The notes below the pieces were generated by a model. The model was not told the origin of the DNA, made no database searches, and saw only the letters and a list, made by a program, of their open reading frames with translations. This document shows, piece after piece, positions 1-64,000 of a stretch of 64,000 nucleotides of DNA; positions within the stretch are counted from its first letter, which is position 1; every line of letters begins with the position of its first letter. This DNA is from Patescibacteria group bacterium. GTDB taxonomy: Bacteria; Patescibacteriota; Minisyncoccia; GCA-002772825. Location of the stretch: the NCBI GenBank assembly GCA_024654625.1, contig JANLHB010000005.1:7191-71190 (forward strand), in the 5' to 3' direction. The translations under genes were made by a program, and so were the position numbers.

Positions 1-285
1 TCATCTTTAGGCAACACTGAAGAAATTGCACTATTACAAAAATTAATACAATTTCCAAAAGAAATAATGCTAGCAGCCGAAGAATTTAATCCGTCTCGCA
101 TTACTAACCATATTTTTGAAATATCAAGAAGTTTTAATCAATTTTATAACAAACACAAAGTTATATCTGATGATGTACCCCACGAACTAACTGCTGCACG
201 TCTAAATTTTATTCATGCTACGTCCATAGTGTTAAAACAAGGGTTAAACATGATAGGTATTGATGTATTAGAGAGAATGTAATAG
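1..285 (+). CDS. argS: arginyl-tRNA synthetase, C-terminal end (gene start lies left of the window)
   Basis: Frame 1 reads through from position 1 as ...EEIALLQKLIQFPKEIMLAAEEFNPSRITNHIFEISRSFNQFYNKHKV...LNMIGIDVLERM*. This is the typical ArgS DALR anticodon-binding C-terminus, which ends ...M. Confidence 0.8.
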
Positions 286-830
286 GCGACTTCCTTAATG
301 TCTCAAGAATTGAGAGAGGGAAGATAGATTATGAATTTACCAAGTTTGACCTTGGTAAGCTCGTCGACGAACTCTTCGAAGAGTTTAGTCTTAAGATGAA
401 GGAGGAAGGGAAGACGGATCCTAAACTCTACTTTGATACCGAGGTGAAAGGAGAAGTCGTGATAAACGCCGACGAAGGGAAGATCAAGCAAGTCCTCTCC
501 AACCTGATAGATAATTCTATAAAATACACACCTGTCCACCCGAACGGGCCGTCCGGTTTCGTGAAGATTATTTTTACTTTACCTAAAGATAAAGATGTCG
601 CCCTTGTGACTATTAAAGACTCCGGCGCTGGCATGAGCCAAGAAACTATGGGGAGGCTTTTTGATAAGTTCTCTCGGGCAGACAACGCCTCTAAGTTTAA
701 CACTGCCGGTTCCGGCCTCGGCCTCTATGTGGCCAAAGAGTTTATCTCCAAGCACAACGGCCGCCTCTGGGCGGAGAGTGCCGGCGAGGGGAAGGGTAGC
801 ACATTCTTCGTGGAGTTGCCGAAGGGGTAA
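286..830 (+). pseudogene. 5'-truncated sensor histidine kinase fragment, copy 1 of 6 (end of HisKA plus a complete HATPase_c domain); it starts 3 nt after the argS stop and has no H-box
   Basis: Frame 3 translates GDFLNVSRIERGKIDYEF...IDNSIKYT...DSGAGMSQE...GSGLGLYVAKEFISKHNGRLWAESAGEGKGSTFFVELPKG*. The phospho-acceptor His region and the sensor part are absent. Confidence 0.75.
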
Positions 831-840
831 AAAATAAAAA

Positions 841-3459
841 ATGACAGAAAAATATCAAAATAAGTGGATTGATGAAATAAATGAGGCGCATAAAGCTATT
901 AGCAAAATTTGTGTAAAGACAGATGTGAGAAATTTGTCGTGGCTGAAACGTATTGCAGGGATTGATGCGGTTGGGAAATTTGAGAATCAACAAAAGACAG
1001 GCTCTTTTAAATTTAGGGGTGCTTACAATAGATTAAGACGCAATGATCATTTAAGAAATATAATAGTAGCATCAGCGGGAAATCATGGTTTAGCTATAGC
1101 TGAAGCCGCAAAGATTCTTGGATTAAATGCAACAATCTGTATTCCAACAACAGCAAGTCCTCTAAAGCGTAACAGATTAGCTGCTTACGGGTATTCAATC
1201 GTTCCAATAGGAACTCAGCTTGAGGAGTCAACGATTTATGCGAAAAATGTGGCAGAAAAAAATAATTGGGATTTTATTTCTCCATATAATGATTCTCAAA
1301 TTATACAAGGGCAAGCCAGCGTTGCTTTAGAGTTTCTAGAACAGGTCCCCGATATAGATGTCCTTATTGTTCCAGTTGGAGGGGGAGGATTAATTAGTGG
1401 GGTAGGACTCATAGCAAAACAGATAAAACCGGGGATAAAAATAATCGGAGTTGAAGCAGAATCATATTCTTCAGTAGCGTCTTCGCTTAAAGCGGGTAAA
1501 ATAAAAAAAGTAATTAATTATCCAACTTTTGCTGACGGATTGGCTGTGAATCTTGAAGACCGCAGTATCACTTTCGATATAATAAAACAAATTGCAGATG
1601 ACATAATTTTAGTGAATGAAGAAGAGATAGCCGCCGCAGTGTTGGCATTGCTTTATCATGAGAGTCAATTAGTTGAACCGTCTGGAGCTGTAGGTTTGGC
1701 GGCTGTGATAAGTGGTAAAATCAGAACTGGAGCTAAGATTGGTATTATATTTAGTGGAGGGAATATAACGACTGGGAATCTCACTAAAATAATGAATTTC
1801 CCATTTCAAGATAAAAATTTATTTGATTTTATTAATATACATGGAGAAAAAATCTTACACAAAGTTCCACTAAAGGGTATTGATTTTTCTCTTCAAGGGT
1901 ATAAACAAAGAGGATTTCTTTCAGAAAATCAAGAGCTGGATGCACGAGAAGATATTGAATATTTGACAACAAGATTTGATGAAATAAAGCAGATTGTCCA
2001 CCGTATTCAAAATAGACTGAAAGAATATTTGGATTATTGTAATGTAGAGAAATTGAATGTTGATGAATCTGCGGTGTATACAATAACAAATCTCGAAAGA
2101 AATATTACTGAACTACTTGAACAAAACAAAGTGATAAATTTAAATTCAAATTTATCACCTGTTGAGTATGGTAGGCAGGTTACATCTAAATTACAAGCAT
2201 ATAGGTCACTTCTTCACATGGTGATGGTATCTTCGATGGTGCTTGATTGGAGGTCAGCTTCATATGGTCAGAGTTGGGATACTATGTTTTTCGCTTTGGA
2301 TAGTCAGGGGAATCCGGGGGTTAATTATAATAGATACGAAAGCAATCAATTGATTTCTGTAGAAAGGCAACTAGCTGAAGTATTAGGGCTTAATCAAGAA
2401 GAAATTGGACTTTTAGTAACATCTTCCGGTATGGCGGCTTATAATATTATTGAAGCTTATCTTCAGCGACATGTTTTAAAGCCAGGTGACACTGTATTGA
2501 TTCCCCAATATATATATTTTGAAACTGATGAACAGATATCGAAATTACCAAACATAAATATTAAACGAGCTAATACTCATGATATTAATGAAATATGCAA
2601 CCTCATTAAAAAAAATAAACCCAAGGTCGTTTTTCTTGATCCATTGACAAATACTGTTGAATTGCGTTTGACAGATGTAGGGGCTGTGATTAAACATATC
2701 TCGAAAGAGAATCTTAAAAATGATATCTATTTTGTTGTTGATGGAACAATGATGTCAGGGGAAATAAATCCATTCCCCGCAAGTGGTGCAAATTCTCGCG
2801 TGAAAGTTTTATATTATGATAGTTGCAGTAAATACCTTCAGTTGGGACTTGATATTGCCATGGGTGGGCTTGTCGCCATCCCAGTTGAATTTACCGCATT
2901 ATTTGATCGATTAAGGAGAAATACCGGGACAATTATGTATGATTCAGCTAGTAATATATTTCCAACATATTCACGCGAGATACATAGCAAAAGAATGAGA
3001 AGAATGAGTAGAAATGCGATTTTAATCAGTAATGCTATTAATCGAGATAATGAACTCTCTCGGGTGGTGCGAGTTCATTATCCTAATTTGAAATCACATC
3101 CTGATTATGCGCTGGCAGAGAGGTTTAATTCTGTCGGAGGTTTAGTGACTTTTACTTTTACCGACCCTTTTCTTAATCAGCGTGATTCACTAAATAGTTT
3201 CATAGAGACCGCGTTGTCTGTTGCGAAAAAATATGGTATTTCATTGACAAAAGGTGTAAGTTTTGGATTTTCTCTCCCTAGAATATCAGCGGCAACAGCT
3301 ATGGCAGAAAATTCGCCGCCTTTCTTGAGATTGTCGGCTGGAGACAGATCTTACAATGAAACAACATTACTTGCCGACGCTCTTATCGAAGCCTTTAGAA
3401 ATTATATTCATAGTTTTGATAGCCTTAATGATTGTAATAGTGAGACTTCTTCCTCTTAG
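841..3459 (+). CDS. two-domain PLP enzyme: an N-terminal fold-type II threonine/serine dehydratase-like domain fused to a C-terminal fold-type I Cys/Met-metabolism PLP enzyme (cystathionine gamma-synthase / methionine gamma-lyase family)
   Basis: The N-terminal part has GSFKFRGA (PLP lysine), SAGNHG and VGGGGLISG. The C-terminal part has LVTSSGMAAY, VVDGTMMSG and DSCSKYLQLGLDIAMGG (the S-x-x-K PLP lysine context of the CGS family). A ~150-aa linker separates the two parts. Confidence 0.65.
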   Translation: MTEKYQNKWIDEINEAHKAISKICVKTDVRNLSWLKRIAGIDAVGKFENQQKTGSFKFRGAYNRLRRNDHLRNIIVASAGNHGLAIAEAAKILGLNATICIPTTASPLKRNRLAAYGYSIVPIGTQLEESTIYAKNVAEKNNWDFISPYNDSQIIQGQASVALEFLEQVPDIDVLIVPVGGGGLISGVGLIAKQIKPGIKIIGVEAESYSSVASSLKAGKIKKVINYPTFADGLAVNLEDRSITFDIIKQIADDIILVNEEEIAAAVLALLYHESQLVEPSGAVGLAAVISGKIRTGAKIGIIFSGGNITTGNLTKIMNFPFQDKNLFDFINIHGEKILHKVPLKGIDFSLQGYKQRGFLSENQELDAREDIEYLTTRFDEIKQIVHRIQNRLKEYLDYCNVEKLNVDESAVYTITNLERNITELLEQNKVINLNSNLSPVEYGRQVTSKLQAYRSLLHMVMVSSMVLDWRSASYGQSWDTMFFALDSQGNPGVNYNRYESNQLISVERQLAEVLGLNQEEIGLLVTSSGMAAYNIIEAYLQRHVLKPGDTVLIPQYIYFETDEQISKLPNINIKRANTHDINEICNLIKKNKPKVVFLDPLTNTVELRLTDVGAVIKHISKENLKNDIYFVVDGTMMSGEINPFPASGANSRVKVLYYDSCSKYLQLGLDIAMGGLVAIPVEFTALFDRLRRNTGTIMYDSASNIFPTYSREIHSKRMRRMSRNAILISNAINRDNELSRVVRVHYPNLKSHPDYALAERFNSVGGLVTFTFTDPFLNQRDSLNSFIETALSVAKKYGISLTKGVSFGFSLPRISAATAMAENSPPFLRLSAGDRSYNETTLLADALIEAFRNYIHSFDSLNDCNSETSSS

Positions 3460-3489
3460 GATTTTTATTGGAATTATAATTTAATATAT

Positions 3490-4035
3490 TTGTTTATGGA
3501 GAAATCAAATTTTTTTGAAAAACGTATTGAAAGAATGCATAATGCCATAGAAATGGTTCCCACCAAAATTGAAGATATTGATCTTATTGCATCTTGGGAA
3601 TCAAAAGAACCAAATATAATATCTTGGACTAAAGAAAAACATGAATCTATAATAAATAATCCGCAATTCTTACACCTTCTAATTAGTAAGAAAGGTGATA
3701 ATATTGTTCCTGTTGGGTACTCTATTTTGGAAAAGGATTCGCCGGATGAATTGTCTCTAGAGTTTATACGTCTCGTTATATGTGATGAATACAAGAATAA
3801 GGGTTATGGAGTCCTAGCTTTTGAAAATATTTGGGAATTAGCTTTTGATAAATTAAAATATTCTAGAGTTTGGCATGATGTATTTATTGAAAATGAAAAG
3901 GCTATTAATCTTTACGAGAAACTTGGTTATAAAAAATTTAAAACTAGCATTGATTTAACATCCGGTAGAGAGTTGATTTTTTACGAAATGTCTAGCGATG
4001 ATTATTTTTCTAGAGAGAAAGATAATAATTCTTAA
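3490..4035 (+). CDS. GNAT-family N-acetyltransferase
   Basis: Acetyl-CoA motif A-like RLVICDEYKNKGYG and motif B-like NEKAINLYEKLGY. The length is 181 aa. Confidence 0.65.
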   Translation: MFMEKSNFFEKRIERMHNAIEMVPTKIEDIDLIASWESKEPNIISWTKEKHESIINNPQFLHLLISKKGDNIVPVGYSILEKDSPDELSLEFIRLVICDEYKNKGYGVLAFENIWELAFDKLKYSRVWHDVFIENEKAINLYEKLGYKKFKTSIDLTSGRELIFYEMSSDDYFSREKDNNS

Positions 4036-4156
4036 GATATATATTGTGCATAATATCAATATTACGTGGGCCACATTCAATAAGTAATTGCAACTATTAA
4101 TACATAGTGTTATATTTTAATTATTATTAACAGGGCAGAAAATTAAGTAAATTTTT

Positions 4157-6712
4157 ATGGAAAAGCCACCTGATATGCCTAATATCCCCAAAAACTTAAA
4201 CGAAGCGGAAAAAAAAGTTGAAGAAAAAGAAAGATATAATCCTTTTGAAAAAGAAAAATACTGGCAAGATTTCTGGGAAAAGGAAGGTATCTATAAATTT
4301 GATCCTGAGCAACCGGGCCCTCTTTATACTGTAGATACTCCGCCACCAACAATCTCCGGGTCATTGCACCTTGGGCATATTTTTTCTTATACTCAAGCGG
4401 AGGTAATCTCGCGGTTTAAAAGAATGCAAGGGAATAATGTTCGTTATTCTTTTGGTTTTGATAATAATGGTTTGCCAACAGAAAGGTTGGTGGAAAAGGA
4501 ACTTGGGATAAGAGGCGCTAATATGGATTTAGAAGATTTCACAAAAAGCTGCCTTGATATTACGAATAAATATAAACACCTTTATGAAGATCTATGGAAA
4601 TCAATAGGTCTTAGTGTAGACTGGCGACTAGAATATTCCAGTATTTCGCCGGAAGTTCAAAAGAAATCCCAGTCCACTTTTAAGGAGTTATATGAGAGAG
4701 GGGTTATTTATAAAAAAAATGCCCCGGCTCTTTATTGCACAGAGTGTCAGACTTCATTTGCTCAAGCTGAAAAAGAAGATAAAGAAAAAGAAGCTGTTTT
4801 TTATGATTTATCATTTAAGACTGAAGATGATCAGGAATTGATCGTCGCAACAACTCGCCCTGAATTACTGCCCGCATGCAGTGCTGTTTTTGTTAATCCG
4901 GACGATATTAGATTTAAAAACTTAATCGGTAAGAAAGTTATCACTCCCTTGGGAGATGGGGTTGAAATAATGGCTGATGAGAAAGTTGAAAAAGATAAAG
5001 GCTCCGGGGCGGTGATGTGCTGCACCTATGGTGATGAAACAGATATCTATTGGACAAAAAAATATAATTTGAATGAAAAAATCATATTAAACAGATATGG
5101 AAAATTTGAAGATGTAGATGAATTGCCTGACTTGAAAGGGAGGAGAGTAAATGAAGCTAGGAAAATTATCGTTGAAAAATTAAAGTCTGACGGGTTTATA
5201 AAAAAAGAAGAACAGATCAAGCATAATGTTGATGTTCATGAGAGATGCGGTACCCTGGTGGAATTTTTACCGACTACTCAGTGGTTTATGAAAGTACTCG
5301 ATATGAAAGAACGCCTCTTGGATGCGGGAACTCAAATAAAGTGGCATCCTTCATATATGAAGACAAGGTATGAAGATTGGATTAATGGTCTAAAGTGGGA
5401 TTGGTGTATTTCAAGAGAAAGATTTTACGGAATACCAATCCCTGTATTTAGCTGCGATAATTGTGAGAACGTTTTAATCCCAGAGGAAGATCAATTCCCG
5501 ATTGACCCCAAAAAAGAGAAAAATATTCATAATTGTACTGCTTGCGGTGAAGGTAAAATGCTCCCGGAGAAAAATGTCTTGGATACATGGTTTACCTCGT
5601 CTTTATCGCCAGACATAAATAATGACAATCCATTAAATGGCGGATTGAATGGCAAGTTATATCCAATGTCGGTGAGGCCTCAAGCTCACGATATAATTAG
5701 AACATGGGCTGTGTATTCTATCTTGATGGGCTTGTATAAGCATAATGAGATTCCGTGGAGAGATTTAATGATCTCCGGACATATTTTGGTGCAGGAGGGA
5801 GAAAAGATTAGTAAGAAGACCGGTGGAGGAAAATATAAGCCGGAAGAATTAATTGCGACACATTCAGCGGATGCTGTCAGGTATGCGATGTGTGGCGCTT
5901 CGTTAGGCAGAGATTCATATTTTGACGAAAAGGAAGTGAAGAAGGGTAAAAAATTAGTCACTAAAATCTATAATGCCGGCAAGCTGGTGCTTAGTAAACT
6001 GGAAGGATTTGATCCTAAAGTAGAAATAAAAGAAGATGAGCTGGAGGCAATTGACAGGTGGATATTAGACAGATCATTTGAGACGGCAAGTAAGATGTCT
6101 GAATCTTTTGAAAATTATGAATTCAGCCAAGCGCGCCAGATTTTTGAAGACTTTTTTTGGAAAGATTTTTGTGATAATTATTTGGAGATTGTAAAAAGGA
6201 GGCTGGCAATAAAGCCGGACGATAATAAAGAGAAAATGTCAGCGCAATTCACGTCTTACAATTGTTTTCTTAGTGTTATGAAGATGGCTTCTCCTTTTAT
6301 CCCTCATATAACAGAAGAAATGTTCCACGCTCAAACAGTAAAGAAAGAAGATAATGGAGTTGTAAAAGAATCTGTTAGCTCGGAAAGTGGTGGTGGTTAT
6401 TTTTCCAATAATGAAAATATTAAAAGTATACATAGTACTCAGTGGCCATCAACATCACTTGAGTATTCTAATCATGAAAATAATGAAAATGCCAATTTAG
6501 CCTTAGATGTTATCTCAAAAATAAGAAGATTTAAGACTGATAATAAAATAAAATTTGGTACACAAATTACTTTGTTAAAAATAAGATGTCGAGAAGAACA
6601 AAAAAATAAATTAAACGGTTTTTTAGATGATATTACTTCTTTAGCAAAGGCAAATAGTGTTGAAATCGAAATAACAAGTGACGAAGAACTGATTGTAGAG
6701 ATTAGAGTTTAA
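4157..6712 (+). CDS. class Ia aminoacyl-tRNA synthetase (Leu/Ile/Val family), divergent copy with KISKK in place of the canonical KMSKS
   Basis: HIGH region SGSLHLGHIFSY...RFKRMQGNNV...GFDNNGLPTE; WDWCISRERFYGIPIP; DTWFTSS; GEKISKKTGG. The length is 851 aa. It has its own TTGCAA-17-TATATT promoter at about 4098-4126. Confidence 0.6.
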   Translation: MEKPPDMPNIPKNLNEAEKKVEEKERYNPFEKEKYWQDFWEKEGIYKFDPEQPGPLYTVDTPPPTISGSLHLGHIFSYTQAEVISRFKRMQGNNVRYSFGFDNNGLPTERLVEKELGIRGANMDLEDFTKSCLDITNKYKHLYEDLWKSIGLSVDWRLEYSSISPEVQKKSQSTFKELYERGVIYKKNAPALYCTECQTSFAQAEKEDKEKEAVFYDLSFKTEDDQELIVATTRPELLPACSAVFVNPDDIRFKNLIGKKVITPLGDGVEIMADEKVEKDKGSGAVMCCTYGDETDIYWTKKYNLNEKIILNRYGKFEDVDELPDLKGRRVNEARKIIVEKLKSDGFIKKEEQIKHNVDVHERCGTLVEFLPTTQWFMKVLDMKERLLDAGTQIKWHPSYMKTRYEDWINGLKWDWCISRERFYGIPIPVFSCDNCENVLIPEEDQFPIDPKKEKNIHNCTACGEGKMLPEKNVLDTWFTSSLSPDINNDNPLNGGLNGKLYPMSVRPQAHDIIRTWAVYSILMGLYKHNEIPWRDLMISGHILVQEGEKISKKTGGGKYKPEELIATHSADAVRYAMCGASLGRDSYFDEKEVKKGKKLVTKIYNAGKLVLSKLEGFDPKVEIKEDELEAIDRWILDRSFETASKMSESFENYEFSQARQIFEDFFWKDFCDNYLEIVKRRLAIKPDDNKEKMSAQFTSYNCFLSVMKMASPFIPHITEEMFHAQTVKKEDNGVVKESVSSESGGGYFSNNENIKSIHSTQWPSTSLEYSNHENNENANLALDVISKIRRFKTDNKIKFGTQITLLKIRCREEQKNKLNGFLDDITSLAKANSVEIEITSDEELIVEIRV

Positions 6713-6722
6713 TTTATTTAGA

Positions 6723-6978
6723 CTGCCCTCGTGACTATTAAAGACTCCGGCGCTGGCATGAGCCAAGAGACGTTGGATAAAATCTTCGAGAAATTCAACC
6801 GAGCTAAAGATGCCTCCAAGTTCAACACCGAAGGCTCCGGCCTCGGCCTCTACGTGGCTAAAGAGTTCATCGCCAAGCACAACGGCAAGTTGTGGGCGGA
6901 GTCAGCGAGCGTCCCGCCGTGGCGGGATAAAAAGGGAAAGGTAGCACATTCTTCGTGGAGTTGCCGAGGGAGTAGGGG
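6723..6978 (+). pseudogene. histidine-kinase 3' fragment, copy 2 (HATPase_c tail, frameshifted by a ~25-bp insertion that contains the palindrome cccgccgtggcggg)
   Basis: Translation: VTIKDSGAGMSQETLDKIFEKFNRAKDASKFNTEGSGLGLYVAKEFIAKHNGKLWAESA, then the insertion, then ggtagcacattcttcgtggagttgccgaggg. A 38-bp stretch is identical to copy 1. The rest diverges mainly at synonymous sites. Confidence 0.75.
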
Positions 6979-6980
6979 GG

Positions 6981-7469
6981 ATGATAAATATGTTTTATTT
7001 TATAAAAATTATAAATATTTTAAGAAAAATATATTGGTTTATATTCAGGCCTACCACAATAGGGGTCAGGCTTCTAAATATATACAATAATGAAGTTTTA
7101 CTTGTAAAACATACTTATTCTAGTAGCTGGTATTTACCCGGAGGAGGTGCTAAAAATGGAATAGATATTATAGACTCGCTTAAGAGAGAAATTAAAGAAG
7201 AACTCAATATAGATCTTAACGAAGGTCAATTGAGTAGTGCCGATCTGTTTGGAGTTTATGATAATTTCCAGGAATATAAAAACGATTATATCTTTCTGTT
7301 TATCTTAGATAATTTAAAATTAAATTTAACTAAAGCAAAAAATATTGAAATAGAAGAGGCTGGATATTTCAATATTAATAATCTCCCTGGTAGCATATCT
7401 GCCGGTACAAAAAGAAGAATAAATGAGTTTTTATCAAGAAAAGATAAAGTAATAATAAGTAAGTGGTAG
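6981..7469 (+). CDS. NUDIX hydrolase
   Basis: Nudix box LPGGGAKNGIDIIDSLKREIKEELNI. The start follows the gaggg/gggggg stretch at the end of the fragment, which can act as a Shine-Dalgarno sequence. Confidence 0.6.
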   Translation: MINMFYFIKIINILRKIYWFIFRPTTIGVRLLNIYNNEVLLVKHTYSSSWYLPGGGAKNGIDIIDSLKREIKEELNIDLNEGQLSSADLFGVYDNFQEYKNDYIFLFILDNLKLNLTKAKNIEIEEAGYFNINNLPGSISAGTKRRINEFLSRKDKVIISKW

Positions 7470-8749
7470 AGAAAGAAAATAAAATAAAGGCATTAACTCA
7501 ATACAGAGGATTTACTGTTCTTAAGTCTCTGGAGGCAGCTAGTGAAAGAATAGAAATATTAAAAGATATATTGGGAATTAGTGATAATCTAGAATTATTG
7601 AATATTGCAAAAAACGATCCAGAAAAGATACTTTCAAATCTCGGTAATTTATACGACGCCATAGGACCTCGGTCTATGGGGATCAATCCGACCCCTGTAT
7701 GTAATAGACAGTGTACTTTCTGTTCTAGTAGGCAAAGAAATAAGATAAATATAGAAGATAATATTGAAATAACGGAGGATAAATTAAGGAAAGTTTTTGA
7801 AGATTTTATAAGCATGAAAGGGGGAGGGTGTGTGCTGGTTGGTGGAGGAGAGGCATTATTAGCCTGCAAAGGCAAACTTAATGAAGTTATTAATGATTAT
7901 GATTTATATTATGGATTCAATACAAATGGTGTGAATTTGGATAAATTTACGCATGAAAAATTATTAGAAAAAACAAAATGGGTATCACTCAGTTTAATTG
8001 GACACAATAAAGATACATATAATTCTACAGCTGGATTAGATTCTTCAAGTGGTCAGTTTGATGTATTAAATGATAATCTTAAAAAATATATAGAAATAGC
8101 TGATGATTTAAATAGGGAAGGTAAAAGTCATCCCTATATATCAGCAAAAATATTGATATGTAGAGAGAATTATTTATATTCCGGAGAAATATATAATTAT
8201 GCAAAATATTTAGGATTCAAAGATATTTCCCTGAGATGCGTAAACAATTTTGAAATAGAAGAAGAATATAGAAAGAGAAAAATTATTCCTCAAGATATAG
8301 AGCTAACTAAGAAGGAGAAAGAGCAGATAAAAAGTATATTAACCAAAGAAACCGATTTATCAGAAGAGATAATATTTAATATATTGGGTTTACGGGATAA
8401 AATTAAAAATGATACGGTGGTTATAAACCCTACGCTATGTTGGAATGTAGTATTAGGTTTAATAATAAATTTAGATACAAACGGAGAAGTTTTTCTATGT
8501 AACCCAAGGATAGGAATGGAAAGTTTTAGTATTGGAAACATTAATTCAATGAGTCTAAAAAGTCTTTGGAGTGGTTCTATCCATGTTGATGTTGTTAAAA
8601 AAACTTATAAAACATTTAATAAGGGCGCTTGTGACTTAAGTAAATGTCGACACTTTCGTGTAGATCAAGTTATAGAGCAGTTTTTAGAAGGAAAGATATC
8701 ATTAAAAGATAGAAGTTTCGGTGATAAGCAAATGAGTTTTTTCCCTTAG
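7463..8749 (+). CDS. radical SAM protein with a C-terminal SPASM/twitch-like Cys-rich domain and a ~75-aa N-terminal extension
   Basis: CNRQCTFC (CxxxCxxC). C-terminal motifs: NLDTNGEVFLCNP and GACDLSKCRHF. Confidence 0.6.
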   Translation: MVEKENKIKALTQYRGFTVLKSLEAASERIEILKDILGISDNLELLNIAKNDPEKILSNLGNLYDAIGPRSMGINPTPVCNRQCTFCSSRQRNKINIEDNIEITEDKLRKVFEDFISMKGGGCVLVGGGEALLACKGKLNEVINDYDLYYGFNTNGVNLDKFTHEKLLEKTKWVSLSLIGHNKDTYNSTAGLDSSSGQFDVLNDNLKKYIEIADDLNREGKSHPYISAKILICRENYLYSGEIYNYAKYLGFKDISLRCVNNFEIEEEYRKRKIIPQDIELTKKEKEQIKSILTKETDLSEEIIFNILGLRDKIKNDTVVINPTLCWNVVLGLIINLDTNGEVFLCNPRIGMESFSIGNINSMSLKSLWSGSIHVDVVKKTYKTFNKGACDLSKCRHFRVDQVIEQFLEGKISLKDRSFGDKQMSFFP

Positions 8750-8753
8750 AGTT

Positions 8754-8988
8754 TTTTGGAGAAATTCAACCGCGCAGACAACGCCTCCAAGTTCAATACT
8801 GCCGGTTCCGGCCTCGGCCTCTATGTGGCTAAAGCCCCAACACTATCGCTTATCGCGAAAGTGAGGGGTAAAAATTCATCGCCAAGCACAACGGCAAGTT
8901 GTGGGCGGAGTCTGCCGGCGAGGGCAAAGGTAGCACATTCTTCGTGGAGTTGCCGTTAATCTCGACTGGTGTTGAGAAGAAGGGGTAA
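8754..8988 (+). pseudogene. histidine-kinase 3' fragment, copy 3 (disrupted by two short insertions)
   Basis: EKFNRADNASKFNTAGSGLGLYVAK [~40-bp insertion] FIAKHNGKLWAESAGEGKGSTFFVELP [~24-bp insertion] aaggggtaa. Confidence 0.75.
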
Positions 8989-9001
8989 AATGAGGTATAA
9001 T
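8972..9001 (+). promoter_or_regulatory. sigma70-like promoter TTGAGA-18-TATAAT, 7 nt upstream of the ATG at 9009 (leaderless-type arrangement)
   Basis: ttgaga at 8972-8977, which lies inside the second insertion of copy 3. tataat at 8996-9001, followed by ctctata and the ATG. Confidence 0.4.
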
Positions 9002-9008
9002 CTCTATA

Positions 9009-9893
9009 ATGAAATTTGAATTTAGAATCTCAAAATGGGCGAATTTTTATTATTTTGTCCAGAATCTCTCAGAATGGCATTTTAGTAATCGTAAAGATTA
9101 TAATATTTTTTGGAGAGAAAAGCTCAAATCTTTCTCAAAAGATGAGGAATCTGTATTAGAAAAATTTAAAGAGATTAGATTTAAATACCCTAAGACAAAA
9201 AGTTGTTTTGAAAGGGCTTTTTTTCTGTCAGAAAGCCCTTTTGAAGAATTGAATAAATGTTTATCTGAAAGAGAATATTTAACAATGAAGGAAATTTTTA
9301 ATGTTTTAGAGGATAAGTTTGATGCTCTGTATAAAGAAGATGAAGTTCTTCTTAAAAAATGGAAAGATGCATTGAGTGAAGAATCTAATGATAAAAACCT
9401 TATAATAAAAATATTGTCTATATTAAAAATCTTATACAAAAGCAATATTGATACACAAGAAGTTTCTGTCACTCTTTTATTTTCTACTCCTGAGCACATA
9501 GGAGGTGGTGCCAATATAGACCGCAATATGATTAGTCTAGAAGTTTCCCGTTACCCGATAGAAAATATAAATCAAGCCATAGGTATTATTTGGCATGAAA
9601 TAATACATTTGATGTTTCAAGAACGGTATTTTTCATTATTATTGGATTATTTTAAGGAAGATGAGCAGGTAGCTGACCTTGTTAATGAGTTAACCGCTGG
9701 ATCATTATTTCCAAATGGAATTTTAGGTATACGAATATTAAAGAATAAACCATCTACTCAATTATTGCCACAAGTTACCAAAGGGCAAACTATTATGATT
9801 ATTAATTTGGCAAAGGAGTATGTTGAAAAAGGCAGTCAACTGGACAGGAATTTTATCAATAGGTTGATAGATATTATTAAGGAGAAGAATTAA
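9009..9893 (+). CDS. hypothetical protein with an HExxH motif; putative zinc metallopeptidase
   Basis: WHEIIHLMF. There is no other recognisable domain. A convergent terminator hairpin at 9905-9938 follows it. Confidence 0.35.
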   Translation: MKFEFRISKWANFYYFVQNLSEWHFSNRKDYNIFWREKLKSFSKDEESVLEKFKEIRFKYPKTKSCFERAFFLSESPFEELNKCLSEREYLTMKEIFNVLEDKFDALYKEDEVLLKKWKDALSEESNDKNLIIKILSILKILYKSNIDTQEVSVTLLFSTPEHIGGGANIDRNMISLEVSRYPIENINQAIGIIWHEIIHLMFQERYFSLLLDYFKEDEQVADLVNELTAGSLFPNGILGIRILKNKPSTQLLPQVTKGQTIMIINLAKEYVEKGSQLDRNFINRLIDIIKEKN

Positions 9894-9944
9894 AAAAATG
9901 TCCGTCTGAGAAAATAAATTCTCAAACGGACATTTTGGAGGGGG

Positions 9945-10127
9945 TTAACCGCTTATGTCTCCCCACCCTGGGTCGCCGCCGCCGAGGTCGTCCCAATTAC
10001 CCCATTGGTCATCCCAGCCCTTAACGTCTTGTGCTTCTTGCTCTCGACATTCGCGCGGTGTGGCGTTTATGTCGAGGAGACTCCTTGTCCTTTCAGAAGC
10101 TCCCTTGATTGCGTTTGAGCCTGTCAT
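9945..10127 (-). CDS. 60-aa Trp/Asp/Gly-rich small protein translationally coupled to the upstream radical SAM-SPASM gene; candidate RiPP precursor peptide
   Basis: MTGSNAIKGASERTRSLLDINATPRECREQEAQDVKGWDDQWGNWDDLGGGDPGWGDISG. On the minus strand a strong SD, gaaaggagataaaaATG, overlaps the last codons of the radical SAM gene. The region is a local GC-rich patch. Confidence 0.45.
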   Translation of the reverse strand: MTGSNAIKGASERTRSLLDINATPRECREQEAQDVKGWDDQWGNWDDLGGGDPGWGDISG

Positions 10128-10129
10128 TT

Positions 10130-11266
10130 TTATCTCCTTTCTATCCGCGGGGGCGGATGGTTTATTTTCCTCACCTTATCTTCAAGGTAAGTAAAAATTT
10201 CTTTTCTAGTCTCGCAGTAGTAGTATTTTCCTTTTACACCTCCTTTCCTATGCATTGTGCAACCGTTATGACAAGCTTTTTCCCATTTGCACATAATGCA
10301 ATCCTGATGCAGATCGTTCACACCTTTTGCATAATTCATTCTTTCTGATCCATTTAGTATATCTAAGAGCGAAGATCTCGAGATATCACCTAATAGGAAA
10401 TTAGGTTGACCTGATGACCTGTCGCATGGGTAAATTCTCCCATCGTATTCAAGACAGAAATATCCCGAGCATGAGCCGTTAAATGAACATCCAGAACTCT
10501 TTTTCCCGAAGATGACCGCGATAAAGTTTTCAATCTCGCGAAGAGCAAGATTAGGATCGTCTTTATCGAGCCAAAGATTGATCTGTTCTTTGAGAAATCT
10601 CGTCAGTTGCTTGTTTGTCAGACCATGGCTATTTGATTTTAAGCCATTTTGTTCCAGGTCAAGATATACGTTCGTGCCCCACTTCTTGATGCCAAGCTCA
10701 TCCGCAAAAAAATGAAAATTTTCTTTTGTGGATGAAAGACTGGAGGATGTAATAGTCTGAATAAATCCCGGTTTTATGCCGTGCTTACGGATGATCTCTA
10801 GCCCTCTCATTACTGAAGAAAATGTCCCTTTGTCGTTGTTGTTTTTTCTGAATCGGTCATGGCTTTCTTTGTTACCATCTAAGCTAATGCCCACTCGAAA
10901 CTGGTATTTTTTGAAGAGCTCAGCCCACTCGTCGTTGATAAGAGTAGCATTGGTCTGTATAAAGTTTTGAACTTTTTGACCGTTTCTGGTGTTAGACGAT
11001 TGAATACGGACGGCTTCTTCGAAGAAGGGGATACCTGCAAGCAATGGTTCTCCACCGTGCCAGATGAAAGAAAGATTTTCGTTAAAGAGAAGTATGTATT
11101 CGCTTAAAAACTTCTCTAACAGTTCAAAATCCATGATACTGTGAGTAGACTGATCTTTGTCGTTATAGAAGCAGTAGCCACAGCGAAGGTTGCAGTAATC
11201 TCCCGCTGGTTTTATGATTGGGACCATCGTTTTAAGTGGGGAAGTAAGTAACACCCGGTTTTTCAT
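10130..11266 (-). CDS. radical SAM enzyme with a SPASM domain (anSME / RiPP-maturase type)
   Basis: CNLRCGYC near the N-terminus. SPASM motifs: CSGYFCLEYDGRIYPCD and CIMCKWEKACHNGC. A strong SD, aaggaggataaaATG. Confidence 0.75.
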   Translation of the reverse strand: MKNRVLLTSPLKTMVPIIKPAGDYCNLRCGYCFYNDKDQSTHSIMDFELLEKFLSEYILLFNENLSFIWHGGEPLLAGIPFFEEAVRIQSSNTRNGQKVQNFIQTNATLINDEWAELFKKYQFRVGISLDGNKESHDRFRKNNNDKGTFSSVMRGLEIIRKHGIKPGFIQTITSSSLSSTKENFHFFADELGIKKWGTNVYLDLEQNGLKSNSHGLTNKQLTRFLKEQINLWLDKDDPNLALREIENFIAVIFGKKSSGCSFNGSCSGYFCLEYDGRIYPCDRSSGQPNFLLGDISRSSLLDILNGSERMNYAKGVNDLHQDCIMCKWEKACHNGCTMHRKGGVKGKYYYCETRKEIFTYLEDKVRKINHPPPRIERR

Positions 11267-11320
11267 TTTATCCTCCTTGCGTTGTATAGATAAAGGTTAT
11301 TTTTATTTTTTAAAGATCAT

Positions 11321-11350
11321 TTGACAAAGTACAGTTCTAATATGTATAAT
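11321..11350 (+). promoter_or_regulatory. sigma70-like promoter TTGACA-18-TATAAT that reads into HK-fragment copy 4 and the MntA/HepT pair
   Basis: ttgaca at 11321-11326 and tataat at 11345-11350. It lies in a divergent intergenic region shared with the minus-strand radical SAM gene. Confidence 0.5.
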
Positions 11351-11433
11351 GCATATATTATGATTGAAAGTCAACATCAACAAGTTGTAAGCGCCCTAGT
11401 TGTTTTTAATAAGAAATTGCTTCTTTTATAAAA

Positions 11434-11610
11434 GCAAAATCTTCGAGAAGTTCAACCGCACTAAAGACGCCTCCAAGTTCAACACCGAAGGCTCCGGCCT
11501 CGGCCTCTATGTGGCTAAAGAGTTCATCAATAAGCACAACGGCCGCCTCTGGGCGGAAAGCCCGGGGGAGGGCAAAGGGAGTACATTCTTCGTGGAATTG
11601 CCGAGGGGGG
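11434..11610 (+). pseudogene. histidine-kinase 3' fragment, copy 4
   Basis: IFEKFNRTKDASKFNTEGSGLGLYVAKEFINKHNGRLWAESPGEGKGSTFFVELPRG. Its end, ccgaggggggtggtagtATG, supplies an SD for the next gene. Confidence 0.75.
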
Positions 11611-11617
11611 TGGTAGT

Positions 11618-12088
11618 ATGGCGTTAGGAGGTATTTCCTGGTATAATGTTTCTATGAATTTATCCAGAGAGCAGAAAATTAAATTAGCTGATTTTGCCGA
11701 AGCAAATGGTATAAAGTTTATAGTTTTGTTCGGCTCGCAGTCTAGAAAAACTTCTAAAAAAGATAGTGATTTTGATATTGCTGTATTAACAACGCCGGAG
11801 AAGAGCATTTTTGAGAGTTTGGAAAATTATAATAATCTTTTGTTTGGCCTATCTGCTATCTTAGAAATACCGGATTATAAGTTTGATCTAACTGATCTGA
11901 ACAATGCTAATATATTGTTGAGATATGAGATTGTTTCGAGCGGGCAGTTATTGTTTGGAGATGAGATCGATTATCTTGAATTTAAATCTTTTGCGACTAG
12001 GGAGTATATTGACGCTAAGAGATTGTTTGATCTTGAAGATTTTTTAATCAAGAAAAAGCAACGATTACTTTCAGAAGTAGTTCTTTAA
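11618..12088 (+). CDS. nucleotidyltransferase, MntA-type antitoxin
   Basis: LFGSQSRKTSKKDSDFDIAVL (GS...D-x-D). It is paired with the downstream HEPN gene. Confidence 0.65.
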   Translation: MALGGISWYNVSMNLSREQKIKLADFAEANGIKFIVLFGSQSRKTSKKDSDFDIAVLTTPEKSIFESLENYNNLLFGLSAILEIPDYKFDLTDLNNANILLRYEIVSSGQLLFGDEIDYLEFKSFATREYIDAKRLFDLEDFLIKKKQRLLSEVVL

Positions 12089-12093
12089 TTACT

Positions 12094-12561
12094 ATGATAA
12101 AAGAAGATTTTGTAAAAAGGAAAATATCATTGATCCAAGATGAACTCAGTAATCTTGAGCGTCTTTCGCATTATTCTTTTGATGAGATAGCAAGCGACCC
12201 CATAAAGCAGGGAGCATTGGAACGCTTTCTTGAAAGGGTTATTAATAGAGCAATAGATATCAATAATCATATTATCGCAGAGCTTGCAGGTCTTGATACT
12301 GCTACGCCGAAGGATTACACAGATAGTTTCTTGGAGTTGGCGAAGTTGGGTATCTATACTAAAGAGTTTGCGGAAAGTATTTCTAAAAGTGCTGGAACGA
12401 GAAATGTGCTTGTGCATGAATATGATAAAATTGACCAGACTAGGATTTATAATTCAGTCGCGGATTGCTTGCGTGATTATCATAAATATTGCGGATACAT
12501 TTTAGAGTTTCTTGAAAAACAACCAAAGGAGAAATACAACCAAAGGAGAAATAATTTGTGA
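12094..12561 (+). CDS. HepT/DUF86 HEPN-domain toxin
   Basis: R-x4-HEY motif RNVLVHEYD. Confidence 0.65.
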   Translation: MIKEDFVKRKISLIQDELSNLERLSHYSFDEIASDPIKQGALERFLERVINRAIDINNHIIAELAGLDTATPKDYTDSFLELAKLGIYTKEFAESISKSAGTRNVLVHEYDKIDQTRIYNSVADCLRDYHKYCGYILEFLEKQPKEKYNQRRNNL

Positions 12562-12576
12562 GGAGCTTGCTGGTGT

Positions 12577-12668
12577 CACGCCGTGGCGGGATAAAAAGAG
12601 GAAGGCTCGCCCGGATGAACCCGTTCGGACGGGGTAGCACATTCTTCGTGGAGTTGCCGAGGGGGTAG
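12577..12668 (+). pseudogene. histidine-kinase 3' fragment, copy 5 (only the last ~35 nt of the CDS plus the same cgccgtggcgggataaaaag element as copy 2 and a second small hairpin)
   Basis: cacgccgtggcgggataaaaag...cccgttcggacgggg tagcacattcttcgtggagttgccgagggggtag. Confidence 0.7.
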
Positions 12669-12677
12669 GGGATAGTT

Positions 12678-13085
12678 TTACTTTTTGATGAGATGATAAA
12701 TTTCCTTGATATATTCTTTTAGATTGTTATAGCTCAATACCGAAGATACCTCATTTGTCGGTACCCATTTAATGTCATCCCCTTTAAATTCCGGCCTTAA
12801 GAGGGTGTCGTCCTCAGATTGCACTAGAAACATTTTTATTGAAATATTATTTCCATTTGGATGTGTGTAATTTATGTCCGGTAAATCGCATAAAATTTCT
12901 ACTAATAGCCCTGTCTCCTCTTTAACTTCTCTAATCATTGCGTTAGTCGGATCCTCACCATCCTCAATGTGTCCCTTGGGAAAGGACCAATCTTTTTGTT
13001 TCCCACTATAAAGCAGGGCAATTTTACTTTGATCATCCTTACTCAAAATAATAGCGCCGGCTTTCTGGATTAATTTAATAGTCAT
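12678..13085 (-). CDS. NUDIX hydrolase
   Basis: Nudix box GHIEDGEDPTNAMIREVKEETGL. Confidence 0.7.
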   Translation of the reverse strand: MTIKLIQKAGAIILSKDDQSKIALLYSGKQKDWSFPKGHIEDGEDPTNAMIREVKEETGLLVEILCDLPDINYTHPNGNNISIKMFLVQSEDDTLLRPEFKGDDIKWVPTNEVSSVLSYNNLKEYIKEIYHLIKK

Positions 13086-13135
13086 AGTTAGTATTACACT
13101 ATATCACTTATATACCTTTTAGGTTGCAGGTACCC

Positions 13136-13831
13136 CTATTGGGTGATTTTTTTTGCAATTAAAATTAGCCTTGGACTGGTCAAAGAATATTCACTAAAAT
13201 CATAGTTGCCGATAACACGCTCAACAGAAAAACCGGATTTTTCCATCCATTGACTCCAAACAGGATAAGGTGGGTATGGAATTCTAAGATTAGCTTTTTT
13301 ATCGATAAGCTCTAATTTTTTCGCATCAAATGCAAATGGCGAGTTAGGATTTTTCTCAAGGTAAGAAACGATCCTAAATAAATTATCCGTATCAATCAGA
13401 ATTTTGCCTCCGGGTTTAATGTTGCGACCTATTGAAGAGACTGCCTTTTCAATGTTGATGTTGGCTAAGTCGGAGAAAAACCAGTATGCCTTGTCATATT
13501 TCTTTCTTAACTTTAGTTGTTCAATATTGGCTTTATAATAATTCGGCGTTCTTTTGCCGGATTTTTTAGATTCATCTTTTGCTTTACTAAGTAGGTATTT
13601 AGAAAAATCAACACCGTCTACTAAATAACCTCTTTCACTTAGGGCTTTTGTGTGGCGACCTTGCCCGCAAGCAATATCAAAGATGGTATCATTTTTTTTA
13701 AGACTAAGAGCTTTAATTAAAAAGTCAGAATCTTTCTTTATACTTGCTGAAGTTAGAAATGAATCATGATCCTTTAAATAATCACCCTTTTCTCCGTAGT
13801 ATTTAGATAAAAATTCTTTAGATTTTGACAT
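13136..13831 (-). CDS. class I SAM-dependent methyltransferase
   Basis: Motif I IFDIACGQGRHT. The length is 231 aa. Confidence 0.65.
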   Translation of the reverse strand: MSKSKEFLSKYYGEKGDYLKDHDSFLTSASIKKDSDFLIKALSLKKNDTIFDIACGQGRHTKALSERGYLVDGVDFSKYLLSKAKDESKKSGKRTPNYYKANIEQLKLRKKYDKAYWFFSDLANINIEKAVSSIGRNIKPGGKILIDTDNLFRIVSYLEKNPNSPFAFDAKKLELIDKKANLRIPYPPYPVWSQWMEKSGFSVERVIGNYDFSEYSLTSPRLILIAKKITQ

Positions 13832-13904
13832 GGTGTATTCTTATATGTATTAATATACTGGATAATATATCAAATAGAAGGTAAAGATGATAGTATGTAT
13901 AATG

Positions 13905-13938
13905 TGACCCATTCTTCGTGGAGTTGTCGTAGGGGAGA
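13905..13938 (+). repeat. histidine-kinase 3' fragment, copy 6 (shortest remnant: tgacccattcttcgtggagttgtcgtagggg)
   Basis: It matches the terminal ~30 nt of the other copies. It is preceded by tatgtataatg, the same -10 context that lies upstream of copy 4. Confidence 0.65.
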
Positions 13939-13977
13939 GAGTAGATTTGATAATAGTTTTTATGGTATAATGTTCTT

Positions 13978-14268
13978 ATGGAAAAAGACGTTATTATTAA
14001 AAAATTGGATAAAAGCCTGTCGGTTTTGAAAGAGAAATACAATGTGAGAAGCATTGGTGTTTTCGGTTCGTATGTAAGAAATGAGGCAAAGGCAGGGAGT
14101 GATTTGGATATTTTAGTCACATTTGAAAAGCCGATAGGATTGTTAAAATTTATAGAACTGGAAAATTATCTCTCAGAATTGACAGGAATAAAAGTTGATT
14201 TGGTATCTCAGAAAGCGCTTAAGCCCAGGATAGGAAAGCAGATATTGGAAGAAGTGGTGAATGTCTGA
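13978..14268 (+). CDS. nucleotidyltransferase, MntA-type antitoxin (second copy, a divergent paralog)
   Basis: VFGSYVRNEAKAGSDLDILV. Confidence 0.65.
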   Translation: MEKDVIIKKLDKSLSVLKEKYNVRSIGVFGSYVRNEAKAGSDLDILVTFEKPIGLLKFIELENYLSELTGIKVDLVSQKALKPRIGKQILEEVVNV

Positions 14269-14623
14269 TCTTATGAAAAGAGATTATCTGGATTATCTTC
14301 AAGATATTATTGACTCAATAAATGACATTGAGAGTTTTGTTGGTGGGATGAATTTTAATTCGTTTGAAAAAGATAAAAAAACTATGAATGCGGTTGTAAG
14401 GAGCTTAGAGATAATCGGCGAAGCTGTTAAGAAAATACCGGAAGATGTGAAGGATAAGTACTCAGATATTCCATGGAAGAATATGTCGGGCATGAGAGAT
14501 AAACTAATCCATGAATACTTTGGCATTGATGAAGAGATTGTTTGGAATGTTGCAATAGAAGAATTGCCTCCTCTTGGGTCATTGTTTAAAAAAATTTTAA
14601 CAGAATCGGGGACGGAGGAATAA
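14261..14623 (+). CDS. HepT/DUF86 HEPN toxin (second copy)
   Basis: RDKLIHEYFGID. Confidence 0.65.
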   Translation: MSDLMKRDYLDYLQDIIDSINDIESFVGGMNFNSFEKDKKTMNAVVRSLEIIGEAVKKIPEDVKDKYSDIPWKNMSGMRDKLIHEYFGIDEEIVWNVAIEELPPLGSLFKKILTESGTEE

Positions 14624-14627
14624 GGCC

Positions 14628-15377
14628 ATGCATATACTAAGGACAAGATTTAAAAAAGAGATAGTGGCTGAATTCTTACCTCCATCAAGGATGTTAAAAG
14701 AGAATAAAGTTATCATCTTTTGCCAGGGGATGCCTAGTGGATCTTCAAAGAAAGACCTTCTCGAATTCTTTAGTAAGAAGGGATACTGGGTATTTCACCC
14801 GCGTTATAGAGGTTCATGGGAGAGTGGAGGCGAATTCCTGAAGCTTTCGCCTCATCAAGATATCTTGGACATTATAGAGCAATTGCCAAAAGGGTTCCGT
14901 AGCGCGTGGGACGGTAAACTCTTTAAGGTGAATCCGGATAAAGTTTATCTTTTTGGTTCAAGTTTTGGCGGTCCGGCCGCTATTCTTGCTTCAGGGTATC
15001 CTTTAGTAGATAAGGTGGTGGTGTTTTCTCCCGTTATCGATTGGAGGTCTCCAAGTAAGGTGGAGCCTCTTGATCAACTGGGCAGGTTCGTCAAGACTGG
15101 TTTCGGAGAAGCTTATCGTTTTCCGATCAAAAATTGGAATAAATTAAAAAATGGCAAATTCTATAATCCTATTGCCGAGACAAAGGATATAGATGGGAAG
15201 AAAATATTTATCATCCACGCTAAAGACGACGAAGTGGTGTCATACATACCCTCAAAAAAATTCTCAGAAAAGACAGGCTGTAAGCTGGTTTTACTGAAAA
15301 AGGGAGGGCATTTATCAGCAAAAAATTTCATCAAAAAGAGTTTCTATAAAAAAATAAGGTGGTTTATTAAAGAGTAA
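14628..15377 (+). CDS. alpha/beta hydrolase (dienelactone hydrolase / S9 peptidase-like)
   Basis: Nucleophile elbow LFGSSFGG (G-x-S-x-G). Confidence 0.5.
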   Translation: MHILRTRFKKEIVAEFLPPSRMLKENKVIIFCQGMPSGSSKKDLLEFFSKKGYWVFHPRYRGSWESGGEFLKLSPHQDILDIIEQLPKGFRSAWDGKLFKVNPDKVYLFGSSFGGPAAILASGYPLVDKVVVFSPVIDWRSPSKVEPLDQLGRFVKTGFGEAYRFPIKNWNKLKNGKFYNPIAETKDIDGKKIFIIHAKDDEVVSYIPSKKFSEKTGCKLVLLKKGGHLSAKNFIKKSFYKKIRWFIKE

Positions 15378-15383
15378 TTATTA

Positions 15384-15671
15384 ATGACCAAAAAATTTCA
15401 GCGGAATATTGAGGACTTCGTGTGCGGGCATTGCGGGGCGAGAGTCAGGGGCAACGGCTACACTAACCATTGCCCCAAGTGCCTGTGGAGCAAGCATGTG
15501 GATGTGAACCCGGGCGACAGGGGAGCGGACTGCGGAGGGATGATGAAGCCCGTTTCTGCCGAGCAGAAGAGTGGAGAGTGGCGGATCCTCCATAAGTGTG
15601 AGAAATGCGGACATGAGAAGATAAACAGGCTATCAAAAGATGACGACTTTGATAAAGTGACGAAGATGTAA
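15384..15671 (+). CDS. RNHCP-domain zinc-ribbon protein
   Basis: CGHCG...TNHCPKC...CEKCGH. The gene is GC-rich compared with its flanks. Confidence 0.45.
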   Translation: MTKKFQRNIEDFVCGHCGARVRGNGYTNHCPKCLWSKHVDVNPGDRGADCGGMMKPVSAEQKSGEWRILHKCEKCGHEKINRLSKDDDFDKVTKM

Positions 15672-15711
15672 TCTTAACCTCGATATAAGTTCGTGATATA
15701 ATTACCTCGTT

Positions 15712-17514
15712 GTGACGGAAAATAAAAAACGAACAAAAAATAATAAAAAATTTTACGCGGGGTTTATAGTCACTTTGCGTTACTTGGCTGAGTATAAGAA
15801 TGATATAATCTTACTTTCTGTTCTCGGTGTAATCTCCGCGCTTGCCAACGGAGCAGTGCCTTACTTAGTGGGGCGTCTCTTTGATGCAATCATCTCTCCG
15901 GGGGTAATCTTTGTCGGCACCTCAATAGAGATGCCCTTCTGGCTCTTCTTTGTAATTATATGGGGAATAGCTCAGTTTATTGCTAATTTTGTCGACTGGA
16001 GGAGCGGTATAAGAAGCAATGAAATAAGTACCAACATGCATAGCGGTTATGTTATTAAGGGATTTAATCGTTTGCTGGAGTTACCGATGTCTTTCCATAA
16101 AGAACATAAGGTTGGTGAAGTTGGGGAGAAGATAAACAGAGCAGCTAATGCTTTTTTTGATATGACATATAGTGTGATCATTACTCTTGCTCCTCAGTTC
16201 TTGAGTATCTTTATCGCTTTTGCGATAGCGCTGTATCTAAATTATATCCTTGCTGGTGTGATGTTCTTCGGGGTCGTCGCCTATGTAGTAGTTATGCTAA
16301 ATGCAGCCCCGCCAATCGCTGTTCTCTCTAGGAAAATGAATAAAACTTATGGCAGGGTTTACGGTGATTCTTACGATGCCATATTTAATGCTCAGGCTAT
16401 CAAGCAGGCAACAGCTGAGAACTATGAACAAAGAAATATAACCAATAGATTTAAGAATCAAGCTGGTCGACTTTATATTAATATGATGCGCGGTTGGCAG
16501 GGGCTGACTTTCTACCAGAGAGTGATTGTCATGTTCACTCAACTCACAGTTTTTGTGTTATCGACCGCCTTTATTCAGAACGGGTCTATGACTATAGGAG
16601 AGCTCGTGATGTTTAATGGATACGCCATGATGTTTTTCGGGCCTTTTGTGGTGTTGGGAAATAATTGGCAAGTGGTGCAGAATGGATTGACTGCTATTGA
16701 ACAGGCTGAAAAAATATTATCCACTCCTGCTGAAAATTATGAACCTGAAAATGCGGTGATACTTGATGACATAAAAGGCGAGGTTGAGTTTAAGGATGTC
16801 TATTTCTCCTACGATAAGAAAGGAAAGTATGTCTTGAATGATATAAATATCAAAGTGAACCCCGGGGAGGTGGTGGCGCTTGTCGGCGAGTCGGGTGTGG
16901 GGAAGAGTACCCTTATAGACCTTATCTCCGGATATCATTTTGCGGATAAAGGGAAAGTGTTGATAGACGGTCATAATGTGAAGCAGTTTAACTTGAAGTT
17001 CCTCCGCTCCAAGATAGGGGTGGTGCCTCAAGAGGTAGTCCTCTTCAACGAAGCGATAAAGGTGAATATTAAGTACGGCAGTTTCGGCGCTTCTCTTCGT
17101 GATGTGAAGAGGGCGGCGGAAGATGCTCACTGCACCAGCTTCATTGAAAAATTCCCCAAGAAGTGGGACCAGGTTGTGGGGGAGCGCGGAGTGAAGCTCT
17201 CCGTGGGGCAGAAGCAGAGGGTGGCTATTGCCCGAGCGATACTCCGTGACCCGAAGATTTTAATCCTTGATGAGCCGACCTCCGCGCTTGACGCCAAGTC
17301 GGAGAAGATCATCCAAGAGTCCCTAGAGAGACTGATGAAAGGGAAGACAACCTTCATTATCGCCCACAGGCTAAGCACGGTAAGAAAGGCGGATAAGATT
17401 ATCGTCTTTGAGAAAGGCCGGATTGTGGAAATGGGCAAACACGATGAGCTTATAAAAAAAGAAAATGGTGTGTATCGGAACCTTCATGAATTCCAAGTGG
17501 GGCTGAATGATTAA
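15712..17514 (+). CDS. ABC transporter, fused permease/ATPase (type I exporter, MsbA-like)
   Basis: Six predicted TM helices. Walker A GESGVGKST, signature LSVGQKQR and Walker B ILILDE. Confidence 0.8.
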   Translation: MTENKKRTKNNKKFYAGFIVTLRYLAEYKNDIILLSVLGVISALANGAVPYLVGRLFDAIISPGVIFVGTSIEMPFWLFFVIIWGIAQFIANFVDWRSGIRSNEISTNMHSGYVIKGFNRLLELPMSFHKEHKVGEVGEKINRAANAFFDMTYSVIITLAPQFLSIFIAFAIALYLNYILAGVMFFGVVAYVVVMLNAAPPIAVLSRKMNKTYGRVYGDSYDAIFNAQAIKQATAENYEQRNITNRFKNQAGRLYINMMRGWQGLTFYQRVIVMFTQLTVFVLSTAFIQNGSMTIGELVMFNGYAMMFFGPFVVLGNNWQVVQNGLTAIEQAEKILSTPAENYEPENAVILDDIKGEVEFKDVYFSYDKKGKYVLNDINIKVNPGEVVALVGESGVGKSTLIDLISGYHFADKGKVLIDGHNVKQFNLKFLRSKIGVVPQEVVLFNEAIKVNIKYGSFGASLRDVKRAAEDAHCTSFIEKFPKKWDQVVGERGVKLSVGQKQRVAIARAILRDPKILILDEPTSALDAKSEKIIQESLERLMKGKTTFIIAHRLSTVRKADKIIVFEKGRIVEMGKHDELIKKENGVYRNLHEFQVGLND

Positions 17515-17572
17515 TAAAAACACATCTCCATTCATTTGGTCCACTTGGAAACCGAGTTTCCAAGTCCAAGTG

Positions 17573-17596
17573 TTCAATCCGCCACGGCGGATTGAA
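17573..17596. repeat. REP-like palindrome ttcaatccgccacggcggattgaa. Family members lie at 38296-38321 and, as a half-copy, at 60998-61014.
   Basis: Perfect inverted repeats with a GC core and AT-rich flanks. All copies are intergenic. Confidence 0.55.
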
Positions 17597-17610
17597 TAAA
17601 TAAGATAAAA

Positions 17611-17651
17611 ACACCCCATTTGGAGATCGAATCTCCAAATGGGGTGTTTTT
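17611..17651. terminator. bidirectional rho-independent terminator (17-bp stem flanked by an A-run and a T-run)
   Basis: aaaaacaccccatttggagatcgaatctccaaatggggtgttttt, lying between convergent genes. Confidence 0.7.
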
Positions 17652-17673
17652 ATTGTTTGTGTCGTTTGCCTGT

Positions 17674-17910
17674 TTACGCGGCGCGTTCTTGGTCGTTTCC
17701 AAATGTTTCGTCGGCAGGTATATGCACTGTTCCGTCCGGGTTTAACGCGTGTCTTGCGCTAAGTTGTTCTTTAGTTTTTTGAGAGAGACCTACTTCTCTT
17801 TTATCCATCTCTTCTTCGGACTCCTCTTTCTTTTCAGTAGATACTTCTTCTGCTTCATTTTTAGGTTCCTCTTGTCTTTTGTTTCCAAAAATATTTTCTA
17901 TTCCAAACAT
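17674..17910 (-). CDS. hypothetical small acidic protein
   Basis: ORF only. The protein is Glu/Lys-rich and has no recognisable motif. Confidence 0.25.
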   Translation of the reverse strand: MFGIENIFGNKRQEEPKNEAEEVSTEKKEESEEEMDKREVGLSQKTKEQLSARHALNPDGTVHIPADETFGNDQERAA

Positions 17911-18098
17911 AATTGATATTGTTAAAAATTGTTAAATTTATGGTTCTCGACCTTAATAATGATAATTTATAATTATTTTTTGCGCTAAATTAGCGTGGCT
18001 TATATTTAAAAATTATAGCTGTTGCCAAAAATTATGGCAATCATCACATTGGGATAACCGGACTTCAATTTTCTTTGTTTTATGGTAAAATCAAGCTT

Positions 18099-19427
18099 AT
18101 GCAACGAACATTAATTAAAGATATTAAGGATAAAGTGGGGGAGACAGTCTTGCTTTCGGGTTGGGTGGATATAAGGCGCGACCACGGCAAGCTTATATTT
18201 ATAGATCTTCGCGATACCTCGGGCAAGGTGCAAATGGTTGTTTTGCCTAATCATGAAGAGGCGCACAAGGTGGGAAGCGAAGCTCGCTCAGAGTGGGTGG
18301 TGGAGATAGAAGGTGTAGTAAATAAAAGACCGGAGAGAATGATAAACGTTGATCAGCTTTTGGGTATGATGGAGATAGAGGTTTTAAATATCAAGGTACT
18401 GTCAAAAGCGGAAGAGATGCCTTTTGAGAAAGGGGCCGATATGAACTTGGATACCTACTTAAATCATCTTCCTCTTACGCTTCGTGACGAAAAGAAAAAA
18501 GCTATTTTCAAAGTGCAGTCTAATATAATAAGAGCCTTTAGAAATTTTTTTACAAAACAGGGTTTTGTGGAGATACAGGCCCCTAAGATAATAGGGGAAG
18601 ACGCTGAGGGTGGAGCGAATTCTTTCAGTTTTGACTACTTTGGTCATACGGCTCACTTGGCGCAAAGTCCTCAATTCTATAAGCAGATAATGGTGGGTGT
18701 GTTTGAGAAAGTCTTTTCAACCGGAAATGTGTATAGAGCGGAGAAGCATAGCACCACGCGTCACTTAAATGAATACACTAGCTTAGACATAGAGATGGGC
18801 TTTATAAAAGACCATACTGACGTGATGGAGATAGAGACAAAAATGCTCGCATACATTTTTGAAGAGTTAAAGAAAGATAGTAGTGAGGAGTTTAAATTGC
18901 TGGGGGCGGATATTCCAGATGTGCCTGAAAGTATCCCTTCTCTCAAGCTAAGAGAAGCGCAAGAGATAATTAAGAAAGAGCACGGAGTGGATTGTGGAAA
19001 TGAGCCTGACTTAGAACCTCAACACGAAAGATGGATTGCCGAGTATGTCAAAAGAGAGCATAATTCGGATTTTATCTTCATAACTCATTTTCCTCTATCA
19101 AAAAGACCGATGTATACTTATGAAGATGAGAAAGACCCTGGCTATGCAAACGGTTTTGATCTCTTGTTTAAAGGGATAGAGATAACGACTGGTGGACAGC
19201 GTATCCATGAATACGACAAGCTCGTTTCTTCTATAAAAAACAAAGGATTAGATCCTGAGAAGTTTAGCTTTTATCTACAGGCTTTCAAGTACGGCATGCC
19301 TCCGCATGGCGGCTTTGGTATGGGGCTTGAGAGGCTGACGGCCAAGCTCTTAAACTTGGCTAATGTTAAGGAGGCAACCCTCTTCCCTCGAGATTTAAAC
19401 AGGATAGATTCTCTTCTTTCTGAATAG
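18099..19427 (+). CDS. aspS: aspartyl-tRNA synthetase, class IIb (archaeal/short type); AsnRS cannot be excluded
   Basis: N-terminal OB fold (GWV...RDHGKLIFIDLRD), motif 2 and GGFGMGLERL motif 3. The likely start is the internal M (MQRTLIKD). Confidence 0.7.
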   Translation: MQRTLIKDIKDKVGETVLLSGWVDIRRDHGKLIFIDLRDTSGKVQMVVLPNHEEAHKVGSEARSEWVVEIEGVVNKRPERMINVDQLLGMMEIEVLNIKVLSKAEEMPFEKGADMNLDTYLNHLPLTLRDEKKKAIFKVQSNIIRAFRNFFTKQGFVEIQAPKIIGEDAEGGANSFSFDYFGHTAHLAQSPQFYKQIMVGVFEKVFSTGNVYRAEKHSTTRHLNEYTSLDIEMGFIKDHTDVMEIETKMLAYIFEELKKDSSEEFKLLGADIPDVPESIPSLKLREAQEIIKKEHGVDCGNEPDLEPQHERWIAEYVKREHNSDFIFITHFPLSKRPMYTYEDEKDPGYANGFDLLFKGIEITTGGQRIHEYDKLVSSIKNKGLDPEKFSFYLQAFKYGMPPHGGFGMGLERLTAKLLNLANVKEATLFPRDLNRIDSLLSE

Positions 19428-19474
19428 CCAATAATACTGGTAAAATCGTTTTAAAATGGTATTATCTAAGACGT

Positions 19475-20191
19475 ATGGACGAAAATATAGGTCAACCTTA
19501 TAAGGTAAAAGCAGGGGAGTTTGAGGGGCCCTTTGAGCTTCTCTTGGAGCTTATTGAAGAGAGGAAATTATCTATAAATGAGATTTCTCTTACTGACGTT
19601 GCCGATAAGTATCTTGAGTATATTAAGAATCTAAAAGATTTTCCTATAGATGAGGCGGTCGGCTTCTTACATGTGGCTTCGACTCTTATGCTTATGAAGT
19701 CGCGCTCTCTCTTGCCTAGCCTTAAGCTGACTGAAGAGGAGGAAGAGAGTATCAGCGACCTTGAGGAGAGGCTTGTAGTCTACCGAAGGATAAAATTACT
19801 AGGACAGAATATTAAAGATAGATTTGGGAAAAATGTTCTCTGTAACAGGGAACCTTTCTCAGGCATACAACCGGAGTTTGTAGAGCCGGTTGGTATTGAG
19901 ACTGCCACTTTGTTTGAGGCGATGAAAAAAGTTTTAGTAAGTCTGCCTATTAGAGAGATAATCCCTGAAGCGGCCATCAAGAAGGCTATCAGCTTGGAAG
20001 AGAAGATAAGGGACATAGTTTCAAGGATAGAGGACGGAATAAAGATGAGTTTCCATGATTTTAACAAAGAAGGGCAAGAGAAGGGAGAGGTGATAGTGAA
20101 TTTTCTTGCAGTGCTTGAACTTGTGAAGCGAGGGTTGGTGCTGGTGGATCAGGAAAATAATTTTGGAAATATTGATATTATGAAAGCGTAG
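19475..20191 (+). CDS. scpA: segregation and condensation protein A
   Basis: FEGPFELLLELIEERKLSINEISLTDVADKYLEY. Confidence 0.75.
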   Translation: MDENIGQPYKVKAGEFEGPFELLLELIEERKLSINEISLTDVADKYLEYIKNLKDFPIDEAVGFLHVASTLMLMKSRSLLPSLKLTEEEEESISDLEERLVVYRRIKLLGQNIKDRFGKNVLCNREPFSGIQPEFVEPVGIETATLFEAMKKVLVSLPIREIIPEAAIKKAISLEEKIRDIVSRIEDGIKMSFHDFNKEGQEKGEVIVNFLAVLELVKRGLVLVDQENNFGNIDIMKA

Positions 20192-20294
20192 GGTGTTTTA
20201 TTAACTTATTTGTATTATGTTTATGGCATTTTCTGATTTTTTATAAGTTCTCAGTTTGAATAAATAATTATCAAATTTAATAAAATAAGACGGG

Positions 20295-20918
20295 ATGAAT
20301 TTAGAAAATAAAATCGAAGCAATACTTTTCATGAAGGGGGAGCCCCAGAGTATTAAAAGTTTAGCGAGTCTTCTGAAGTTAACGGAAGCTGAGGCAGGGG
20401 AGGCGGTCTTGAAACTCGCAGAAAGCTTGAAATCCCAAGGAAGAGGGATTAGGCTCTTAAGGAAGGACGATTCGGTAATGCTTGCCACTTCGCCGGAGGC
20501 GGCAGATGTGGTAAGAGAGATGGCAAAAGAGGAGTATGACTCTAAACTCTCGCCAGCGGCTGTTGAAACGCTTGCGATTATCGCGTATAAAGGACCTATC
20601 ATAAAGGCGGAGATAGACTATATAAGAGGAGTTAATTCCGGCTTTATATTGAGAAATCTCTTGATAAGGGGGCTTATTGAGAGAGTGACAAACCCTAGTG
20701 ACCGCAGGGCTTTCTTGTATCGGCCAAGTTTTGAACTATTGCAGTTTCTTGGAGTTGATAACGCGGGTGATCTGCCGGAGCATAAAGAATTCAACGAAAA
20801 GATGGATGAATCTGTCGCCGGTATGCATGAAGTGGAAAAGAAAATGGACGAAACATTTAAAGAGCTTGAAGAGGATTTGGCTAACACCGGTATAAATATA
20901 AATGAAACGAATTCATAA
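20295..20918 (+). CDS. scpB: segregation and condensation protein B
   Basis: GPIIKAEIDYIRGVNSGFILRNLLIRGLIERV. Confidence 0.75.
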   Translation: MNLENKIEAILFMKGEPQSIKSLASLLKLTEAEAGEAVLKLAESLKSQGRGIRLLRKDDSVMLATSPEAADVVREMAKEEYDSKLSPAAVETLAIIAYKGPIIKAEIDYIRGVNSGFILRNLLIRGLIERVTNPSDRRAFLYRPSFELLQFLGVDNAGDLPEHKEFNEKMDESVAGMHEVEKKMDETFKELEEDLANTGININETNS

Positions 20919-21798
20919 GATAATAATTATAATTATTGCTGTAGCGCTCTTGTTTGCGTTGTTGTTTCTTCTCTTGCCGGCGCGTAAAATAAGCGACGAC
21001 ATAGCTTATCGCGCAGAGAAAGCAGATCCGTTTGCGAGTATAAGTATTGAGGCGAAGGCGGTGTATGTCTTTGATATTGTAAAAGGCGAACCGATTTTTG
21101 AATTAAATAAGAATGCCCAACTCCCGCTCGCTTCTATAGTGAAGGTGATGACGGCTTTAGTAGCTTCAGGCGAAGCTCTGCCGGGTACTATTGTAGAGAT
21201 AAGTGGAGAGGCAATACAAGAAGTAGGGGATGATAACTTGTTAGTCGGTGAGAGGTGGCGACTCTCTGATATTTTGGATTTTACTGTTGTTAAGTCGTCA
21301 AACGATGGCGCTTCGGCATTGGCTCAGACAGTAAGCGCTTTCTCTTTCGGCGGGGATAAAGAAAGTTTTATAAATAAGATGAACGAGCTTGCCAAGGAGA
21401 TCGGCTTGGAGCAGACATACTTTCTTAATGAGACAGGCCTTGATGTGAATAGAAACATTTCCGGCGCTTATGGTTCGGCTGAAGATGTGGCGAAGCTCTT
21501 TGTCTATGTGTTGAAAAATAATCCCAAGATATTAGACGCGACACAATACTCTACACTTGAAGTCAGCTCTAAAGAGATGAAGCACAACATAGTAAACAGT
21601 AATAGATTAACCGCTTCTGTCTCAGGTATACTGGCTTCAAAGACGGGTTATACAGATTTGGCAGGAGGGAACTTAGCGGTCATTTTTGATGCCGGATTTA
21701 TGCATCCGGTGGTGGCGGTAGTCCTTGGTTCTTCTCAAGAGGGGAGGTTTGAAGATATGGAAAAAATAATGGAGGCCACTCTCACACGCCTCAAATAA
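20902..21798 (+). CDS. D-alanyl-D-alanine carboxypeptidase (S11, PBP5/6-like)
   Basis: SxxK (SIVK), SxN (SSND) and KTG (KTGYT) motifs. An N-terminal TM anchor. Confidence 0.65.
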   Translation: MKRIHKIIIIIIAVALLFALLFLLLPARKISDDIAYRAEKADPFASISIEAKAVYVFDIVKGEPIFELNKNAQLPLASIVKVMTALVASGEALPGTIVEISGEAIQEVGDDNLLVGERWRLSDILDFTVVKSSNDGASALAQTVSAFSFGGDKESFINKMNELAKEIGLEQTYFLNETGLDVNRNISGAYGSAEDVAKLFVYVLKNNPKILDATQYSTLEVSSKEMKHNIVNSNRLTASVSGILASKTGYTDLAGGNLAVIFDAGFMHPVVAVVLGSSQEGRFEDMEKIMEATLTRLK

Positions 21799-21850
21799 TC
21801 AAAAGGTCTCACCTTTTTGTATAGATCAAAGATGAGACCTTTTTGTGGGG

Positions 21851-21879
21851 TTGACAAAATAATATAAATATATATAATT
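21851..21879 (+). promoter_or_regulatory. sigma70-like promoter TTGACA-16/17-TATAAT upstream of the GC-rich gene at 21978
   Basis: ttgacaaaataatataaatatatataatt. It is preceded by small aaaggtctcaccttt hairpins. Confidence 0.45.
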
Positions 21880-21977
21880 TAGTTTGAATTTGTACATTGA
21901 AAAAGTGATTTTTCCTGCCTGCCGGTAGGCAGGTATTTATGCAGTAAAATCTTAAACCGAAAAACGGAGGGTGGATT

Positions 21978-22958
21978 ATGAAGAGATTATTGATTAAGGA
22001 AAAGAGGATAGAAGGATTATATGAAGTAGCACTCGGCCTTGTAACCATCGACAGTGTGAAGTATTCTGTAGATTTGATAAGAAAGGTTATATCCGTCAAG
22101 GATAATTTCCTTGTCGGCAGTATAAGGGCCGATGATAAAGAGATCTGGCACTTTAAAAATGCCAGATACAACGGCATTTGTGTCGTCACGGAAGTTGACG
22201 ACACAGTCGTCCTTTGTTTCCTCTCTCATAGCAACGAGCTCGAGTGGATAGTGCCACTTGAGCACCTGCGTGATTCGCAGATTATTGATGGTGAAATGGT
22301 CACCGCGATGGACGTGGGGGAGAGGCTTATCCTTAAGCAGGCCGCGGCAAAAGAGATCGGCGCCGTAGTTAAGCTTTCTCCGCTGGAGGAAAAAGTCTCG
22401 TCTTATCTTTCCGTGAAGCGGAGGGAGAAGGAAGAGGCAGAGAGACTTGAGAGGAGCCGTCTCAAAGAGGAGAGGCGCGCTGAGATAATGGCGCGTGAGA
22501 GCATCTCGGCGTATACTGAGACCGGCGCTGGTAGGTTTGGTAAGCCGGTCACAGCTGACGAGTGGCCGTGTCTGCCGAACGGCACCCGGGTCATCCTCGT
22601 CGAGAGCTTCAACAAGGAGACGGGCGAATGTGGCCCGACCAGAGAAGCCTTTATTATAAGGAAGGGAAAAGGAGGCAGGATAGAGAAAGAGAACGCCTCC
22701 GAGGTGGCGAGCGAGCGTCCGGCGCCTAAATTCGTCGAAGTTAAGGCGAAGAAGGTCATAATCGTCGATATGGACGGGGCCATGAGACAGATCCCCGTCT
22801 ATAAAACGACGGAGGAAATAGAGCTGGCCAAGAAAGCAGGCTTGAACGGAGGCTCAATGGTGACCTCCGAGGACCAGAGGGATGAGAAGGGGAGATATCT
22901 CATATCGTCCCTTAAGGGTCCGGTGGAGAAAAAACTGGGGTCCTTCATGCCCCTGTAA
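21978..22958 (+). CDS. hypothetical protein (GC-rich relative to the genome; likely horizontally acquired)
   Basis: A 326-aa ORF with no recognisable motif. It is followed by a very strong terminator. Confidence 0.35.
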   Translation: MKRLLIKEKRIEGLYEVALGLVTIDSVKYSVDLIRKVISVKDNFLVGSIRADDKEIWHFKNARYNGICVVTEVDDTVVLCFLSHSNELEWIVPLEHLRDSQIIDGEMVTAMDVGERLILKQAAAKEIGAVVKLSPLEEKVSSYLSVKRREKEEAERLERSRLKEERRAEIMARESISAYTETGAGRFGKPVTADEWPCLPNGTRVILVESFNKETGECGPTREAFIIRKGKGGRIEKENASEVASERPAPKFVEVKAKKVIIVDMDGAMRQIPVYKTTEEIELAKKAGLNGGSMVTSEDQRDEKGRYLISSLKGPVEKKLGSFMPL

Positions 22959-22982
22959 CAAGCTCAAAAACACCCTCCAAAA

Positions 22983-23027
22983 CCCCACCTGTTAAACACC
23001 CAGTGTTTAACAGGTGGGGTTTTTTTA
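22983..23027 (+). terminator. rho-independent terminator (17-bp stem plus T8)
   Basis: ccccacctgttaaacacccagtgtttaacaggtggggttttttt. Confidence 0.75.
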
Positions 23028-23076
23028 TTTTTATCCCTTTTGAATATTTGAGGGAAGAGTGGTATAATTTAGCCTA

Positions 23077-24135
23077 ATGATTATAGACGTCTTTAAAGTT
23101 TTCGTGCCAGCTACAGTGGCTTTTTTCATAGGTATTCTTTTAGCGCCGCTTCTGACGCATTATTTGTATAAATATAAGATGTGGAAGAAAAAGGCGCGGA
23201 CAAACGGTCTTGGGGGCGGAGGGACGCCTATTTTTAACAACATCCACAAAGAAAAAGAGGTTGGCACTCCTCGTATGGGTGGTATCTTGATCTGGAGTAG
23301 CGCGCTTCTAGCAATAATTATTTTTCGGTTGTTATCGGTAATATTTTCAAATCCGCTCGCTCTAAAGCTCGATTTCTTAAGCAGGTCTCAAACATGGCTT
23401 CCGATTTTTACTCTTTTTGCCGGGTCTATGGTGGGGCTGGCAGATGACCTTTTAGTTATTTATGGCAAAGGGAAATATATCGCCGGCGGACTTAAGTTAT
23501 CAGAGAGGATAATAATGGTCCTTGCCATAGGGGCTATCGGCGCTTGGTGGTTTTTCATAAAGCTCGGTATCTCTAGTATTCTTGTCCCTTTTTACGGAGA
23601 AGTTTCGCTAGGTCTTCTTTTTATCCCGCTTTTTATGATTATGATGTTGGCGCTGTTTTCAGGCGGAGTGATAGACGGCATAGATGGCCTGTCGGGCGGA
23701 ATTTTTGCAGCAATTTTTTCCGCTTATGGGGGGATAGCCTTTTTTCAAAATCAAATAGACTTAGCGGCCTTCTGCGCTGTGGTGGCAGGCGGAATTTTAG
23801 CATTCTTATGGTTTAATATACCGCCGGCGCGTTTCTATATGACAGAGACGGGTATTTTAGGGCTTACTACCGCTATTACAGTAGTCGCTTTTTTAACGAA
23901 GGCAGTTGTGGTCTTGCCGATAATCGCTTTTCCTCTTTTTGTGGCTTCCGGTTCGGTTATTATTCAAGTCACTTCAAAGAAGTTTAGAAACGGCAAAAAG
24001 GTATTTTTAGTCGCGCCTATTCATCATCATTTTGAAGCGTTAGGCTGGCCTTCATATAAAGTAACAATGCGTTTTTGGATTATAAGTATTATATTCGCAA
24101 TCATCGGGATGATTATAACGCTAGCGGGGAAATAG
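23077..24135 (+). CDS. mraY: phospho-N-acetylmuramoyl-pentapeptide transferase
   Basis: Polytopic membrane protein. GLADDLL, NIPPARFYMTETGILGL and HHHFEALGW motifs. Confidence 0.7.
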   Translation: MIIDVFKVFVPATVAFFIGILLAPLLTHYLYKYKMWKKKARTNGLGGGGTPIFNNIHKEKEVGTPRMGGILIWSSALLAIIIFRLLSVIFSNPLALKLDFLSRSQTWLPIFTLFAGSMVGLADDLLVIYGKGKYIAGGLKLSERIIMVLAIGAIGAWWFFIKLGISSILVPFYGEVSLGLLFIPLFMIMMLALFSGGVIDGIDGLSGGIFAAIFSAYGGIAFFQNQIDLAAFCAVVAGGILAFLWFNIPPARFYMTETGILGLTTAITVVAFLTKAVVVLPIIAFPLFVASGSVIIQVTSKKFRNGKKVFLVAPIHHHFEALGWPSYKVTMRFWIISIIFAIIGMIITLAGK

Positions 24136-24156
24136 ATTAATAGTTATAATAAAATA

Positions 24157-25725
24157 ATGGCTTACTATTCTATCTTGATAAAAAATGGCACAGTCTTTGA
24201 TGGAAAGGGAAATACCGGTGTTAAGACAGATATTGGCATTTCCGGTGACGAGATAAAAAAAATAGGCAACTTGTCTGGCGCTACAGCCGATGAGGTTATA
24301 AATGCCGAGGGTAAATATGTTTGCCCTGGTTTTATTGATACAACCGCTCATTCAGATACTCATTTTACGCTTTTTTCTTCGCCAAGGCAGGAAAGCTTTT
24401 TTCGGCAAGGCGTGACAACAATTGTCGGAGGCAATTGCGGGTCGTCTCTCGCGCCTCTTTTGTCTAAAGATGCGACAGAGAGCTTGGCTAAATGGACGGA
24501 CATATCAAAGATTAATGTTAACTGGCGCACGGTTGGCGAGATGCTTAATGAACTTGATAATCACAGACTGGGAGTTAATTTTTGCACTTTAGCGGGTTTT
24601 GATACTTTATATAAATCTATTGTAGGAGAATCAATAGAGATTAATGACGATATATTAAAGCAGTTAAAGCTAGTCTTGAGAAATTCTATTAAAGAAGGGG
24701 CTTTTGGCTTATCTGCTTCTTTGAGCGCCGAGAGTATTAGTCAGATCGGAGATGATAATTTTATTGAGATATTGAAAGAAGCGGAGGATCGCGGCGCTTT
24801 AGTTAAACATCATCTTGAAGATGAGGGTAAGAACATTTTACCGTCTCTTTCAAAAGTGCTTCATTTGGCTCGTAATTCCGGAGCAAGGACGCAGATTTCT
24901 CATTTTAAGGCATTAGGGAGGAGTGCTTGGAGTGTCTGGCCGCAGAGCCTTGAGATGATTAGGACTGCCAGAGAAGACGGGGTGGATATAATATGCGATT
25001 TTTTCCCTTACACGCGTACAGGTTCAAGTTTATTTGATTTTTTGCCTCTTTGGATCAAGAAAGAGGGGAGAGAAAAAATTTTAAAAATTTTAAGAGCTCA
25101 TGATTCAAACGAAAGGAAGGATTTGCTGACTTACTTAAAGAGCCTTACTTTGCATTATGACAGAATAACTATAGCTTCAACCTTGCATGATTTTTCAAGC
25201 GTTGGTAAAACCATAGAGAGTCTCGCTTTAGAATCCGGCTTAAGCGGGGAGGAAGTTATATTGAATCTTTTGGAGGTGAATAATCTCCATGTGTCTATAT
25301 TTAGTGAAGTAATAAGCGAGAAAAATATAGAGGATTTGGCAAAAGAAGATTATTCAATGGTTGCCTCAGACGGAGTTGGCTATGATGTTTCAAGTAACAC
25401 TTCAGAAATAATGAAAGACCTTGCGCATCCGAGATCTTTTGGCGCTTTTCCGCGATTTTTAAACACTTTTGCCAAAAAGGGGATTATCAGTTGGGAGCAG
25501 GCTATATATAAGATGACGGCTCTGCCGGCTAAAGCCTTAGGGCTTAAGGACAGAGGAGCTATCGCTAAAGGAAATTATGCTGATATTGTCATATTTGATC
25601 CGGAAGAGATAGAGGATCAATCTACTTATGATGCTCCTTATCGCTTGCCTCTTGGCATAGAGAGAGTGCTTATAAACGGCAAGTCGTCTTTTGAGATGGC
25701 AGGCAGGGTTTTAAGGTATAGATAA
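24157..25725 (+). CDS. amidohydrolase-family enzyme (D-aminoacylase / N-acyl-D-amino-acid deacylase-like)
   Basis: The N-terminus IKNGTVFDG...ISGDEIKKIG...VCPGFIDTTAHSD fits the metal-dependent amidohydrolase 3 pattern. Confidence 0.55.
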   Translation: MAYYSILIKNGTVFDGKGNTGVKTDIGISGDEIKKIGNLSGATADEVINAEGKYVCPGFIDTTAHSDTHFTLFSSPRQESFFRQGVTTIVGGNCGSSLAPLLSKDATESLAKWTDISKINVNWRTVGEMLNELDNHRLGVNFCTLAGFDTLYKSIVGESIEINDDILKQLKLVLRNSIKEGAFGLSASLSAESISQIGDDNFIEILKEAEDRGALVKHHLEDEGKNILPSLSKVLHLARNSGARTQISHFKALGRSAWSVWPQSLEMIRTAREDGVDIICDFFPYTRTGSSLFDFLPLWIKKEGREKILKILRAHDSNERKDLLTYLKSLTLHYDRITIASTLHDFSSVGKTIESLALESGLSGEEVILNLLEVNNLHVSIFSEVISEKNIEDLAKEDYSMVASDGVGYDVSSNTSEIMKDLAHPRSFGAFPRFLNTFAKKGIISWEQAIYKMTALPAKALGLKDRGAIAKGNYADIVIFDPEEIEDQSTYDAPYRLPLGIERVLINGKSSFEMAGRVLRYR

Positions 25726-25734
25726 TGCATTATT

Positions 25735-26832
25735 ATGACACGGAAAAAATATGATAAGGTTTTTTTAGCATCTTTTTTATTTTTAGTCTTAGGCGGATTT
25801 TTAATTTTTTCCTCATCGGCGATGGGTCTTCTTGCAAGAGACGGCGCTTCTTTTTATAAAATACTTATAAAACAGTTTGTAGTAGGATTTTTGGCCGGAG
25901 GCGGAGCTCTTCTTTTAGCTTATAAAATAGATTATAGGAATTGGAAAAGATTTGCCATATTTATTTTTGTATTTTCATTTTTAGTTTCTCTTTTGGTTTT
26001 TGTTCCTCAGCTTGGGTTTAAGCATGGCGGCGCAAGAAGGTGGATTGATTTGGGTTTTACTTCATTTCAGCCGTCGGAATTTTTGAAACTTGGATTTATA
26101 ATATATTTCTCATCTTGGCTTTCTAATCATAAAAAGGAAATTGATTCTTTGAAGTCCGGGTTGATACCTTTTTTACTGATGGTCGGGTCAGTCGGGCTTC
26201 TTTTGGCGGCTGAGCCTGACATAGGAACTCTTCTTGTAATTGTTATGTCGAGCGTTTCTATTTTTTATATAAGCGGAGCGAGTATAAAACAGATTCTCAT
26301 TTTTATTCTTGTCGGGCTTGCTTCTTTTGTGGCGCTTGTTTTCACGAAGCCATACCTTATGAATAGGATGATGGTCTTTTTGAATCTATCTAATGACATT
26401 CAAGGGATCGGCTATCAGCTAAAACAATCTCTTATTGCTGTCGGTTCAGGCGGTTTATATGGAAGGGGATTTGGAATGAGTATTCAGAAATTTAAGTATC
26501 TTCCCGAGCCGATTGGTGATTCTATTTTTTCAGTGACGGCTGAAGAGTTTGGATTTTTAGGCTCGATTATTTTAATAGGCGCGTTTCTTTTTTTCTTATA
26601 TAGAGGTCTTTTGATCGCATCTCGCGCGCCTGATATATTTGGGAGGCTTCTTTCGGCAGGAATTATAATTTTAATAGTAGGCCAGTCTTTTGTGAATATA
26701 GGGGCCATGATAGGGATACTTCCTCTTACCGGGCTACCTCTTATCTTCGTCTCTCAGGGTTCTTCCGCCTTTATATTTGCGATGATTGAAGTGGGGATAT
26801 TGCTCAATATCTCAAAACATACTTCACGTTAG
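25735..26832 (+). CDS. ftsW: SEDS-family peptidoglycan glycosyltransferase FtsW/RodA
   Basis: Ten predicted TM helices. PSEFLKLGFII and SIFSVTAEEFGFLGS motifs. It sits between mraY and murG. Confidence 0.7.
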   Translation: MTRKKYDKVFLASFLFLVLGGFLIFSSSAMGLLARDGASFYKILIKQFVVGFLAGGGALLLAYKIDYRNWKRFAIFIFVFSFLVSLLVFVPQLGFKHGGARRWIDLGFTSFQPSEFLKLGFIIYFSSWLSNHKKEIDSLKSGLIPFLLMVGSVGLLLAAEPDIGTLLVIVMSSVSIFYISGASIKQILIFILVGLASFVALVFTKPYLMNRMMVFLNLSNDIQGIGYQLKQSLIAVGSGGLYGRGFGMSIQKFKYLPEPIGDSIFSVTAEEFGFLGSIILIGAFLFFLYRGLLIASRAPDIFGRLLSAGIIILIVGQSFVNIGAMIGILPLTGLPLIFVSQGSSAFIFAMIEVGILLNISKHTSR

Positions 26833-26873
26833 ACCACTTTTTTAAATATTAAAAATAAGGTATTATATAGAAT

Positions 26874-28010
26874 ATGAAAATCGTTCTTACCGGAGGCGGA
26901 ACAGGCGGTCATTTTTACCCGCTTATAGCTGTTGCCGAGGAATTAAACAAGATAATAGACGAAGAAAAGCTTATTAATACAAAACTTATTTATATGTCCG
27001 ATGATCCTTATGACAAGAGATTGCTTGATGAAAAAGATATTAAGTTTAGAAAAATAAGCGCAGGGAAGATTCGCCGTTATTTTTCTTTGCTCAATATAAT
27101 AGATTTCTTTAAGATTATTTTTGGCACTCTAAAAGCAATGTGGAATATCTATACTGATTTTCCTGATGTCGTGTTTGGGAAAGGAGGGTATGCCAGTTTT
27201 CCTGTGCTTTTTTCGGCAAGATTCTTCAGAATTCCTGTTGTTATACATGAGTCTGATGCGGTGCCGGGAAGAGTGAATAAGTGGGCTTCAAAGTTTGCCA
27301 GAAGAGTAGCAATCTCTTTTTCTGAATCAATAAATTATTTTCCTGAGAAGACAAGGAAGAAGATAGCGGTTGTTGGAAATCCGGTCAGGGAAAATCTTGT
27401 TCGCCTGCCTAAAGAAGGATTTAGTGAATTTCTAGAGCTTGATAAGAGTGTACCGGTCGTCTTCATCTTAGGCGGTTCGCAAGGGGCGCAGAAGATAAAT
27501 GATATTGTCGTTGATATGGCAAGCGAGTTAGCCGCTAAATATCAGGTTATCCACCAGTGCGGAAAAAATAATTTTAAAGAAGTTGAAGGAAGAGCGGCTG
27601 TAGCCCTTGAAAAGTCTCCTTTTAAAAACAGATATCGCGTTTTTGGATTTCTAAATGAGTCGGCCATGAAGATGGCCGCCGCCGCTTCAGATATTATTAT
27701 CTCACGAGCCGGATCATCGGCGATATTTGAAATTGCCGCATGGGGAAAACCAAGTATACTTATCCCTCTCTCCGGTTCGGCGCAAGACCACCAAAGAGAA
27801 AATGCTTATGCTTTTGCCAGGACAGGCGCATCGGAAGTGATTGAAGAAAAGAATTTATCCCCGCATATATTGCTTTCTGAGATAGGCAGGATTTTGTCTC
27901 AGAAAGATCAATTGGAGGATATTAAACATAAGGCCAATCAGTTTTATAAGCCTGAGGCGGGACGCCAAATTGCAAGGGAGATAATCAACCTTGCGCTTGA
28001 ACATGCATAG
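26874..28010 (+). CDS. murG: UDP-N-acetylglucosamine--N-acetylmuramyl-(pentapeptide) pyrophosphoryl-undecaprenol N-acetylglucosamine transferase
   Basis: VLTGGGTGGHFYPLIAVAEEL. Confidence 0.8.
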   Translation: MKIVLTGGGTGGHFYPLIAVAEELNKIIDEEKLINTKLIYMSDDPYDKRLLDEKDIKFRKISAGKIRRYFSLLNIIDFFKIIFGTLKAMWNIYTDFPDVVFGKGGYASFPVLFSARFFRIPVVIHESDAVPGRVNKWASKFARRVAISFSESINYFPEKTRKKIAVVGNPVRENLVRLPKEGFSEFLELDKSVPVVFILGGSQGAQKINDIVVDMASELAAKYQVIHQCGKNNFKEVEGRAAVALEKSPFKNRYRVFGFLNESAMKMAAAASDIIISRAGSSAIFEIAAWGKPSILIPLSGSAQDHQRENAYAFARTGASEVIEEKNLSPHILLSEIGRILSQKDQLEDIKHKANQFYKPEAGRQIAREIINLALEHA

Positions 28011-28093
28011 GAGGGTATCGAGGGTCATGGTCGGTAGAAAATAAAAACACATCCACCTTTCTGGTCCTCTGAATTAATAAGCAAATTATTTTC

Positions 28094-28132
28094 AAACTTA
28101 TTTAACGACCGCACAAAAAGTTTGAAAGTTTT
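28094..28132 (+). repeat. direct repeat 1 (39 bp) flanking the 28193-28771 gene; it reads ...FKLI* in frame, i.e. it looks like a displaced gene 3' end
   Basis: aaacttatttaacgaccgcacaaaaagtttgaaagtttt here, against aaacttatttaacgaccgcacaaagagttagaagatttt at 28759-28797. The first 24 nt are identical. Confidence 0.7.
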
Positions 28133-28192
28133 CGTGGATGTTATATAATATACATGTGCAGGTAGTTAATATTAAGTTGTTGAATAATTAAT

Positions 28193-28771
28193 ATGAAAGA
28201 ACAGAAAAAGTGTAAAGAGGATAATTATGTAAAAGTGGCAATGATTGTTTTGAAAATCATCGGAACTGCCGGCTTGGTAAGCATGATCTTACTTGCGCCA
28301 AACGCCTTACAAGCTTTAGATGTTTTTTACGGTAAGGACAAAAAGAAATATTATAAAAAGGGGTACCTAGACAGAAGTATAGATAGATTGAAGAGAGGGG
28401 GGTATATTGAATTCAAAAAAAGAAACGGAAGAGTCTTTGTTAGTCTGACTGAGAAAGGAAAAGAAAAATTATTAAAGTATCAACTAGGAGAGCTTAAAAT
28501 TAAAAAATCAAAAAGATGGGATAGAAAATGGCGTATTATAACTTTTGACATAAGAGAATCAAGAAGGGGAGTAAGAAATACGCTAAGGAGAGAATTAGTA
28601 AACCTTGGTTTTATCAAGCTTCAAAATAGTGTCTGGGTTTATCCTTATGACTGCGAAGAAGTTGTCATTATGCTTAAATCTTATTTAAGGGTAGGAAAAG
28701 ATATTCTATATGTCGTTGCGGAGAGAATAGAAAATGATAAATGGTTGAAACAAGAATTTAAACTTATTTAA
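28193..28771 (+). CDS. hypothetical membrane-anchored protein with a winged-helix-like region and a C-terminal motif that resembles the Cas2/VapD fold (QNSVW)
   Basis: N-terminal TM helix. GYLDRSIDRLKRGGYIEF...LTEKGKEKL. RIITFDIRESRRGVRNTLRRELVNLGFIKLQNSVWVYPYD. Its last 13 nt form direct repeat 2. Confidence 0.3.
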   Translation: MKEQKKCKEDNYVKVAMIVLKIIGTAGLVSMILLAPNALQALDVFYGKDKKKYYKKGYLDRSIDRLKRGGYIEFKKRNGRVFVSLTEKGKEKLLKYQLGELKIKKSKRWDRKWRIITFDIRESRRGVRNTLRRELVNLGFIKLQNSVWVYPYDCEEVVIMLKSYLRVGKDILYVVAERIENDKWLKQEFKLI

Positions 28772-28797
28772 CGACCGCACAAAGAGTTAGAAGATTT
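28759..28797 (+). repeat. direct repeat 2 (39 bp), partner of the repeat at 28094-28132
   Basis: See the repeat at 28094-28132. There are 4 mismatches in 39 bp. Confidence 0.7.
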
Positions 28798-28997
28798 TAT
28801 TAAAAATTAAAAAAGCGTTTTTTGGTTTTTTGAACGCCATAGCGGATAAAACTTAGGGTGAGGAGTATGATAGGCGATATGTGAAATAATTTTATTAAGA
28901 GTGCATTCCAATCATCCCAGCCTCCCTTTTTGTGATTTTTATGTTAATATGAAATTATATTAGATGTTTATCTGGTATAAGATTTCTGTTAATTACT

Positions 28998-30350
28998 ATG
29001 GATAATAAAAAAAGTCAAGAAAAAATTGTAACTCGTTTTGCGCCGAGTCCGACAGGGCCGGTGCATTTGGGAAGCGCCAGGACAGCGTTGTTTAATTATC
29101 TTTTTTCAAAACAAAATAAAGGGAAAATGATTCTTAGGATTGAAGATACCGACCCAGTGAGATCCAAGCTGGAATATGAAAAAGACATAATAGACGGTCT
29201 TGATTGGCTTGGAATAAAGTATGATGAGTTTTATCGTCAGTCTGAGAGAAAGGAAGTTTATAAAAGATATCTTAAGAAAATGGTAGAAGAGGGGACGGCT
29301 TACATTTCTAAAGAGGAGCCAAAAGAAGAAGGTCAAAGGAGCGAGGTGATAAGATTTAAGAATCCTAATATAAAAATAAAATTCAATGATTTGATAAGAG
29401 GCGAGATAGAATTTGACACAACAGAGCTCGGGGATTTTGTTGTGGCAAGAGACATGGAAAGCCCTCTTTATCATCTGGCGGTCGCTGTCGATGATTTTGA
29501 AATGGGTGTGACGCATATAATCCGCGGAGATGACGGTATCTCTAATACGCCTCGTCAGATCCTTATCCAAGGCGCCATAGGCGCTATGAGGCCTATATAT
29601 GCGCATATACCGCTTATATTGGGCCCTGATAAGTCTAAATTGTCAAAACGGCACGGTGCAGTTTCCGTGAATAAATATAGAGAAGAGGGGTATATCGCGG
29701 AAGCAATCGTAAATTTCCTCGCTTTATTGGGGTGGTCTCCTCAGGGGAAGGATGGAACAAATGAAGAGGTCTTTTACATGGATGAGCTTATTAAAAAATT
29801 TGATATAAATAAAGTTCAGAAAAGCGGAGCGGTGTTTAACATTGATAAATTAAATTGGATAAATAAGCAGTATATAAGAAATGCCCCGTTAGATAATCTG
29901 GCGGATGTTTTATTTGACTTCTTGTCTGATGATTTAAAAAAAGAAGCTGAAGAAAAGCCTGATTTATGGAAAAGGGTTACAGCGCTTGAAATTGAAAGGA
30001 TAGAGAAATTTAGCGATATTAAAGATTCGGTGGATTATTTTTTTCAAGCGCCCGATTACGAAAAAGAAATGCTTAACTGGAAAGACGAAAAGGATATAAA
30101 TAAAACAAAATCTCATTTAGAATATATTGTTAAAATATTGTGCGACATTAAAGATAGTGATTTTAGTAAAGAGTCTATAAAGGATCTTATTTGGGGTTAC
30201 GCCGATAAAGAAGGAAGGGGTAATGTCTTATGGCCTTTTCGTGTTGCTTTGTCCGGCAGGCAAAAATCACCTGACCCGTTCATCTTAAGTGAAGTGTTGG
30301 GAAAAGAAGAAACTGTTAAACGTCTTAAAAATGCTATTGGGAAAATATAA
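28998..30350 (+). CDS. gltX: glutamyl-tRNA synthetase
   Basis: RFAPSPTGPVHLGSARTALFNY (HIGH) and KLSKRHGA (KMSKS). Confidence 0.85.
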   Translation: MDNKKSQEKIVTRFAPSPTGPVHLGSARTALFNYLFSKQNKGKMILRIEDTDPVRSKLEYEKDIIDGLDWLGIKYDEFYRQSERKEVYKRYLKKMVEEGTAYISKEEPKEEGQRSEVIRFKNPNIKIKFNDLIRGEIEFDTTELGDFVVARDMESPLYHLAVAVDDFEMGVTHIIRGDDGISNTPRQILIQGAIGAMRPIYAHIPLILGPDKSKLSKRHGAVSVNKYREEGYIAEAIVNFLALLGWSPQGKDGTNEEVFYMDELIKKFDINKVQKSGAVFNIDKLNWINKQYIRNAPLDNLADVLFDFLSDDLKKEAEEKPDLWKRVTALEIERIEKFSDIKDSVDYFFQAPDYEKEMLNWKDEKDINKTKSHLEYIVKILCDIKDSDFSKESIKDLIWGYADKEGRGNVLWPFRVALSGRQKSPDPFILSEVLGKEETVKRLKNAIGKI

Positions 30351-31620
30351 AATAATCTTTTTTATATTATTGCTGAGCTTGTTTGTGTCACCATTTTTCT
30401 CTGTGCCACAAGTTAGCATTGCTTCGGTAAACGAGCTTAAAAACAATATCCTAGACAGAAATAATAAACTGAAAGAACTTCAGAAAGAGATTGATGAATA
30501 TGAAGCGGAAATAAAAAGTCTAAGCAAAGAAAAAAATTCATTAAGTAATGAAATAAAAAAGTTGGATGTTACCGAAAAGAAACTTAAGGCGAATATACGT
30601 TATACTGAGGGGCAGATTGAAAAGGCAAGCCTTAGTATAGATAAACTTGCCATTGATATAGACCAAAAAAAAGAAGATATTGATTTAAAAAAAAGAGTTA
30701 TAGCAGAAATTGTAAGAGGGCTTAATGAAGATGAGTCTATGTCAATGATTGAGATGGCGCTTATAAATAATAATTTCTCTGATTTTTTCAGCGACATGGA
30801 AAGGATGGAGAATTTTCAGGAGGCTATAGGTGTTAATCTTGACGAACTCAGCAGGTTTAAAGAAGAGCTTGAGGTACAAAAAAATGATAAAGAAGAAAAT
30901 AAAAAAGAATTAGAAGAGATGAGGGGAAAATTTAAAGATCAGAATTCTTTAGTTCTTATAAATAAAACTAAGAAAAATACTTTACTGAAAGAGACAAAAA
31001 ATAAAGAATCAAATTATAAACAATTGCTTGCAGATAGAATTGCAAAAAAAGAAGCTTTGGAGGAAGAGATTAAGGACTTTGAGAATAAACTTAGAGTGGA
31101 AATAGACCCTGATTCACTGCCGCTTGTCGGGCCCGGTGTCTTGAATTGGCCTATTGATGACGTAAGAATAACTCAATATTTCGGCAATACTCCTTTTGCT
31201 ACAAAAAATCCGCAAGTGTATAATGGGGGCGGTCATAATGGAGTTGATTTTGGTGCAAGCATAGGTACGCCTTTAAAAAGCGCTGAGAAGGGAATTGTCA
31301 TCGGGGTGGGAGATACGGATAAAGAGTGCGCCGGTGTCTCTTATGGAAGGTGGGTTTTAATAGAGCATCCTAATAATTTAACGACACTTTATGCGCACCT
31401 TTCACTTATAAAAGTTACAAAAGGGCAAGAGGTCGCATCGGGCCAGGTTATAGGCTATTCCGGAGATACTGGATATACAACAGGTCCGCATCTTCATTTT
31501 ACTGTATATGCGGCGCGCGCCGTTGATGTCGGGATGATAACAAGCAAGGTTTGTGGGACTAAGATGACTCTTCCTTTGGCTCCTAGAGAATGGTATCTCA
31601 ACCCGTTGTCTTATTTATAA
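30331..31620 (+). CDS. M23-family metallopeptidase with a long N-terminal coiled coil (EnvC-like)
   Basis: HNGVDFGA...LYAHLS...GDTGYTTGPHLHF. The signal peptide starts at the internal M (MLLGKYKIIFF). The annotated ORF start at 30289 overlaps gltX. Confidence 0.65.
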   Translation: MLLGKYKIIFFILLLSLFVSPFFSVPQVSIASVNELKNNILDRNNKLKELQKEIDEYEAEIKSLSKEKNSLSNEIKKLDVTEKKLKANIRYTEGQIEKASLSIDKLAIDIDQKKEDIDLKKRVIAEIVRGLNEDESMSMIEMALINNNFSDFFSDMERMENFQEAIGVNLDELSRFKEELEVQKNDKEENKKELEEMRGKFKDQNSLVLINKTKKNTLLKETKNKESNYKQLLADRIAKKEALEEEIKDFENKLRVEIDPDSLPLVGPGVLNWPIDDVRITQYFGNTPFATKNPQVYNGGGHNGVDFGASIGTPLKSAEKGIVIGVGDTDKECAGVSYGRWVLIEHPNNLTTLYAHLSLIKVTKGQEVASGQVIGYSGDTGYTTGPHLHFTVYAARAVDVGMITSKVCGTKMTLPLAPREWYLNPLSYL

Positions 31621-31642
31621 ATGATGTTTATAATATAAATAT

Positions 31643-31972
31643 ATGTTTTTAAAGAATGGCGCAATTTCACGCCAAGGAGGATTGATAAAGATGATTATCA
31701 TTTTTATCATAGTTATCCTTATATTGAGCGTCTTGAATATAGATATAAGAAGTATCGTGGAAAGCGAAGAGGTGCAGACTAATTTCTCTTATATTTGGAA
31801 TTTTGCAAAAATAGTCTGGTCTGATTATCTTTCTGATCCCGTAACTTATTTTTGGAATAATATCTTTATAAGCTTATTATGGACATCTTTTGTAGATAAT
31901 ATGGAGAGAATCAAAGCGGGTGAGCCTACGGAGATGATGCTAAACGCCCCTAGGATAGACTTCGTTCAATAG
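31643..31972 (+). CDS. hypothetical small membrane protein
   Basis: ORF with an N-terminal TM helix. Confidence 0.25.
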   Translation: MFLKNGAISRQGGLIKMIIIFIIVILILSVLNIDIRSIVESEEVQTNFSYIWNFAKIVWSDYLSDPVTYFWNNIFISLLWTSFVDNMERIKAGEPTEMMLNAPRIDFVQ

Positions 31973-32126
31973 AGAATGATATATTACGACGTAAAAGGTA
32001 TATTGTACGACATAGTATCTTTTTCTTAACTCTACTCCCCTTAACTATAAAACATCATATAAATCAAACAGGCTTTATTATGGGCCTGCTTTTTATTTAT
32101 ATGATATAATTGATATAATCTTTTTT

Positions 32127-33302
32127 ATGAGAACATCTTATTCAGCGTTAGACACTTATAGGACTTGTCCGCTTAAGTATAAATACCAGAATCTTGATAA
32201 AATTCCTGCGCCAAAGCGTATTGAGGCCGTTTTTGGCTCTTTGGTCCACTCAGCGCTGAAATTTATGTTTGAGCGCGGTCCCCTATACCCCGCACTTGAT
32301 GAGGTTATTGACGTGTTTACCGATAAATGGAATAAGAAATCCGAGTTGATAGAATGGCCAAACCCTGACAAGAAAGAAGCATTTGAAAAACTTTATTTTG
32401 AAGAAGGGATAAAAATTATAAAAAATTTTTACAAGAAAAATCAGCCGTGGAAGTTTAACGCTGTGGAACTTGAAAGCCGCTTTAGTGTAACCTTGCACGA
32501 TGACGAAACTGACGAAGATCATACTATTATTGGTATCATAGACAGGATAGATAAGGATCCTGAAAGCGACGAGTATGAGATTATTGATTATAAGACAGGC
32601 AAGAAAATGCCGAGTGCTGAAACACTGAAAGACAATCTACAACTTTCTCTCTATCATATGGCTCTTCAAGACAGGTGGCCTAATCTCCCCGCTTCAAAGA
32701 TAAAGTTGTCATTATATTTCCTTAAGCATAATGAAAAGATAACCGCAGAGAAAGAAAATCCTGAAGAAGATATAAAGAAGACGAGAAGTTTTATCTTGGC
32801 CACCATAAAAGAGGTCAAGGAAAAGGAAGAAAAAAACAGTTTCTCCCCTTCCCCGTCAGCATTGTGCGATTATTGCGGATATAAGAAGATCTGTCCAATG
32901 TGGTCGCACGAATATAAGAAAGATAAACCGGAAACAAAAAGTGAGAAAGAGATTAATGAAGCTATAACTGAATTTTTTGAGATAAAAGAAAATGAAGAAA
33001 AAAATAAAAAAAGATTGAAAGAGCTCCGTGAGGATATATTGGCATTTATGGAGTCTAGTAATGTCGCGCGTGTCTTTGGTTCGCGCGGGTTTATCACAAA
33101 AAATGTGCAGGAAAGATTCTCATTTGATATGGAAAAGGTAAAGGAAATATTGCTTCCGGAGAATAAGTGGGAAGAAGTTTTAACACCGGATGATAGAAAA
33201 TTAAATAAACTCCTCTCTCTCTTGCCAACTAAACTGCAAGATAAGATATTGTCTTTTAGAAATAAAAAAGAATTTATTGTTTTGAAGCAGACGAAGAAAT
33301 AA
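32127..33302 (+). CDS. PD-(D/E)XK nuclease with a C-terminal Cys cluster (Cas4/RecB-family-like, Fe-S-type)
   Basis: CPLKYKY near the N-terminus, GIIDRIDKD...EIIDYKTGKK (D...E-x-K) and CDYCGYKKICPMW. Confidence 0.5.
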   Translation: MRTSYSALDTYRTCPLKYKYQNLDKIPAPKRIEAVFGSLVHSALKFMFERGPLYPALDEVIDVFTDKWNKKSELIEWPNPDKKEAFEKLYFEEGIKIIKNFYKKNQPWKFNAVELESRFSVTLHDDETDEDHTIIGIIDRIDKDPESDEYEIIDYKTGKKMPSAETLKDNLQLSLYHMALQDRWPNLPASKIKLSLYFLKHNEKITAEKENPEEDIKKTRSFILATIKEVKEKEEKNSFSPSPSALCDYCGYKKICPMWSHEYKKDKPETKSEKEINEAITEFFEIKENEEKNKKRLKELREDILAFMESSNVARVFGSRGFITKNVQERFSFDMEKVKEILLPENKWEEVLTPDDRKLNKLLSLLPTKLQDKILSFRNKKEFIVLKQTKK

Positions 33303-33308
33303 TTTATA

Positions 33309-34094
33309 CTACAGACTGTTTACCGGCCTCAGAGAACTGGCAATGAATTGTATCTCGGATTTAGACATCCATGTTGACCCGGCATACTCTATTCTGACCA
33401 TTAGGTCGTTATATGTTGTTATAGCTACTATGTTATATACACTGGTGCTATTATCCGTGAGGACGAGATCAGATTCACTTGTATATATATCTTGTCCGTC
33501 TATAGATGTTTTGCTTAGATCTTTCCCGGAAGAGACATTGGTAAAGAGCTCTCCGGTGGTTTTATTGTCCGGTGTGAAGCCAGATCTTATTGGGAATATT
33601 GATACTTCTATAACCCCCACGCCTATCTTCTTATAAGTAAAGTCTATGGAATTAATCTTACCTGACTTATTGTAATTTATATTAGTTTTGTCTTTTTCCA
33701 GATTGTACCCTAGTGGAATCTTTTTCGGTAGATATATAGTGAAGGGTGCTTCCTTCTGGATCTCTTTTACGGAAGAATAATCGATACCGATGACAAATGT
33801 CCATAATTTAAATTGGTATATGCTAAAGACCGCTCCGATCATAAGGATAATTATGGCTACTTGCCATATTGCCCGTCCCTTTTTTTTGCTCGTTGTTTCC
33901 TCCTCTCTTTCTATGGCATCATTCTCAATCTTGTCGGGAGCAGTAAGGGATCCGGTAAAAGTTTTCGGGTCGCCTATAAACAATGCGCATTTAGGACAAA
34001 ATAAAAGATCATTTTTTATGATAAGTTCATTATGGCAAAATGGGCACTTTTGATTTGCCAATTTTTGATTTTCACTATTATTACCTTCTGGCAT
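33309..34094 (-). CDS. hypothetical membrane protein with an N-terminal zinc ribbon
   Basis: CPFCHNELIIKNDLLFCPKC, then a TM helix and an extracytoplasmic domain. Confidence 0.35.
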   Translation of the reverse strand: MPEGNNSENQKLANQKCPFCHNELIIKNDLLFCPKCALFIGDPKTFTGSLTAPDKIENDAIEREEETTSKKKGRAIWQVAIIILMIGAVFSIYQFKLWTFVIGIDYSSVKEIQKEAPFTIYLPKKIPLGYNLEKDKTNINYNKSGKINSIDFTYKKIGVGVIEVSIFPIRSGFTPDNKTTGELFTNVSSGKDLSKTSIDGQDIYTSESDLVLTDNSTSVYNIVAITTYNDLMVRIEYAGSTWMSKSEIQFIASSLRPVNSL

Positions 34095-34156
34095 GTTTAC
34101 TATATATTATATCAGAACTCAACTTCCTCAAGGCACTTTGAGGAAGTTGAGGAAGT

Positions 34157-34969
34157 TTACTTTATCTCGTATTGTATAGTGACGTTAACAATAATTTCTT
34201 GCGAGCCGGGCTCTATTTGAGGCGCTGAAGCATCTTTAGTTTCCGTTATTGATGCCCCACTAATCCCGTAGCGGATAAAAGGTGTCGAATATCCTTCGTT
34301 TATTGAGATTATATCCCCTACTCTGAATTTTGCGGATTTTGCTATTTCTTTAGCTTTCTCGCGGGCTTCTTTAATAGCGGCGTCTCTTGCCTCTTTTTCA
34401 ATTTCCTTTTGATTATCTATTGTAAAGGTCAATGATGACACATCATTGGCGCCATTTTTAACGACTCCGCTTAATACTTCGCCAGTTTTGCTAAAATCTC
34501 TTAGTTTAACAGATATGGTTTGTCTTATGGTGTAGCCTACTATTTCACTTGGCGGACAAGGTTCTTGCGCAGGATATATAGTATCTATTCCGGTACTATA
34601 CAAAGGTCTTATCCCGCAATTATAATACTGATACCTTGGTTCTATGTTGTAACTTTGAGTTTTTATATCCTTATTCTCAACTCCATTTGCTTTTATAAAA
34701 TCAATCGCTTTGTTTGATTTGCTAGTGTTTTCTTTCTGAAGTTCGGCTATATCAACCCCTCCCTCAGTTATAATACTGAAAGTAAATTGGGCGATGTCAG
34801 GAATGGCTGTTACTTTCCCTTCGCCTGATACGGAGAAACTTCTTAGAGATGCCGGGTCTATTGACCTGGAGTAAGAAGATGCCAATGAAAGCGCAGTGTA
34901 AGATAATACAAGCATTATGAATATTCCGGTTATTTTTAGATATTTTTTTATACGATCTTCTTGATTCAT
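34157..34969 (-). CDS. SIMPL/DUF541-like periplasmic protein
   Basis: Signal anchor. The size and layout (GEGKVTAIPDIAQFTFSI...) fit the SIMPL family. Weak. Confidence 0.4.
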   Translation of the reverse strand: MNQEDRIKKYLKITGIFIMLVLSYTALSLASSYSRSIDPASLRSFSVSGEGKVTAIPDIAQFTFSIITEGGVDIAELQKENTSKSNKAIDFIKANGVENKDIKTQSYNIEPRYQYYNCGIRPLYSTGIDTIYPAQEPCPPSEIVGYTIRQTISVKLRDFSKTGEVLSGVVKNGANDVSSLTFTIDNQKEIEKEARDAAIKEAREKAKEIAKSAKFRVGDIISINEGYSTPFIRYGISGASITETKDASAPQIEPGSQEIIVNVTIQYEIK

Positions 34970-35068
34970 ATTATTTTTTTATTAGATTGATAATTTTCGA
35001 CTAGCTGATCTTATTTATTAATTATAATCCTTATTTTTAAAAATACTAATAGATATAAAGCAAAGAAA

Positions 35069-36040
35069 TTAATCCCTGTCCTCGTCTCCCCTGTTGCTTT
35101 CTTGATCTTCAGATTTATCCTCATTCTCATATATCTCTTTCATTACCTTTTCTCGGATTTCTTTCCTAGATTCTTCTCTGCTTTTAATAACTCCTCTCTT
35201 ATCTTCTTTATTCTTTATAGAATATCCCGATCCCTTATTGGACTCCTCCTCTTCGAGGTTATACTTATTTTCACTCTCTTTTATTTCCTTAGTTTCTTCT
35301 CTTTTTTTTGTCTCTAATCTTTCTAAGATTTCTTTGTTGATTCTTACTTCGACAAGCTCGTCTATTAATGTTTCTTTGGCAGCTGATTCCTCTCTAATCG
35401 TTTTTTTAATATTTTTTTCTAATTCTTTTTGCTTATTTTCTGTTTTCACCCTCTTTTCTTTTAGTATTTTTTCTAACGTCTCTTTATTTCTATTTATATC
35501 TTGATTTATATTTGTTGTTTCTTCTTCAAGTTTAACGGTTAGAGATTTTTCTGCTTCTATTATATCTGTAACTCTTGTAAGATTCTTTTCAAGCTGACTT
35601 AGAGCGATTTCCAGGTCTTCAGATTCGATTTCTGTTTTTTCTAAAACTTCTTTTATTTCATTGATTCGCTTTTCCGCAAAGCCCATACTTAGTTTCGCTT
35701 TCTCTTTATTTTTTAGTGCAACTACGGAGCGAACTTCTTCGGTAAATATTTTTACAAGGTATAGTTTTTCGCCAGGTAGGCTTCCCTGTGATGCGGTTGC
35801 AACACTAGTGCCCAAAAGTACGATGATCATAAATACAGCAATAGAAACTTGGGTCACTCGCAACCCAAATATGCTCTTTAGAGTTTCGTGTATAGGGTTT
35901 AGGGCTTTCCTTTCATCAGCGCCAGGGCAAGTATTCACCAACACTTCAAGCCTCGTCTTTAATGAGTTTAAGAAAATCTTATCAACAGGCTTTCTTCGCA
36001 GCCTCTTTAATTCTCTGATTATTCTTATCTTTTTAATCAT
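35069..36040 (-). CDS. putative anti-sigma factor (single TM helix, long K/E-rich coiled coil)
   Basis: It lies immediately downstream of, and overlaps, the ECF sigma gene. One TM helix follows an N-terminal cytoplasmic segment. Confidence 0.35.
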   Translation of the reverse strand: MIKKIRIIRELKRLRRKPVDKIFLNSLKTRLEVLVNTCPGADERKALNPIHETLKSIFGLRVTQVSIAVFMIIVLLGTSVATASQGSLPGEKLYLVKIFTEEVRSVVALKNKEKAKLSMGFAEKRINEIKEVLEKTEIESEDLEIALSQLEKNLTRVTDIIEAEKSLTVKLEEETTNINQDINRNKETLEKILKEKRVKTENKQKELEKNIKKTIREESAAKETLIDELVEVRINKEILERLETKKREETKEIKESENKYNLEEEESNKGSGYSIKNKEDKRGVIKSREESRKEIREKVMKEIYENEDKSEDQESNRGDEDRD

Positions 36041-36554
36041 ATTTTATCGTCTCTCTTAATGATTTTAATCCTCTATGGATAATCACTCTTATGTTCTCTT
36101 TTGTCTTGCCTGTCAGTTTGCTTATCTCAGGGATACTAAGGTCGTCAATGTATCTGTAGACAAGTATCTGTTTTTGGTCGTCTTTAAGCCTGAGCAATGA
36201 CGCTTCTATTAATTCTTTATCAAACGATTTTTCAATTTCTTTTTCTTGTTGGGCTTCAGTGGCGATAAATTCTTCACTTATGTCATCGATTGCCACTGTG
36301 ATTTTATTTTTTTGCCTGTAATGGTCAATTATAAGATTATTGGCCACTTTATAGAGAAAGGTCTTTAAGTTTGCTATTTCTTTATCTTTTTCTGATATGT
36401 ATCGCCATGTTTTGAAAAAAGTTTCCTGTGTTAAATCTTCAGCAAGCTCCTTATTACCTACTCTAAAGTAGATATGCCTCAGTATATTTTGAGCATAATC
36501 GTCGTAGGCTGTTAAAAAACGTTTTTTCATATATATAGACGGTGTTATTGCCAA
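36033..36554 (-). CDS. ECF-family RNA polymerase sigma factor
   Basis: Region 2 (LTQETFFKTWRYI) and region 4 (LSIPEISKLTGKTKENIRVIIHRGLKSLR). Confidence 0.7.
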   Translation of the reverse strand: MAITPSIYMKKRFLTAYDDYAQNILRHIYFRVGNKELAEDLTQETFFKTWRYISEKDKEIANLKTFLYKVANNLIIDHYRQKNKITVAIDDISEEFIATEAQQEKEIEKSFDKELIEASLLRLKDDQKQILVYRYIDDLSIPEISKLTGKTKENIRVIIHRGLKSLRETIKYD

Positions 36555-36598
36555 AAAATTACACTATTTGGCGTAATTTGGCAACAGCTTTGATTTTT

Positions 36599-36844
36599 TT
36601 ACATTAGGCCTGAGAATTTTTGGGCAACTGCCATTTGGGCTTGTTTAACGGCTTTATTGAAGCAGTTTTTTAATACTATTTCTTGTTTTTCTTTGTTAAG
36701 TTCCTGATTCAATAAGATTTCTTCTGCCATAAAGGCGCCGTTTATTACGACACGAGTCCCCTCCTCTTCTACTGTTATCTTTTCATTTTGGATATCTCTT
36801 GAGATATCTTTCATTTGTTTTAGTTGTCTTAGTTTATCAAACAT
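36599..36844 (-). CDS. YbaB/EbfC-like nucleoid-associated protein (tentative)
   Basis: An 81-aa protein whose size and pattern, ...ITVEEEGTRVVINGAF..., resemble YbaB. Confidence 0.35.
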   Translation of the reverse strand: MFDKLRQLKQMKDISRDIQNEKITVEEEGTRVVINGAFMAEEILLNQELNKEKQEIVLKNCFNKAVKQAQMAVAQKFSGLM

Positions 36845-36921
36845 ATATTTATTTACCCGTTTCTATTTGAAATTAGGGTTTTACCCCGCCAATAGGAAGG
36901 GCGTGGTTTCCCTCGTCTCTT

Positions 36922-37374
36922 TTAATCGGCAGGTTTTATTTTATCTATTAATTCAAAAGGGCGCTCATGGTAATAATTACCCTTAGCTATGAATTTTATT
37001 TTTGATTGTAAATTTTTCGGCATCGATTCTTCCACCATTTTATATAAATAATCAGGAGTAAAAAGATAAATACTTGTTATCTCATATTTAGATTGGATAT
37101 TTTTGATATACGCTTTCATCTCTTTTAAAAATTCTTGAAGATATTCTTTTTTTAAAGGTTCTTTAACTGAACCGGAAGAAGCTACTTTGCCGCCATTGCC
37201 AGCCCTGCCGAAAAATCCCTCATTGTCTGAAAAATGAATTTTATCAAGTTTGAATGAGTCAATCTTGTTAATCTCTCCGTCTGAGGCTATATGGAAAAGA
37301 GCTTCCATTGCTCCGGTTACGATAATAAGCGCTTTTTCGCCTGTAAATTGGTGTAATTTTTTAGTAATTTTCAT
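36922..37374 (-). CDS. hypothetical protein
   Basis: ORF only. Confidence 0.25.
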   Translation of the reverse strand: MKITKKLHQFTGEKALIIVTGAMEALFHIASDGEINKIDSFKLDKIHFSDNEGFFGRAGNGGKVASSGSVKEPLKKEYLQEFLKEMKAYIKNIQSKYEITSIYLFTPDYLYKMVEESMPKNLQSKIKFIAKGNYYHERPFELIDKIKPAD

Positions 37375-37502
37375 ATCTATATTATATCACTAAAAAACGT
37401 AGTGTAAACAATACCGGTTCTGGGCGTAAATCTAAAAGGTGAGACCTTTTTAAAAAGGTCTCACCTTTTAAAAACGCTAGCGTTGAGCCGTTTAGGTTAT
37501 TC

Positions 37503-38279
37503 TTATGAAAGTTTTTTAGAATCTTTTGCTTTATACTCCCCTACACTGGTGCGTATGAGCGAGAAAAGGATTGCGCTTGTGCCGAGCCTTTTTCCAAGTT
37601 CATGCGTTATGGATCTGATGTATGTACCGCTTGATACTAAGAATCTTATCTTCACTATTTTAAATGTTTGGTCACCTTTATCTTTTAACATTTTCTCCCA
37701 CCTGTTTTTTATCTCACTTTGCCTAAAGTCTCCAGAAACTTTGTCAATACGATTAACTATTGTTTTAATAAGATTTTCTAATCTAATATCATAACTTTTT
37801 AAAAATTCGATATCACGCACCTCTGTCTTTCTAAGCGGTATTTCAATCTCATTCAATTTCCCTTCTCTTGCCCAAGAAAAAAGAGGTTTGCCTTTTATCT
37901 TGTATGAAGAGTACGGAGGAAGCGGTAAAGAGATTTCTCCATGAAATTTTTCAAGCTCTTTCTTTATCTCTTCGCCCGAGACCTCATTCTTTTCTGCTCT
38001 CAATGGTAAGCCCAGGATGTCATAAGTATCCGTTTCAAAGCCGAAGAGAATCTCGGCCTCATACTCTTTTTCCATTTTTAGATAATAGTCTTTCTTATGG
38101 ACATTATCTCCGACTAGTATTAAAAGTACGCCCTCTGCCATGGGGTCAAGTCGGCCGGCGTAGGTCATTTTTAGCCCCCAGGGGGCTTCATTTTGGGCTA
38201 GAAAGCGCTTTATGGCTTCAAGCGGTGAAAGGCCAAGGGGCTTATAAATGTTTAAAATTTCGCTCTGCATAGTCTTCAT
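37503..38279 (-). CDS. truB: tRNA pseudouridine(55) synthase
   Basis: YAGRLDPMAEGVLLILVGD. Confidence 0.8.
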   Translation of the reverse strand: MKTMQSEILNIYKPLGLSPLEAIKRFLAQNEAPWGLKMTYAGRLDPMAEGVLLILVGDNVHKKDYYLKMEKEYEAEILFGFETDTYDILGLPLRAEKNEVSGEEIKKELEKFHGEISLPLPPYSSYKIKGKPLFSWAREGKLNEIEIPLRKTEVRDIEFLKSYDIRLENLIKTIVNRIDKVSGDFRQSEIKNRWEKMLKDKGDQTFKIVKIRFLVSSGTYIRSITHELGKRLGTSAILFSLIRTSVGEYKAKDSKKLS

Positions 38280-38467
38280 AGTAAGATTAAGGGGAGTAAT
38301 GTCAATCCGCCGCGGCGGATTGACATAGTATGAATCAAATAAAAAAAGGCGTCGTGAGGGGTCACGACGCCTTTGTATAAGTGTAAAGGTCTGTTTAAAT
38401 TATTTTATACTATAAGCCCATAACGCATAATTGTTTTTAGGGGTTATACGTGTTATAAAAATCAAAT

Positions 38468-39658
38468 ATGGAAAAGAATGTTTTTTATGATTATGCAATC
38501 TGTCATTACGATGAGATAGGGCTTAAGGGCAGAAATAGGAAAGTTTTTGAAGGTAAGCTGGTGGATAATATTAAGAACGGCTTAGTATTAAGAACGCCTG
38601 GTAGTTTTGAATATGTTAAGCGGATATCAGGAAGAGTGATAATCAAACTTTCCGAAAAAGGGAAGAATGATATTAAAGAAATAGAAGAAGTTTTAGGTCG
38701 AACTTTCGGTATTGCTTATTTTACTTTTGCCTTCTCTTCGTCTCAGGATATTGGCTCTATTAAGGCAAGGGTCTTGAGCCTTATGGCCGTGAAGAAGTTT
38801 AAAACTTTTAGAATTACTTCTCAAAGATCAAAAAAAGACTTTCCGTTAACCTCTCAAGATATTAATATTGAGGTTGGCGCGCATGTCTTAGATAATATTA
38901 AAAATATAAAAGTAAAATTGGAAAATCCGGCTATTAATTGTTTTATTGAGATAGCCGATAATTTTGTATTTATTTATTTTGATAAACTAAAAGGGCTTGG
39001 CGGTTTGCCGATAGGCATATCCGGCAAAGCGCTCCTTCTTGTTTCCGGCGGGATAGACTCCCCTGTCGCCGCTTATTATCTTATGAAGAGGGGCCTTGAA
39101 GTTTGTTATATTCATTTTCATTCATTGCCTTATACATCGCAAAGTTCCCTAGATAAGGTAGAGAGTCTTGTCAGCGTGTTAGATAATTTTCAATATAAAT
39201 CTAAAATTTATTTTGTTCCATTTTCTGAAATTCAAAAAGAAGTTATGCTCAATGCGCCGGATAAATTCAGGATAATTTTTTACCGGCGTTTTATGTTTAA
39301 AATCGCAGAAGAAGTCGCAAAAAAAGAGAAAATTATAGCCTTGGGGACAGGAGAAGCTTTGGGGCAAGTCGCTTCTCAGACAGTGGAAAATCTTATTGCA
39401 ATAGAAGATGCCGTGAAAATACTCATACTTCGGCCGCTTATCGGCTTTGACAAGAAAGAGATTATAAAAAAAGCTTTAGAGATAGGCACTTATGATATTT
39501 CTATAATTCCGCACGAGGATTGCTGCTCCCTTTTTCTTCCTAAAAATCCCGAAACAAAAGCGGATTTGAATGAAATAAAAAAGGCAGAGAAAGCATTTAA
39601 CATAAGAAAGATTGTTAAAGAAGCCTTAAAAAATATTGAAATAAAAAAGAGTTTTTAA
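38468..39658 (+). CDS. thiI: tRNA 4-thiouridine synthase (THUMP plus PP-loop)
   Basis: LLLVSGGIDSPVAAYYLMKRG. Confidence 0.7.
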   Translation: MEKNVFYDYAICHYDEIGLKGRNRKVFEGKLVDNIKNGLVLRTPGSFEYVKRISGRVIIKLSEKGKNDIKEIEEVLGRTFGIAYFTFAFSSSQDIGSIKARVLSLMAVKKFKTFRITSQRSKKDFPLTSQDINIEVGAHVLDNIKNIKVKLENPAINCFIEIADNFVFIYFDKLKGLGGLPIGISGKALLLVSGGIDSPVAAYYLMKRGLEVCYIHFHSLPYTSQSSLDKVESLVSVLDNFQYKSKIYFVPFSEIQKEVMLNAPDKFRIIFYRRFMFKIAEEVAKKEKIIALGTGEALGQVASQTVENLIAIEDAVKILILRPLIGFDKKEIIKKALEIGTYDISIIPHEDCCSLFLPKNPETKADLNEIKKAEKAFNIRKIVKEALKNIEIKKSF

Positions 39659-39735
39659 TCTTCGGCAAAGAGTTTTCCAAAGATATTAAGACTTTATTGT
39701 TTCATAATTCTTTTTTATTGTTTATAATATAAGAT

Positions 39736-40929
39736 ATGATATTTGCAGATGATTATGGGTCTCTAACTCCAGACCAAGGATTGGAGCGCCTTAATGTCCA
39801 TTATGGAGATTTTAATATTTATTGTTCCGGTTTTCCAAACGCTATGAAAAATTCAGCGCGAGACAGCCTTCTCTCGGCTATCTTAATGCTTGATAAAAAT
39901 ATGCTTAAAGATCAGCTTTCTTTATGCGCCGAAAAACAGGGCTTAAAACAAAATCCTTTGTCCGGTGAAGAACCAGGTAAAATATTTAATGAATTTCCGG
40001 CCTCCGCATCAAGAGGTCTTTCAAATGAGTATAATGCCTGCGACACAACCGCTTTATTTCTTATCGGGCACGAAGTGTATCAAAAACTGTCTGGTGATAT
40101 CCTCTTTGCAGACAGGTATAAAGATAATATTATTAAAGCCGTTGGATTTATAAGAAATCATTTAAAGGGATATTCTTTTATTGAGGACCCGTCTCTCTGC
40201 GGCGGAAAACATTTTTCGCTTAAGGTAACATATTGGAAGGATACGGGTATGCCGGAAAGAGAAAATGGCGAGCCTGTTTACCCTGTTTCGTATTCATTGC
40301 CGCATATACAAAATATGCGAGCGCTGAAGAGCGCGTCATTTTTGCTTAAAGACGATTCTTTTGGTCAGATAATAGAATGTATGAAAGATTATCTTTTAAA
40401 TTATCTATTCAGCAGAAATACAGGCCAACTGTGTCTTGCTATTGATAGAAATGGCCCTATTAAGACTGTCAGTTCGGATATTCTTCATTCGTTATTTTTT
40501 CTTGATGAGGGGGATATTACTCCGGAACATATTGAGAGTATCATCAATTCTTCTTTTGCGCTTGAGACTGATTTTGGTTATCGTTCCTTTCCTGAAGATT
40601 GCGTAAAGCATACACATAAGGGTTCTCTGCATTATTTAAGGTCTATCCTTCCGGTTGAGCAAGCACTGGTAAATATAGGCGCTAAGAAACATAGGATGTG
40701 GATAGAAAAGGCCGGCTTTACCCGTTTATCCAAAGGATTAAAAAAGATTGAGGATGTGAGTTCTATTATAAATGGGAAACTTACAAGTGTCCCTGAGGGT
40801 TTTATACTGGAAGATGATAAGATTAAAAAAACAGGGTGTGACCCGTATTTGCTTACAATCGCAACTAAAAAATATTTTGATTTCAAGTTGGGCGATAAGT
40901 TGAGATTGATTGATATTTTGTCCGGTTAA
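39736..40929 (+). CDS. amylo-alpha-1,6-glucosidase / glycogen-debranching-enzyme C-terminal-domain-like protein (tentative)
   Basis: GEEPGKIFNEF resembles the GDE_C E-P-G-K-I-x-H-E motif. Confidence 0.35.
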   Translation: MIFADDYGSLTPDQGLERLNVHYGDFNIYCSGFPNAMKNSARDSLLSAILMLDKNMLKDQLSLCAEKQGLKQNPLSGEEPGKIFNEFPASASRGLSNEYNACDTTALFLIGHEVYQKLSGDILFADRYKDNIIKAVGFIRNHLKGYSFIEDPSLCGGKHFSLKVTYWKDTGMPERENGEPVYPVSYSLPHIQNMRALKSASFLLKDDSFGQIIECMKDYLLNYLFSRNTGQLCLAIDRNGPIKTVSSDILHSLFFLDEGDITPEHIESIINSSFALETDFGYRSFPEDCVKHTHKGSLHYLRSILPVEQALVNIGAKKHRMWIEKAGFTRLSKGLKKIEDVSSIINGKLTSVPEGFILEDDKIKKTGCDPYLLTIATKKYFDFKLGDKLRLIDILSG

Positions 40930-41119
40930 TATCAGCGTCAGCGAGATATATTTATGAATTTATCCCTTCTTCTTGACTTTCTGCCCGGTAGATATAAAAT
41001 TATTTCTAAATAAGTCGAGGTGTCTTAATGGGCTTAGCATTAAATGAATTTAAGGCATACCCAAGTAAGTAAGGCGGCTTAAGATTAAAAGGTCGTTTTA
41101 TTTAAATTAAGAAAATAGT

Positions 41120-41419
41120 ATGGCATTTAAAAAATTTGACAATACTCCAAAAAAAATGTTTCAAGGCAATTGGAAGTGCGGAAAGTGCGGAAAAGATATT
41201 AACGAGCTTCCGTTTAATCCTGACCCTTCAAGATTAAGCCAGCTTACATGCAGAGACTGTCATAGCACAGGAGGAAAAAAAGATTTTTCACCGCGAAAAA
41301 TGGTTGAAGGCAATTGGACTTGCAGCGGTTGCGGAGGAAATATCACCGCTCTTCCCTTTGAACCTAGAGAAGGCACCCCTGTCTCGTGCAGAGATTGCTG
41401 GTCTAAGAATAGAGGTTAA
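41120..41419 (+). CDS. tandem zinc-ribbon protein (internal duplication)
   Basis: NWKCGKCGKDINELPFNPD...CRDCH is repeated as NWTCSGCGGNITALPFEP...CRDCW. Confidence 0.35.
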   Translation: MAFKKFDNTPKKMFQGNWKCGKCGKDINELPFNPDPSRLSQLTCRDCHSTGGKKDFSPRKMVEGNWTCSGCGGNITALPFEPREGTPVSCRDCWSKNRG

Positions 41420-41437
41420 GATAAATTTTGTTTATTA

Positions 41438-41470
41438 AAACACCCCGCCTCATGGCGGGGTGTTTTAATA
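41438..41470. terminator. bidirectional terminator between convergent genes
   Basis: aaaacaccccgcctcatggcggggtgtttt. Confidence 0.65.
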
Positions 41471-41517
41471 TTTACTGAATCGAAATTATAGTCTATTAGA
41501 GTATTTGTCTTACTACC

Positions 41518-42093
41518 CTATTCTGTTATTTTTTCTTTAATCACGCCATTAACAGAGATAGAAACATTGTCTACTGTTAAGAATTGTTTTAATGTTTCCG
41601 TTATCTCCGCGAGACTTGAAGCTTCTTTGCATTTATCCCCTGTCTCTTCTCCTGTTAAGGTGTTAACATCTATTGTCGCAATTCCTTCGTTTATGGTTAA
41701 TTTTTGGATTTTTATGTCTGAAGAAATGACGGTACTGAAGCCTAATTCTTTCTCTTCTATTGTCGGACCACGGAAAAGCTCTTCAAGCGAAGCTCTTGCC
41801 GGAGCGATTGTCTCAACGACAGAGCGATTTACAGGAAAAACTTCTTGGCAATTATTTGTGCCGCCTGCTGTCATAGTTGTATTCGGAAAATATATTTTAA
41901 GCGTCATCATCTTTTTTGGAGCGCTTGATAATAGGCTGGCTGTCATATCTGAACTTTCAATTTCTTCTGCTGTATAATCGTCATTTATTACTTCAAGCGC
42001 AAGGTCTTTATCTCTTGATTGAAACAAAAACAAACCGCCGACTATCAGTATTATGATAACAACATATATATAATTTTTATTTATCTTTTGCAT
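41518..42093 (-). CDS. GerMN-domain lipoprotein-like protein
   Basis: N-terminal TM helix. GerMN-like segment (ASLEELFRGPT...GIATIDVN). Weak. Confidence 0.35.
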   Translation of the reverse strand: MQKINKNYIYVVIIILIVGGLFLFQSRDKDLALEVINDDYTAEEIESSDMTASLLSSAPKKMMTLKIYFPNTTMTAGGTNNCQEVFPVNRSVVETIAPARASLEELFRGPTIEEKELGFSTVISSDIKIQKLTINEGIATIDVNTLTGEETGDKCKEASSLAEITETLKQFLTVDNVSISVNGVIKEKITE

Positions 42094-42173
42094 AGACTAT
42101 TTGAAATTTAATTTATAATACTTATACTATAATAGATACAGGTGTAAATTAAAAGTATAAATGTTAATTTATT

Positions 42174-42797
42174 ATGAATAATGTAAAAGTAGTATTAATA
42201 GCAATAGTTATCATCGTTTTAGGTATCTTGGCTTGGGTGTATTCTCCCAAGAAGGATCAAAGTGATAATATAAATATAGAAATAGAAAAAATGAGCAATC
42301 CAACAGTAACACTAAAGACAACTAAAGGAGACATAGAGATAGAGCTTTTTATAGATAAGATGCCGGTAACAGCAGGTAATTTTCTGAAACTTTCTAAAGA
42401 AGGTTTTTATAATGAGACAAAATTCCATAGAGTTATAGATGGCTTTATGATACAAGGCGGAGATCCAAATTCTCGCTTGGAAGAGACATCTGCCTATGGC
42501 ACTGGCGGACCCGGTTATGCTATAGAAGATGAGTTTGTCCAAGGTCTTTCAAATGTTAGAGGCACTATATCAATGGCAAACAGCGGACCGAACTCAGGAG
42601 GCAGTCAATTCTTTATAAATCTTGTTGATAATACCTTTTTAGATTTTGATAAAGAGCCTCTTCAAAGCAAACATTCTGTCTTTGGAAGAGTTGTAAATGG
42701 TATGGAGCTGGTTGACACTATAGCTAAAGTAGAAACAGGATCAAGAGATATTCCTGTTGAACCTGTTATTATAAAAGAGGTTATTGTTAAAGAATAA
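42174..42797 (+). CDS. ppiB: cyclophilin-type peptidyl-prolyl cis-trans isomerase
   Basis: FHRVIDGFMIQGGDP and GTISMANSGPNSGGSQFFI. Confidence 0.8.
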   Translation: MNNVKVVLIAIVIIVLGILAWVYSPKKDQSDNINIEIEKMSNPTVTLKTTKGDIEIELFIDKMPVTAGNFLKLSKEGFYNETKFHRVIDGFMIQGGDPNSRLEETSAYGTGGPGYAIEDEFVQGLSNVRGTISMANSGPNSGGSQFFINLVDNTFLDFDKEPLQSKHSVFGRVVNGMELVDTIAKVETGSRDIPVEPVIIKEVIVKE

Positions 42798-43212
42798 AGA
42801 CTGTAAAAAAATAAAAGCACCCGATATTTTGGGTGCTTTTTGCGTGTCAGACTGCAGATTTAAAATCCCGCGCGCCTTGCTCTCTCTTCCGTATCGAGAG
42901 GGTGATTTTCCTCGAAATGGAGCTCTAGTTCCTTTGTGTCGCCTTTGTCATAGACAAAGGCGCAAAAGTTATTAGGACATCTCCTTTTCGTTGTTTTTAA
43001 TGAACTGCTATCTATTGCGCTTGAAGCTTTTCTTATTTCAGGTGATCCTTTCGCCCATTTTTCAGTTTCTTTTTTCCTGAGTGCTATTTTTCTCAATAAA
43101 GTCTTAAGCATTAAACCCCCTTTTTGGCGCAATATTTTATTAATATAACATAATTTATATTTCAGATTATGTCAAATTTCTATAATTTTCTAAATTCGTA
43201 TATAATTTAACT

Positions 43213-44040
43213 ATGGAAATTATAAAAGCATCCGGGGAGAAAGAACTTTTTAATAAGAGTAAATTTTGCCTTTCTCTAAAAAAAGCCGGCGCACCTGGCA
43301 ATATAGTGGATGAAGTTTGTTCTAAAATTAACGAAGAACTAAAACCCGGCATGACTACCACTCAAATCTTTAGAAAGGCTTCACAATATCTTATGAAGGA
43401 CGATTTTGTCGTTGCGGCAAATTATAGCCTTAAAAGAGGAATTGCGGCTCTTGGTCCGGCTGGGTTTAACTTTGAGAAATTTCTCGCTGTCGTTATCGGT
43501 TCTTTAGGCTACAAAGTGAAATTAAATCAAATGATGAAAGGCCGTTGCGTAACTCACGAAGTGGATCTTACAGCTGAGAGAGGCAACGAGCACTTCCTCA
43601 TTGAGGCTAAATATCATAATGGCTCTGGCATCAAGACTCATATAGATGTAGCAATGTATGCTGACGCGCGCCTTGCCGATATCGCTTTTATAGAAGAACA
43701 GAAAGAATCCGCTCACAATAATCACAAAATGTGGCTTATAACAAATACCGAGTTTACAAAGACGGCTTTAAGGTACGGCCGTTGTCGTAATCTTAAGCTC
43801 ACAAGCTGGAGGGGGCCCGCTAAAGAAGGACTCAAAGATATTATAATCAAAAACAAACTTTATCCTATCACTGTGCTACCCTCTGTTAACAAATTCGCCC
43901 AAGAGGAGTTTGTCAAACACAATATGATGCTTGCTCGCGATCTTGCTCCTTATTCTGCCGATGACCTTGTCAGGATATTTAATTTTGACAGGCAAAGAGC
44001 AGATAAAATAATAAAAGAAGTTCAAGTGTTGATATATTAA
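43213..44040 (+). CDS. ATP-cone domain fused to a restriction-endonuclease-like (Mrr-cat / PD-(D/E)XK) domain
   Basis: The N-terminus MEIIKASGEKELFNKSKFCLSLKKAG resembles an ATP cone. HEVDLTAER...FLIEAKYH fits D...E-x-K. Confidence 0.45.
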   Translation: MEIIKASGEKELFNKSKFCLSLKKAGAPGNIVDEVCSKINEELKPGMTTTQIFRKASQYLMKDDFVVAANYSLKRGIAALGPAGFNFEKFLAVVIGSLGYKVKLNQMMKGRCVTHEVDLTAERGNEHFLIEAKYHNGSGIKTHIDVAMYADARLADIAFIEEQKESAHNNHKMWLITNTEFTKTALRYGRCRNLKLTSWRGPAKEGLKDIIIKNKLYPITVLPSVNKFAQEEFVKHNMMLARDLAPYSADDLVRIFNFDRQRADKIIKEVQVLIY

Positions 44041-44055
44041 CCAAAGTTTTATATT

Positions 44056-45243
44056 ATGAATGATATTGAAAAATCGATAAAAGATTTAATGCTCAAAAAC
44101 AAGAGGACGCTAAACAGCTATCAATATACTGTCCCTTCTCCCGATACATACCCTTATCAGTGGCTATGGGACTCATGTTTTCATGCTATAATCTTAAGTC
44201 ACTTCGACGTAGAGGACGCGAAAAAAGAAATTTTTTCCATAATCTCAAAGCAGTTCAACAACGGAATGGTCCCTCATATGATCTACTGGGAGAAGAAAGA
44301 TGTGATAAATTTTGACTGGGGTAAAGATGGGACAAGCAGTATCACTCAACCACCGATGCTTGCTTATGCCGTTTGGCAGATATTTCAGAAAGATAACGAT
44401 ATCGAATTTTTGAAAAGTATTTATATACCGTTATTTCATTTTTACAAATATCTTATAAACGACCGTGACCCGCACGAAAATGATCTGATCGGCATCATAG
44501 ACCCCGATGAATCCGGAGAAGATAATTCCCCGAGGTTTGACACTCTATTGAATTTACCGCCTGTGCAGACAAGAGAGAAAAGTTTAGAAAAGAGGCTCCT
44601 CTTAGTAAAGGAAAACAAAGAATGTAATTTTGATGCGCCGTTTTGTATGAAGAATTTCTTCTGGGTTAAAGACGTGCCGTTTAATGTGATTATGGTGGAG
44701 AATCTGCGAGCGCTTTCTTTTATCGCTGAGAAGCTTGGCAACAGTCATGATGTCGCTTATTTTAATAAAAAAAGAGATATGATAGTAAAAGCTATGAGAA
44801 GTCTTATGTATGAAGATGGTATATTTTGGTCAACATATGGAGAAGATTATCAGAAAATAAAACTGAAAACATGGGCAATATTCTCGCCTCTTTTTGCTAA
44901 GATATTGACGCAAGAAGAAGCGAAAAAACTCGTAGAAGAACATCTTCTAAATAAAGAAGAATTTTGGGGTAAATATCCCGTCTCTACGGTAGCGATGGAC
45001 GAACCGTCTTTTGACCCTGAAGGATTCTGGCGCGGTCCGACATGGATTGCCACTAACTGGATTATCCATAAAGGCTTATTGAACTATGGATTTAGCAAAG
45101 AAGCTAATGATATAAAAAACAGCTCACTTGAGCTTATAAAGAATTCAGGACTTAGGGAATATTTTAACCCTCTAACAGGAGAAGGGCTTGGCGCAAGAGA
45201 CTTTACTTGGGGTGGGTTGGTTCTTGATATGAACGGAAATTAG
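44056..45243 (+). CDS. six-hairpin glycoside hydrolase-like protein (GH63 / mannosylglycerate-hydrolase-like)
   Basis: YPYQWLWDSCFHAII. Overall alpha/alpha-toroid-type composition. Weak. Confidence 0.4.
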   Translation: MNDIEKSIKDLMLKNKRTLNSYQYTVPSPDTYPYQWLWDSCFHAIILSHFDVEDAKKEIFSIISKQFNNGMVPHMIYWEKKDVINFDWGKDGTSSITQPPMLAYAVWQIFQKDNDIEFLKSIYIPLFHFYKYLINDRDPHENDLIGIIDPDESGEDNSPRFDTLLNLPPVQTREKSLEKRLLLVKENKECNFDAPFCMKNFFWVKDVPFNVIMVENLRALSFIAEKLGNSHDVAYFNKKRDMIVKAMRSLMYEDGIFWSTYGEDYQKIKLKTWAIFSPLFAKILTQEEAKKLVEEHLLNKEEFWGKYPVSTVAMDEPSFDPEGFWRGPTWIATNWIIHKGLLNYGFSKEANDIKNSSLELIKNSGLREYFNPLTGEGLGARDFTWGGLVLDMNGN

Positions 45244-45279
45244 AGTATTAAAAAAGCCGTATGTATAGATAACATGATG

Positions 45280-46263
45280 TCATCTATACATACGGCTTGT
45301 ACTCTCAAGATTTTTTAACCTTTTTTGCAGCTTTTTAATGGCTACTTTCTCTATCTGACGCACTCTCTCGCGAGTTACGCCAAGCATTTTCCCTATTTCT
45401 TCCAGTGATTTTTCACTACCATCTTCAAGTAGACCGAAACGAAGGCTCACTACCTGAAACTCTTTATCTTTCAGGGTGTCTTTCATTATCTCACTGAGGT
45501 GTCTTTTCAATTGAATCTTTTCAAACAACTGATCAGGCCCCAAGTTGATCTCGTCTTTTATAAGATCAAGCAAGACCATATCTTCTAGCCCAGCCATAGG
45601 AGCTTCAAGCTGATAGAACCTTCTATTGTTCAACAACTCCAATTGCCCTACCCTCTTAGATCTAATCTTTTCCCCAACCTTAGAATCTAACTTTATTTCT
45701 CTAAGTATCTCTTCTTTATTTGGATCTCTTCTTAATCTCAAAGACAACTTCCTGTGGGTCTTTCTAAAGTTATTTAAGTCTATACTAAGATATACAGGAA
45801 GACGTATATCGTCATCATTATCAGCTACCGCCCTCTCCAGAGCTTGCTTTATCCAATGTGTTGCATAAGTAGATATTCTACATTTTCTCTCTGGGTCAAA
45901 CCTTTTAACTGCCCCCATAAGCCCTATATTCCCCTCTTGGATTAAGTCAAGAAACTTTAAATGAGGAGACCTGCCTATGAATCTCTTAGCTATACTTACG
46001 ACAAGCTTTAAGTTTGATCTCGTCATCTTGTCAAAAGCTTCTCTTCCGTCTTGAATCACCGGCTGTAACTTATTTTCCTCAATGAAGGATTTGATCTCTT
46101 CGTCGCTTAATCCTTTTTTTCTTTTTTTCTCAATCTTTTTTTCAAGAGCTCTCCATTTGCTTATCTCTGCTGAAAGCTTTTTCTCTTCTTTTTTACTGAG
46201 TAGAGGATATTTATTTATGTAGGAAAAATAAATACTGACAGCGTTATTGTCCTTGAAAAGCAT
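45280..46263 (-). CDS. RNA polymerase sigma factor, sigma-70 family (short RpoD/group-2-like)
   Basis: DLIQEGNIGLMGAVKRFD (region 2.2-2.4) and LEEIGKMLGVTRERVRQIEKVAIKKL (region 4). Confidence 0.75.
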   Translation of the reverse strand: MLFKDNNAVSIYFSYINKYPLLSKKEEKKLSAEISKWRALEKKIEKKRKKGLSDEEIKSFIEENKLQPVIQDGREAFDKMTRSNLKLVVSIAKRFIGRSPHLKFLDLIQEGNIGLMGAVKRFDPERKCRISTYATHWIKQALERAVADNDDDIRLPVYLSIDLNNFRKTHRKLSLRLRRDPNKEEILREIKLDSKVGEKIRSKRVGQLELLNNRRFYQLEAPMAGLEDMVLLDLIKDEINLGPDQLFEKIQLKRHLSEIMKDTLKDKEFQVVSLRFGLLEDGSEKSLEEIGKMLGVTRERVRQIEKVAIKKLQKRLKNLESTSRMYR

Positions 46264-46400
46264 AACCCCCCCCTTTATTTTAAGAATTATTTTGAATTTA
46301 TTTTAAAGAAGCTATTCCGCTTTTTATAATGCCTTATTTAGTATTGTTTTTCAATAGCGTTGAAAAAGCCAATTGAAAGCTCGGTCCCAAAATGGCTTTT

Positions 46401-48185
46401 TTATTTCCTATTTGATTTATTTCTGTCAGATTCTTTAAGATTTTTTTTCCTCAAGCGGACACTTTGAGGCGTAATCTCCAGATATTCGTCTTTTGCCATA
46501 ATTTCAAGACCGTTTTCTATTGTAAGCAGTTGCGGAGGTATAAGCTTCACCGCGTCATCAGAACCGGAAGCTCTCATATTGGTGAGCTGTTTGCCTTTAG
46601 TAGGATTAACTGTCATTTGTTCCCCCTTTGAAGTGTTCCCTATTACCATTCCTTCATACACCTCTGTATTTTCTTTAATATATAAGACGCCCCTAGTCTG
46701 AAGATTATCAAGAGAATAGGCCAATGTCTTTCCGGATACTTGCGATATCATTGAACCGGCTTCGTGTCTTTCTATCTCTCCGGCGTATGGTTTATATCCG
46801 ATAGTTCGGCTTGCCATTATGCCTTCTCCTTTTGTGTCTATCACAAATTTGTTGCGATAGCCGAAGAGCCCTCTGCTTGGTCCTTCAAATGAAAGAAAAG
46901 CTCTGTTTTCGTGAAGTTCCATATTTTTAAGAATAGCTCCCCTCTTGCTTAATTTTTCAATGATTGAGCCTTGGCAATCGTTTGGGACATCAATGACTAT
47001 CTCTTCAAACGGTTCGTGTAATTTACCGTCTATCTCTTTTGTAATAACTTGCGGTTGAGATACCTGCACTTCATATCCTTCACGACGCATATTTTCAAGG
47101 AGGATAGCGATATGAAGTTCCCCTCTTCCGTAGACGGTAAACTGATCTCCGCTTGCAGAATCAAAATCCACCTTAAGTCCTACGTTTACCTCCAACTCTT
47201 TCTCAAGTCGCTCTCTTATCTGACGGCTTGTCACGAATTTCCCTTCTCGTCCGGCAAAAGGAGAATTATTAACAAGAAATGTAAGTTCAATAGTCGGCTC
47301 ATCGACGGCAATTGTTTCAAGTATCGGCGATTCAGGTGAGCCGGCTATTGTGTCGCCTATATATACATCCGGTATTCCGGCTATCATCCCGATATCGCCC
47401 GCTTTTAGTGTATCTACGTCAGTCCTTGTCACACCTTCAAAGGCGAATAGTTTAGTTATTTTATATTTTTTTATATCATCCCCTTTTTTTGTATAAACTG
47501 TATCTCCGGCATTAATTTTACCGCTATAAATTCTCACAACGGCAACTCTGCCTAAGAAGTTGTCATAAGCAAGATTAAACGGTTGAGCAAGAAATGACGC
47601 ATTAATATCCCCTGTTGAAGCGGGTACTTTCTCTAGAACCATATCTAAGAGCGGTGTTAAGTCTTTTGATTCATCGGCCAATTCTCTTTTAGCTACCCCC
47701 TCTCGCCCGATGGCATAAATAACCGGAAAGTCCAATTGTTCGTCTGTTGCTCCAAGTTCGGCAAATAGGTCAAATACCTGATCGTGAGCGCGAGCCGGAT
47801 TTGCGGCCGGTTTATCTATTTTATTTATGACGAGTATCGGCTTAAGTCCCAACGCAAGAGATTTTTTAAGCACGAATCGTGTCTGAGGCATCGGCCCCTC
47901 TTGAGCATCAACAATAAGAAGCACTGAATCAATGGAACGAAGAACACGCTCCACTTCTGATCCGAAGTCGGCATGACCTGGCGTATCAACGATGTTTATT
48001 TTGGTGCCTTTGTATATGACGGCAGCATTCTTAGAGTAAATAGTAATACCGCGCTCTTTTTCAAGAGTATTGCTGTCCATACTTACTCCGGTATCAACCG
48101 CGCCAGTTTGACTTAAGATCGCGTCCGTAAGCGTTGTTTTGCCGTGGTCGACATGGGCTATGATTGCTATATTTCTGATTTCCAT
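46401..48185 (-). CDS. typA: translational GTPase TypA/BipA
   Basis: RNIAIIAHVDHGKTTL. The length of 594 aa and the domain order are typical of BipA. Confidence 0.85.
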   Translation of the reverse strand: MEIRNIAIIAHVDHGKTTLTDAILSQTGAVDTGVSMDSNTLEKERGITIYSKNAAVIYKGTKINIVDTPGHADFGSEVERVLRSIDSVLLIVDAQEGPMPQTRFVLKKSLALGLKPILVINKIDKPAANPARAHDQVFDLFAELGATDEQLDFPVIYAIGREGVAKRELADESKDLTPLLDMVLEKVPASTGDINASFLAQPFNLAYDNFLGRVAVVRIYSGKINAGDTVYTKKGDDIKKYKITKLFAFEGVTRTDVDTLKAGDIGMIAGIPDVYIGDTIAGSPESPILETIAVDEPTIELTFLVNNSPFAGREGKFVTSRQIRERLEKELEVNVGLKVDFDSASGDQFTVYGRGELHIAILLENMRREGYEVQVSQPQVITKEIDGKLHEPFEEIVIDVPNDCQGSIIEKLSKRGAILKNMELHENRAFLSFEGPSRGLFGYRNKFVIDTKGEGIMASRTIGYKPYAGEIERHEAGSMISQVSGKTLAYSLDNLQTRGVLYIKENTEVYEGMVIGNTSKGEQMTVNPTKGKQLTNMRASGSDDAVKLIPPQLLTIENGLEIMAKDEYLEITPQSVRLRKKNLKESDRNKSNRK

Positions 48186-48348
48186 TTTTTAAAAATTATT
48201 ATTTAAATTAATTATTTGATATAAAATATAAAAGCGATTAATTTTTCCTGTTAAGTTAAAGGAATATATTAACATCAATTTCATAAAAAGTATATTGATT
48301 TAACAAAAACATCCCGCTATTTGCGGGATGTTTTTGTTAAAAGCGTTA

Positions 48349-48549
48349 TTACGCCTTATTGACATTAACAGCATTGACTCCCTTAGGGCCCTCTGCTGTG
48401 TCAAATGTTACTTTGTCGCCTTCACGAAGTTCGTCGAAGCTGGCATTTTTTAACTCATTAGCATGGAAGAAAATATCTTTCTCCTCACCCTCTTGAGCTA
48501 TAAAGCCGAATCCACGTTCTGTGAGACGAGCTATAGTTCCTTGATTCAT
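48349..48549 (-). CDS. cspA: cold-shock protein
   Basis: GTIARLTERGFGFI; 66 aa. Confidence 0.85.
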   Translation of the reverse strand: MNQGTIARLTERGFGFIAQEGEEKDIFFHANELKNASFDELREGDKVTFDTAEGPKGVNAVNVNKA

Positions 48550-48690
48550 CTATAAGAAAAACTAGTGCGAATAAATTTCAAACCTAAAATACTGTACGAT
48601 AAAAACCCGACTTCGTTTCTCTTACAGACCTGATTTGATATATCTATTGAAGCATAATCCGATTAAAAAGTCAAGCGGTTTAGTCCTGAA

Positions 48691-49737
48691 TTCAACCTTG
48701 AAGTGCAACACTCCATACTTCTAATGGGGTCTTCCAGTCGAGGCGTTTCCTCGGACGATTGTTAATTTCACTTTCAACATATTTAATCTCTTCGTCGGTA
48801 ATTATACTAAAGTCTGTTTTCTTTGGGAAATAATCTCTAATCAAACCATTGGTATTTTCATTTGTCCCCCTTTCTCCCGAACAATACGGATGGGCATAGA
48901 AACAACTAAGTCCAATCTCTTTTTCGATAGTTGGCCAATCACTGTTCTCCGGCCCGTTATCTAAAGTAATTGTCTGTTTAAGTCTTTTCGGGACATCCTT
49001 AAATCTCTGCCCCATGGCATCCGTTGTTGCTTTAGCCGTCTTGTCTTTAAGTTTTGTTATGAAAACAATCCCTGACTTTCTCTCTACGGCAGTATTGATA
49101 CCCGGCTTATGGTTCACTGACTCTACGCTGTCTCCCTCCCAGTCTCCAAACCTGACACGAGTATCAATAATGTCCGGCCGCATATCTATGGAAACACCCT
49201 TTGGTTTAAAGATTCTTTGACATCTTCTGGTCCCATTTTTAATCCTCCTTTTTCTTCTTCGGCGCAAATACCGGCGCAAATCTTCATGTCCGGGGCGGAG
49301 ACAGCCCCAGCCATTGCGGTGAACCTGGGCATAGATGTATTGATAAATCGCTTCATGGGAAATCTTCTCTTTTAGGTCAGCTTGTATCCTTCCCGCGATC
49401 TGTTCTGGAGACCATCGGCGCTTCAGCTTTTGGACCACATATGACCGGATTTGATCATTTTTCAGCCTTTCCATTCTCCCACGACTTTTTCTCTTCCCGA
49501 GCGCTCTTTCATGAGCGGCGCGAGGAGTATATCTTTTCCTTTCAATCGGATTATTCCTTTGCAGCTCTCTTGATATTGAGGCCGGGTTTCGACCTATCTC
49601 TGCGGCAATTCTTCTGACCGAAGCTTTTTGCCACAACATTTCTTGTATTTTTTCCCTTTCCTCAATCGTTAAATGCTTGTATTTCATAACACTTTGATAT
49701 TATCTGTTTAATCAAAGTGTTGCACTTACTTGTTGAA
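48691..49737 (-). mobile_element. IS30-family insertion sequence (about 1047 bp) with imperfect ~20-bp terminal inverted repeats
   Basis: The left end, ttcaaccttgaagtgcaacact (48691-48712), is the reverse complement of the right end, agtgttgcacttacttgttgaa (49716-49737). It encloses a single transposase ORF. Confidence 0.7.
48692..49687 (-). CDS. IS30-family DDE transposase
   Basis: N-terminal HTH (LTIEEREKIQEM). DDE region with FGDWEGDSVES and TLDNGPENS. Confidence 0.75.
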   Translation of the reverse strand: MKYKHLTIEEREKIQEMLWQKASVRRIAAEIGRNPASISRELQRNNPIERKRYTPRAAHERALGKRKSRGRMERLKNDQIRSYVVQKLKRRWSPEQIAGRIQADLKEKISHEAIYQYIYAQVHRNGWGCLRPGHEDLRRYLRRRRKRRIKNGTRRCQRIFKPKGVSIDMRPDIIDTRVRFGDWEGDSVESVNHKPGINTAVERKSGIVFITKLKDKTAKATTDAMGQRFKDVPKRLKQTITLDNGPENSDWPTIEKEIGLSCFYAHPYCSGERGTNENTNGLIRDYFPKKTDFSIITDEEIKYVESEINNRPRKRLDWKTPLEVWSVALQG

Positions 49738-49766
49738 CTGACCCTTTCACGCATCCAAGACTGGAT

Positions 49767-50603
49767 TTATTCTTGAATCTGCATTTCTTTTGCGGATGAC
49801 AAAGCTGATAAATCAGGAAAAACTTCCACCCACTTAAGCTCTTGGATATTTAGAGGCGTCCTGAAAAAAACTCTTTGAAAAGCGTCCGCCATATCAGCTT
49901 TAATAAATTCCGCCATTCCAAGGATAAAAGGGTTAGCTCCGGGTGTTATAATCAAATCCCCCTCTTTGACATTATCTACTCTGGGAAGACTAATCTCAAA
50001 ATTCCCGCCTCCTACACCGCTTGCAACAGTAAAAATATTTGTATTATCTACAAGGACATTAATACTTTCTCCGGCGCTTGAGTAAAGCCTTATCCGGCTG
50101 GCGTCCTTGAATACTTTTTCAACATAGCCAAGTAGAATATCGCCGTATGCGCCCACAAGCATTCCTTCTTCTATGCCGTCATCTCGACCTATATCTATAA
50201 TCAAAACATCATAAGGAACTTGAGGAGGACGCAGTGTTACTGAAGCGATAATACTCCTCCTTTCTTCCGTCATCCTTCCTAAAAGATTCTTGAGCTCGTT
50301 ATTCTCTTTCTCTAAGAGGCCAAGAGTCATCAATCTCATATCTTTTTCCATTAACTGTTCCTTCATTCTTAGATTCTCATCAACTAGCAACTCCTTATCT
50401 TTTATAACGCGACTTTTATATTCATACCAATTATTAATAGAGCCTCTCGCGGCAAAAATAGGAGAAGCAATAGAGAGAGTCGCGCTTGAAATGATTCTAT
50501 TTCCGATAGCAAACATTATAGCAATCAAAATCATTGCCAATAACAATGTAAGTATTAAAAACTTCTTTCCTGTTTTTTTATTGTGGCGGGAGATCATCTT
50601 CAT
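49767..50603 (-). CDS. mreC: rod shape-determining protein MreC
   Basis: N-terminal TM helix, a coiled coil and TLRPPQVPYD. It lies downstream of mreB. Confidence 0.7.
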   Translation of the reverse strand: MKMISRHNKKTGKKFLILTLLLAMILIAIMFAIGNRIISSATLSIASPIFAARGSINNWYEYKSRVIKDKELLVDENLRMKEQLMEKDMRLMTLGLLEKENNELKNLLGRMTEERRSIIASVTLRPPQVPYDVLIIDIGRDDGIEEGMLVGAYGDILLGYVEKVFKDASRIRLYSSAGESINVLVDNTNIFTVASGVGGGNFEISLPRVDNVKEGDLIITPGANPFILGMAEFIKADMADAFQRVFFRTPLNIQELKWVEVFPDLSALSSAKEMQIQE

Positions 50604-51630
50604 TCTGGATTAAAACATCTTGAAAGTCATCAAGATTATCAAGAATAATACCCGTACCTCTCACTACGGCTGTCAAAGGTTCATCGGCTACGTAAACAGG
50701 AATTTTAACTTCAGAAGATAAATGCTCGGCAAGCCCCTTAAGATACGACCCTCCGCCCACAAGCATTATCCCTCTATGCATGATATCAGACACTAATTCA
50801 GGAGGAGTCTCTTCTATCACCTCTTTCACAGAGTCCACTAACGACTTGGTAGTCTTGGCTATCGCTTGTCTTACATCAGAAGCGGTCAAAATAACTTCCC
50901 TCGGCAAACCCGTTATAAGGTCCCTCCCTCTCACTGCAGATTCAATATCGTCATCCGCCTCAAGAACGGAACCGATAGCTATCTTCACATCTTCAGCTGT
51001 TTGCTCTCCCAAAAGAATCTTAAACTCATCTCGCGCATAATGAATAATATCTTGATTCAAACGATCGCCGGCCATCTTAAGGCTTTTTGAAAGAACTATT
51101 CCGCCGAGCGATATAATGGCCACATCAGAAGTTCCGCCGCCAATATCAATAACCATATTCCCGACAGGCTCTCCTATGGGTAGACGCATACCGATAGCCG
51201 CCGCCATCGGCTCTTCTACTATATACACGTCTCTGGCTCCCGCATTACGAGCGGCGTCGCGGACCGCTCTTGCCTCAACATTAGTCACGCCGGAAGGGAC
51301 ACCGATAACAACCCTCGGGCGAGACAATATATTTTTTCTATTCTGTTGAGCTCTTTTTATAAAATAAGCTATCATCTCCTCGGCAACTTCAAAATCTGAG
51401 ATAACTCCGTCCACAAGCGGCCTTACGGCATTTATATGAGCGGGTGTTCTGCCGACCATTTTTTTAGCTTCTGAGCCTATTGCCACCACTTGGCCCGTCT
51501 TTTGATTCACGGCGACAACAGACGGTTCATTGATAATAATCCCTTCTCCGCTTACATACACAAGAGTGTTAGCCGTGCCTAGGTCTATCCCTATATTATT
51601 AGAGAAAAAATTATTGAACTTTTTTAACAT
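50578..51630 (-). CDS. mreB: rod shape-determining protein MreB
   Basis: NIGIDLGTANTLVYV; actin-like ATPase. Confidence 0.85.
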   Translation of the reverse strand: MLKKFNNFFSNNIGIDLGTANTLVYVSGEGIIINEPSVVAVNQKTGQVVAIGSEAKKMVGRTPAHINAVRPLVDGVISDFEVAEEMIAYFIKRAQQNRKNILSRPRVVIGVPSGVTNVEARAVRDAARNAGARDVYIVEEPMAAAIGMRLPIGEPVGNMVIDIGGGTSDVAIISLGGIVLSKSLKMAGDRLNQDIIHYARDEFKILLGEQTAEDVKIAIGSVLEADDDIESAVRGRDLITGLPREVILTASDVRQAIAKTTKSLVDSVKEVIEETPPELVSDIMHRGIMLVGGGSYLKGLAEHLSSEVKIPVYVADEPLTAVVRGTGIILDNLDDFQDVLIQNEDDLPPQ

Positions 51631-52855
51631 AATTTAAAATATCTTCTTTTTTTATAATACTAGCCTCTTCCATATTACGCTTCTTTAACTCCACGCCGCC
51701 TTTTTCCATACTCTTCTCGCTTACGACAATCCTGCATGGTATGCCGATAAGGTCGCTATCGGCAAATTTTTCTCCGGCGCTTTTATCTCTTCGCTCATCA
51801 TATAATACTTCTACGCCGGCTTTTTGCAAACTTTCATATATTTCATCTGAAATATCTCTAATAGATTCACTAAGAAGAATCAAATGAACATCAAATGGCG
51901 CCACGTTCTCAGGCCAGATAATCCCCTTTTCATCATTGTGTATTTCAACAATCGTCCCCATAAGTCTTCCTAGCCCTATCCCGTAACAACCCATAAGAAC
52001 CGGAGTATTTACTCCGTCTTCATTCTTATATGTTAGATCAAAAGCATCGGTAAACCTTGTCTTTAGTTCAAAAATATTCCCCACTTCAATGGCTTTCTCT
52101 GTTTTGAAATTAGAATTACCGCACTCAGGGCAAACTTTCTGCTCATTTATAATCTCATCATTTATGGCAACCTTGCAACTATTGCAGACATATATGGTAT
52201 CTTCACCAGCGGAAGTTATAGTCTGAAACTCATGAGAATACTTTGAGAAACTCCCCCCGGAAGCAAAAGTAAGATAAGTCTCATCTCCTATACCGGCTCT
52301 TTTGAAAATATTCTTATAAGCTTGCTTCATTATCTCATAATATCTTTTAAGGTCGTCTTCGTCTTTATGGAAAGAGTAAAGGTCTTTCATCATAAATTCC
52401 CTTCCACGCAAAATACCGGACTTTGCGCGAAGCTCCATTCTGAATTTGTTTTGAATTTGGTAAACATAAACAGGCAAATCCTTGTAAGACGAAACAAATT
52501 TTTTAACAAGCGGAACAACTATCTCTTCATGAGTAGGACCAAGCGCGGTCTCCCTGTCGCCCGAGTCAGAGAGTTTATAAAGATCGTCCATTGTCTCCCA
52601 TCTGCCTGTCTTTTCCCAATTCTCTTTCGGCTGCATTGAAGGCATCAGAAGCTCTACCCCGCCTGATTTATTCATCTCGTCTCTTATTATATTTTCTATT
52701 CTTCTTAAGACACGCAAGCCTAAAGGGAGATACGTATAGACACCCGCCATAGTCTTATCTATAAAACCGGCTTTTATAAGAAGAGAGGCGTTCTTTGACA
52801 CCTCATCCTTTGGGGCGTCTTTAATTGTTTTCGTAAAGAGTTTAGACTGTAGCAT
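51611..52855 (-). CDS. proS: prolyl-tRNA synthetase (short archaeal/eukaryote-like class II type)
   Basis: Class II motifs. The C-terminal zinc-binding region CNSCKV...CPECG. Confidence 0.8.
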   Translation of the reverse strand: MLQSKLFTKTIKDAPKDEVSKNASLLIKAGFIDKTMAGVYTYLPLGLRVLRRIENIIRDEMNKSGGVELLMPSMQPKENWEKTGRWETMDDLYKLSDSGDRETALGPTHEEIVVPLVKKFVSSYKDLPVYVYQIQNKFRMELRAKSGILRGREFMMKDLYSFHKDEDDLKRYYEIMKQAYKNIFKRAGIGDETYLTFASGGSFSKYSHEFQTITSAGEDTIYVCNSCKVAINDEIINEQKVCPECGNSNFKTEKAIEVGNIFELKTRFTDAFDLTYKNEDGVNTPVLMGCYGIGLGRLMGTIVEIHNDEKGIIWPENVAPFDVHLILLSESIRDISDEIYESLQKAGVEVLYDERRDKSAGEKFADSDLIGIPCRIVVSEKSMEKGGVELKKRNMEEASIIKKEDILNYVKKVQ

Positions 52856-52860
52856 TAGAG

Positions 52861-52892
52861 ATAATAATATCCGAAAACCGCCTGTTAGTCAA
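52861..52892 (-). promoter_or_regulatory. sigma70-like promoter TTGACT-17-TATTAT that ends 8 nt before the proS ATG (leaderless-type)
   Basis: Minus-strand read: ttgactaacaggcggttttcggatattattatctctaATG. Confidence 0.45.
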
Positions 52893-52936
52893 AAATAAAT
52901 AAAACGCCTCACTCCTTCGAGAAGGAGTGAGGCGTT
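52891..52936 (-). terminator. rho-independent terminator (15-bp stem plus T-run on the minus strand)
   Basis: aacgcctcactccttcgagaaggagtgaggcgtt, followed on the minus strand by ttatttattttt. Confidence 0.7.
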
Positions 52937-52957
52937 TAAACAAGTATACATTTTGAT

Positions 52958-53031
52958 GCGGTCGTTGCTTTTTATATACATCATCAATTCACAAGATTTT
53001 TTATCCTTTTGAGGATTAGTTATAAATAAAT
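52958..53031. repeat. conserved ~75-bp intergenic element (cggtcgt...tttatatacat...aagat...ttttgaggattaRttataaataa). A second copy lies at 56096-56173.
   Basis: Blocks of 7, 11, 5 and 23 nt are shared in the same order. Both copies lie upstream, on the minus strand, of proS and frr respectively. Confidence 0.5.
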
Positions 53032-53323
53032 GACTGGCTGAATATAAAATTTCTGGCTTCCTGCTTGCAAGGAGAAATTTTAATGAAGCAAAAGGAATAT
53101 TATTTATCCAAGACGAGAACAAATAAAAAATCTGTGGATTTATAATGAAACTCACCTAACCTACCCCTTAGAACCACTGGTAGGTTTTCGTATCTGTCTT
53201 ATTTTGGAGACATTAATAGATTTCATGGCTATGAACTGAGAAGGCGTCCTATAGCCGGGCTTCCCTTTCTTTCCTCCAACTTTTGCATAATTTTTCATTA
53301 TTTTTATTTTTATCTTTTTATTA

Positions 53324-53860
53324 TTAATCCGTAACAATGATTGTTCCCTTCATAAAAGGATGTATCCTGCAATAGTAATCAAATGTGCCGGGTCTTGTAA
53401 ACATAAATATATAACTCTGACCTTTTGCCAAAATCTTAGATTCAAGTTCGGGCAATGGATTTTTCACAATACTGGAATCAGAGGCTATCTGATGCGCAAA
53501 GTTATCTTCATTTGTCCAAGTTATCTCGGTTCCTCTTTTTATAACAATTACCGACGGACTGAAAGCATTATTTTTTATTGATATAAAATTATTTTTGAGA
53601 AGAATTGTCTGATTTGGCTCGGCCTGAGAAGTGGGTTCGCTTGAAGCTTTCGGTATTACTTTTTGAGCGGGGACATTATTCTCGTCAATCAAAGCATTGT
53701 TGTTTTCTTCTATTAAGCCGCTTTTATCAGCTTCACCATCGCCATTATCAATAACCGAATCATCTGTTCTATAAAATTTAAAATAATACACGCTTCCTAC
53801 CGCTATCAATATAACTGCTATCACAAAATATTTATTTATAAAACTTTTTTTATTATTCAT
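53324..53860 (-). CDS. cupredoxin-like (type-1 copper) domain protein with an N-terminal membrane anchor
   Basis: FAHQI...YYCRIHPFMKGT, i.e. His/Cys/His/Met ligand spacing. Confidence 0.5.
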   Translation of the reverse strand: MNNKKSFINKYFVIAVILIAVGSVYYFKFYRTDDSVIDNGDGEADKSGLIEENNNALIDENNVPAQKVIPKASSEPTSQAEPNQTILLKNNFISIKNNAFSPSVIVIKRGTEITWTNEDNFAHQIASDSSIVKNPLPELESKILAKGQSYIFMFTRPGTFDYYCRIHPFMKGTIIVTD

Positions 53861-53896
53861 ACTTTATTTTATTATACTACTTATATATTATATATA

Positions 53897-54997
53897 CTAC
53901 AGTAATTTAATAATATCATTAAATGTGATAACAATCATCAATATTATAAGGATAGCGAACCCAACTCCGTTTAAAATCCCGGTGACTTTCGCATTTATAG
54001 GAGATCTTTTTATCGCCTCTATTAAGAGGAGAAATATTCTCCCTCCATCAAGCGCAGGAAATGGAATAATATTTAAAATAGCCAGGTTGATAGAAAGAAA
54101 AGCGGTGAAACTTAACAGATATATAAAACCAAATTCAGAGGCCTCGCCAACTAAGCCTATAATTCCAACGGGTCCGCTTATCTGAGAAAGACTCGCCTTT
54201 GCCGTAAAAGCATCTTTAAAGAAACTTGTCATACCGACAGCCGTCCCTACGGTAAGATTTATTGTCATTCTTAATCCGGCATACATTGCTTTATAAAAAG
54301 GCATTTTCACAACGCCTATCTCATCCATTGCTATACCTATAGCCGGACTTTCCCCAAAGATACCTTTCTCAGGCTGTATAAAAACAGAAATTACTTCCTT
54401 TCCTCTTTTATAAGAAAGTTCCAGCTCTTTGCCTTCACTTGAAACTATAAAACTTTGGATGGTCTCTGTTGATAATGGAGACACAAGCGATTCACCGTCT
54501 TTTAAAGACAAACTTACAATCGCATCTCCGGCTTTAAGACCGGCTCTCTCAGACGGAGAATCCTTTTTAACATTCAATATAAGCACTTTGGCATCCCTTA
54601 TATCCGCGCCCTCTGGAGCACCGGCAACACTAGTAGGAAAACCGGCAACAAAACCTGCTGTTATAAGAAACCACGCCAAGATAACATTAAAAATCACCCC
54701 GGCAGCAATCACTGCCACCTTTATATAAATAGGCTTGCTCACAAAACTCCTTGGACCGCTCTCATTATCTTCTCCAAAAATTTTTACAAAACCGCCGAAC
54801 GGAATAAGATTTATAGAATAAACTGTCTCTCCTTTCTTGAATTTAAATAGACGCGGAGGAAAACCTATACCGAATTCGTCTACCCTTATACCAGACTTCT
54901 TGGCAACGATAAAATGCCCGAATTCATGGACAAATATCAAAACACCCAATACTATAAAAAATAATAAAATACTCATAAGACAATTTTCAATTAACAA
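53897..54997 (-). CDS. rseP: site-2 protease, zinc metalloprotease RseP (M50)
   Basis: HEFGHFIVAK (HExxH) within the first TM helix, a PDZ domain and LDGGR. Confidence 0.75.
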   Translation of the reverse strand: MLIENCLMSILLFFIVLGVLIFVHEFGHFIVAKKSGIRVDEFGIGFPPRLFKFKKGETVYSINLIPFGGFVKIFGEDNESGPRSFVSKPIYIKVAVIAAGVIFNVILAWFLITAGFVAGFPTSVAGAPEGADIRDAKVLILNVKKDSPSERAGLKAGDAIVSLSLKDGESLVSPLSTETIQSFIVSSEGKELELSYKRGKEVISVFIQPEKGIFGESPAIGIAMDEIGVVKMPFYKAMYAGLRMTINLTVGTAVGMTSFFKDAFTAKASLSQISGPVGIIGLVGEASEFGFIYLLSFTAFLSINLAILNIIPFPALDGGRIFLLLIEAIKRSPINAKVTGILNGVGFAILIILMIVITFNDIIKLL

Positions 54998-55042
54998 TCT
55001 TCAATTTTCATTAAATAATCAATTTTTTAATTTTATAAACAC

Positions 55043-55399
55043 TTATCCTAAAGATGAAGTAATCTTTTGAAAAATTAACGTTAACTCGTGTGATTCTTGC
55101 CATAATTTTTTTATCTCCTCTTTATTTTCTGATATGCACTTTTCAATCATTCTTAGCCAATATTTAGTCTCCTGTGACTCTTTCTTGCAAATAAAAATTT
55201 TATTTCTAAAATCTTTCCTAGAACTGGCATTATTAGCTTCCATGTAATTTGCGCCCACGCTTGTACTGGAACGAATAAGTTGACTAATAACCGGCTTCGT
55301 AACTATATCCTGTTTTACATTCTTACAAAATCCAATAATTTCCTCACCAAATTTTGAAGTTCTCTCTTCCAAATCATATTTATTTGAAGATTGCATCAT
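55043..55399 (-). CDS. four-helix-bundle protein (the family often encoded in 23S rRNA intervening sequences)
   Basis: A 118-aa protein with the TIGR02436-like pattern KF..E....L..Q...SS.S...N..EA. Confidence 0.5.
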   Translation of the reverse strand: MMQSSNKYDLEERTSKFGEEIIGFCKNVKQDIVTKPVISQLIRSSTSVGANYMEANNASSRKDFRNKIFICKKESQETKYWLRMIEKCISENKEEIKKLWQESHELTLIFQKITSSLG

Positions 55400-55444
55400 T
55401 GGTAATTAATTGAAAATTGATCATTGATAACTGGTAATTGACCG

Positions 55445-55996
55445 TCATCCTTTTATTTCTACCTCCTTTTTTAAAGACATCTCTTCCAATACCTTGTTCC
55501 CTTCATCAATAATTTTCTGAAGCTCGTCTTTTAATCTGAACTTATCATCCTCTGAAATATTGCCGTCTTTTTCATCTTTCTGTATCTTATTCCAAACCTC
55601 ATCTCTTTCTTTTTTAAGTGAAATTCTGGCCTCTTCAAGCTTGGCCTTGATAATCTTATTTAATGTCTCCCTTCTCTCTGAAGTTAACTCAGGAAAAGAG
55701 ATTCTTATACCCACATTTGAAGTTGATGGGTTTATCCCTAAATTTGAAGAAGAGATAGCGCTCTCTATAGCCTGCATCAAACTCTGATCCCATGGCTTAA
55801 TCACAATAGTTTTAGCATCTTCCACAGTAATAGCCGCAATATGTTTTATCGGCTGTCTACTACCATAAGACTCCACAAAGATACTATCCAAGATAGCCGG
55901 TGTGGCGCGCCCGGTCCGCAGGCCAGAGAACTCTCTCCCTAACCACTCTTCTATCTCCGTCTTCCTCTTCTTAATGTTTGAAAAATCGTAAGCCAT
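55445..55996 (-). CDS. frr: ribosome recycling factor
   Basis: LRTGRATPAILDSI...; 183 aa. Confidence 0.85.
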   Translation of the reverse strand: MAYDFSNIKKRKTEIEEWLGREFSGLRTGRATPAILDSIFVESYGSRQPIKHIAAITVEDAKTIVIKPWDQSLMQAIESAISSSNLGINPSTSNVGIRISFPELTSERRETLNKIIKAKLEEARISLKKERDEVWNKIQKDEKDGNISEDDKFRLKDELQKIIDEGNKVLEEMSLKKEVEIKG

Positions 55997-56240
55997 ATTG
56001 AAAACTATTATATATTATTTCTTTAGATAAAGAAAACATCTAATAAATTAACAAAATTTTATGTCACCTTTAAAACTATAAGTATATTTTTTCTACGGTC
56101 GTAGATTTTATATACATTGGTCTAATAAACTAATAAGATCTTCAATCGTTTTGAGGATTAATTATAAATAATAAAAAATAGCCCTGCTCCGACGGATCGG
56201 AACAGGGCTAGAAGTTTGAAGTCTGCGACTACGGGGTGCA

Positions 56241-56597
56241 CTAATCAATCAGTTCACCCAACTTGTAGTGTCCCTCGTACGTCGTGGCCGTCACGACGTA
56301 CTTGGCAAGTTCTGGGTCAAAAACCGCGACAGCCCTGTAGAGGTCGGCCGTCGCACGACCGATGGCAATCGCCACAGGGATTCCTACAGTGGCAGGGCGA
56401 TAATCTATTTTGACTCTTAAAATCTTCCCTCCTCTGATTATCCCGTCCAGAATCATCTCGCCCAGGCACGTGACTACGTCACGGATGATGTTGTCCACTT
56501 TCTTTTCCTCAAAACGTCCAACCACAACATTGAGGACGCTACTGTAATAGTTATGATTGATACGGCAACTTCCTCTCCTTCTTCTAACAATCATCAC
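56241..56597 (-). CDS. hypothetical protein (a GC-rich island in an AT-rich context)
   Basis: ORF only. It is followed by a hairpin terminator at 56171-56203. Confidence 0.3.
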   Translation of the reverse strand: MMIVRRRRGSCRINHNYYSSVLNVVVGRFEEKKVDNIIRDVVTCLGEMILDGIIRGGKILRVKIDYRPATVGIPVAIAIGRATADLYRAVAVFDPELAKYVVTATTYEGHYKLGELID

Positions 56598-57033
56598 GCT
56601 ACCCCCTTTTTTTGTTTAAAAGTTTTCAGATTATCAAAAAACAATTATCATCACTAAATCTAGTGTAACTTATAACACAACGGCTGAATTTAGTAAAGAG
56701 TAGAAATATCTACACCACACCAGCTATATTCCTAATGTATACAAAATGAGACGACCGTCTCAAAATGTATACATTGCTGGATTCTTAAATCCATTACATC
56801 GCTGCATTGATTTTCATAATAAAATTGGTAGTATTAACTTATTCATAGAGAGGACTGGCCACCTTTTCTATTTCTCCGAAAGGGGACGACATGAATTAGG
56901 CTGCCGCAAGAGTCAGGGATAGGAGATTGAGTAGCGACGAGCGAAAAACCAGTGTGCAATAACATTGTACGCAGCACTATCATCCTGATGTAATTCTTGC
57001 GGCTTTTTTTATTTAAAAATGCTCTTTCGAATT

Positions 57034-58074
57034 TTATATCCTAAACTCAATCACATCGCCGTCTTTTACTATATACTCCTTCCCTTCCGTCCTTAAAAGC
57101 CCTTTCTCACGCGCGACTGCGTATGAGCCTGCAGCCAACAAATCTTGCCAATTTATAACATCGGCTCGTATAAACTTCTCTTTAAAATCAGTATGGATAG
57201 CGGCTCCCGCTTCCGGAGCTGTAGAGCCTTTCTTTATAGTCCACGCGCGAGTCTCCTCCGGCCCGACAGTAAAATAATTCATAAGCCCTAAAAGCTCGTA
57301 TGCCTCTGTAATAAGTTTATCTATATCACTTTCCACTTCAAGTTCCCTCATCTCCTCTTCTGTCATACTGCTCAATTCTTCTTCAAGTTTAATATCCAAG
57401 ACGATGTGCCTCTTGGCTTTCAATTCCTCAGGTATCAGAGAAGAGCCTGAGGAATTATAAATATACAAGACCGGCTTCATGGTAAGGAGGTGAAGATCTT
57501 TCACTAGCTCCGCTTCCCCTTCATCGAAGCCACTCTCCCGAGCAGGCTTACCACTCTCCAAGGCCGCTTTCACTTTCTCTATGGCACTCATCTTCTTCAC
57601 CGCCTCTTTGTCTTGCATTTTCACTTCCTTCTTAAGCTTGTCAGCCCTCTTGGTCACAGTATCAAGATCAGCAAGCACAAGCTCCGTCTCGATAATCTCA
57701 ATGTCGTTCAAGGGGTCTATCTTGTTGTGGACATGGATAATATTATCATTCTTGAAGACACGCACCACCTGAGCGATAGCGTCTACCTCTCTTATATGGG
57801 AGAGGAACTTGTTCCCCAGGCCTTCGCCCTCGGCCGCACCCTTCACTAGTCCGGCAATATCTACGAACTCCATCGCCGCAGGGATAATCTTCTTCGAGTC
57901 CAGTAAACGGCTCAACCGGCTGAGCCGTTCGTCCGGCACCTCCACCACACCTACCGAAGGGTCGATAGTGCAGAAAGGGTAATTAGAGGCATCAACCCCT
58001 TTCTGAGTTAAAGCATTAAAGAGCGTGGACTTCCCCACGTTTGGCAAACCGACAATTCCTACAGATAATGACAT
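57034..58074 (-). CDS. ychF: ribosome-binding ATPase YchF (Obg family, with a TGS domain)
   Basis: [19 protein letters not shown] and the C-terminus [17 protein letters not shown]. Confidence 0.85.
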
Positions 58075-58155
58075 GTCTACTAATCTAACAGATTCTCATA
58101 AAAATAAAAAGCGGCGCGCGGATAAAAAAAATCCGCGCACCGCTTGAGATGAATC

Positions 58156-58371
58156 TTAAAAATAAGATCTGTAAAGGGAAATACAATCGAGACAACAGGC
58201 CCCTCCTGTTTCCTTTATGTCACTACGGCAAACTGTCTCCCTGTTAAGAACTTTACACTTGTCCCTGCCTTGGAAGGAAAACTTCTTTAATCTATCCACC
58301 CTCTTTTTCTTTCTCTCTTTCTTTCTCTTTGCCTTATTCCTGTCTCCCCTTTTCCTCTGCGATATTCCCAT
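58156..58371 (-). CDS. hypothetical small basic Cys-containing protein
   Basis: ORF only. The protein is K/R-rich with CxxC-like pairs. The minus-strand terminator at 58110-58148 follows it. Confidence 0.2.
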   Translation of the reverse strand: MGISQRKRGDRNKAKRKKERKKKRVDRLKKFSFQGRDKCKVLNRETVCRSDIKETGGACCLDCISLYRSYF

Positions 58372-58890
58372 AGGCGACCCTCTCAGTTAGAGTTACGTTA
58401 CTTTACGATATATACAATTCTCGCAATAACTCCTGCCTACTCTTTTTATATATTTCTGGCAGTGAGATTCTCTCTCCGGTTCACCGCATATCCATTGAGG
58501 TGTGTGTGGAACACTTTTATAATATCTCCTTCTTCCTTTCTCTCTCTTTGACATAAGACACCTGCCTTTCTTATCGCGAGATTGGTTTACCAGAGGTAGC
58601 GGTACAATCTTTACAGATGGGACTATTTTTCTGCATCTTCCTACAAGCCTTTGAGTCAGGGTCATTGTCACATTTACGTGGACGGCCTTTCACTCTCTTT
58701 GCCATAAGCAAACCCTCCTTTTTTTTGTTCACCTTCCGTTATTCAATTATAGAGAACCAATGGACGATAATTTACTTCTATATAAAATCTAACCCAAAAG
58801 AATCCTTAACGCAAGAACTGACACGATGTCAACGTGGCAGGTTGACAACATTATTTGCCCTGAAAGAATGTTTAACTTATCATTAAGATA

Positions 58891-59532
58891 ATGATAGTGA
58901 AAGATAAGGAAACATTAAAAAATATTATCGCAATAATAATTATTATTGCGCTCTTTATAATCGTTTCTTATCTTACTCAAAGCTATTCGGAAATAATCAG
59001 AGAAATGGTAATATTAGACGGCATACTTGGCATGCTTCTATATGTCTTCATCACCGTAGTCGCCGTAGTCTTCGCGCCAGTAAGCACTCTTCCATTTCTG
59101 GCTATCGCCTCAGTCTTATGGGGAGGATTTATATCTGCCGTACTTAGCATTATCGGGTGGACTATCGGTTCAGCTATAGCCTTTAATCTCGCAAGGAAAT
59201 ATGGACGCCCGCTCGTCTCTAAATTTATAAACATTAAAAAAATAGAACGTTTTGAAAATATCGTTCCGTCCAAGCATGTCTTCTGGACAATTGTATTTCT
59301 AAGACTCGCTTTACCTGTGGATCTTTTAAGCTACGCATTAGGACTTCTCACCAAAATACCTTTTAGTGTATTTATGTATGCCACGGTGATAGGCCTCACC
59401 CCATTCGCTTTCTTATTTGCTTACGCCGTTGAACTCCCAACTTCTTATCAAATAATAGCCGGCACACTAAGTTTCGTCGTGATAATATTCATCCTCAAGC
59501 AAGTTTACAAGAATCTCCCGCCTAAGGAATAA
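58891..59532 (+). CDS. DedA/TVP38-family membrane protein
   Basis: Polytopic. WGGFISAVLSIIGWTIGSAIAFNLARKYGRP. Confidence 0.55.
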   Translation: MIVKDKETLKNIIAIIIIIALFIIVSYLTQSYSEIIREMVILDGILGMLLYVFITVVAVVFAPVSTLPFLAIASVLWGGFISAVLSIIGWTIGSAIAFNLARKYGRPLVSKFINIKKIERFENIVPSKHVFWTIVFLRLALPVDLLSYALGLLTKIPFSVFMYATVIGLTPFAFLFAYAVELPTSYQIIAGTLSFVVIIFILKQVYKNLPPKE

Positions 59533-60957
59533 CTATACGACCTGCACCAAGATAAGATTAGTCGTCCCCGAGGAGCCGAAGGGAATACCGGCTGAGATCA
59601 CTATTTTATCTCCCTTCTTCACGAGACCGGTCTTTGCCGCCTCTTCTTTAGCGACATCTATCATGGCGTCATGGTCTTTTATATTTTTTATCTTTTTTGA
59701 AAATGTGCCGAAGCTTAAGGCCATCATGTTGCGCACCTTTTCGTCATGAGTAAGGGCGAGGACCGGTTGCTTTGGCCGCCACCTTGAGATCATTCTGGCT
59801 GAAGAACCGGAGCTGGTAAAAACGACGATAAGTTTAGCGTCCAAGCGATAAGCCGTCCGACAGACTGATGCGCTTATAGAATCTACCACCGAGAGGTTGA
59901 TCCCGTCGCTTATAGACTTCAAAACCTGCTCATAAGGGAAAGACTTCTCCGTGTGCCGGCAGACTGAGGCCATCGTCTCAATAGCCTCCACTGGGTAAGC
60001 GCCGAGAGCCGTCTCCTCAGAGAGCATTATAGCGTCTGTGCCGTCAAGCACTGCATTAGCTATGTCGCTCACTTCGGCCCTTGTCGGCCGAGGGTTCTTT
60101 ATCATCGACTCCAAGACCTGAGTCGCGGTGATGACGGGCTTCCCCTTCTCGTTGCATTTTTTTATTATCATTTTTTGGATGAGGGGCACCTCCTCTAAAG
60201 GCACTTCTATGCCGAGGTCACCACGCGCCACCATTACTCCGTAAGCCTCGTCTATTATCTCGTCTAATTTTGAGACGGCTTCCTTTGTCTCTATCTTAGC
60301 GATAACTCCCGCCGAAGAACCACTCTTCTCTATAATCTTCTTAAGCACTTTCACATCTTCCCCCTTCTTCACGAAAGAGAGCGCCACGAAATCAACATCA
60401 TGCTTTAAGGCAAACTCCAAGTCTTTCTTATCTTTAGCAGTGAGAGCCGAAATACCTACGGAGACACCGGGGAGGTTCACCCCCTTCTTCGACTTCAGCT
60501 CCCCTCCCACAATGACGGTAGAGAAGACATTATTTCCCGAGACCTTATCCACCTCAAGCTTCTTTGAGCCGTCTTCCAACATTACAAAATCGCCCTTCTT
60601 TATCTTTAGGGTTATGTCTTTGCAATTGATAGAGACGATACTCTCGTCCCCCATTATGTCGTCCACGGTAAGAGTGAACTTGGCGCCCTTCTTTAGGAAT
60701 ATTTTACCGTCTTTGAAGTCGCCTATCCTTATCTTCGGTCCGGCAAGGTCTGCCAAGATAGCCATAGGCTTATCAAGTGCCTTAGAGACTTTGCGCACCA
60801 TCTTGATCTTGGCAAGGTGCTCAGCGTAGTTACCATGAGAGAAGTTGAGGCGCGCGACATTGAGCCCGGCTTTTGCCATCTTAAGGAGCGTCTCTTCATT
60901 CTCGCTCACCGGACCGATGGTCGCCACTATCTTAGTTTTCTTCGCGTTCGTTAGCAT
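59533..60957 (-). CDS. pyk: pyruvate kinase
   Basis: KTKIVATIGPVSENEETL...NVARLNFSHG. Confidence 0.85.
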   Translation of the reverse strand: MLTNAKKTKIVATIGPVSENEETLLKMAKAGLNVARLNFSHGNYAEHLAKIKMVRKVSKALDKPMAILADLAGPKIRIGDFKDGKIFLKKGAKFTLTVDDIMGDESIVSINCKDITLKIKKGDFVMLEDGSKKLEVDKVSGNNVFSTVIVGGELKSKKGVNLPGVSVGISALTAKDKKDLEFALKHDVDFVALSFVKKGEDVKVLKKIIEKSGSSAGVIAKIETKEAVSKLDEIIDEAYGVMVARGDLGIEVPLEEVPLIQKMIIKKCNEKGKPVITATQVLESMIKNPRPTRAEVSDIANAVLDGTDAIMLSEETALGAYPVEAIETMASVCRHTEKSFPYEQVLKSISDGINLSVVDSISASVCRTAYRLDAKLIVVFTSSGSSARMISRWRPKQPVLALTHDEKVRNMMALSFGTFSKKIKNIKDHDAMIDVAKEEAAKTGLVKKGDKIVISAGIPFGSSGTTNLILVQVV

Positions 60958-61180
60958 AAGATATAAGTTTATATCCTAGGCACCTCTTTAGCAAACCCCG
61001 AGGCGGATTGACATGAATCCAACGGCTCGACCAGCTGAGCCGTTCAAGAGAGGCCTGCCTCCTGCATGCGCCATGCCTGCGCATGCGGGAGGCAGGCGCT
61101 TAGGAAATTATATAATATGAGTAACACGGACGCTAAGGTTGCATTTGAATAAAAATAAGGTAGAATGTTTTAGTAAGTTT

Positions 61181-61256
61181 GGGCCGGTAGCTCATCTGGT
61201 AGAGCGCCTCATTTGCACTGAGGAGGTGGCGGGTTCGAGTCCTGTCCGGTCCACCA
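61181..61256 (+). tRNA. tRNA-Ala (anticodon UGC) with the G3:U70 identity pair and an encoded CCA
   Basis: gggccggtagctcatctggtagagcgcctcatttgcactgaggaggtggcgggttcgagtcctgtccggtccacca folds as a cloverleaf. A TTGCAT-16-TAGAAT promoter lies at 61139-61166 and a terminator hairpin at 61268-61290. Confidence 0.85.
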
Positions 61257-61407
61257 ATTTAAAACATTAGCACCTGAAAAGGTGCTTTTTGTTTTTTGGT
61301 GGACCCGAAGCGAGCCAAATGTTTGGCTCGTGTCAGGACGAGAAAGGATTTTCGTTATGAACGAGCCGGAGGTGAGAGAATCGAAAATCACCTGGATATG
61401 TAATAGC

Positions 61408-61427
61408 CGAGTCCTGTCCGGTCCACA
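61408..61427 (+). repeat. direct repeat of the last ~18-20 nt of tRNA-Ala (an att-like duplicate of the 3' end) 152 bp downstream of the tRNA
   Basis: cgagtcctgtccggtcca at 61408-61425 is identical to 61236-61253. Confidence 0.7.
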
Positions 61428-61495
61428 ACGTCAAAACCCCCTCTTCACAGACGGGGGTTTTGTTTTTCCATTATTTGTGTATAATTATTATTAAT

Positions 61496-61948
61496 ATGAC
61501 AACGTACTTAACACTTGAAGGTTTGGAAAAGATGAAAAAAGAGCTTGAACACCTAAAAACTGTTAAAAGAAAAGAGATAGCCGAAGAACTTGAAACAGCC
61601 ATATCTTTCGGCGACTTAAAAGAAAACGCTTCCTATCAATCAGCCAAAGACGCCCAGGGTCTTATGGAAGAGAGAATAATGGAAATTGAAGACGCAATAA
61701 GAAATTCAGTAGTCGCCAAAAAAAATAAAAGCGATAAAATTCAAATAGGCTCCAAGGTCAAAGCAAAAATTGATAATTCGGAGAAGACCTTCCATATAGT
61801 GAGTCCGAGCGAATCTGACCCGCTTGAAGGAAAGATTTCCTACCAATCGCCGATAGGCAGAGCTCTAATGGAGAAACTCCTTGGAGAAAAAATTAAAATT
61901 GAAACACCAGGCGGAATAAAAGACTGTGAAATACTAAGTATTGAGTAG
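61496..61948 (+). CDS. greA: transcription elongation factor GreA
   Basis: MTTYLTLEGLEKMKKELEHLK...FGDLKENASYQSAKD. Confidence 0.8.
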   Translation: MTTYLTLEGLEKMKKELEHLKTVKRKEIAEELETAISFGDLKENASYQSAKDAQGLMEERIMEIEDAIRNSVVAKKNKSDKIQIGSKVKAKIDNSEKTFHIVSPSESDPLEGKISYQSPIGRALMEKLLGEKIKIETPGGIKDCEILSIE

Positions 61949-61973
61949 TACTATATTTTATTTCACCATTTTA

Positions 61974-62948
61974 CTATCGCTTAAGCGCGATAGTTATAAT
62001 ATGATCCGCAAAATTAGGAAGCGACAGCCCTACAGCCTCTAACGATTTTGGCAGAAGCGACTCAGCAGTCAAACCGGGCAATGTATTGGTCTCCAATAAA
62101 TAAATTCCATTTTTTGATACTATAAAATCAGACCTTGAATAATGTCTGCAATTTAGAGTTTTATGAGCTAAACTGGCAAGACCTTCAATCTTTTTTTTAA
62201 TATCATTCTTAAAACCAGCTGGGCAAATTTCCGCAGATTTTCCGCTGTATTTTGAGTTATAGTCAAAGAATAATCTGTTATTAGGCGGCACAATTTCAAC
62301 AACCGGCAAAGAATAATGCTCTCTCCCCCTGAAACCCTCAACAATACCGCAAGTCGCTTCTTTGCCAACTATATATTCTTCAACCAATATCTTAGAACTA
62401 TATTCAAAAGCAAGAGATATTGAAGAAACAAGGTCATTAAAGCCGTTTGCAACAGATACGCCCAGAGACGAACCTGATGATGCCGGCTTCACAACCCACG
62501 AAGGACCGAGAACTTTCAATACGGAAAGGGCTGCCTCTTTTGGAGTCACTTCATTTGAAATAACAATACCCCTTGGAACCATTATGCCGACATCGGAAAA
62601 AAGTTTTTTACTCATAGCCTTATCCATGGCAAAAAGAGAAGCGGCAACTCCGGAGCCGGTATACGGAGTTCTGAAGCTGTCAAAGATTTGCTGAATCTTT
62701 CCATCCTCCCCATAACTGCCGTGAAGAGCATTAAACGCAACATCAATATTTTTAAAAACTTCTTGAGGAGAAGCGGGTAAGCCGTTTATATGCCATGTTC
62801 CATCCTTTGTAATAAGAATATCCTTTATCTGATATTTTAAAGGAAAATACTGCAAAAGAGCGGAAATAATACTTCCGCCTGTCTTTAAAGATACTTCATA
62901 TTCACCAGATGGTCCTCCTCTAAAAATTCCTACCTTTATCCTACCCAT
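61974..62948 (-). CDS. ddl: D-alanine--D-alanine ligase
   Basis: KVGIFRGGPSGEYEVSLKTG and an ATP-grasp body. Confidence 0.8.
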   Translation of the reverse strand: MGRIKVGIFRGGPSGEYEVSLKTGGSIISALLQYFPLKYQIKDILITKDGTWHINGLPASPQEVFKNIDVAFNALHGSYGEDGKIQQIFDSFRTPYTGSGVAASLFAMDKAMSKKLFSDVGIMVPRGIVISNEVTPKEAALSVLKVLGPSWVVKPASSGSSLGVSVANGFNDLVSSISLAFEYSSKILVEEYIVGKEATCGIVEGFRGREHYSLPVVEIVPPNNRLFFDYNSKYSGKSAEICPAGFKNDIKKKIEGLASLAHKTLNCRHYSRSDFIVSKNGIYLLETNTLPGLTAESLLPKSLEAVGLSLPNFADHIITIALKR

Positions 62949-63000
62949 AAAATTATTATAATTTATTTCTCTTAATTCTTTTTTATAATTATATCACAGA

Positions 63001-64000
63001 TTATATCACAGACCTTAATTTTTTATGATATCCGATGGCAAATCGATGCGCTTCGTAATTAGAAAGAAGTATCTCTTTCTTAAAATTATCAATCTGTTTT
63101 TTTAACCCCAAGAAGCCGGACGGTCTGTGTCTCTCGTCTTTAACCACGCTGACTACCGATATTTTTAATCTATTTTCTCTCAGTATTCTCTCAGCCATAT
63201 TCTTTTGAGCCTTACCGCCGTCTACAACAATCAAATCAGGTAGAGGCCATTCTTTATGAGACAATCTTCTTAACAAAATCTCTCTCAAAGAAGCGATATC
63301 ATCGGACTTCTTTACTCCTTTTATTTTAAATAAACGATAATCTGACTTCTTAAGTCTGCCGTCTTCTAAGACCGTAAATACACCGACTGTAAACTTGCCT
63401 GAGATATGAGCCACATCATAAGCTTCTATTCTAATGCGACGAACCGGCTTATAAGGATAATCGTCATCTTTTATAAGAGCCACATCTTGTATATGATTTA
63501 AAGAAAAAATTTTATTTTTTATAATATCGGCTTTTTCAAATTCGCGATTTTTCGCAAGAAGATTCATCTCTATCTTTAGATTTCTCAATATATTCTTTTT
63601 CTTTCCCTCAAAAAATAATTTTATATTTCTTATTATCTTGGCATAATCTTCTTTTGAAATCTCGCCTGAACATACTCCGGGGCAAAGCCCTATCTGCCTA
63701 TTAAAACAAGCCTTCCCGCTTAAGGGCAGGCACTTGTCTCTAAAAGGAAATATTTTGCGAATAATCTTAAGAGCGTCTTTTAGGCTTCCCCCTTGAGGAA
63801 ACGGACCGAATAAATATTTAACTTTAATATTTTTGGCTTTCCTCTCATCTTTCTCAATATCACGGCGGCGAAGCGCGAGTAAACGCGGAAATTCCTCCTC
63901 AGTAATTGCAATATAATTGAAACTCTTATCGTCCTTTTCTTTAATATTATATTTCGGCTGATATTTTTTTATAAGATTCGCTTCAAGTATCAGAGCCTCC
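63001..64000 (-). CDS. uvrC: excinuclease ABC subunit C (partial; the N-terminus lies beyond the window). The protein ends shortly after the RNase H-like region, apparently without the (HhH)2 tail.
   Basis: EALILEANLIKKYQPKYN... and LIVVDGGKAQ...EAHRFAIGYHKK. The frame stays open to the window edge. Confidence 0.65.
   Translation of the reverse strand, partial: EALILEANLIKKYQPKYNIKEKDDKSFNYIAITEEEFPRLLALRRRDIEKDERKAKNIKVKYLFGPFPQGGSLKDALKIIRKIFPFRDKCLPLSGKACFNRQIGLCPGVCSGEISKEDYAKIIRNIKLFFEGKKKNILRNLKIEMNLLAKNREFEKADIIKNKIFSLNHIQDVALIKDDDYPYKPVRRIRIEAYDVAHISGKFTVGVFTVLEDGRLKKSDYRLFKIKGVKKSDDIASLREILLRRLSHKEWPLPDLIVVDGGKAQKNMAERILRENRLKISVVSVVKDERHRPSGFLGLKKQIDNFKKEILLSNYEAHRFAIGYHKKLRSVI

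Follow-up and report, generated by a model that had tools for sequence, protein, structure and literature searches.

A conserved gene block of a double-PLP enzyme, a GNAT acetyltransferase and an ordinary valyl-tRNA synthetase in Patescibacteria, possibly a pathway to a valine-like amino acid

We found that three intact, co-oriented genes, encoding a two-PLP-domain enzyme, a GNAT acetyltransferase and a valyl-tRNA synthetase (ValRS), form a jointly inherited block within one Paceibacterota lineage. The PLP enzyme belongs to a rare family without a characterized member, and this family is specifically and repeatedly linked with ValRS-family genes of four kinds. We suggest, with moderate confidence, that the block encodes a cryptic route to an amino acid resembling valine, functionally coupled to ValRS and inserted beside the housekeeping valS. 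The genes lie in a 64-kb stretch of DNA (the window, meaning the whole stretch analyzed), for which an earlier reading, the original prediction, had proposed a related but different role.

Organization of the locus

The three open reading frames are as originally described, all intact and all on the + strand. They and their immediate surroundings are as follows.

283..830, + strand: histidine-kinase remnant, 5'-truncated (HATPase_c, Pfam PF02518, without HisKA)
841-3459, + strand: two-PLP-domain enzyme, 872 aa (Pfam domains, homolog alignment, AF2 model)
3490-4035, + strand: GNAT N-acetyltransferase, 181 aa (PF00583, PF13302)
4036..4156, + strand: AT-rich spacer of 121 nt, 23% GC, holding a single weak promoter-like site (4088-4116)
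4157-6712, + strand: valyl-tRNA synthetase, 851 aa (NCBIfam, motifs, phylogeny; NCBI MCR4342304.1)
6725..6983, + strand: second histidine-kinase 3' remnant, frameshifted, the right boundary of the PLP-GNAT-ValRS block

The open frame of the first remnant extends back to 264 and adjoins the ArgRS stop at 282. Only 10 nt separate its stop codon from the start of the PLP gene, whose ribosome-binding site may be the G-rich tail of the remnant. It is the first among six histidine-kinase remnants (repeat families D1-D4), which have a 20-mer in common (6 occurrences versus 0 expected), and the tail of the second remnant overlaps the start of a NUDIX gene (6981). We found no integrase or transposase within positions 1-18,000 of the window, and the block does not show the recombinase, or the recombination sites shared with its other copies, of mobile gene cassettes. 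A phage origin was rejected, since the viral contigs searched contained neither the double-PLP fusion nor the 20-mer. A role in anti-phage defense was also rejected, as PADLOC gives no match for the three genes.

The synthetase gene had been credited with its own promoter. The spacer holds one sigma-70-like site (9/12, at 4088-4116), which is not above chance: the region has 15 such sites versus 23 expected from shuffled sequence, i.e., fewer than chance. No RNA elements, T-box included, were found upstream of valS.

The PLP-GNAT-ValRS block occurs in two further genomes (L080 and L172) at 72-79% identity. Between the window and L080, the PLP enzymes are 77% identical, the GNATs 72% and the ValRS 77%; L172 has the same gene order as the window. 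The GNAT-ValRS spacer is 57 nt long in both, versus 121 nt in the window. Their flanks are unrelated to those of the window, DNA similarity ends at the coding ends, and the 20-mer is absent from both blocks. In a synteny comparison of the window with the complete genome L081, paralogs were the only genes in common.

The double-PLP enzyme

The predicted pairing of two PLP domains in one protein is borne out. PF00291 covers residues 26-306 (E 1.7e-68; 231.6 bits against a gathering cutoff of 35), placing this part among fold-II enzymes, and PF01053 covers residues 471-784 (E 1.3e-25; 90.3 bits against 27), placing the other among the PLP enzymes of Cys/Met metabolism. The motifs GSFKFRGA, SAGNHG, GGGGLISG, SSGMAAY, VVDGTMMSG and SCSKYLQLGLDIAMGG are all in the 872-aa translation. 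The protein can be divided into three parts.

Residues 1-320: fold-II TdcB/serine-dehydratase-like domain
Residues ~360-470: three-helix linker
Residues 471-872: divergent fold-I cystathionine-gamma-synthase/lyase-like domain

The AF2 model has a mean pLDDT of 86.3, and its linker is confidently helical. The protein is a genuine fusion. An assembly chimera was rejected, because the two domains occur together in about 90 protein clusters, drawn from independent assemblies, and because the linker is modeled as helices. The architecture had been called unusual; it is indeed rare but not unique, since among the 120 homolog clusters listed, ~90 have the two domains.

The N-terminal 320 residues resemble the TdcB/serine racemase group (PF00291), with the lysine, SAGNH and GGGG motifs of this group, and match TdcB with a TM-score of 0.91 (normalized by the TdcB chain) at 34% identity. 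They differ from the group in lacking the regulatory domain and in continuing through the three-helix linker into a second PLP domain. The N-terminal domain is below every NCBIfam equivalog cutoff (e.g., TIGR01127, 290 versus 379), and therefore we assign it no specific function. Still, it looks like a dehydratase, because Ala79 of SAGNH stands at the site of the serine that is specific to racemases.

The C-terminal domain shares with cystathionine gamma-synthase, gamma-lyase and methionine gamma-lyase (PF01053) the lysine of the Schiff base, the aspartate that binds the pyridine, the Y-x-R clamp on the phosphate and the C-terminal arginine that binds the carboxylate. Unlike these enzymes, it has SxSKY for SxTKY and YIYFE for YGGT, and carries an extra N-terminal helical region of ~130 residues. 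It is very divergent (best PDB E-value 8e-13), lies far under all NCBIfam equivalog cutoffs and forms its own small family. The catalytic lysines K57 and K664 are invariant across 20 homologs, as are S78/N81/H82, D634, Y496/R498, R830 and the GGGG motif, and both PLP domains look active. Since Y-x-R, Asp634, Lys664 and Arg830 of the gamma-synthase family are invariant, the substrate of this domain would be a free amino acid.

The GNAT acetyltransferase

The middle gene does encode a GNAT acetyltransferase (PF00583, PF13302), starting with a TTG at 3490, with an ATG present at 3496. Its acetyl-CoA motif region is conserved, and the protein appears to be a generic acetyl-CoA-type acetyltransferase. 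It had been called MccE-like, a resemblance that reaches the superfamily level only: with a profile built from six PLP-linked homologs, MccE is absent from the 60 best of 61 PDB matches, and the best matches are AAC(6') and diamine/spermidine acetyltransferases. The match of the protein to ArsN1 (E 0.006) is far below the cutoff of that family. The likeness to the immunity N-acetyltransferases MccE2, PAT and ArsN1 lies in a small GNAT standing beside a probable maker of an amino acid analogue and in an Acetyltransf_3 score above the cutoff (PF13302, 35 bits versus 25.4), whereas the best solved relatives are of other kinds.

GNAT orthologs adjoin the PLP gene in L080, L172, L002, L085 and L170 and are nearby in L031. 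Members of this GNAT family are found with the PLP gene in five distinct contexts and in an actinomycete.

An ordinary valyl-tRNA synthetase

The original prediction described the third protein as a divergent Leu/Ile/Val-type paralog with a noncanonical KMSKS motif (KISKK). By its motifs and phylogeny, it is instead the lineage's ordinary ValRS, of the archaeal-like PRK13208 type. It exceeds two ValRS equivalog cutoffs, PRK13208 (914.8 bits versus 738) and TIGR00422 (684.1 versus 612.1), scores by which a LeuRS or IleRS identity was rejected, and its NCBI record (MCR4342304.1) is a valine--tRNA ligase. The HLGH, KISKK, TTRPE and TYGDETD motifs are present, with the CP1 editing motifs intact, as is the anticodon-binding domain PF08264. 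KISKK is the norm of the clade: of 115 aligned homologs, 91 have KGEKISKKTGG. The window protein shows 54-91% identity with over 100 ValRS clusters of Patescibacteria. In the phylogeny, it is nested deep in the CPR ValRS, among orthologs whose genomes lack the module, one of these genomes being complete at 742 kb. This is largely the canonical ValRS with ordinary placement that had been named as the outcome contrary to the prediction. The protein is of the same broad archaeal-like type as alt_ValS (NF000540) but scores below that cutoff (666.5 bits versus 900) and belongs to the standard CPR clade.

Nor is there a recognizable resistance variant. At highly conserved columns, the block-linked ValRS has a single clade-specific substitution, I230V, a conservative change, and its sequence is not set apart from those of its lineage as that of a self-resistance synthetase would be. 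No resistance-type substitutions were found in the block-linked ValRS. Apart from I230V, the window ValRS is indistinguishable from orthologs without a PLP neighbor, an observation that speaks against coupling.

The synthetase could be, as first proposed, a divergent extra copy serving resistance or dedicated charging, with the normal ValRS elsewhere in the genome. Other members of the PLP family do show this pattern, with alt_ValS, CP1-less or degenerate paralogs. Yet the two equivalog scores, the lineage-typical motifs, the placement among orthologs of module-free genomes and the finding of no second ValRS in the 64-kb window all argue that such a copy is quite improbable here.

A rare PLP family with recurrent ValRS neighbors

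The PLP family is small: of 1.84 billion proteins searched, 149 representatives reach E<=1e-30, roughly half being fusions and half stand-alone C-halves. It extends across five or more phyla (Actinomycetota, Myxococcota, Pseudomonadota, Acidobacteriota and CPR), and no description of the fusion family was found in the literature searched. Its loci look like biosynthetic-type clusters, judging from the neighboring genes: B12-radical-SAM enzymes, carbamoyltransferases, P450, glycosyltransferases, AMP-binding and condensation domains, a fatty-acid desaturase, a heme-oxygenase-like oxidase, Asn-synthase-like pairs and an MFS exporter. These contexts bear on the idea that the fusion serves primary catabolism, as a bifunctional deaminase by which a scavenging symbiont would obtain 2-oxobutanoate, ammonia and sulfide from Thr/Ser and Met/homocysteine/cystathionine, with the GNAT and ValRS unrelated. 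Both parent PLP families can give 2-oxobutanoate, and in L170 the fusion has a RidA gene nearby. However, the family is very rare and patchily distributed, is embedded among clusters of tailoring enzymes and has a C-terminal domain highly divergent from catabolic lyases (E 1e-13), making a catabolic role very improbable.

ValRS-type genes are near 12 of 52 nonredundant family loci, versus 0 among 105 control loci for threonine dehydratase (Fisher p = 7e-7, an optimistic value because the loci share phylogeny and are not independent). Seven other single-copy housekeeping genes gave 0-1 matches in the same family loci. The associations come in about ten different arrangements and involve four types of ValRS. 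Genes for alt_ValS occur at L026, L031 and L012 (966-1353 bits versus the NF000540 cutoff of 900), bacterial-type ValRS near the family gene in L011, L029, L085, L090 and L102, and degenerate 680-aa ValRS paralogs in L023, L025 and L101. In L169, a ValRS without the CP1 editing domain is within the operon. In L165, a canonical CPR ValRS is followed by a stand-alone C-half, with tRNA-Val(UAC) nearby; a tRNA-Val is also near the module in L029. Among the close fusion relatives L001, L002, L003 and L170, no ValRS was found within 10 kb. The absence of ValRS near these relatives speaks against coupling, as does the merely generic similarity of the GNAT.

Could the three genes be coincidental neighbors, an accessory PLP-GNAT module having landed by the housekeeping valS with no functional relation to ValRS here? 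The ValRS is ordinary, the block sits in an array of accessory cassettes, and GNAT-PLP modules occur without ValRS in L002 and L170. Furthermore, the upstream flank of valS varies among relatives, holding assorted, unrelated accessory genes (APH, GT2, DegT, NUDIX, a GNAT), so a hot-spot coincidence is possible for this lineage. Nevertheless, ValRS is specifically enriched near the family across many phyla and arrangements, the trio has been kept together in three genomes despite a change of both flanks, and the CPR lineages L165, L102, L085 and L090 independently have valS next to a family member. We consider coincidence, on balance, somewhat unlikely. The original proposal that PLP enzyme, GNAT and synthetase belong together has gained comparative support, from the recurrence of the block, the GNAT contexts and the ValRS enrichment; its part concerning a paralogous synthetase is not supported.

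The link with ValRS could also reflect tRNA-dependent assembly, in which ValRS gives Val-tRNA or Val-AMP and a transferase joins valine to the PLP-derived amino acid, making a valyl conjugate. Here, the synthetase would be a supplier of substrate rather than a target, an idea that overlaps with our preferred explanation instead of excluding it. Amide-forming partners recur at other family loci (Asn-synthase-like pairs, a succinyl-CoA-synthetase-like pair, AMP-binding and condensation domains), the modules of L165 and L029 have a tRNA-Val nearby, and loss of editing in ValRS paralogs is expected for the charging of a noncognate residue. Yet none of these amide-forming partners is found in the 64-kb window, the GNAT keeps an acetyl-CoA-type motif, and Fem-type aminoacyl-tRNA transferases are much larger than this 181-aa protein. 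A 373-aa partner of the family ("cl2") was considered as a Fem/GNAT-like transferase and rejected, having neither Pfam/PDB sequence similarity nor profile similarity to GNAT. Despite the precedent of AbmK (PMC8323819), we judge tRNA-dependent assembly unlikely.

A possible pathway coupled to ValRS

The cryptic pathway that we favor could work as follows. The PLP enzyme would start from a common C3/C4 amino acid and make from it a nonproteinogenic one of valine size; the dehydratase-type domain may use Thr/Ser as substrates, and the gamma-synthase-type domain homoserine, an O-acyl-homoserine, Met or Cys-type substrates. The GNAT would N-acetylate the product or an intermediate, either for self-protection, as PAT, ArsN1 and MccE2 do against other antimetabolites, or as a pathway step. 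ValRS might then activate the product, or the product might act on ValRS. Bacteria with large genomes would keep a dedicated ValRS paralog for the pathway product, and in the small CPR genome the PLP-GNAT pair instead stands directly 5' of the presumptive housekeeping valS, with which it is probably cotranscribed.

There are precedents for the parts of this scheme. MccE2 is a GNAT that provides immunity, and AbmK, the SerRS paralog of albomycin, has a dual role in substrate supply and immunity (PMC8323819), which makes it a precedent for the coupling of a synthetase. The albomycin cluster includes PLP enzymes, a carbamoyltransferase, a methyltransferase and radical-SAM enzymes (PMC8323819), enzyme classes that recur around the PLP family in actinomycetes; here, as in albomycin and in other clusters for synthetase inhibitors that carry the target synthetase, a synthetase is linked with a specialized-metabolite cluster. 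The cases differ in that the synthetase is here probably the housekeeping copy and the window has no nucleoside-building genes. The review literature searched, including PMC8323819, does not mention a ValRS-directed natural product.

More broadly, the double-PLP family and its ValRS partners may represent an unrecognized, widely transferred pathway, producing a valine mimic or valyl conjugate that is loaded by, or targets, ValRS. The editing-less paralogs would be its dedicated activating or immunity enzymes, and the CPR version a minimal one wired to the only valS. We put this forward tentatively, as a possibility open to doubt. If true, it would be the first natural ValRS-directed antimetabolite system.

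If the coupling itself is true, it would point to a valine antimetabolite, or a natural product dependent on ValRS, of a class not yet described, and to new PLP chemistry from two cooperating PLP sites per chain. To our knowledge, CPR bacteria are generally thought to lack specialized metabolism, and this would be a rare case of it in ultra-small genomes. For annotation, two tempting misreadings are corrected: the synthetase is an ordinary ValRS, and its "KISKK" is a trait of the lineage and no sign of a paralog. Finally, the PLP-GNAT pair is a compact two-gene system that can be directly expressed and assayed.

A conserved PLP-GNAT-ValRS block

Three genes of the window, part of a Patescibacteria MAG (CPR), form a conserved block:

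841-3459 (+): PLP fusion, 872 aa, NCBI MCR4342302.1
3490-4035 (+): GNAT, 181 aa
4157-6712 (+): ValRS, 851 aa, NCBI MCR4342304.1, annotated there as valine--tRNA ligase

Both NCBI entries lie on one 105,920-bp contig. The gene order recurs in two further genomes (loci L080 and L172), with a GNAT-ValRS gap of 57 nt in each. The PLP, GNAT, and ValRS proteins of L080 are 77, 72, and 77% identical to those of the window; the PLP gene of L172 is cut by the contig end, and its ValRS (P0122) is 79% identical. DNA similarity with these recurring blocks is confined to the coding parts (865-4021 and 4156-6703) and the flanks are unrelated, which indicates that the three genes were kept together while their surroundings changed.

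The original prediction was largely right in its observation of this trio, but it described the synthetase wrongly, as a divergent paralog of generic Leu/Ile/Val type with a non-canonical KISKK motif and its own promoter. The protein is specifically a ValRS, with 914.8 bits on PRK13208 against a cut-off of 738 and 684.1 bits on TIGR00422 against one of 612.1, and to judge from its sequence it is the ordinary one for its lineage. More than 100 clusters of Patescibacteria ValRS are 54-91% identical to it. KISKK is the usual motif of the clade (KGEKISKKTGG in 91 of 115 aligned homologs), for which HLGH and the motifs TTRPE and TYGDETD of the CP1 editing domain are also standard. In a neighbor-joining tree the protein nests deep among ValRS of CPR, and its close relatives include orthologs without a nearby PLP gene, one of them from a complete 742-kb genome. 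Among columns conserved to 85% or more in the remaining 115 sequences, I230V is the sole difference of the PLP-linked clade. No second ValRS was found within the 64-kb window. As for the promoter, there is a single 9/12 match, and shuffled sequence has more such matches than the region does. One ValRS homolog, P0126 (1,342 aa, 73% identical to the window protein), is extended at its N terminus by 490 aa in 19 member sequences, which may be a read-through or a fusion with a conserved upstream ORF.

The GNAT exceeds the Pfam cut-offs of PF00583 and PF13302. The best matches of a profile built from six PLP-linked orthologs were AAC(6') and diamine/spermidine N-acetyltransferases, and the proposed likeness to MccE found no specific tie. 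The same family adjoins the PLP gene in L080, L172, L002, L085 (on the opposite strand), and L170, and occurs near it in the actinomycete Plantactinospora (L031).

The PLP fusion and its family

The fusion of two PLP domains, claimed from the sequence, is real and intact. Pfam assigns residues 26-306 to PF00291 (E = 1.7e-68) and residues 471-784 to PF01053 (E = 1.3e-25), and in the AlphaFold model (mean pLDDT, 86.3) three long helices (364-468) join the two. Among the matches listed, about 90 of 120 homolog clusters carry both domains in proteins of 830-890 aa; since these come from independent assemblies, an assembly artefact is ruled out. The N-terminal domain is nearest to the catabolic threonine dehydratase TdcB and serine racemases (PDB E about 1e-56), with a Foldseek TM-score of 0.91 to TdcB, normalized by the TdcB chain. 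Its SAGNH motif has Ala at the position of a serine that racemases need, and a dehydratase is the better fit. The C-terminal domain belongs to the cystathionine gamma-synthase/lyase family but has diverged strongly (best PDB E = 8e-13). When 20 homologs from six phyla are aligned, the Schiff-base lysines K57 and K664, the pyridine-binding Asp634, the phosphate clamp Y496-x-R498, and the carboxylate-binding Arg830 are invariant. Hence, both sites look active, and the second appears to bind a free amino acid. Neither PDB sequence search nor Foldseek matched a solved structure spanning both domains, and our literature search found no published description of this family.

When 1.84 billion representatives were scanned with the C-terminal half, 149 matched at E<=1e-30, about half of them fusions and half stand-alone proteins of roughly 500 aa. 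In two fusion homologs, P0022 and P0024, Trp replaces conserved glycines throughout (e.g., SAWNHW); translation of these Gracilibacteria-type genes took UGA as Trp, although according to the alignment it encodes Gly.

Using the PLP alignment, we fetched family loci from genomes and metagenomes. The gene occurs in Actinosynnema, Phycicoccus, Nocardia, Intrasporangiaceae, Haliangium, Sorangium, Ideonella, Rugamonas, Paracidovorax, and Pseudomonas. Its neighbors there encode B12-radical-SAM enzymes, carbamoyltransferases, an ICMT-like methyltransferase, P450s, glycosyltransferases, AMP-binding and condensation domains, aconitase-family proteins, fatty-acid desaturases, heme-oxygenase-like oxidases, and MFS exporters. 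In CPR loci, the PLP gene is accompanied by the GNAT or by a 373-aa protein (cl2). Two Asn-synthase-like genes also occur with it there, and in some cases a succinyl-CoA-synthetase-like pair. The cl2 protein, for which no sequence similarity was found in Pfam or PDB, is likely a pathway partner of the fusion: its gene lies directly downstream in nine loci across phyla (e.g., L001 12565-13686 and L003 8372-9499), and it forms the C-terminal ~370 aa of the PLP proteins P0018 and P0020.

Linkage to ValRS genes across phyla

The PLP family and ValRS genes are linked. Of 52 non-redundant family loci, 12 have ValRS-type genes within the fetched stretch, as do 0 of 105 controls, which are loci of plain threonine dehydratases that came out of the same scans (Fisher p = 7e-7, for loci that are not phylogenetically independent). 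Seven other single-copy housekeeping genes were each found in 0-1 of the same family loci. The partners fall into four kinds.

PLP-linked ValRS partners, by kind
NCBIfam alt_ValS: L026 (one short ORF between, divergently transcribed), L031, L012
Bacterial type, ~720 aa: L085, L090, L102 (directly upstream of the fusion, CPR); L029 (beside a stand-alone C-half); L011 (Nocardia, cut by the locus edge)
Degenerate paralogs, ~680 aa, editing motifs lost: L023, L025, L101 (directly downstream of a stand-alone C-half)
Archaeal type, 629 aa, without the whole CP1 editing domain: L169 15769-17658 (HAGH, KLSKR, and anticodon-binding regions kept)

The CP1-less gene of L169 is the last of an operon of two AsnS-like genes, PLP-cl2, and two SCS-like genes. 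In another CPR lineage (L165-168), an ordinary ValRS gene is directly followed by the stand-alone C-half. In this lineage, and also in L029, a tRNA-Val(UAC) gene follows the stand-alone C-half at a distance of ~3.6 kb (L165 17868-17942; L029 12283-12357). L165 and L029 are otherwise syntenic, but their ValRS differ (archaeal-like, 848 aa, in L165; bacterial-type, 735 aa, in L029). The HIGH motif of the alt_ValS beside the Plantactinospora cluster (L031 19484-22024) is degenerate, reading LHLGT with its second His substituted.

The main rival explanation is that PLP-GNAT came to lie beside valS in the window by coincidence. The region upstream of valS is variable in related genomes, and close relatives of the fusion occur without a ValRS nearby. 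Still, chance hardly accounts for some ten arrangements across at least five phyla, even with loci that are not independent. It is mainly this cross-phylum linkage, rather than anything unusual in the window ValRS, that makes the block noteworthy.

A functional coupling of the trio is plausible. The suggestion that the trio makes or resists an amino-acid analogue or synthetase inhibitor gained unexpected comparative support. The PLP enzyme could turn a common C3/C4 amino acid into a valine-sized non-proteinogenic one, which the GNAT would acetylate and which the ValRS would either activate or be targeted by. There are precedents: the albomycin SerRS paralog AbmK both feeds the pathway and protects the producer, and the GNAT MccE2 protects against a synthetase poison (PMC8323819). 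In two reviews, one of them PMC8323819, no ValRS-directed natural product is mentioned. Several partner ValRS have lost editing, as would suit an enzyme that must keep a non-cognate residue on the tRNA; the loss could also suit one that must escape a toxin acting at the editing site.

The histidine-kinase remnant array

The block opens an array of six 5'-truncated histidine-kinase (HK) 3' ends (+ strand, 283-13946), all of which stop at the same point. The remnants share the 20-mer CATTCTTCGTGGAGTTGCCG (six matches versus 0 expected) and have 47-60% GC, compared with 29-37% for the intervening accessory-gene cassettes. In cassettes 1, 2, and 4, the G-rich remnant tail lies 5-13 nt ahead of the first gene's start codon. 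The other units carry NUDIX and radical-SAM/SPASM genes, MNT-HepT toxin-antitoxin genes, and a methyltransferase gene. No recombinase was found at the array, and neither the other fetched loci nor viral contigs contain the 20-mer; "cassette" is thus apt for the layout in the window, without implying mobility.

The radical-SAM/SPASM proteins (7463-8749, +; 10130-11266, -) weakly match PADLOC prokaryotic viperin models (E = 1e-6 and 2e-12). Within the array, at 11618-12561 and 14261-14623, are an MNT (Pol-beta nucleotidyltransferase)/HepT toxin-antitoxin pair and another HepT gene. Elsewhere in the window, two 70-nt direct repeats (41152-41221 and 41296-41365) are 73% identical and 144 nt apart.

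Follow-up and report, generated by a model that had tools for sequence, protein, structure and literature searches.

A segment of about 2.4 kb in the 64-kb stretch of DNA analysed here (the window) is probably a discrete, self-contained Patescibacteria RiPP cassette that holds three genes and moves horizontally, triceptide-like in kind; the grade applies to this explanation as a whole. The cassette encodes a radical SAM (rSAM) enzyme, a small Trp/Asp-rich substrate peptide and an HExxH metalloenzyme in an ultra-small Patescibacteria bacterium, and the product of the trio is most likely a ring-crosslinked peptide natural product of a new kind. All ORFs that a sequence-only reading had assigned to a cluster in this region, including a second rSAM gene and an ABC exporter, were found in place.

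Table 1. Coordinates of the cassette and its features in the window.
Feature	Position	Strand	Remarks
Probable mobile trio cassette, ~2.4 kb	8996..11374	.	Single block, 78% nucleotide identity to contig Ga0210057_1000821 (L081 4891-7278)
Left boundary, degenerate histidine-kinase 3′ end copy	8749..8972	+	20-nt invariant core CATTCTTCGTGGAGTTGCCG at 8936-8955
Promoter-like site before the HExxH gene	8972..9001	+	TTGAGA-18-TATAAT, 11/12; consensus match only
HExxH metalloenzyme, 294 aa	9009..9893	+	HEIIH at residues 196-200
Bidirectional intrinsic terminator hairpin common to the convergent peptide and HExxH genes	9895..9936	.	18-bp stem, -26.2 kcal/mol, z = -9.2
Precursor peptide ORF, 60 aa	9945-10127	-	Stop codon 9945-9947
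Core region, residues 38-60, WDDQWGNWDDLGGGDPGWGDISG	9948..10016	-	Four aromatic-x-(D/N) motifs: W38-D40, W42-N44, W45-D47, W55-D57
Leader region, residues 1-37	10017..10127	-	Conserved motif N-A-I-K-G-A-S-E-R ... D-I-N
Translational coupling of rSAM and peptide genes	10128..10138	-	AGGAG 10134-10138 in last rSAM codons; TAA 10130-10132; 2-nt spacer; ATG at 10127
rSAM/SPASM maturase, 378 aa	10130..11266	-	Pfam Radical_SAM and SPASM
Promoter-like site upstream of the rSAM gene	11299..11327	-	TTGTCA-17-AAAAAT, 9/12; weak, consensus match only
Right boundary, another copy of the histidine-kinase 3′ end	11382..11620	+	Core at 11584-11603

Conservation of the small ORF beside the rSAM gene

The 2-nt distance between the rSAM gene and the 60-aa ORF, and the placement of the Shine-Dalgarno sequence within the end of the rSAM gene, agreed with the earlier description when the coordinates were checked; AGGAG lies 6 nt upstream of the peptide ATG, and an equivalent sequence with a short spacer was present in the orthologous loci L081, L083 and L085. 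A small ORF was located directly 3′ of the orthologous rSAM gene in all six rSAM-anchored contexts, the flanks of which were otherwise unrelated, and also in ~30 further metagenome loci anchored on the HExxH gene, with the leader motif and an acidic aromatic core in every case. Compared with an 80%-identical orthologous locus, the ORF differed synonymously at 14 codons and non-synonymously at 5 and had a single indel of two codons that kept the frame, the differences in the core region being synonymous only. This pattern indicates that the small ORF is a real protein-coding gene under purifying selection, core included. The two genes, rSAM and peptide, form a translationally coupled pair that is inherited together. 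Conservation beside orthologous rSAM genes thus backed the maturase/precursor pair, with leader and core, that had been proposed from the letters of this one locus.

The GC-rich patch formed by the peptide gene (GC 0.56) had been attributed to its composition. The encoded amino acids account for part of it, but its GC3 was also high, at 0.54; the rSAM gene has 0.43 and the HExxH gene 0.24. The remaining GC-rich patches nearby were repeated histidine-kinase 3′ fragments.

Leader pattern and a repeated aromatic-x-(D/N) motif in the core

Alignment of 30 precursor ORFs showed a leader pattern of (N/R/G)-A-(I/L/V)-x-G-A-(L/F)-x-R, after which comes a P-x-N region. Four Trp, six Asp and eight Gly residues were counted in the C-terminal 24 residues of the window peptide, as reported before; the W-x-x-W acidic core suggested at the same time gave way to a different conserved unit, aromatic-x-(D/N). 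Asp or Asn occupied the +2 position of 86 of the 108 aromatic core residues (80%) in 26 non-redundant cores, compared to only 3% at +3. Shuffling gave a mean of 32% at +2 and none of 10,000 shuffles reached the observed value, a test that overstates independence because the sequences are related. The pattern survived replacement of Trp with Phe or Tyr, as in L114 (WSD..FDN.YDD.FVD.FPD), L116 and L122, and some clades had Gln or His at +2 in the first triplet (WQQ, WDH). Asp was found at X2 in 35/108 triplets and was, therefore, not universal there. Each peptide had several motifs, core lengths and tails were highly variable, and all that the cores had in common across the family was the recurrence of aromatic (W/F/Y)-x-(Asp/Asn) triplets; within the window, no other ORF carried at least three aromatic-x-D/N motifs in its tail. 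Triceptides are defined by an aromatic-to-Cβ crosslink on Ω1-X2-X3 (PMC11499958), and by its sequence the aromatic-x-(D/N) unit appears to be this cyclophane motif, of the dynobactin-type three-residue form.

An anSME-like maturase without an RRE

The CNLRCGYC motif (residues 25–32) and the Cys-rich SPASM motifs noted earlier in the rSAM enzyme were both confirmed, and the eight SPASM cysteines (C260, C266, C281, C323-x2-C326-x5-C332-x3-C336 and C351) were invariant across 25 homologues. HMM analysis pointed to an architecture resembling that of anaerobic sulfatase-maturating enzymes (anSME), with CxxxCxxC starting at residue 25 and no N-terminal RRE. The absence of an RRE extension follows from the top NCBIfam matches (anSME, DynA, DarW, GrrM/OscB, AmcB, YhhB and XyeB), all of which began at model positions 2–35, unlike the DarE, SCIFF and QhpD models. 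The enzyme scored highest for anSME (TIGR03942; 280 bits, cut-off 349) and DynA (231 bits, cut-off 450), though below every curated NCBIfam family cut-off. Profile comparison gave 253 bits with bona fide anSME versus 97 bits with ChlB, the sole solved triceptide synthase, and the alignment to anSME 4K37 (187 bits) was full-length and colinear, retaining all auxiliary-cluster cysteines and the C281-D282 pair. The family comprises ~600 clusters, nearly all from Patescibacteria. Taken together, the profiles and alignments assign the enzyme a predicted RRE-less, three-cluster architecture, as in anSME and three-residue cyclophane-forming enzymes.

The HExxH protein as the usual third gene

The HExxH protein is the founding member of a large Patescibacteria family that carries no annotation; H196, E197, H200 and E227 are invariant in it, as is an N-terminal N19-L-S-x-W23-H24...R28...N32...W35 signature. 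Its topology is zincin-like, consisting of a three-stranded β-sheet, the HExxH helix and a further helix with the invariant N226-E227, and every top match in a fold search was a metallopeptidase or an HExxH domain. HExxH followed by Asn-Glu on the next helix, 27 residues downstream, is the classical gluzincin peptidase signature, as in thermolysin and M1. Among 43 informative HExxH-anchored loci, an orthologous rSAM gene was present in 25 and a distant rSAM-SPASM gene in 8 more (adjacent rSAM-SPASM in 33/43), while the HExxH gene stood alone in 10; it was absent from one rSAM context, L168. Deeply divergent HExxH/rSAM-SPASM arrangements (L160 and L127) carried aromatic-x-D precursors of their own. 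The HExxH protein, proposed previously as a partner and possible leader peptidase, is on this locus evidence the usual third gene and a co-conserved partner of the rSAM/peptide pair; leader peptidase is one of two live readings of its function.

Cassette boundaries and neighbouring genes

Beyond the 2.4-kb block, the window and the L081 contig matched only in histidine-kinase fragments, and the neighbouring genes differed between both genomes. Repeated fragments of the histidine-kinase 3′ end bound the trio on both sides, and the distribution of the cassette was patchy. The cassette contained no exporter, no immunity gene and no conserved cleavage motif. The terminator that had been noted between the convergent peptide and HExxH genes was confirmed as a hairpin with an A-run and a T-run on its flanks, and 0/200 shuffles folded equally well.

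A cluster with two rSAM enzymes, as envisaged earlier, was rejected. The second rSAM-SPASM gene (rSAM2, 7463–8749) occurred in 0/86 related loci examined, was always accompanied in other genomes by an upstream NUDIX gene and not by the trio, and is separated from the trio in the window by the repeat boundary, all of which assign it to a NUDIX–rSAM module of its own. The ABC exporter does exist nearby (15712–17514), but its link to the trio is loose: it lies 4.4 kb off, past three unrelated cassettes, and a homologous exporter adjoins the rSAM gene in few lineages only (L083/84, 42%; L104, 38%; L148, 68% over the C-terminus).

Proposed pathway and alternatives

We propose that the rSAM enzyme would bind the leader and reductively cleave SAM, and that the 5′-deoxyadenosyl radical would take the Cβ hydrogen of Asp/Asn at position 3 of each triplet, the position attacked by anSME on Cys/Ser. 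Addition of the resulting carbon radical to the position-1 indole/aryl ring would close a three-residue cyclophane, with a change of −2 Da for each motif, and up to four such rings could form in the window peptide, W38-D40, W42-N44, W45-D47 and W55-D57. The HExxH protein would then process the modified peptide, most likely as a gluzincin-type leader peptidase, alternatively as an Fe/αKG β-hydroxylase.

The same precursor/maturase pair might perform other chemistry, either oxidation of the Asp/Asn Cβ without a ring (dehydro, keto or aminomalonate-type) or formation of an ether, C-N or Trp-Trp link. The nearest relative of the rSAM enzyme, anSME, is a Cβ oxidase, oxidised shunt products such as aminomalonate have been reported from rSAM cyclophane synthases (PMC12186529), and C-O and C-N links are made by relatives (PMC11499958). 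However, the strict i/i+2 coupling of aromatic and D/N residues (80% versus 3% at +3) is predicted by a three-residue crosslink and not by simple side-chain oxidation, and the cores lack the Ω1-X2-Ω3 ether motif of daropeptides (PMC12912966), the Trp spacing being 3 rather than 2, which makes such chemistry rather unlikely. It is possible, if on balance doubtful, that the HExxH protein acts like the αKG-HExxH enzymes ChlH, PflC, BpmH and PesO, which are non-haem Fe/α-ketoglutarate oxygenases, and either β-hydroxylates Asp/Asn or trims the cyclophane peptide oxidatively. Enzymes of this kind share a zincin-like fold and for a long time carried wrong peptidase annotations; they are associated with triceptide rSAMs and hydroxylate Asp/His in pre-formed cyclophanes (PMC12636437, PMC13060819); the Asp-rich cores and the invariant, unexplained H24 and R28 would suit this role. 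Yet none of the 36 family members was picked up by an NCBIfam HExxH-domain model at a threshold as loose as E ≤ 10, the PDB αKG-HExxH chains gave no sequence match, weak SprT-like (zincin protease) matches appeared in 22/36 members, and X2 is Asp in only the minority of triplets given above. The gluzincin signature likewise favours a peptidase, and many Patescibacteria are anaerobic fermenters, a lifestyle that speaks against an oxygenase.

It is highly improbable that the peptide, instead of becoming a secreted natural product, gives rise to a redox cofactor or quinone of the PQQ, mycofactocin or CTQ sort, with the rSAM-SPASM enzyme catalysing the initial crosslink and the HExxH protein cutting the product out. 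The arrangement does recall PqqA/E/F and MftA/C/E, which follow the same logic of small peptide, SPASM enzyme and peptidase-like protein, the cassette is devoid of exporter and immunity genes, and the rSAM enzyme weakly matched the QhpD and mycofactocin maturase models; but repeated motifs, together with cores of variable length and variable tails, typically mark RiPP natural products rather than a precursor with one cofactor-forming site, none of six annotated contexts pointed to a conserved cognate dehydrogenase beside the cassette, and the cassette appears mobile and is patchily distributed. An ordinary anSME next to an unrelated or non-substrate small acidic protein is barely credible. Although the top HMM and PDB matches of the rSAM enzyme were anSMEs, its score fell short of the TIGR03942 cut-off, no sulfatase Pfam domain was detected in the six annotated orthologous flanks and no sulfatase signature in the 64-kb window, the small ORF keeps its place beside the rSAM gene, is translationally coupled to it and has a leader-like motif, and the C/S-x-P/A-x-R motif is missing from the peptides.

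Comparison with known systems

Darobactin and other daropeptides (DarE) share with the window system a Trp-rich core and an rSAM/SPASM enzyme from the same broad clade, but Ω1-X2-Ω3 is absent from the window family, and the DarE model scored 137 bits (cut-off 650) and matched only from position 76 because DarE carries an N-terminal extension. The αKG-HExxH β-hydroxylases (ChlH domain of ChlB-H, BpmH, PflC/PosC, PesO; IPR026337) likewise place HExxH on a zincin-like fold and are genetically associated with rSAM cyclophane synthases and Asp-containing cores; the window protein, in contrast, has no detectable sequence membership in this group and stands alone as a protein of 294 aa, which has an invariant N-terminal domain of its own and a gluzincin-like downstream Glu. 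The anSMEs (TIGR03942; PDB 4K36–4K39) are nearest in sequence and in solved structure, with the same three [4Fe-4S] cluster cysteine pattern, Cys-Asp pair, length and lack of an RRE, whereas the window enzyme is under the equivalog cut-off, has no sulfatase partner and has as its evident substrate a dedicated co-conserved peptide without the C/S-x-P-x-R motif.

DynA links Trp1 to the Cβ of Asn3 in dynobactin. The dynobactin core begins W-N-S-N, a Trp-x-Asn triplet (PMC10125368), and the DynA model (NF041298) was the second-best HMM match of the window enzyme over its full length; the score was nevertheless far under the cut-off, and the window cores are long, acidic and multi-motif without the His-Tyr second ring motif, belong to another host phylum and come with no evidence of BamA targeting. 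The triceptides made by three-residue cyclophane-forming rSAM/SPASM enzymes (3-CyFE: XyeB/XncB, GrrM/OscB, YhhB, HaaB, HtkB, ChlB, MicB) resemble the window system in their RRE-less, anSME-related maturase, the adjacent precursor gene and a core of repeated Ω1-X2-X3 triplets with an aromatic at position 1. The window family differs from them in its nearly constant Asp/Asn at X3, in an enzyme whose similarity to anSME exceeds that to any characterised 3-CyFE and whose scores stay below all family cut-offs, in its Patescibacteria host, in a partner from a new stand-alone HExxH family as opposed to a fused αKG-HExxH domain, S9 protease or YhhC-type hydroxylase, and in a precursor gene located downstream of the maturase gene and translationally coupled to it.

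A radical SAM enzyme and a small peptide gene form a conserved pair

The ORF map reproduced all genes of the sequence-only reading, among them the trio formed by a radical SAM/SPASM enzyme (rSAM), a 60-aa peptide ORF and a convergent HExxH gene. The SPASM cysteine set of rSAM is complete (C260, C266, C281, C323-x2-C326-x5-C332-x3-C336 and C351) and invariant among 25 homologues. The proposed translational coupling was borne out, the rSAM stop codon TAA (10130−10132) being separated by a 2-nt gap from the ATG of the 60-aa ORF at 10127, with the Shine-Dalgarno sequence AGGAG located within the final rSAM codons (10134−10138). The peptide had been quoted correctly, its C-terminal 24 residues containing 4 Trp, 6 Asp and 8 Gly, and the terminator common to the peptide and HExxH genes was recovered as a hairpin of 18 bp bordered by runs of A and T (−26.2 kcal/mol, z = −9.2). 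The GC-rich patch at the peptide gene is real (GC 0.56); the amino-acid composition offered as its cause accounts for it only partly, since GC is high at third codon positions too (0.54). The patch showed no repeat match and was rejected as a further copy of the histidine-kinase repeat described below. Rfam and tRNA scans detected nothing close to the trio locus.

Coordinates of the trio, the surrounding cassette array and nearby genes
Feature	Coordinates	Strand	Content
Kinase copy 1	283/600-838	+	
Cassette between kinase copies 1 and 2	841-6712	+	PLP-enzyme fusion, GNAT, class-I aaRS
Kinase copy 2	6725-6983	+	
Cassette	6981-8749	+	NUDIX, rSAM2
Kinase copy 3	8749-8972	+	
Cassette bounded by kinase copies			Trio
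HExxH gene	9009-9893	+	Convergent with peptide ORF; HEIIH at residues 196-200
Terminator hairpin	9895-9936		Common to peptide and HExxH genes
Peptide ORF	9945-10127	-	60 aa
rSAM	10130-11266	-	378 aa; CNLRCGYC at residues 25-32; Pfam Radical_SAM and SPASM
Kinase copy 4	11382-11620	+	
Cassette	11618-12561	+	NTase, HepT
Kinase copy 5	12557-12676	+	
Cassette bounded by kinase copies			NUDIX, methyltransferase
Kinase copy 6	13897-13946	+	
Pair after last kinase copy	13978-14623	+	NTase, HepT
S9/S33-type α/β-hydrolase	14628-15377	+	
RNHCP zinc-ribbon protein	15384-15671	+	
ABC exporter	15712-17514		

The rSAM family comprises ~600 protein clusters at 50−60% identity, nearly all labelled Patescibacteria, Parcubacteria, Wolfebacteria or Pacebacteria. 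A small ORF lies within a few nucleotides 3′ of rSAM in all six rSAM-anchored contexts, and a ~295-aa gene converges on it in five of them, while the remaining flanks are unrelated (ribosomal proteins, aaRS genes, glycosyltransferases and TA pairs). The same arrangement was observed in 80 further loci that were fetched with the HExxH alignment, and thus independently of rSAM and the peptide; the precursor also adjoins the maturase in every orthologous-rSAM locus with a readable intergenic region. Compared to an 80%-identical orthologue, the peptide ORF differs synonymously at 14 codons and non-synonymously at 5 and has a single in-frame indel; every change within the core is synonymous. Our search for homologues of the 60-aa ORF beside rSAM genes found a conserved ORF with a synonymous excess, which answers the objection, foreseen with the original proposal, that the small ORF might lack conservation there. 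The matches listed by a contig scan with the general patterns F[IV]WHGGEP and CNLRCxYCF were ~30%-identical anSME-like genes (anSME, anaerobic sulfatase-maturating enzyme) from other phyla. We consider it highly probable that rSAM and the 60-aa ORF are a RiPP maturase/precursor pair.

Precursor cores carry aromatic-x-(Asp/Asn) triplets

Alignment of 30 precursor sequences revealed the leader motif (N/R/G)-A-(I/L/V)-x-G-A-(L/F)-x-R followed by a P-x-N region, and an acidic core of variable length. The conserved unit of the core is not W-x-x-W, as had been suggested; the family-wide feature is instead aromatic-x-(Asp/Asn). In 26 non-redundant cores, Asp or Asn occupied the +2 position of 86 of the 108 W/F/Y residues (80%), whereas +1 carried them in 39% and +3 in just 3%. 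Shuffling the cores yielded 32 ± 4% at +2, and the observed value was never attained in 10,000 shuffles; this figure is not a strict probability because the core sequences are related. The rule persisted with Phe or Tyr in place of Trp in divergent members, exemplified by the related loci L114 (NWSDTYPFDNYDDFVDFPD), L116 (WSN..FEN.WLD) and L122 (YDD.YDD..WED.WDH), and in the distant loci L160 and L127, which have another gene order and an rSAM of 24−32% identity. Four triplets are present in the window peptide (W38-D40, W42-N44, W45-D47 and W55-D57).

According to the mechanism that we propose, rSAM would abstract the Cβ-H of the Asp or Asn at triplet position 3, and the resulting radical would close a ring with the position-1 aromatic side chain. 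The modification is probably, with somewhat better than even expectation, an aromatic-Cβ(Asp/Asn) cyclophane, and the window peptide is predicted to acquire up to four Trp-Cβ(Asp/Asn) cyclophanes at −2 Da each, or −8 Da in total.

The distant systems also differ in layout: L160 (2847−5195) has the order rSAM, HExxH, peptide, all co-directional, and in L127 (1818−4123) the precursor lies upstream of rSAM; their cores are rich in His/Tyr/Trp-x-Asp, for example HDHVYDHYSDQPAYEDVHDHWSDSN. Both suggest a broader HExxH, rSAM and aromatic-x-Asp superfamily. A degenerate module was observed in L148 (1834−1938 and 2339−2776), where a leaderless precursor remnant (…WQQWGDWDNGHADS) stands beside the HExxH gene, rSAM is missing, and a homologue of the window ABC exporter (68% identity over 146 aa) takes its place.

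Family placement of the rSAM enzyme

None of the curated NCBIfam cut-offs was reached by rSAM. The GrrM/OscB, AmcB, YhhB, XyeB and FxsB models matched it full-length with scores far under their cut-offs, and the anSME model scored above them. Matches began at model positions 2−11 for the anSME, DynA and triceptide models and at 76−106 for the RRE-bearing maturases (DarE, SCIFF, QhpD and HxsB). This HMM check, called for by the sequence-only reading, indicated that rSAM has no RRE.

Profile scores of the rSAM enzyme in bits
Model	Score	Cut-off
NCBIfam anSME (TIGR03942)	280.3	349.45
NCBIfam DynA (NF041298)	230.8	450
PRK13758	213	441
PRK13745	193	484
NCBIfam DarW	175	650
NCBIfam GrrM/OscB	157	310
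NCBIfam AmcB	150	425
NCBIfam PapB	140	340
NCBIfam DarE	137	650
NCBIfam YhhB	134	445
NCBIfam XyeB	121	450
FxsB	96	Far above score

Against solved structures, the rSAM family profile scored 253 bits with anSME 4K36, 97 with ChlB (9gm3) and 81 with CteB. Pairwise alignment of rSAM with 4K37 was colinear and showed conservation of every Cys ligand, those of the auxiliary clusters included, and of the C281-D282 pair, with D282 presumably equivalent to the catalytic Asp277 of anSME. Three-residue cyclophane-forming rSAM/SPASM enzymes (3-CyFEs) are thought to have an ancestor and catalytic residues in common with anSME. The sulfatase family PF00884 was absent among the precomputed Pfam matches of six orthologous contexts, and the sulfatase signature (C/S-x-P/A-x-R; PROSITE patterns) was absent from the six-frame translation of the 64-kb window. 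A further objection, that rSAM might cluster with anSMEs and have a sulfatase nearby, accordingly found no counterpart: the anSME cut-off was missed and no sulfatase was seen in the flanks or window. A defence-system reading was dropped, PADLOC having given just generic rSAM-core similarity to viperins.

An unannotated HExxH family accompanies the pair

A word-indexed search with the HExxH protein returned 116 clusters, all hypothetical proteins and nearly all from Patescibacteria. Exhaustive profile search of 1.84 billion representatives yielded 801 representatives at 50% identity, the best 150 of which were all family members with no bridge to a known family. The invariant residues are H196, E197, H200 and E227 together with an N-terminal N19-L-S-x-W-H24...R28...N32...W35 motif, and the Asn preceding E227 is near-invariant. 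The AlphaFold2 model (pLDDT 95, pTM 0.92) contains a three-stranded sheet (151−178), the HExxH helix (184−214) and a following helix (219−231) bearing N226-E227, and therefore has a gluzincin topology.

Nothing above threshold was found with the protein and its profile in PDB, Pfam or NCBIfam. Weak SprT-like matches below the Pfam cut-off appeared in 22 of 36 family members (best E 5.9e-5), and Foldseek of the model against PDB gave no significant match, the best being 3c37, a putative Zn peptidase (E 0.058). None of the 36 members matched the NCBIfam HExxH-domain models, and the PDB sequence search did not match 8s5f or 22ob, both at E ≤ 10. A scan of viral contigs for the family was negative.

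At 43 non-duplicate loci, each with at least 900 nt downstream, the HExxH gene neighbours an orthologous rSAM in 25, a distant rSAM-SPASM gene in 8 and neither in 10, so that an rSAM partner is frequent, not obligatory. Directly upstream of the HExxH gene in L105 (3511−4011; also L106 2−376 and L158 12−392) lies a 166-aa ORF with a kinase-like ‘GKIWAESEGD’ start followed by a SPASM C-terminal fragment, 36% identical to rSAM residues ~240−368, which looks like a recombination scar where kinase fragment and truncated rSAM became fused.

The trio lies in an array of histidine-kinase 3′ ends

The 3′ end of a histidine-kinase gene (HATPase_c C-terminus) is present in the window as six direct copies, all on one strand. 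They are 5′-truncated to differing lengths, some are degenerate, and each extends to the kinase stop codon and contains a 20-nt core, CATTCTTCGTGGAGTTGCCG, with variants CATTCTTCGTGGA(G/A)TTG(C/T)CG; copy 1, also truncated, begins at the stop codon of an ArgRS gene. An intact kinase gene and a recombinase were not seen in the window, and a scan of viral contigs for the 20-nt core was negative. At L133, the HExxH gene lies immediately downstream of an intact kinase gene (493 aa). Kinase fragments bracket or adjoin the module in L138/139, L105, L125, L147 and L149. They bracket the trio in L138 and in L081 (contig Ga0210057_1000821); nucleotide homology of L081 to the window spans exactly 8996−11374 at 78% identity. 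Outside this interval only kinase fragments match between the two, and one neighbouring cassette differs. The copies resemble an array of the integron type or the outcome of serial integration at a gene 3′ end, and we infer from these boundaries that the trio is probably a mobile cassette, inserted at the kinase 3′ end by site-specific recombination.

Several features of the array stand apart. Copies 2 and 5 (6893−6941 and 12557−12605) have a common ~25-nt insertion with a short palindrome (CGCCGTGGCGGGATAAAAAG) that is missing from the other copies; copy 3 has a different 38-nt insertion. The cassette between copies 1 and 2 encodes an 872-aa protein in which two PLP-enzyme domains (PALP and Cys_Met_Meta_PP) are fused, a GNAT acetyltransferase (3490−4035) and an 851-aa class-I aminoacyl-tRNA synthetase (4157−6712), an unusual, cassette-like position for a synthetase beside amino-acid-modifying enzymes. 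Both NTase/HepT pairs, in neighbouring cassettes, are MNT/HepT (nucleotidyltransferase and HEPN RNase) toxin-antitoxin pairs; two MNT/HepT pairs also flank the trio in L081 (3832−4624 and 7479−8271), with no nucleotide-level homology to those of the window.

Genes outside the trio

The second radical SAM-SPASM gene, rSAM2 (7463−8749, 428 aa), had been assigned to the same cluster, but its homologue was found in 0 of 86 related loci; in its small family (11 clusters) a NUDIX gene is always upstream and the trio never near. The NUDIX hydrolase gene (6981−7469, +) overlaps the start of rSAM2, and the two are likewise paired in three further contexts (L170−L172). rSAM2 and NUDIX are a separate two-gene module in which no ORF resembling a precursor is evident; its substrate could be a nucleotide or a small molecule.

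The ABC exporter is present as reported, but three unrelated cassettes stand between it and the trio. It is without a peptidase domain (Pfam), its homologues adjoin rSAM in L083/84 (42%) and L104 (38%), and a role in export is possible. Between the array and the exporter lie an S9/S33-type α/β-hydrolase and an RNHCP zinc-ribbon protein whose gene is GC-rich (local GC 0.60). Some cyclophane RiPPs are processed by S9 proteases (PMC12957482), but this hydrolase shows no conservation beside the trio. Elsewhere, a tandem 70-nt direct repeat (41152−41221 and 41296−41365; copies 73% identical and spaced by 144 nt) codes for two versions of a Cys-rich ‘NW.C..CG’ segment that resembles a zinc ribbon.

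Discussion

Patescibacteria (CPR) have tiny genomes and, to our knowledge, very few natural-product pathways have been recognised in them; our literature search found no paper connecting cyclophane RiPPs with Patescibacteria. The three-gene system is widespread, compact and experimentally tractable, and makes a clear, testable chemical prediction of multiple Trp-Cβ(Asp/Asn) cyclophanes. Placement of rSAM between anSME and cyclophane synthases informs the evolution of peptide crosslinking from formylglycine formation, and the cassette context hints at the spread of such genes among ultra-small episymbionts. A joint reading, which we regard as rather unlikely, would make the trio the cargo of an undescribed integron-like Patescibacteria cassette system, with the last ~50−250 nt of a histidine-kinase gene and its 20-nt core as recombination site. 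The cassette would then encode a new RiPP class, multi-cyclophane Trp-(Asp/Asn) peptides. An enzyme only recently drawn from the anSME lineage would make these peptides, a new metalloenzyme family of novel activity would complete them, and they could be episymbiont-host effectors.

Whether the large, unannotated HExxH family consists of hydrolases or of oxygenases is relevant to the way in which the ‘HExxH peptidases’ of RiPP clusters are now being re-evaluated. HExxH proteins of cyclophane RiPP clusters have proved to be Fe/αKG enzymes that β-hydroxylate Asp/His, not peptidases, one of them being also hydrolytic (PMC12636437; PMC13060819). The protein studied here shares with the αKG-HExxH β-hydroxylases an HExxH motif on a zincin-like fold and the association with RiPP rSAMs, but does not belong to their sequence family (IPR026337). 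Its modelled HExxH helix with a Glu ligand on the next helix matches the gluzincin metallopeptidases. We put the chance that it is a leader peptidase at about even, and we weighed a peptidase above an oxygenase.

For the maturase, the anSMEs provide a matching feature set of one rSAM cluster, two auxiliary [4Fe-4S] clusters and no RRE, but rSAM falls short of the TIGR03942 equivalog cut-off. DynA forms a bond between Trp1 and the Cβ of Asn3. The rSAM score lies under the 450-bit DynA cut-off, and the cores share just the W-x-N/D triplet with dynobactin (WNSNVHSYRF; PMC10125368). The daropeptide ether-crosslink motif Ω1-X2-Ω3 (PMC12912966) is not that of the cores, in which conserved Trp residues recur at a spacing of 3, as W-x-(D/N)-W. 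The anSME, DynA, DarE and αKG-HExxH memberships thus each fail on at least one tested defining feature. Triceptides, the products of 3-CyFEs, are defined by an aromatic-to-Cβ crosslink on Ω1-X2-X3 (PMC11499958); the peptide cores conform to this substrate motif, and the precursor is adjacent to and co-inherited with its maturase. By analogy, the system would work like a triceptide/dynobactin-type cyclophane RiPP.

Follow-up and report, generated by a model that had tools for sequence, protein, structure and literature searches.

Probable independent acquisition of toxin-antitoxin and NUDIX cassettes between histidine-kinase 3'-end repeats in a Patescibacteria chromosome

Introduction

Two toxin-antitoxin (TA) operons and two NUDIX genes crowd the first 15 kb of a 64-kb stretch of one Patescibacteria chromosome (hereafter the window), and no further MntA, HepT or NUDIX gene occurs in the window. 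Are they the cargo of an integron, local duplicates of one another, or separate arrivals? An earlier note, centred on the interval 11618-14623, had proposed a chromosomal superintegron with independently acquired cargo. Here, we compare the locus with five related Patescibacteria contigs (L007, L014, L015, L019 and L025). The interval consists of three separate small cassettes, namely MntA1-HepT1, NUDIX2 with a methyltransferase, and MntA2-HepT2, which sit in a lineage-specific hypervariable region punctuated by direct repeats, the 5'-truncated 3' ends of a histidine-kinase (HK) gene. Overall, we consider it highly probable that this is independently acquired and reshuffled TA and NUDIX cargo, lying between kinase-3'-end repeats from different lineages, and that no integron is involved.

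Architecture of the array

Six direct copies of the kinase 3' end (c1-c6; Table 1), from ~30 to 560 nt long, share the core CATTCTTCGTGGAGTTGCCG, a 20-mer with six matches at no more than one mismatch against 0 in 100 shuffles. All six cores lie on the plus strand, and the copies have a common 3' boundary and 5' ends at varying points. These separators align as HATPase_c coding sequence. The longest, c1, retains an ORF of 144 aa (396-830) with a HATPase_c domain only (Pfam 6.9e-26); it is truncated directly after the stop codon (282) of its left neighbour, ArgRS, and its homology to the HK genes of L014 and L015 begins at 271-285. The frame of c2 is disrupted by a palindromic insertion at 6912-6927, and c5 begins at the HepT1 stop.

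Substitutions among c1-c4 number 6, 4 and 21 at codon positions 1, 2 and 3 (P ~1e-4), and third-position variation between genomes extends into the core itself. Furthermore, repeat copies inside one genome are polyphyletic; for example, c4 is nearer to the L014 and L015 copies (86-88%) than to c1-c3 (78-84%). The third-position differences together with this polyphyly therefore indicate that the copies were coding genes, in different lineages, when they diverged. The three L014 copies are mutually 97-100% identical.

The array carries TA operons, NUDIX, methyltransferase, GNAT and radical-SAM genes, and MntA2 and NUDIX2 match the PADLOC defence-candidate families PDC-S09 and PDC-S07. Such cargo is common in cassette arrays and islets, as the earlier note had said.

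ArgRS and ValRS are also situated between repeat copies, a poor fit to a mobile-cassette picture in its pure form.

Table 1. Repeat copies (c1-c6) and genes of the array and its right flank, in window coordinates.
Feature	Position	Strand	Remarks
c1	271-830	+	Longest kinase remnant; core 802-821
PALP/Cys-Met PLP fusion	841-3459	+	c1-c2 segment (841-6712); Pfam
GNAT	3490-4035	+	c1-c2 segment; Pfam
ValRS (valyl-tRNA synthetase)	4157-6712	+	c1-c2 segment; Pfam
c2	6722-6976	+	Pseudogene fragment; core 6947-6966
NUDIX1	6981-7469	+	Follows c2; Pfam NUDIX 2.3e-11
Radical-SAM/SPASM gene	7463-8749		After NUDIX1; Pfam Radical_SAM/SPASM
c3	8756-8957	+	38-nt insertion; core 8936-8955
294-aa HExxH protein	9009-9893	+	Cassette after c3 (9009-11266)
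Radical-SAM/SPASM gene	10130-11266	-	Cassette after c3
c4	11436-11612	+	Core 11584-11603, 1 mismatch
MntA1	11654-12088	+	Nucleotidyltransferase antitoxin; Pfam Polbeta 2.4e-17; GS-x10-DFD
HepT1	12094-12561	+	HEPN RNase toxin; Pfam HepT-like 5.1e-25; RNVLVHEY
c5	12557-12668	+	Short fragment, two insertions; core 12640-12659
NUDIX2	12678-13085	-	Follows c5; Pfam 1.5e-16; PADLOC PDC-S07 4.2e-15
Class I SAM-dependent methyltransferase	13136-13831	-	Same cassette as NUDIX2; Pfam Methyltransf_25/11
c6	13897-13936	+	Minimal copy, ~30-40 nt; core 13910-13929, 1 mismatch
MntA2	13978-14268	+	Minimal nucleotidyltransferase antitoxin; Pfam NTP_transf_2 6.4e-18; GS-x10-DLD
HepT2	14261-14623	+	DUF86/HepT-like toxin; Pfam HepT-like 1.2e-30; RDKLIHEY
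Alpha/beta hydrolase	14628-15377	+	Right flank (14628-17514); Pfam
RNHCP protein	15384-15671	+	Right flank; Pfam
ABC transporter	15712-17514	+	Right flank; Pfam

Cassette turnover among relatives

All five related contigs contain this repeat-punctuated region as well, filled with other genes. In L007, the HK end is followed by a third type of operon, MntA3-HepT3, directly behind a repeat, then by a fragment, an 8-kb glycosyltransferase cluster and RNHCP-ABC; by synteny, the variable region of both L007 and L015 ends on the right at a conserved border made up of RNHCP and ABC. L014, a contig that breaks within fragments at both ends, has different genes between HK and ValRS, with four others in place of the PLP fusion and GNAT; ValRS and c2 are conserved, and homology (89%) begins only from window position 4079. 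L015 holds five repeat copies, has cores on both sides of MntA2-HepT2, and encodes a counterpart of the HExxH and radical-SAM/SPASM pair at 30-32% identity and in inverted order. L019 reads MntA1-HepT1, fragment, hydrolase, so that window positions 12669-14627 are extra relative to it, and in L025 the order is opposite to that of the window, with MntA2-HepT2 first, then a fragment and NUDIX2. Relatives further removed have a single kinase copy beside aminoacyl-tRNA synthetase (aaRS) genes.

Several of these junctions coincide with the repeat. The homology of MntA2-HepT2 to L015 and L025 begins at the first base of the c6 core, so that in three genomes the same starting base is met in three different upstream contexts. 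Cores ~1 kb apart flank four of five MntA/HepT cassettes (window pair 1, L007, L015 and L025), a count that leaves out the L019 cassette, whose upstream side lies beyond the sequence. Copy numbers are six, five, three and two across four relatives. Other rearrangements lack a repeat at every boundary: MntA2-HepT2 adjoins the hydrolase gene with no fragment in between, and the c1-to-ValRS replacement has a repeat on its left side only. MntA2-HepT2 is 84.5% identical to L015 in nucleotides against 75.6% for ABC, and MntA1-HepT1 is 91.5% identical to L019 against 79.5% for hydrolase-RNHCP, a gap between cassette and flank that sets unlike genes side by side and may in part stem from unequal constraint.

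Cassettes are thus gained, lost and reordered among relatives, and the mobile, addictive and independently acquired cargo postulated earlier is supported.

How the cassettes may move

Recombination at the repeats most likely drives the turnover that the comparisons show. Host homologous recombination acting on imported or looped-out DNA is a substantial possibility; it is also conceivable, if somewhat doubtful, that the movement reflects remnants of integrase-borne elements targeting the kinase 3' end. We think it rather improbable that a dedicated recombinase encoded elsewhere is at work; such an enzyme may be encoded outside the examined 64 kb of the genome.

The most durable alternative, which we regard as tentative, is that the whole array consists of eroded integrase-carrying elements that inserted into the kinase 3' end, later lost their integrases and the bulk of their other genes by deletion, and left the TA operons as what survives of their maintenance modules. 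Islands in tRNA genes likewise insert into and duplicate the 3' end of their target gene, and the direct repeats here have just that form, being target-gene 3' ends with a common 3' boundary, a varying 5' extent and an origin in different coding alleles. Moreover, minimal copies of 30-40 nt (c6, and L015 8200-8219) offer little length for exchange by RecA. Tandem tyrosine-integrase islands at the 3' ends of tRNA, tmRNA and protein genes resemble the locus in having direct repeats that are target-gene 3' portions with one 3' boundary and an origin in different alleles, and in stacking several inserts; they differ in carrying an integrase and in measuring tens of kb, compared with inserts of 1-6 kb and some copies of ~30 nt here. 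Indeed, the small size of the cassettes speaks against eroded elements, as does the absence of an integrase from the L007, L014, L015, L019 and L025 loci, and of an integrase or its remnant from the six related loci together. No viral contig was found with the core in surroundings of similarly low GC, and the near-identity of the L014 copies shows active homologous exchange or gene conversion.

An ordinary strain-variable islet between conserved genes, shaped by homologous recombination and indels only, with the kinase fragments as incidental debris, seems unlikely to us. Some replacements do end at a conserved gene (ValRS, hydrolase) and not at a repeat, third-position variation within the core means that it is under no extra constraint at the DNA level, and the single kinase copy beside aaRS genes in more distant relatives would suit such an islet. 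Incidental debris is, however, hard to reconcile with the copy numbers in four relatives, with cassettes bounded on both sides by cores ~1 kb apart, and with a homology that starts at the core's first base in three genomes.

It is less likely still that a clade of Patescibacteria practises an integron-like capture in which the ~30-40-bp end of the now truncated kinase gene is the site for a recombinase encoded elsewhere. We hold it equally improbable that each mobile unit pairs one or two genes with a stub of the kinase 3' end, with MntA/HepT as the smallest self-stabilising cassettes. The pdif modules of Acinetobacter and other Xer-dependent integrative elements offer a parallel: they are small, recombinase-less, often TA-bearing and bounded by short conserved sites on which an enzyme encoded elsewhere acts. 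The pdif sites, however, are 28-bp dif-like XerC/XerD sites in alternating orientation, whereas the cores here are all direct and, by inspection, lack a dif-like dyad.

The integron question

The superintegron label does not hold, and we judge it very improbable that the locus is a true sedentary chromosomal integron, or a CALIN (attC sites clustered without an integrase), with the repeats as attC sites recombined by IntI. The outward likeness is real: small cassettes are set apart by a repeated element in one orientation, the fragments, like attC sites, start at or within a few nucleotides of the stop codon before them, the cargo includes TA and defence-candidate genes, and cassette content and order differ between the five related contigs with junctions at the repeat. 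Yet a Pfam scan of every ORF of at least 110 aa in the 64 kb found no Phage_integrase (PF00589), resolvase, or tyrosine or serine recombinase; the sole recombinase-related hit was an IS30-like HTH_38/rve transposase at 48692-49687, 34 kb away. Nor did ~50 kb of related arrays contain a recombinase. The attC sites of integrons are imperfect inverted repeats (R''-L''...L'-R', with GTTRRRY) that fold as hairpins. The repeats here can be recognised as coding sequence of a kinase, with substitutions patterned by the codon frame, their core reads GTTGCCG, and DNA folding of both strands gave z-scores of -2.6 to +1.0 with no shared hairpin and with c6 unstructured. Additionally, the cassettes are not promoterless, co-oriented units expressed from Pc: three genes lie on the minus strand (Table 1), a TGnTATAAT box stands directly before both MntA genes, and ValRS lies inside the array.

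Sedentary chromosomal integrons with TA cassettes, such as that of Vibrio cholerae, are nevertheless an instructive comparison. They share with the locus a one-orientation array of a repeated separator, one- or two-gene cassettes, TA operons scattered among these and equipped with promoters of their own, an order that differs between relatives, and small hydrolase, acetyltransferase and defence-type cargo; in both, TA operons plausibly guard the array against deletion (PMC11023631). The array here differs in having no IntI, attI or Pc, in using 30-560-nt fragments of a kinase-gene 3' end in place of attC hairpins as separators, and in holding both-strand cassettes and housekeeping aaRS genes.

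Two unlike operons and two unlike NUDIX genes

As reported earlier, two non-identical MntA/HepT pairs follow repeat copies 4 and 6, with MntA starts 50 and 48 nt downstream of the c4 and c6 cores. In the translations, both MntA proteins carry GS-x10-DxD (GSQSRKTSKKDSDFD in MntA1, GSYVRNEAKAGSDLD in MntA2) and both HepT proteins R-x4-H-E-Y. Pair 1 matches the characterised pairs of Aphanizomenon (7AE9) and Shewanella (5YEP), with 7AE9_A (3.3e-18) and 5YEP_B for HepT1, 5YEP_A (3.8e-07) and 7AE2_B for MntA1, and 5YEP_A/B at ~1e-7 for the pair. MntA2 matches only minimal nucleotidyltransferases in the PDB (1WOT at 1.8e-13, and HI0073) and PDC-S09 at 2e-28; for HepT2, a PDB sequence search gave no match at E below 0.01. 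In a plasmid collection, HepT2 matched 1503 records and HepT1 9. Because these PDB matches (7AE9/5YEP versus 1WOT/HI0073) and plasmid counts differ, the two operons are assigned, from sequence, to different subfamilies of the type VII TA family.

Both follow the tightly linked MntA-then-HepT order and the GS-x10-DxD and R-x4-H-x-Y motifs of known type VII systems (Shewanella oneidensis SO_3165/3166; Aphanizomenon flos-aquae HEPN/MNT). Pair 1, with 5 nt between its genes, is sequence-homologous to the solved complexes; HepT1 differs from them by an 8-aa C-terminal extension, gained when a 17-nt tandem duplication (12520-12553) removed the ancestral stop, which could impair the protein. Pair 2 differs as a minimal DUF86/HI0073-like branch whose HepT2 has no solved sequence relative; its ORFs as annotated have 8 nt in common, or are separated by 4 nt if, as is probable, HepT2 starts at 14273 like its orthologs.

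The NUDIX genes, likewise placed in different cassettes as had been noted, both score above the Pfam cut-off. The Nudix box has the consensus G-x5-E-x7-REUxEExGU, and NUDIX2 holds a canonical version (G-x5-E-x7-REVKEETGL, GHIEDGEDPTNAMIREVKEETGL). The box of NUDIX1 is degenerate (G-x5-I-x7-REIKEELNI), keeping REIKEE while I replaces the first E and N the last G. The two appear to share only the fold.

The divergence asserted for the paralogs is borne out by pairwise comparison. Global amino-acid identity is 31% for MntA1/2, 25% for HepT1/2 and 21% for NUDIX1/2, BLASTP aligns just 62, 21 and 25 residues respectively, and almost nothing is alignable as DNA. Far closer relatives exist in other genomes: MntA1 and HepT1 are 91% and 97% identical to their L019 copies in amino acids, MntA2 is 83-90% and HepT2 84-88% identical to those of L015 and L025, and NUDIX2 has orthologs in L015 (79% aa) and L025 (88% nt); NUDIX1 has no ortholog in the related loci compared. 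HepT1 is also 60-71% identical to more than 100 proteins, and HepT2, with 2779 homologs in a database search, 60-78% to many others, among them proteins labelled Wolfebacteria, Elusimicrobia or Thermoproteota. The nearest relatives of the cargo are mostly unlabelled metagenome proteins. Local duplication followed by divergence in place, to which two copies of each gene type within 8 kb and the same 12-nt string ahead of both MntA genes might point, is scarcely credible and is refuted by in-genome identities of at most 31%, barely alignable DNA, relatives 79-97% identical in amino acids elsewhere for each copy, and the different structural subfamilies of the two pairs. Both operons and both NUDIX genes thus appear to be separate acquisitions, made with or beside kinase-3'-end fragments of different lineages.

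Proposed role of the TA cassettes

MntA AMPylates the Tyr of the HepT R-x4-H-x-Y motif and so silences the HepT RNase in homologs of pair 1 (PMC7641770), and by homology the same would occur in both pairs here. TGGTATAATGTT, a 12-nt promoter string, stands in identical form ahead of both MntA genes. The MntA1 ORF is open from 11618 with its ATG at 11654, 6 nt past a TGgTATAAT box (11639-11647), and the corresponding box of MntA2 (13963-13971) stands 6 nt ahead of its ATG. Each operon would accordingly be transcribed from an extended -10 promoter of its own, 6 nt ahead of the ATG, and its transcript is probably a leaderless mRNA. If an operon were lost, for example through looping-out between the direct repeats that flank it at a distance of ~1 kb, HepT would be released and the cell arrested. 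TA cassettes stabilise chromosomal integrons (PMC11023631; 10.1101/2022.08.03.502626), and by analogy those described here may keep together an array that would otherwise be prone to deletion. By the same analogy, they may have a part in abortive infection.

Significance

The cargo genes are ordinary, MntA/HepT being one of the commonest TA families and NUDIX genes being ubiquitous; their setting is less so. In six related and very small Patescibacteria genomes, cassettes of 1-6 kb are exchanged and reordered between kinase-3'-end repeats, with no recombinase in the recovered loci. The repeats also break assemblies, as the stub at both ends of L014 illustrates, which is relevant to the binning and annotation of such genomes. 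To our knowledge, the mechanisms of gene flow in the Candidate Phyla Radiation are poorly known. If a dedicated enzyme acts on the stubs, the locus would represent an integron-like capture device in this radiation; if the process needs no more than homologous recombination and DNA uptake, the locus would show how a reduced genome can assemble and keep a variable set of genes by means of repeats and TA modules.

Cargo genes and their relatives

All MntA (nucleotidyltransferase antitoxin), HepT (HEPN toxin) and NUDIX genes of the window lie in its array, which is punctuated by six direct, 5'-truncated histidine-kinase 3' ends (stubs c1 to c6). The earlier note had placed one MntA/HepT pair directly after c4, another after c6, and two NUDIX genes in different cassettes; Pfam matches, core positions and motifs proved this right in every particular. 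Both HepT translations carry R-x4-H-E-Y and both MntA translations GS-x10-DxD, and MntA1 and MntA2 start 50 and 48 nt downstream of the c4 and c6 cores, respectively. A 17-nt tandem duplication in HepT1 at 12520-12553 (CAACCAAAGGAGAAATA x2) deletes the stop used by the 97%-identical copy in the related contig L019, adding eight residues that run into c5. The cargo genes are members of already known families. As PADLOC candidates, MntA2 (PDC-S09, 2e-28) and NUDIX2 (PDC-S07, 4.2e-15) make a defence role for this cargo plausible.

The paralogs are divergent and not recent duplicates, as had been proposed: global amino acid identity is 31% for MntA1/MntA2, 25% for HepT1/HepT2 and 21% for NUDIX1/NUDIX2. 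Local duplication is further contradicted by the far closer relatives that each toxin has elsewhere. In a large protein database, HepT1 has relatives at 97% in one contig and at 60-71% in more than 100, some labelled Patescibacteria or Nitrospirae, while HepT2 has relatives at 85-88% in three and at 60-78% in many, with Wolfebacteria, Elusimicrobia, WOR-1 and Thermoproteota among the labels; since most close matches carry no taxonomy, naming donor lineages is impossible. MntA1 and HepT1 have homologs among pairs of known structure and biochemistry (7AE9, 3.3e-18; chains A and B of 5YEP, ~1e-7). Among solved structures, MntA2 matches just two minimal nucleotidyltransferases, 1WOT and HI0073, and a PDB sequence search found no solved relative of HepT2. 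HepT1-type genes occur in 9 plasmid records (cyanobacteria, haloarchaea and one Bacillus). Those of the HepT2 type occur in 1503, most of them conjugative plasmids of enterobacteria, with identity under 60% throughout. By sequence, the two pairs belong to different branches.

Other genes were observed alongside. A radical-SAM/SPASM gene and a HExxH protein without a Pfam family (window 9009-11266) recur in the related contig L015 (1034-3122) in inverted arrangement at 30-32% identity, the HExxH protein measuring 294-326 aa across the two; because of this recurrence they are probably a functional two-gene module. GC content rises to 52%, from ~33-44% on either side, over the 1 kb that holds a 326-aa ORF without a Pfam match (21978-22958). 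Another Patescibacteria genome, from Hainich groundwater (L020 4290-12432, also L021 and L022), carries four diverged paralogous fn3-domain genes (62-90% nucleotide identity) ~1.9-2.2 kb apart, alternating with four different toxin-antitoxin modules (MntA/HepT, HEPN/MNT, HigB-like and AbiEii); this makes a second type of array built from repeats and toxin-antitoxin modules.

Features of the array and putative promoter regions of MntA operons
Feature	Position	Strand	Details
c1 core	802	plus	stub ~560 nt
c2 core	6947	plus	stub ~250 nt
c3 core	8936	plus	stub ~200 nt
c4 core	11584	plus	stub ~175 nt
c5 core	12640	plus	stub ~110 nt
c6 core	13910	plus	stub ~35 nt
NUDIX1	6981-7469	plus	Pfam 2.3e-11
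MntA1 nucleotidyltransferase	likely start 11654, ORF open from 11618		Pfam Polbeta 2.4e-17
HepT1	12094-12561		Pfam HepT-like 5.1e-25
NUDIX2	12678-13085	minus	Pfam 1.5e-16
SAM-dependent methyltransferase	13136-13831	minus	
MntA2	13978-14268		Pfam 6.4e-18
HepT2	14261-14623		Pfam 1.2e-30
MntA1 promoter region	11639-11656		TGgTATAAT 11639-11647
MntA2 promoter region	13963-13980		TGgTATAAT 13963-13971
L007 MntA promoter region	11903-11887	minus	
L025 MntA promoter region	100-117		

Structure and origin of the kinase stubs

The 20-nt core CATTCTTCGTGGAGTTGCCG occurs six times with at most one mismatch and never in 100 shuffles, and a profile search found no further stub in the window. All stubs align with the 3'-terminal part of HATPase_c (histidine-kinase) coding sequence, with a common 3' end and varying 5' truncation points; they start at the preceding stop codon (that of ValRS or HepT1) or a few nt away. 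Even c1 is a remnant, a 144-aa ORF with the ATPase domain only that begins directly after the ArgRS stop, and insertions break the kinase frame in c2, c3 and c5. The c1 protein is NCBI MCR4342301.1 (Patescibacteria MAG contig, 105,920 nt); this contig opens, six genes before it, with a 96%-identical partial kinase copy (MCR4342295.1), and at least one more stub therefore exists beyond the window. A frame-breaking insertion of ~20 nt is common to c2 (6912-6927), c5 (12576-12591) and the L019 stub (about 925-945): in c2 it is a perfect palindrome, TCCCGCCGTGGCGGGA, followed by TAAAA, and in c5 (TCACGCCGTGGCGGGA) and L019 a variant, imperfect palindrome. The positional ortholog of c2 in the related contig L014 is without it. 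L014 itself starts (1-143) and ends (10376-10612) inside kinase stubs, indicating that the repeats break metagenome assembly.

Differences between stubs fall mainly on third codon positions: 6/4/21 at positions 1/2/3 for c1 versus c4 (P ~1e-4), 3/1/14 for c4 versus one L014 copy, and 43/28/103 for the six within-window pairs pooled. Dead DNA diverging in place would be unbiased; the substitution pattern requires that the stubs diverged while still working kinase genes, in different lineages, and were brought together later. Neighbour-joining places c4 with copies of L015; the stub that follows MntA2-HepT2 in L015 clusters with copies of L014. The three L014 copies are mutually 97-100% identical, showing that copies also undergo gene conversion or were recently exchanged. 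A circular DNA that bears a copy of a gene's 3' end and inserts in Campbell fashion leaves this footprint, duplicates of that end sharing one 3' boundary. Two distant relatives (L023 and L024, kinase ~52% identical) have one kinase copy each, next to aminoacyl-tRNA synthetase genes, making the multi-copy state clade-specific. The core had three matches in a genome contig collection that did not include the source genome, all unrelated high-GC kinases, and three in viral contigs, unrelated and of 58-69% GC. An extra DNA-level constraint on the core was considered and is unsupported, as third positions within it vary between genomes.

Comparison with chromosomal integrons

Architecture and cargo resemble those of a chromosomal integron, but the superintegron label of the earlier note was not borne out on two defining features, a recombinase and attC-like folding. 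A Pfam scan of every window ORF of at least 110 aa found no tyrosine or serine recombinase, and none was found in the related loci either; the sole transposase- or recombinase-like gene of the window is IS30-like (48692-49687, minus strand; HTH_38 9e-17, weak rve), 34 kb from the array. The stubs have no common hairpin on either strand (folding z -2.6 to +1.0), c6 being essentially unstructured, and attC-like folding was rejected. Only in c2 is the GLGL-box coding block partly complementary to the core; GC-rich coding sequence probably accounts for this, since c5 and c6 lack that block. The core motif is GTTGCCG and not GTTRRRY, three array genes lie on the minus strand, and stubs flank both ValRS and, judging from the order of accessions, ArgRS. 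Presumed essential synthetase genes are thus embedded in a variable array; synthetases between or directly before stubs are ArgRS (67-282), ValRS (4157-6712) and, in L015, a class Ib enzyme (14318-15301). Rfam at the gathering threshold gave tRNA-Ala only, the single tRNA predicted by ARAGORN is 47 kb away from the array, and a literature search for Patescibacteria and integrons returned nothing relevant. The array should be classed neither as an integron nor as a set of attC sites without integrase.

Cassette turnover in related loci

Cassettes turn over among related genomes, as seen in five related low-GC contigs. L019 begins inside MntA1, the upstream side of that cassette lying outside the contig, and continues with MntA1-HepT1 (91.5% nucleotide identity; HepT 97% aa), a c5-like stub, the alpha/beta hydrolase (79.5%) and RNHCP; relative to it, the window has 12669-14627 extra (NUDIX2, methyltransferase, c6, MntA2 and HepT2). 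L025 carries a stub, MntA2-HepT2 (89%), a stub and NUDIX2 (88%), the order of the two cassettes being reversed relative to the window. L015 has five stub copies, a MntA2-HepT2 ortholog (84.5%) with a core at either side, a NUDIX2 ortholog (83.5%) and the same RNHCP-ABC right border as the window (75.6%); the hydrolase intact at window 14628-15377 has decayed there to two short remnants (12181-12323, 81-82%). L014 runs from a stub through five genes including another NUDIX, a truncated kinase, four genes and ValRS to a stub; ValRS and the next stub are 89% identical to the window, while the genes from kinase to ValRS are wholly different. In L007, the end of a kinase gene is followed by MntA/HepT of a third type (identity to types 1 and 2, 25-32%), a stub, an 8-kb glycosyltransferase cluster with GNAT, and RNHCP with an ABC transporter (74% nucleotide identity to window 15381-17501).

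The window, L015 and L025 differ upstream of MntA2-HepT2, yet homology of this unit starts exactly with the first core base in all three, and cores ~1 kb apart flank four of the five MntA/HepT cassettes with visible surroundings. These comparisons show recombination at the stubs. Homologous recombination may move the cassettes, as suggested by gene conversion in L014, by some breakpoints at conserved genes instead of stubs and by synonymous core sites that show no particular constraint. Alternatively, a site-specific enzyme may do so: two independent cassettes end in a stub of a mere 30-40 nt, and the MntA2-HepT2 boundary coincides exactly with the core.

Proposed stabilization by toxin-antitoxin pairs

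TATAAT lies exactly 6 nt before the ATG in all four MntA operons with a visible upstream region, extended by TGn in three, and a 12-nt string, TGGTATAATGTT, is common to types 1 and 2, whose proteins are unrelated. This spacing suggests leaderless transcripts, and each pair would probably be transcribed from its own promoter. In characterised homologs, MntA shuts off the RNase of HepT by adenylylating the Tyr of R-x4-H-x-Y (PMC7641770). Both pairs have every residue that this requires, and HepT would be silenced here in the same way. Loss of the operon should then free HepT, penalizing the event by which the direct repeats around each pair would otherwise loop it out. A corresponding role has been shown for toxin-antitoxin cassettes in Vibrio chromosomal integrons (PMC11023631; 10.1101/2022.08.03.502626), which the pairs of the array would mirror.

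The array with its stubs is a variant on variable regions of known kinds; that it forms a separate integron-like capture system in Patescibacteria seems unlikely. The distant paralogs and the cassette turnover in relatives support, more strongly than could be known from the sequence of the window, the view that the cargo is independently acquired, mobile and probably addictive.
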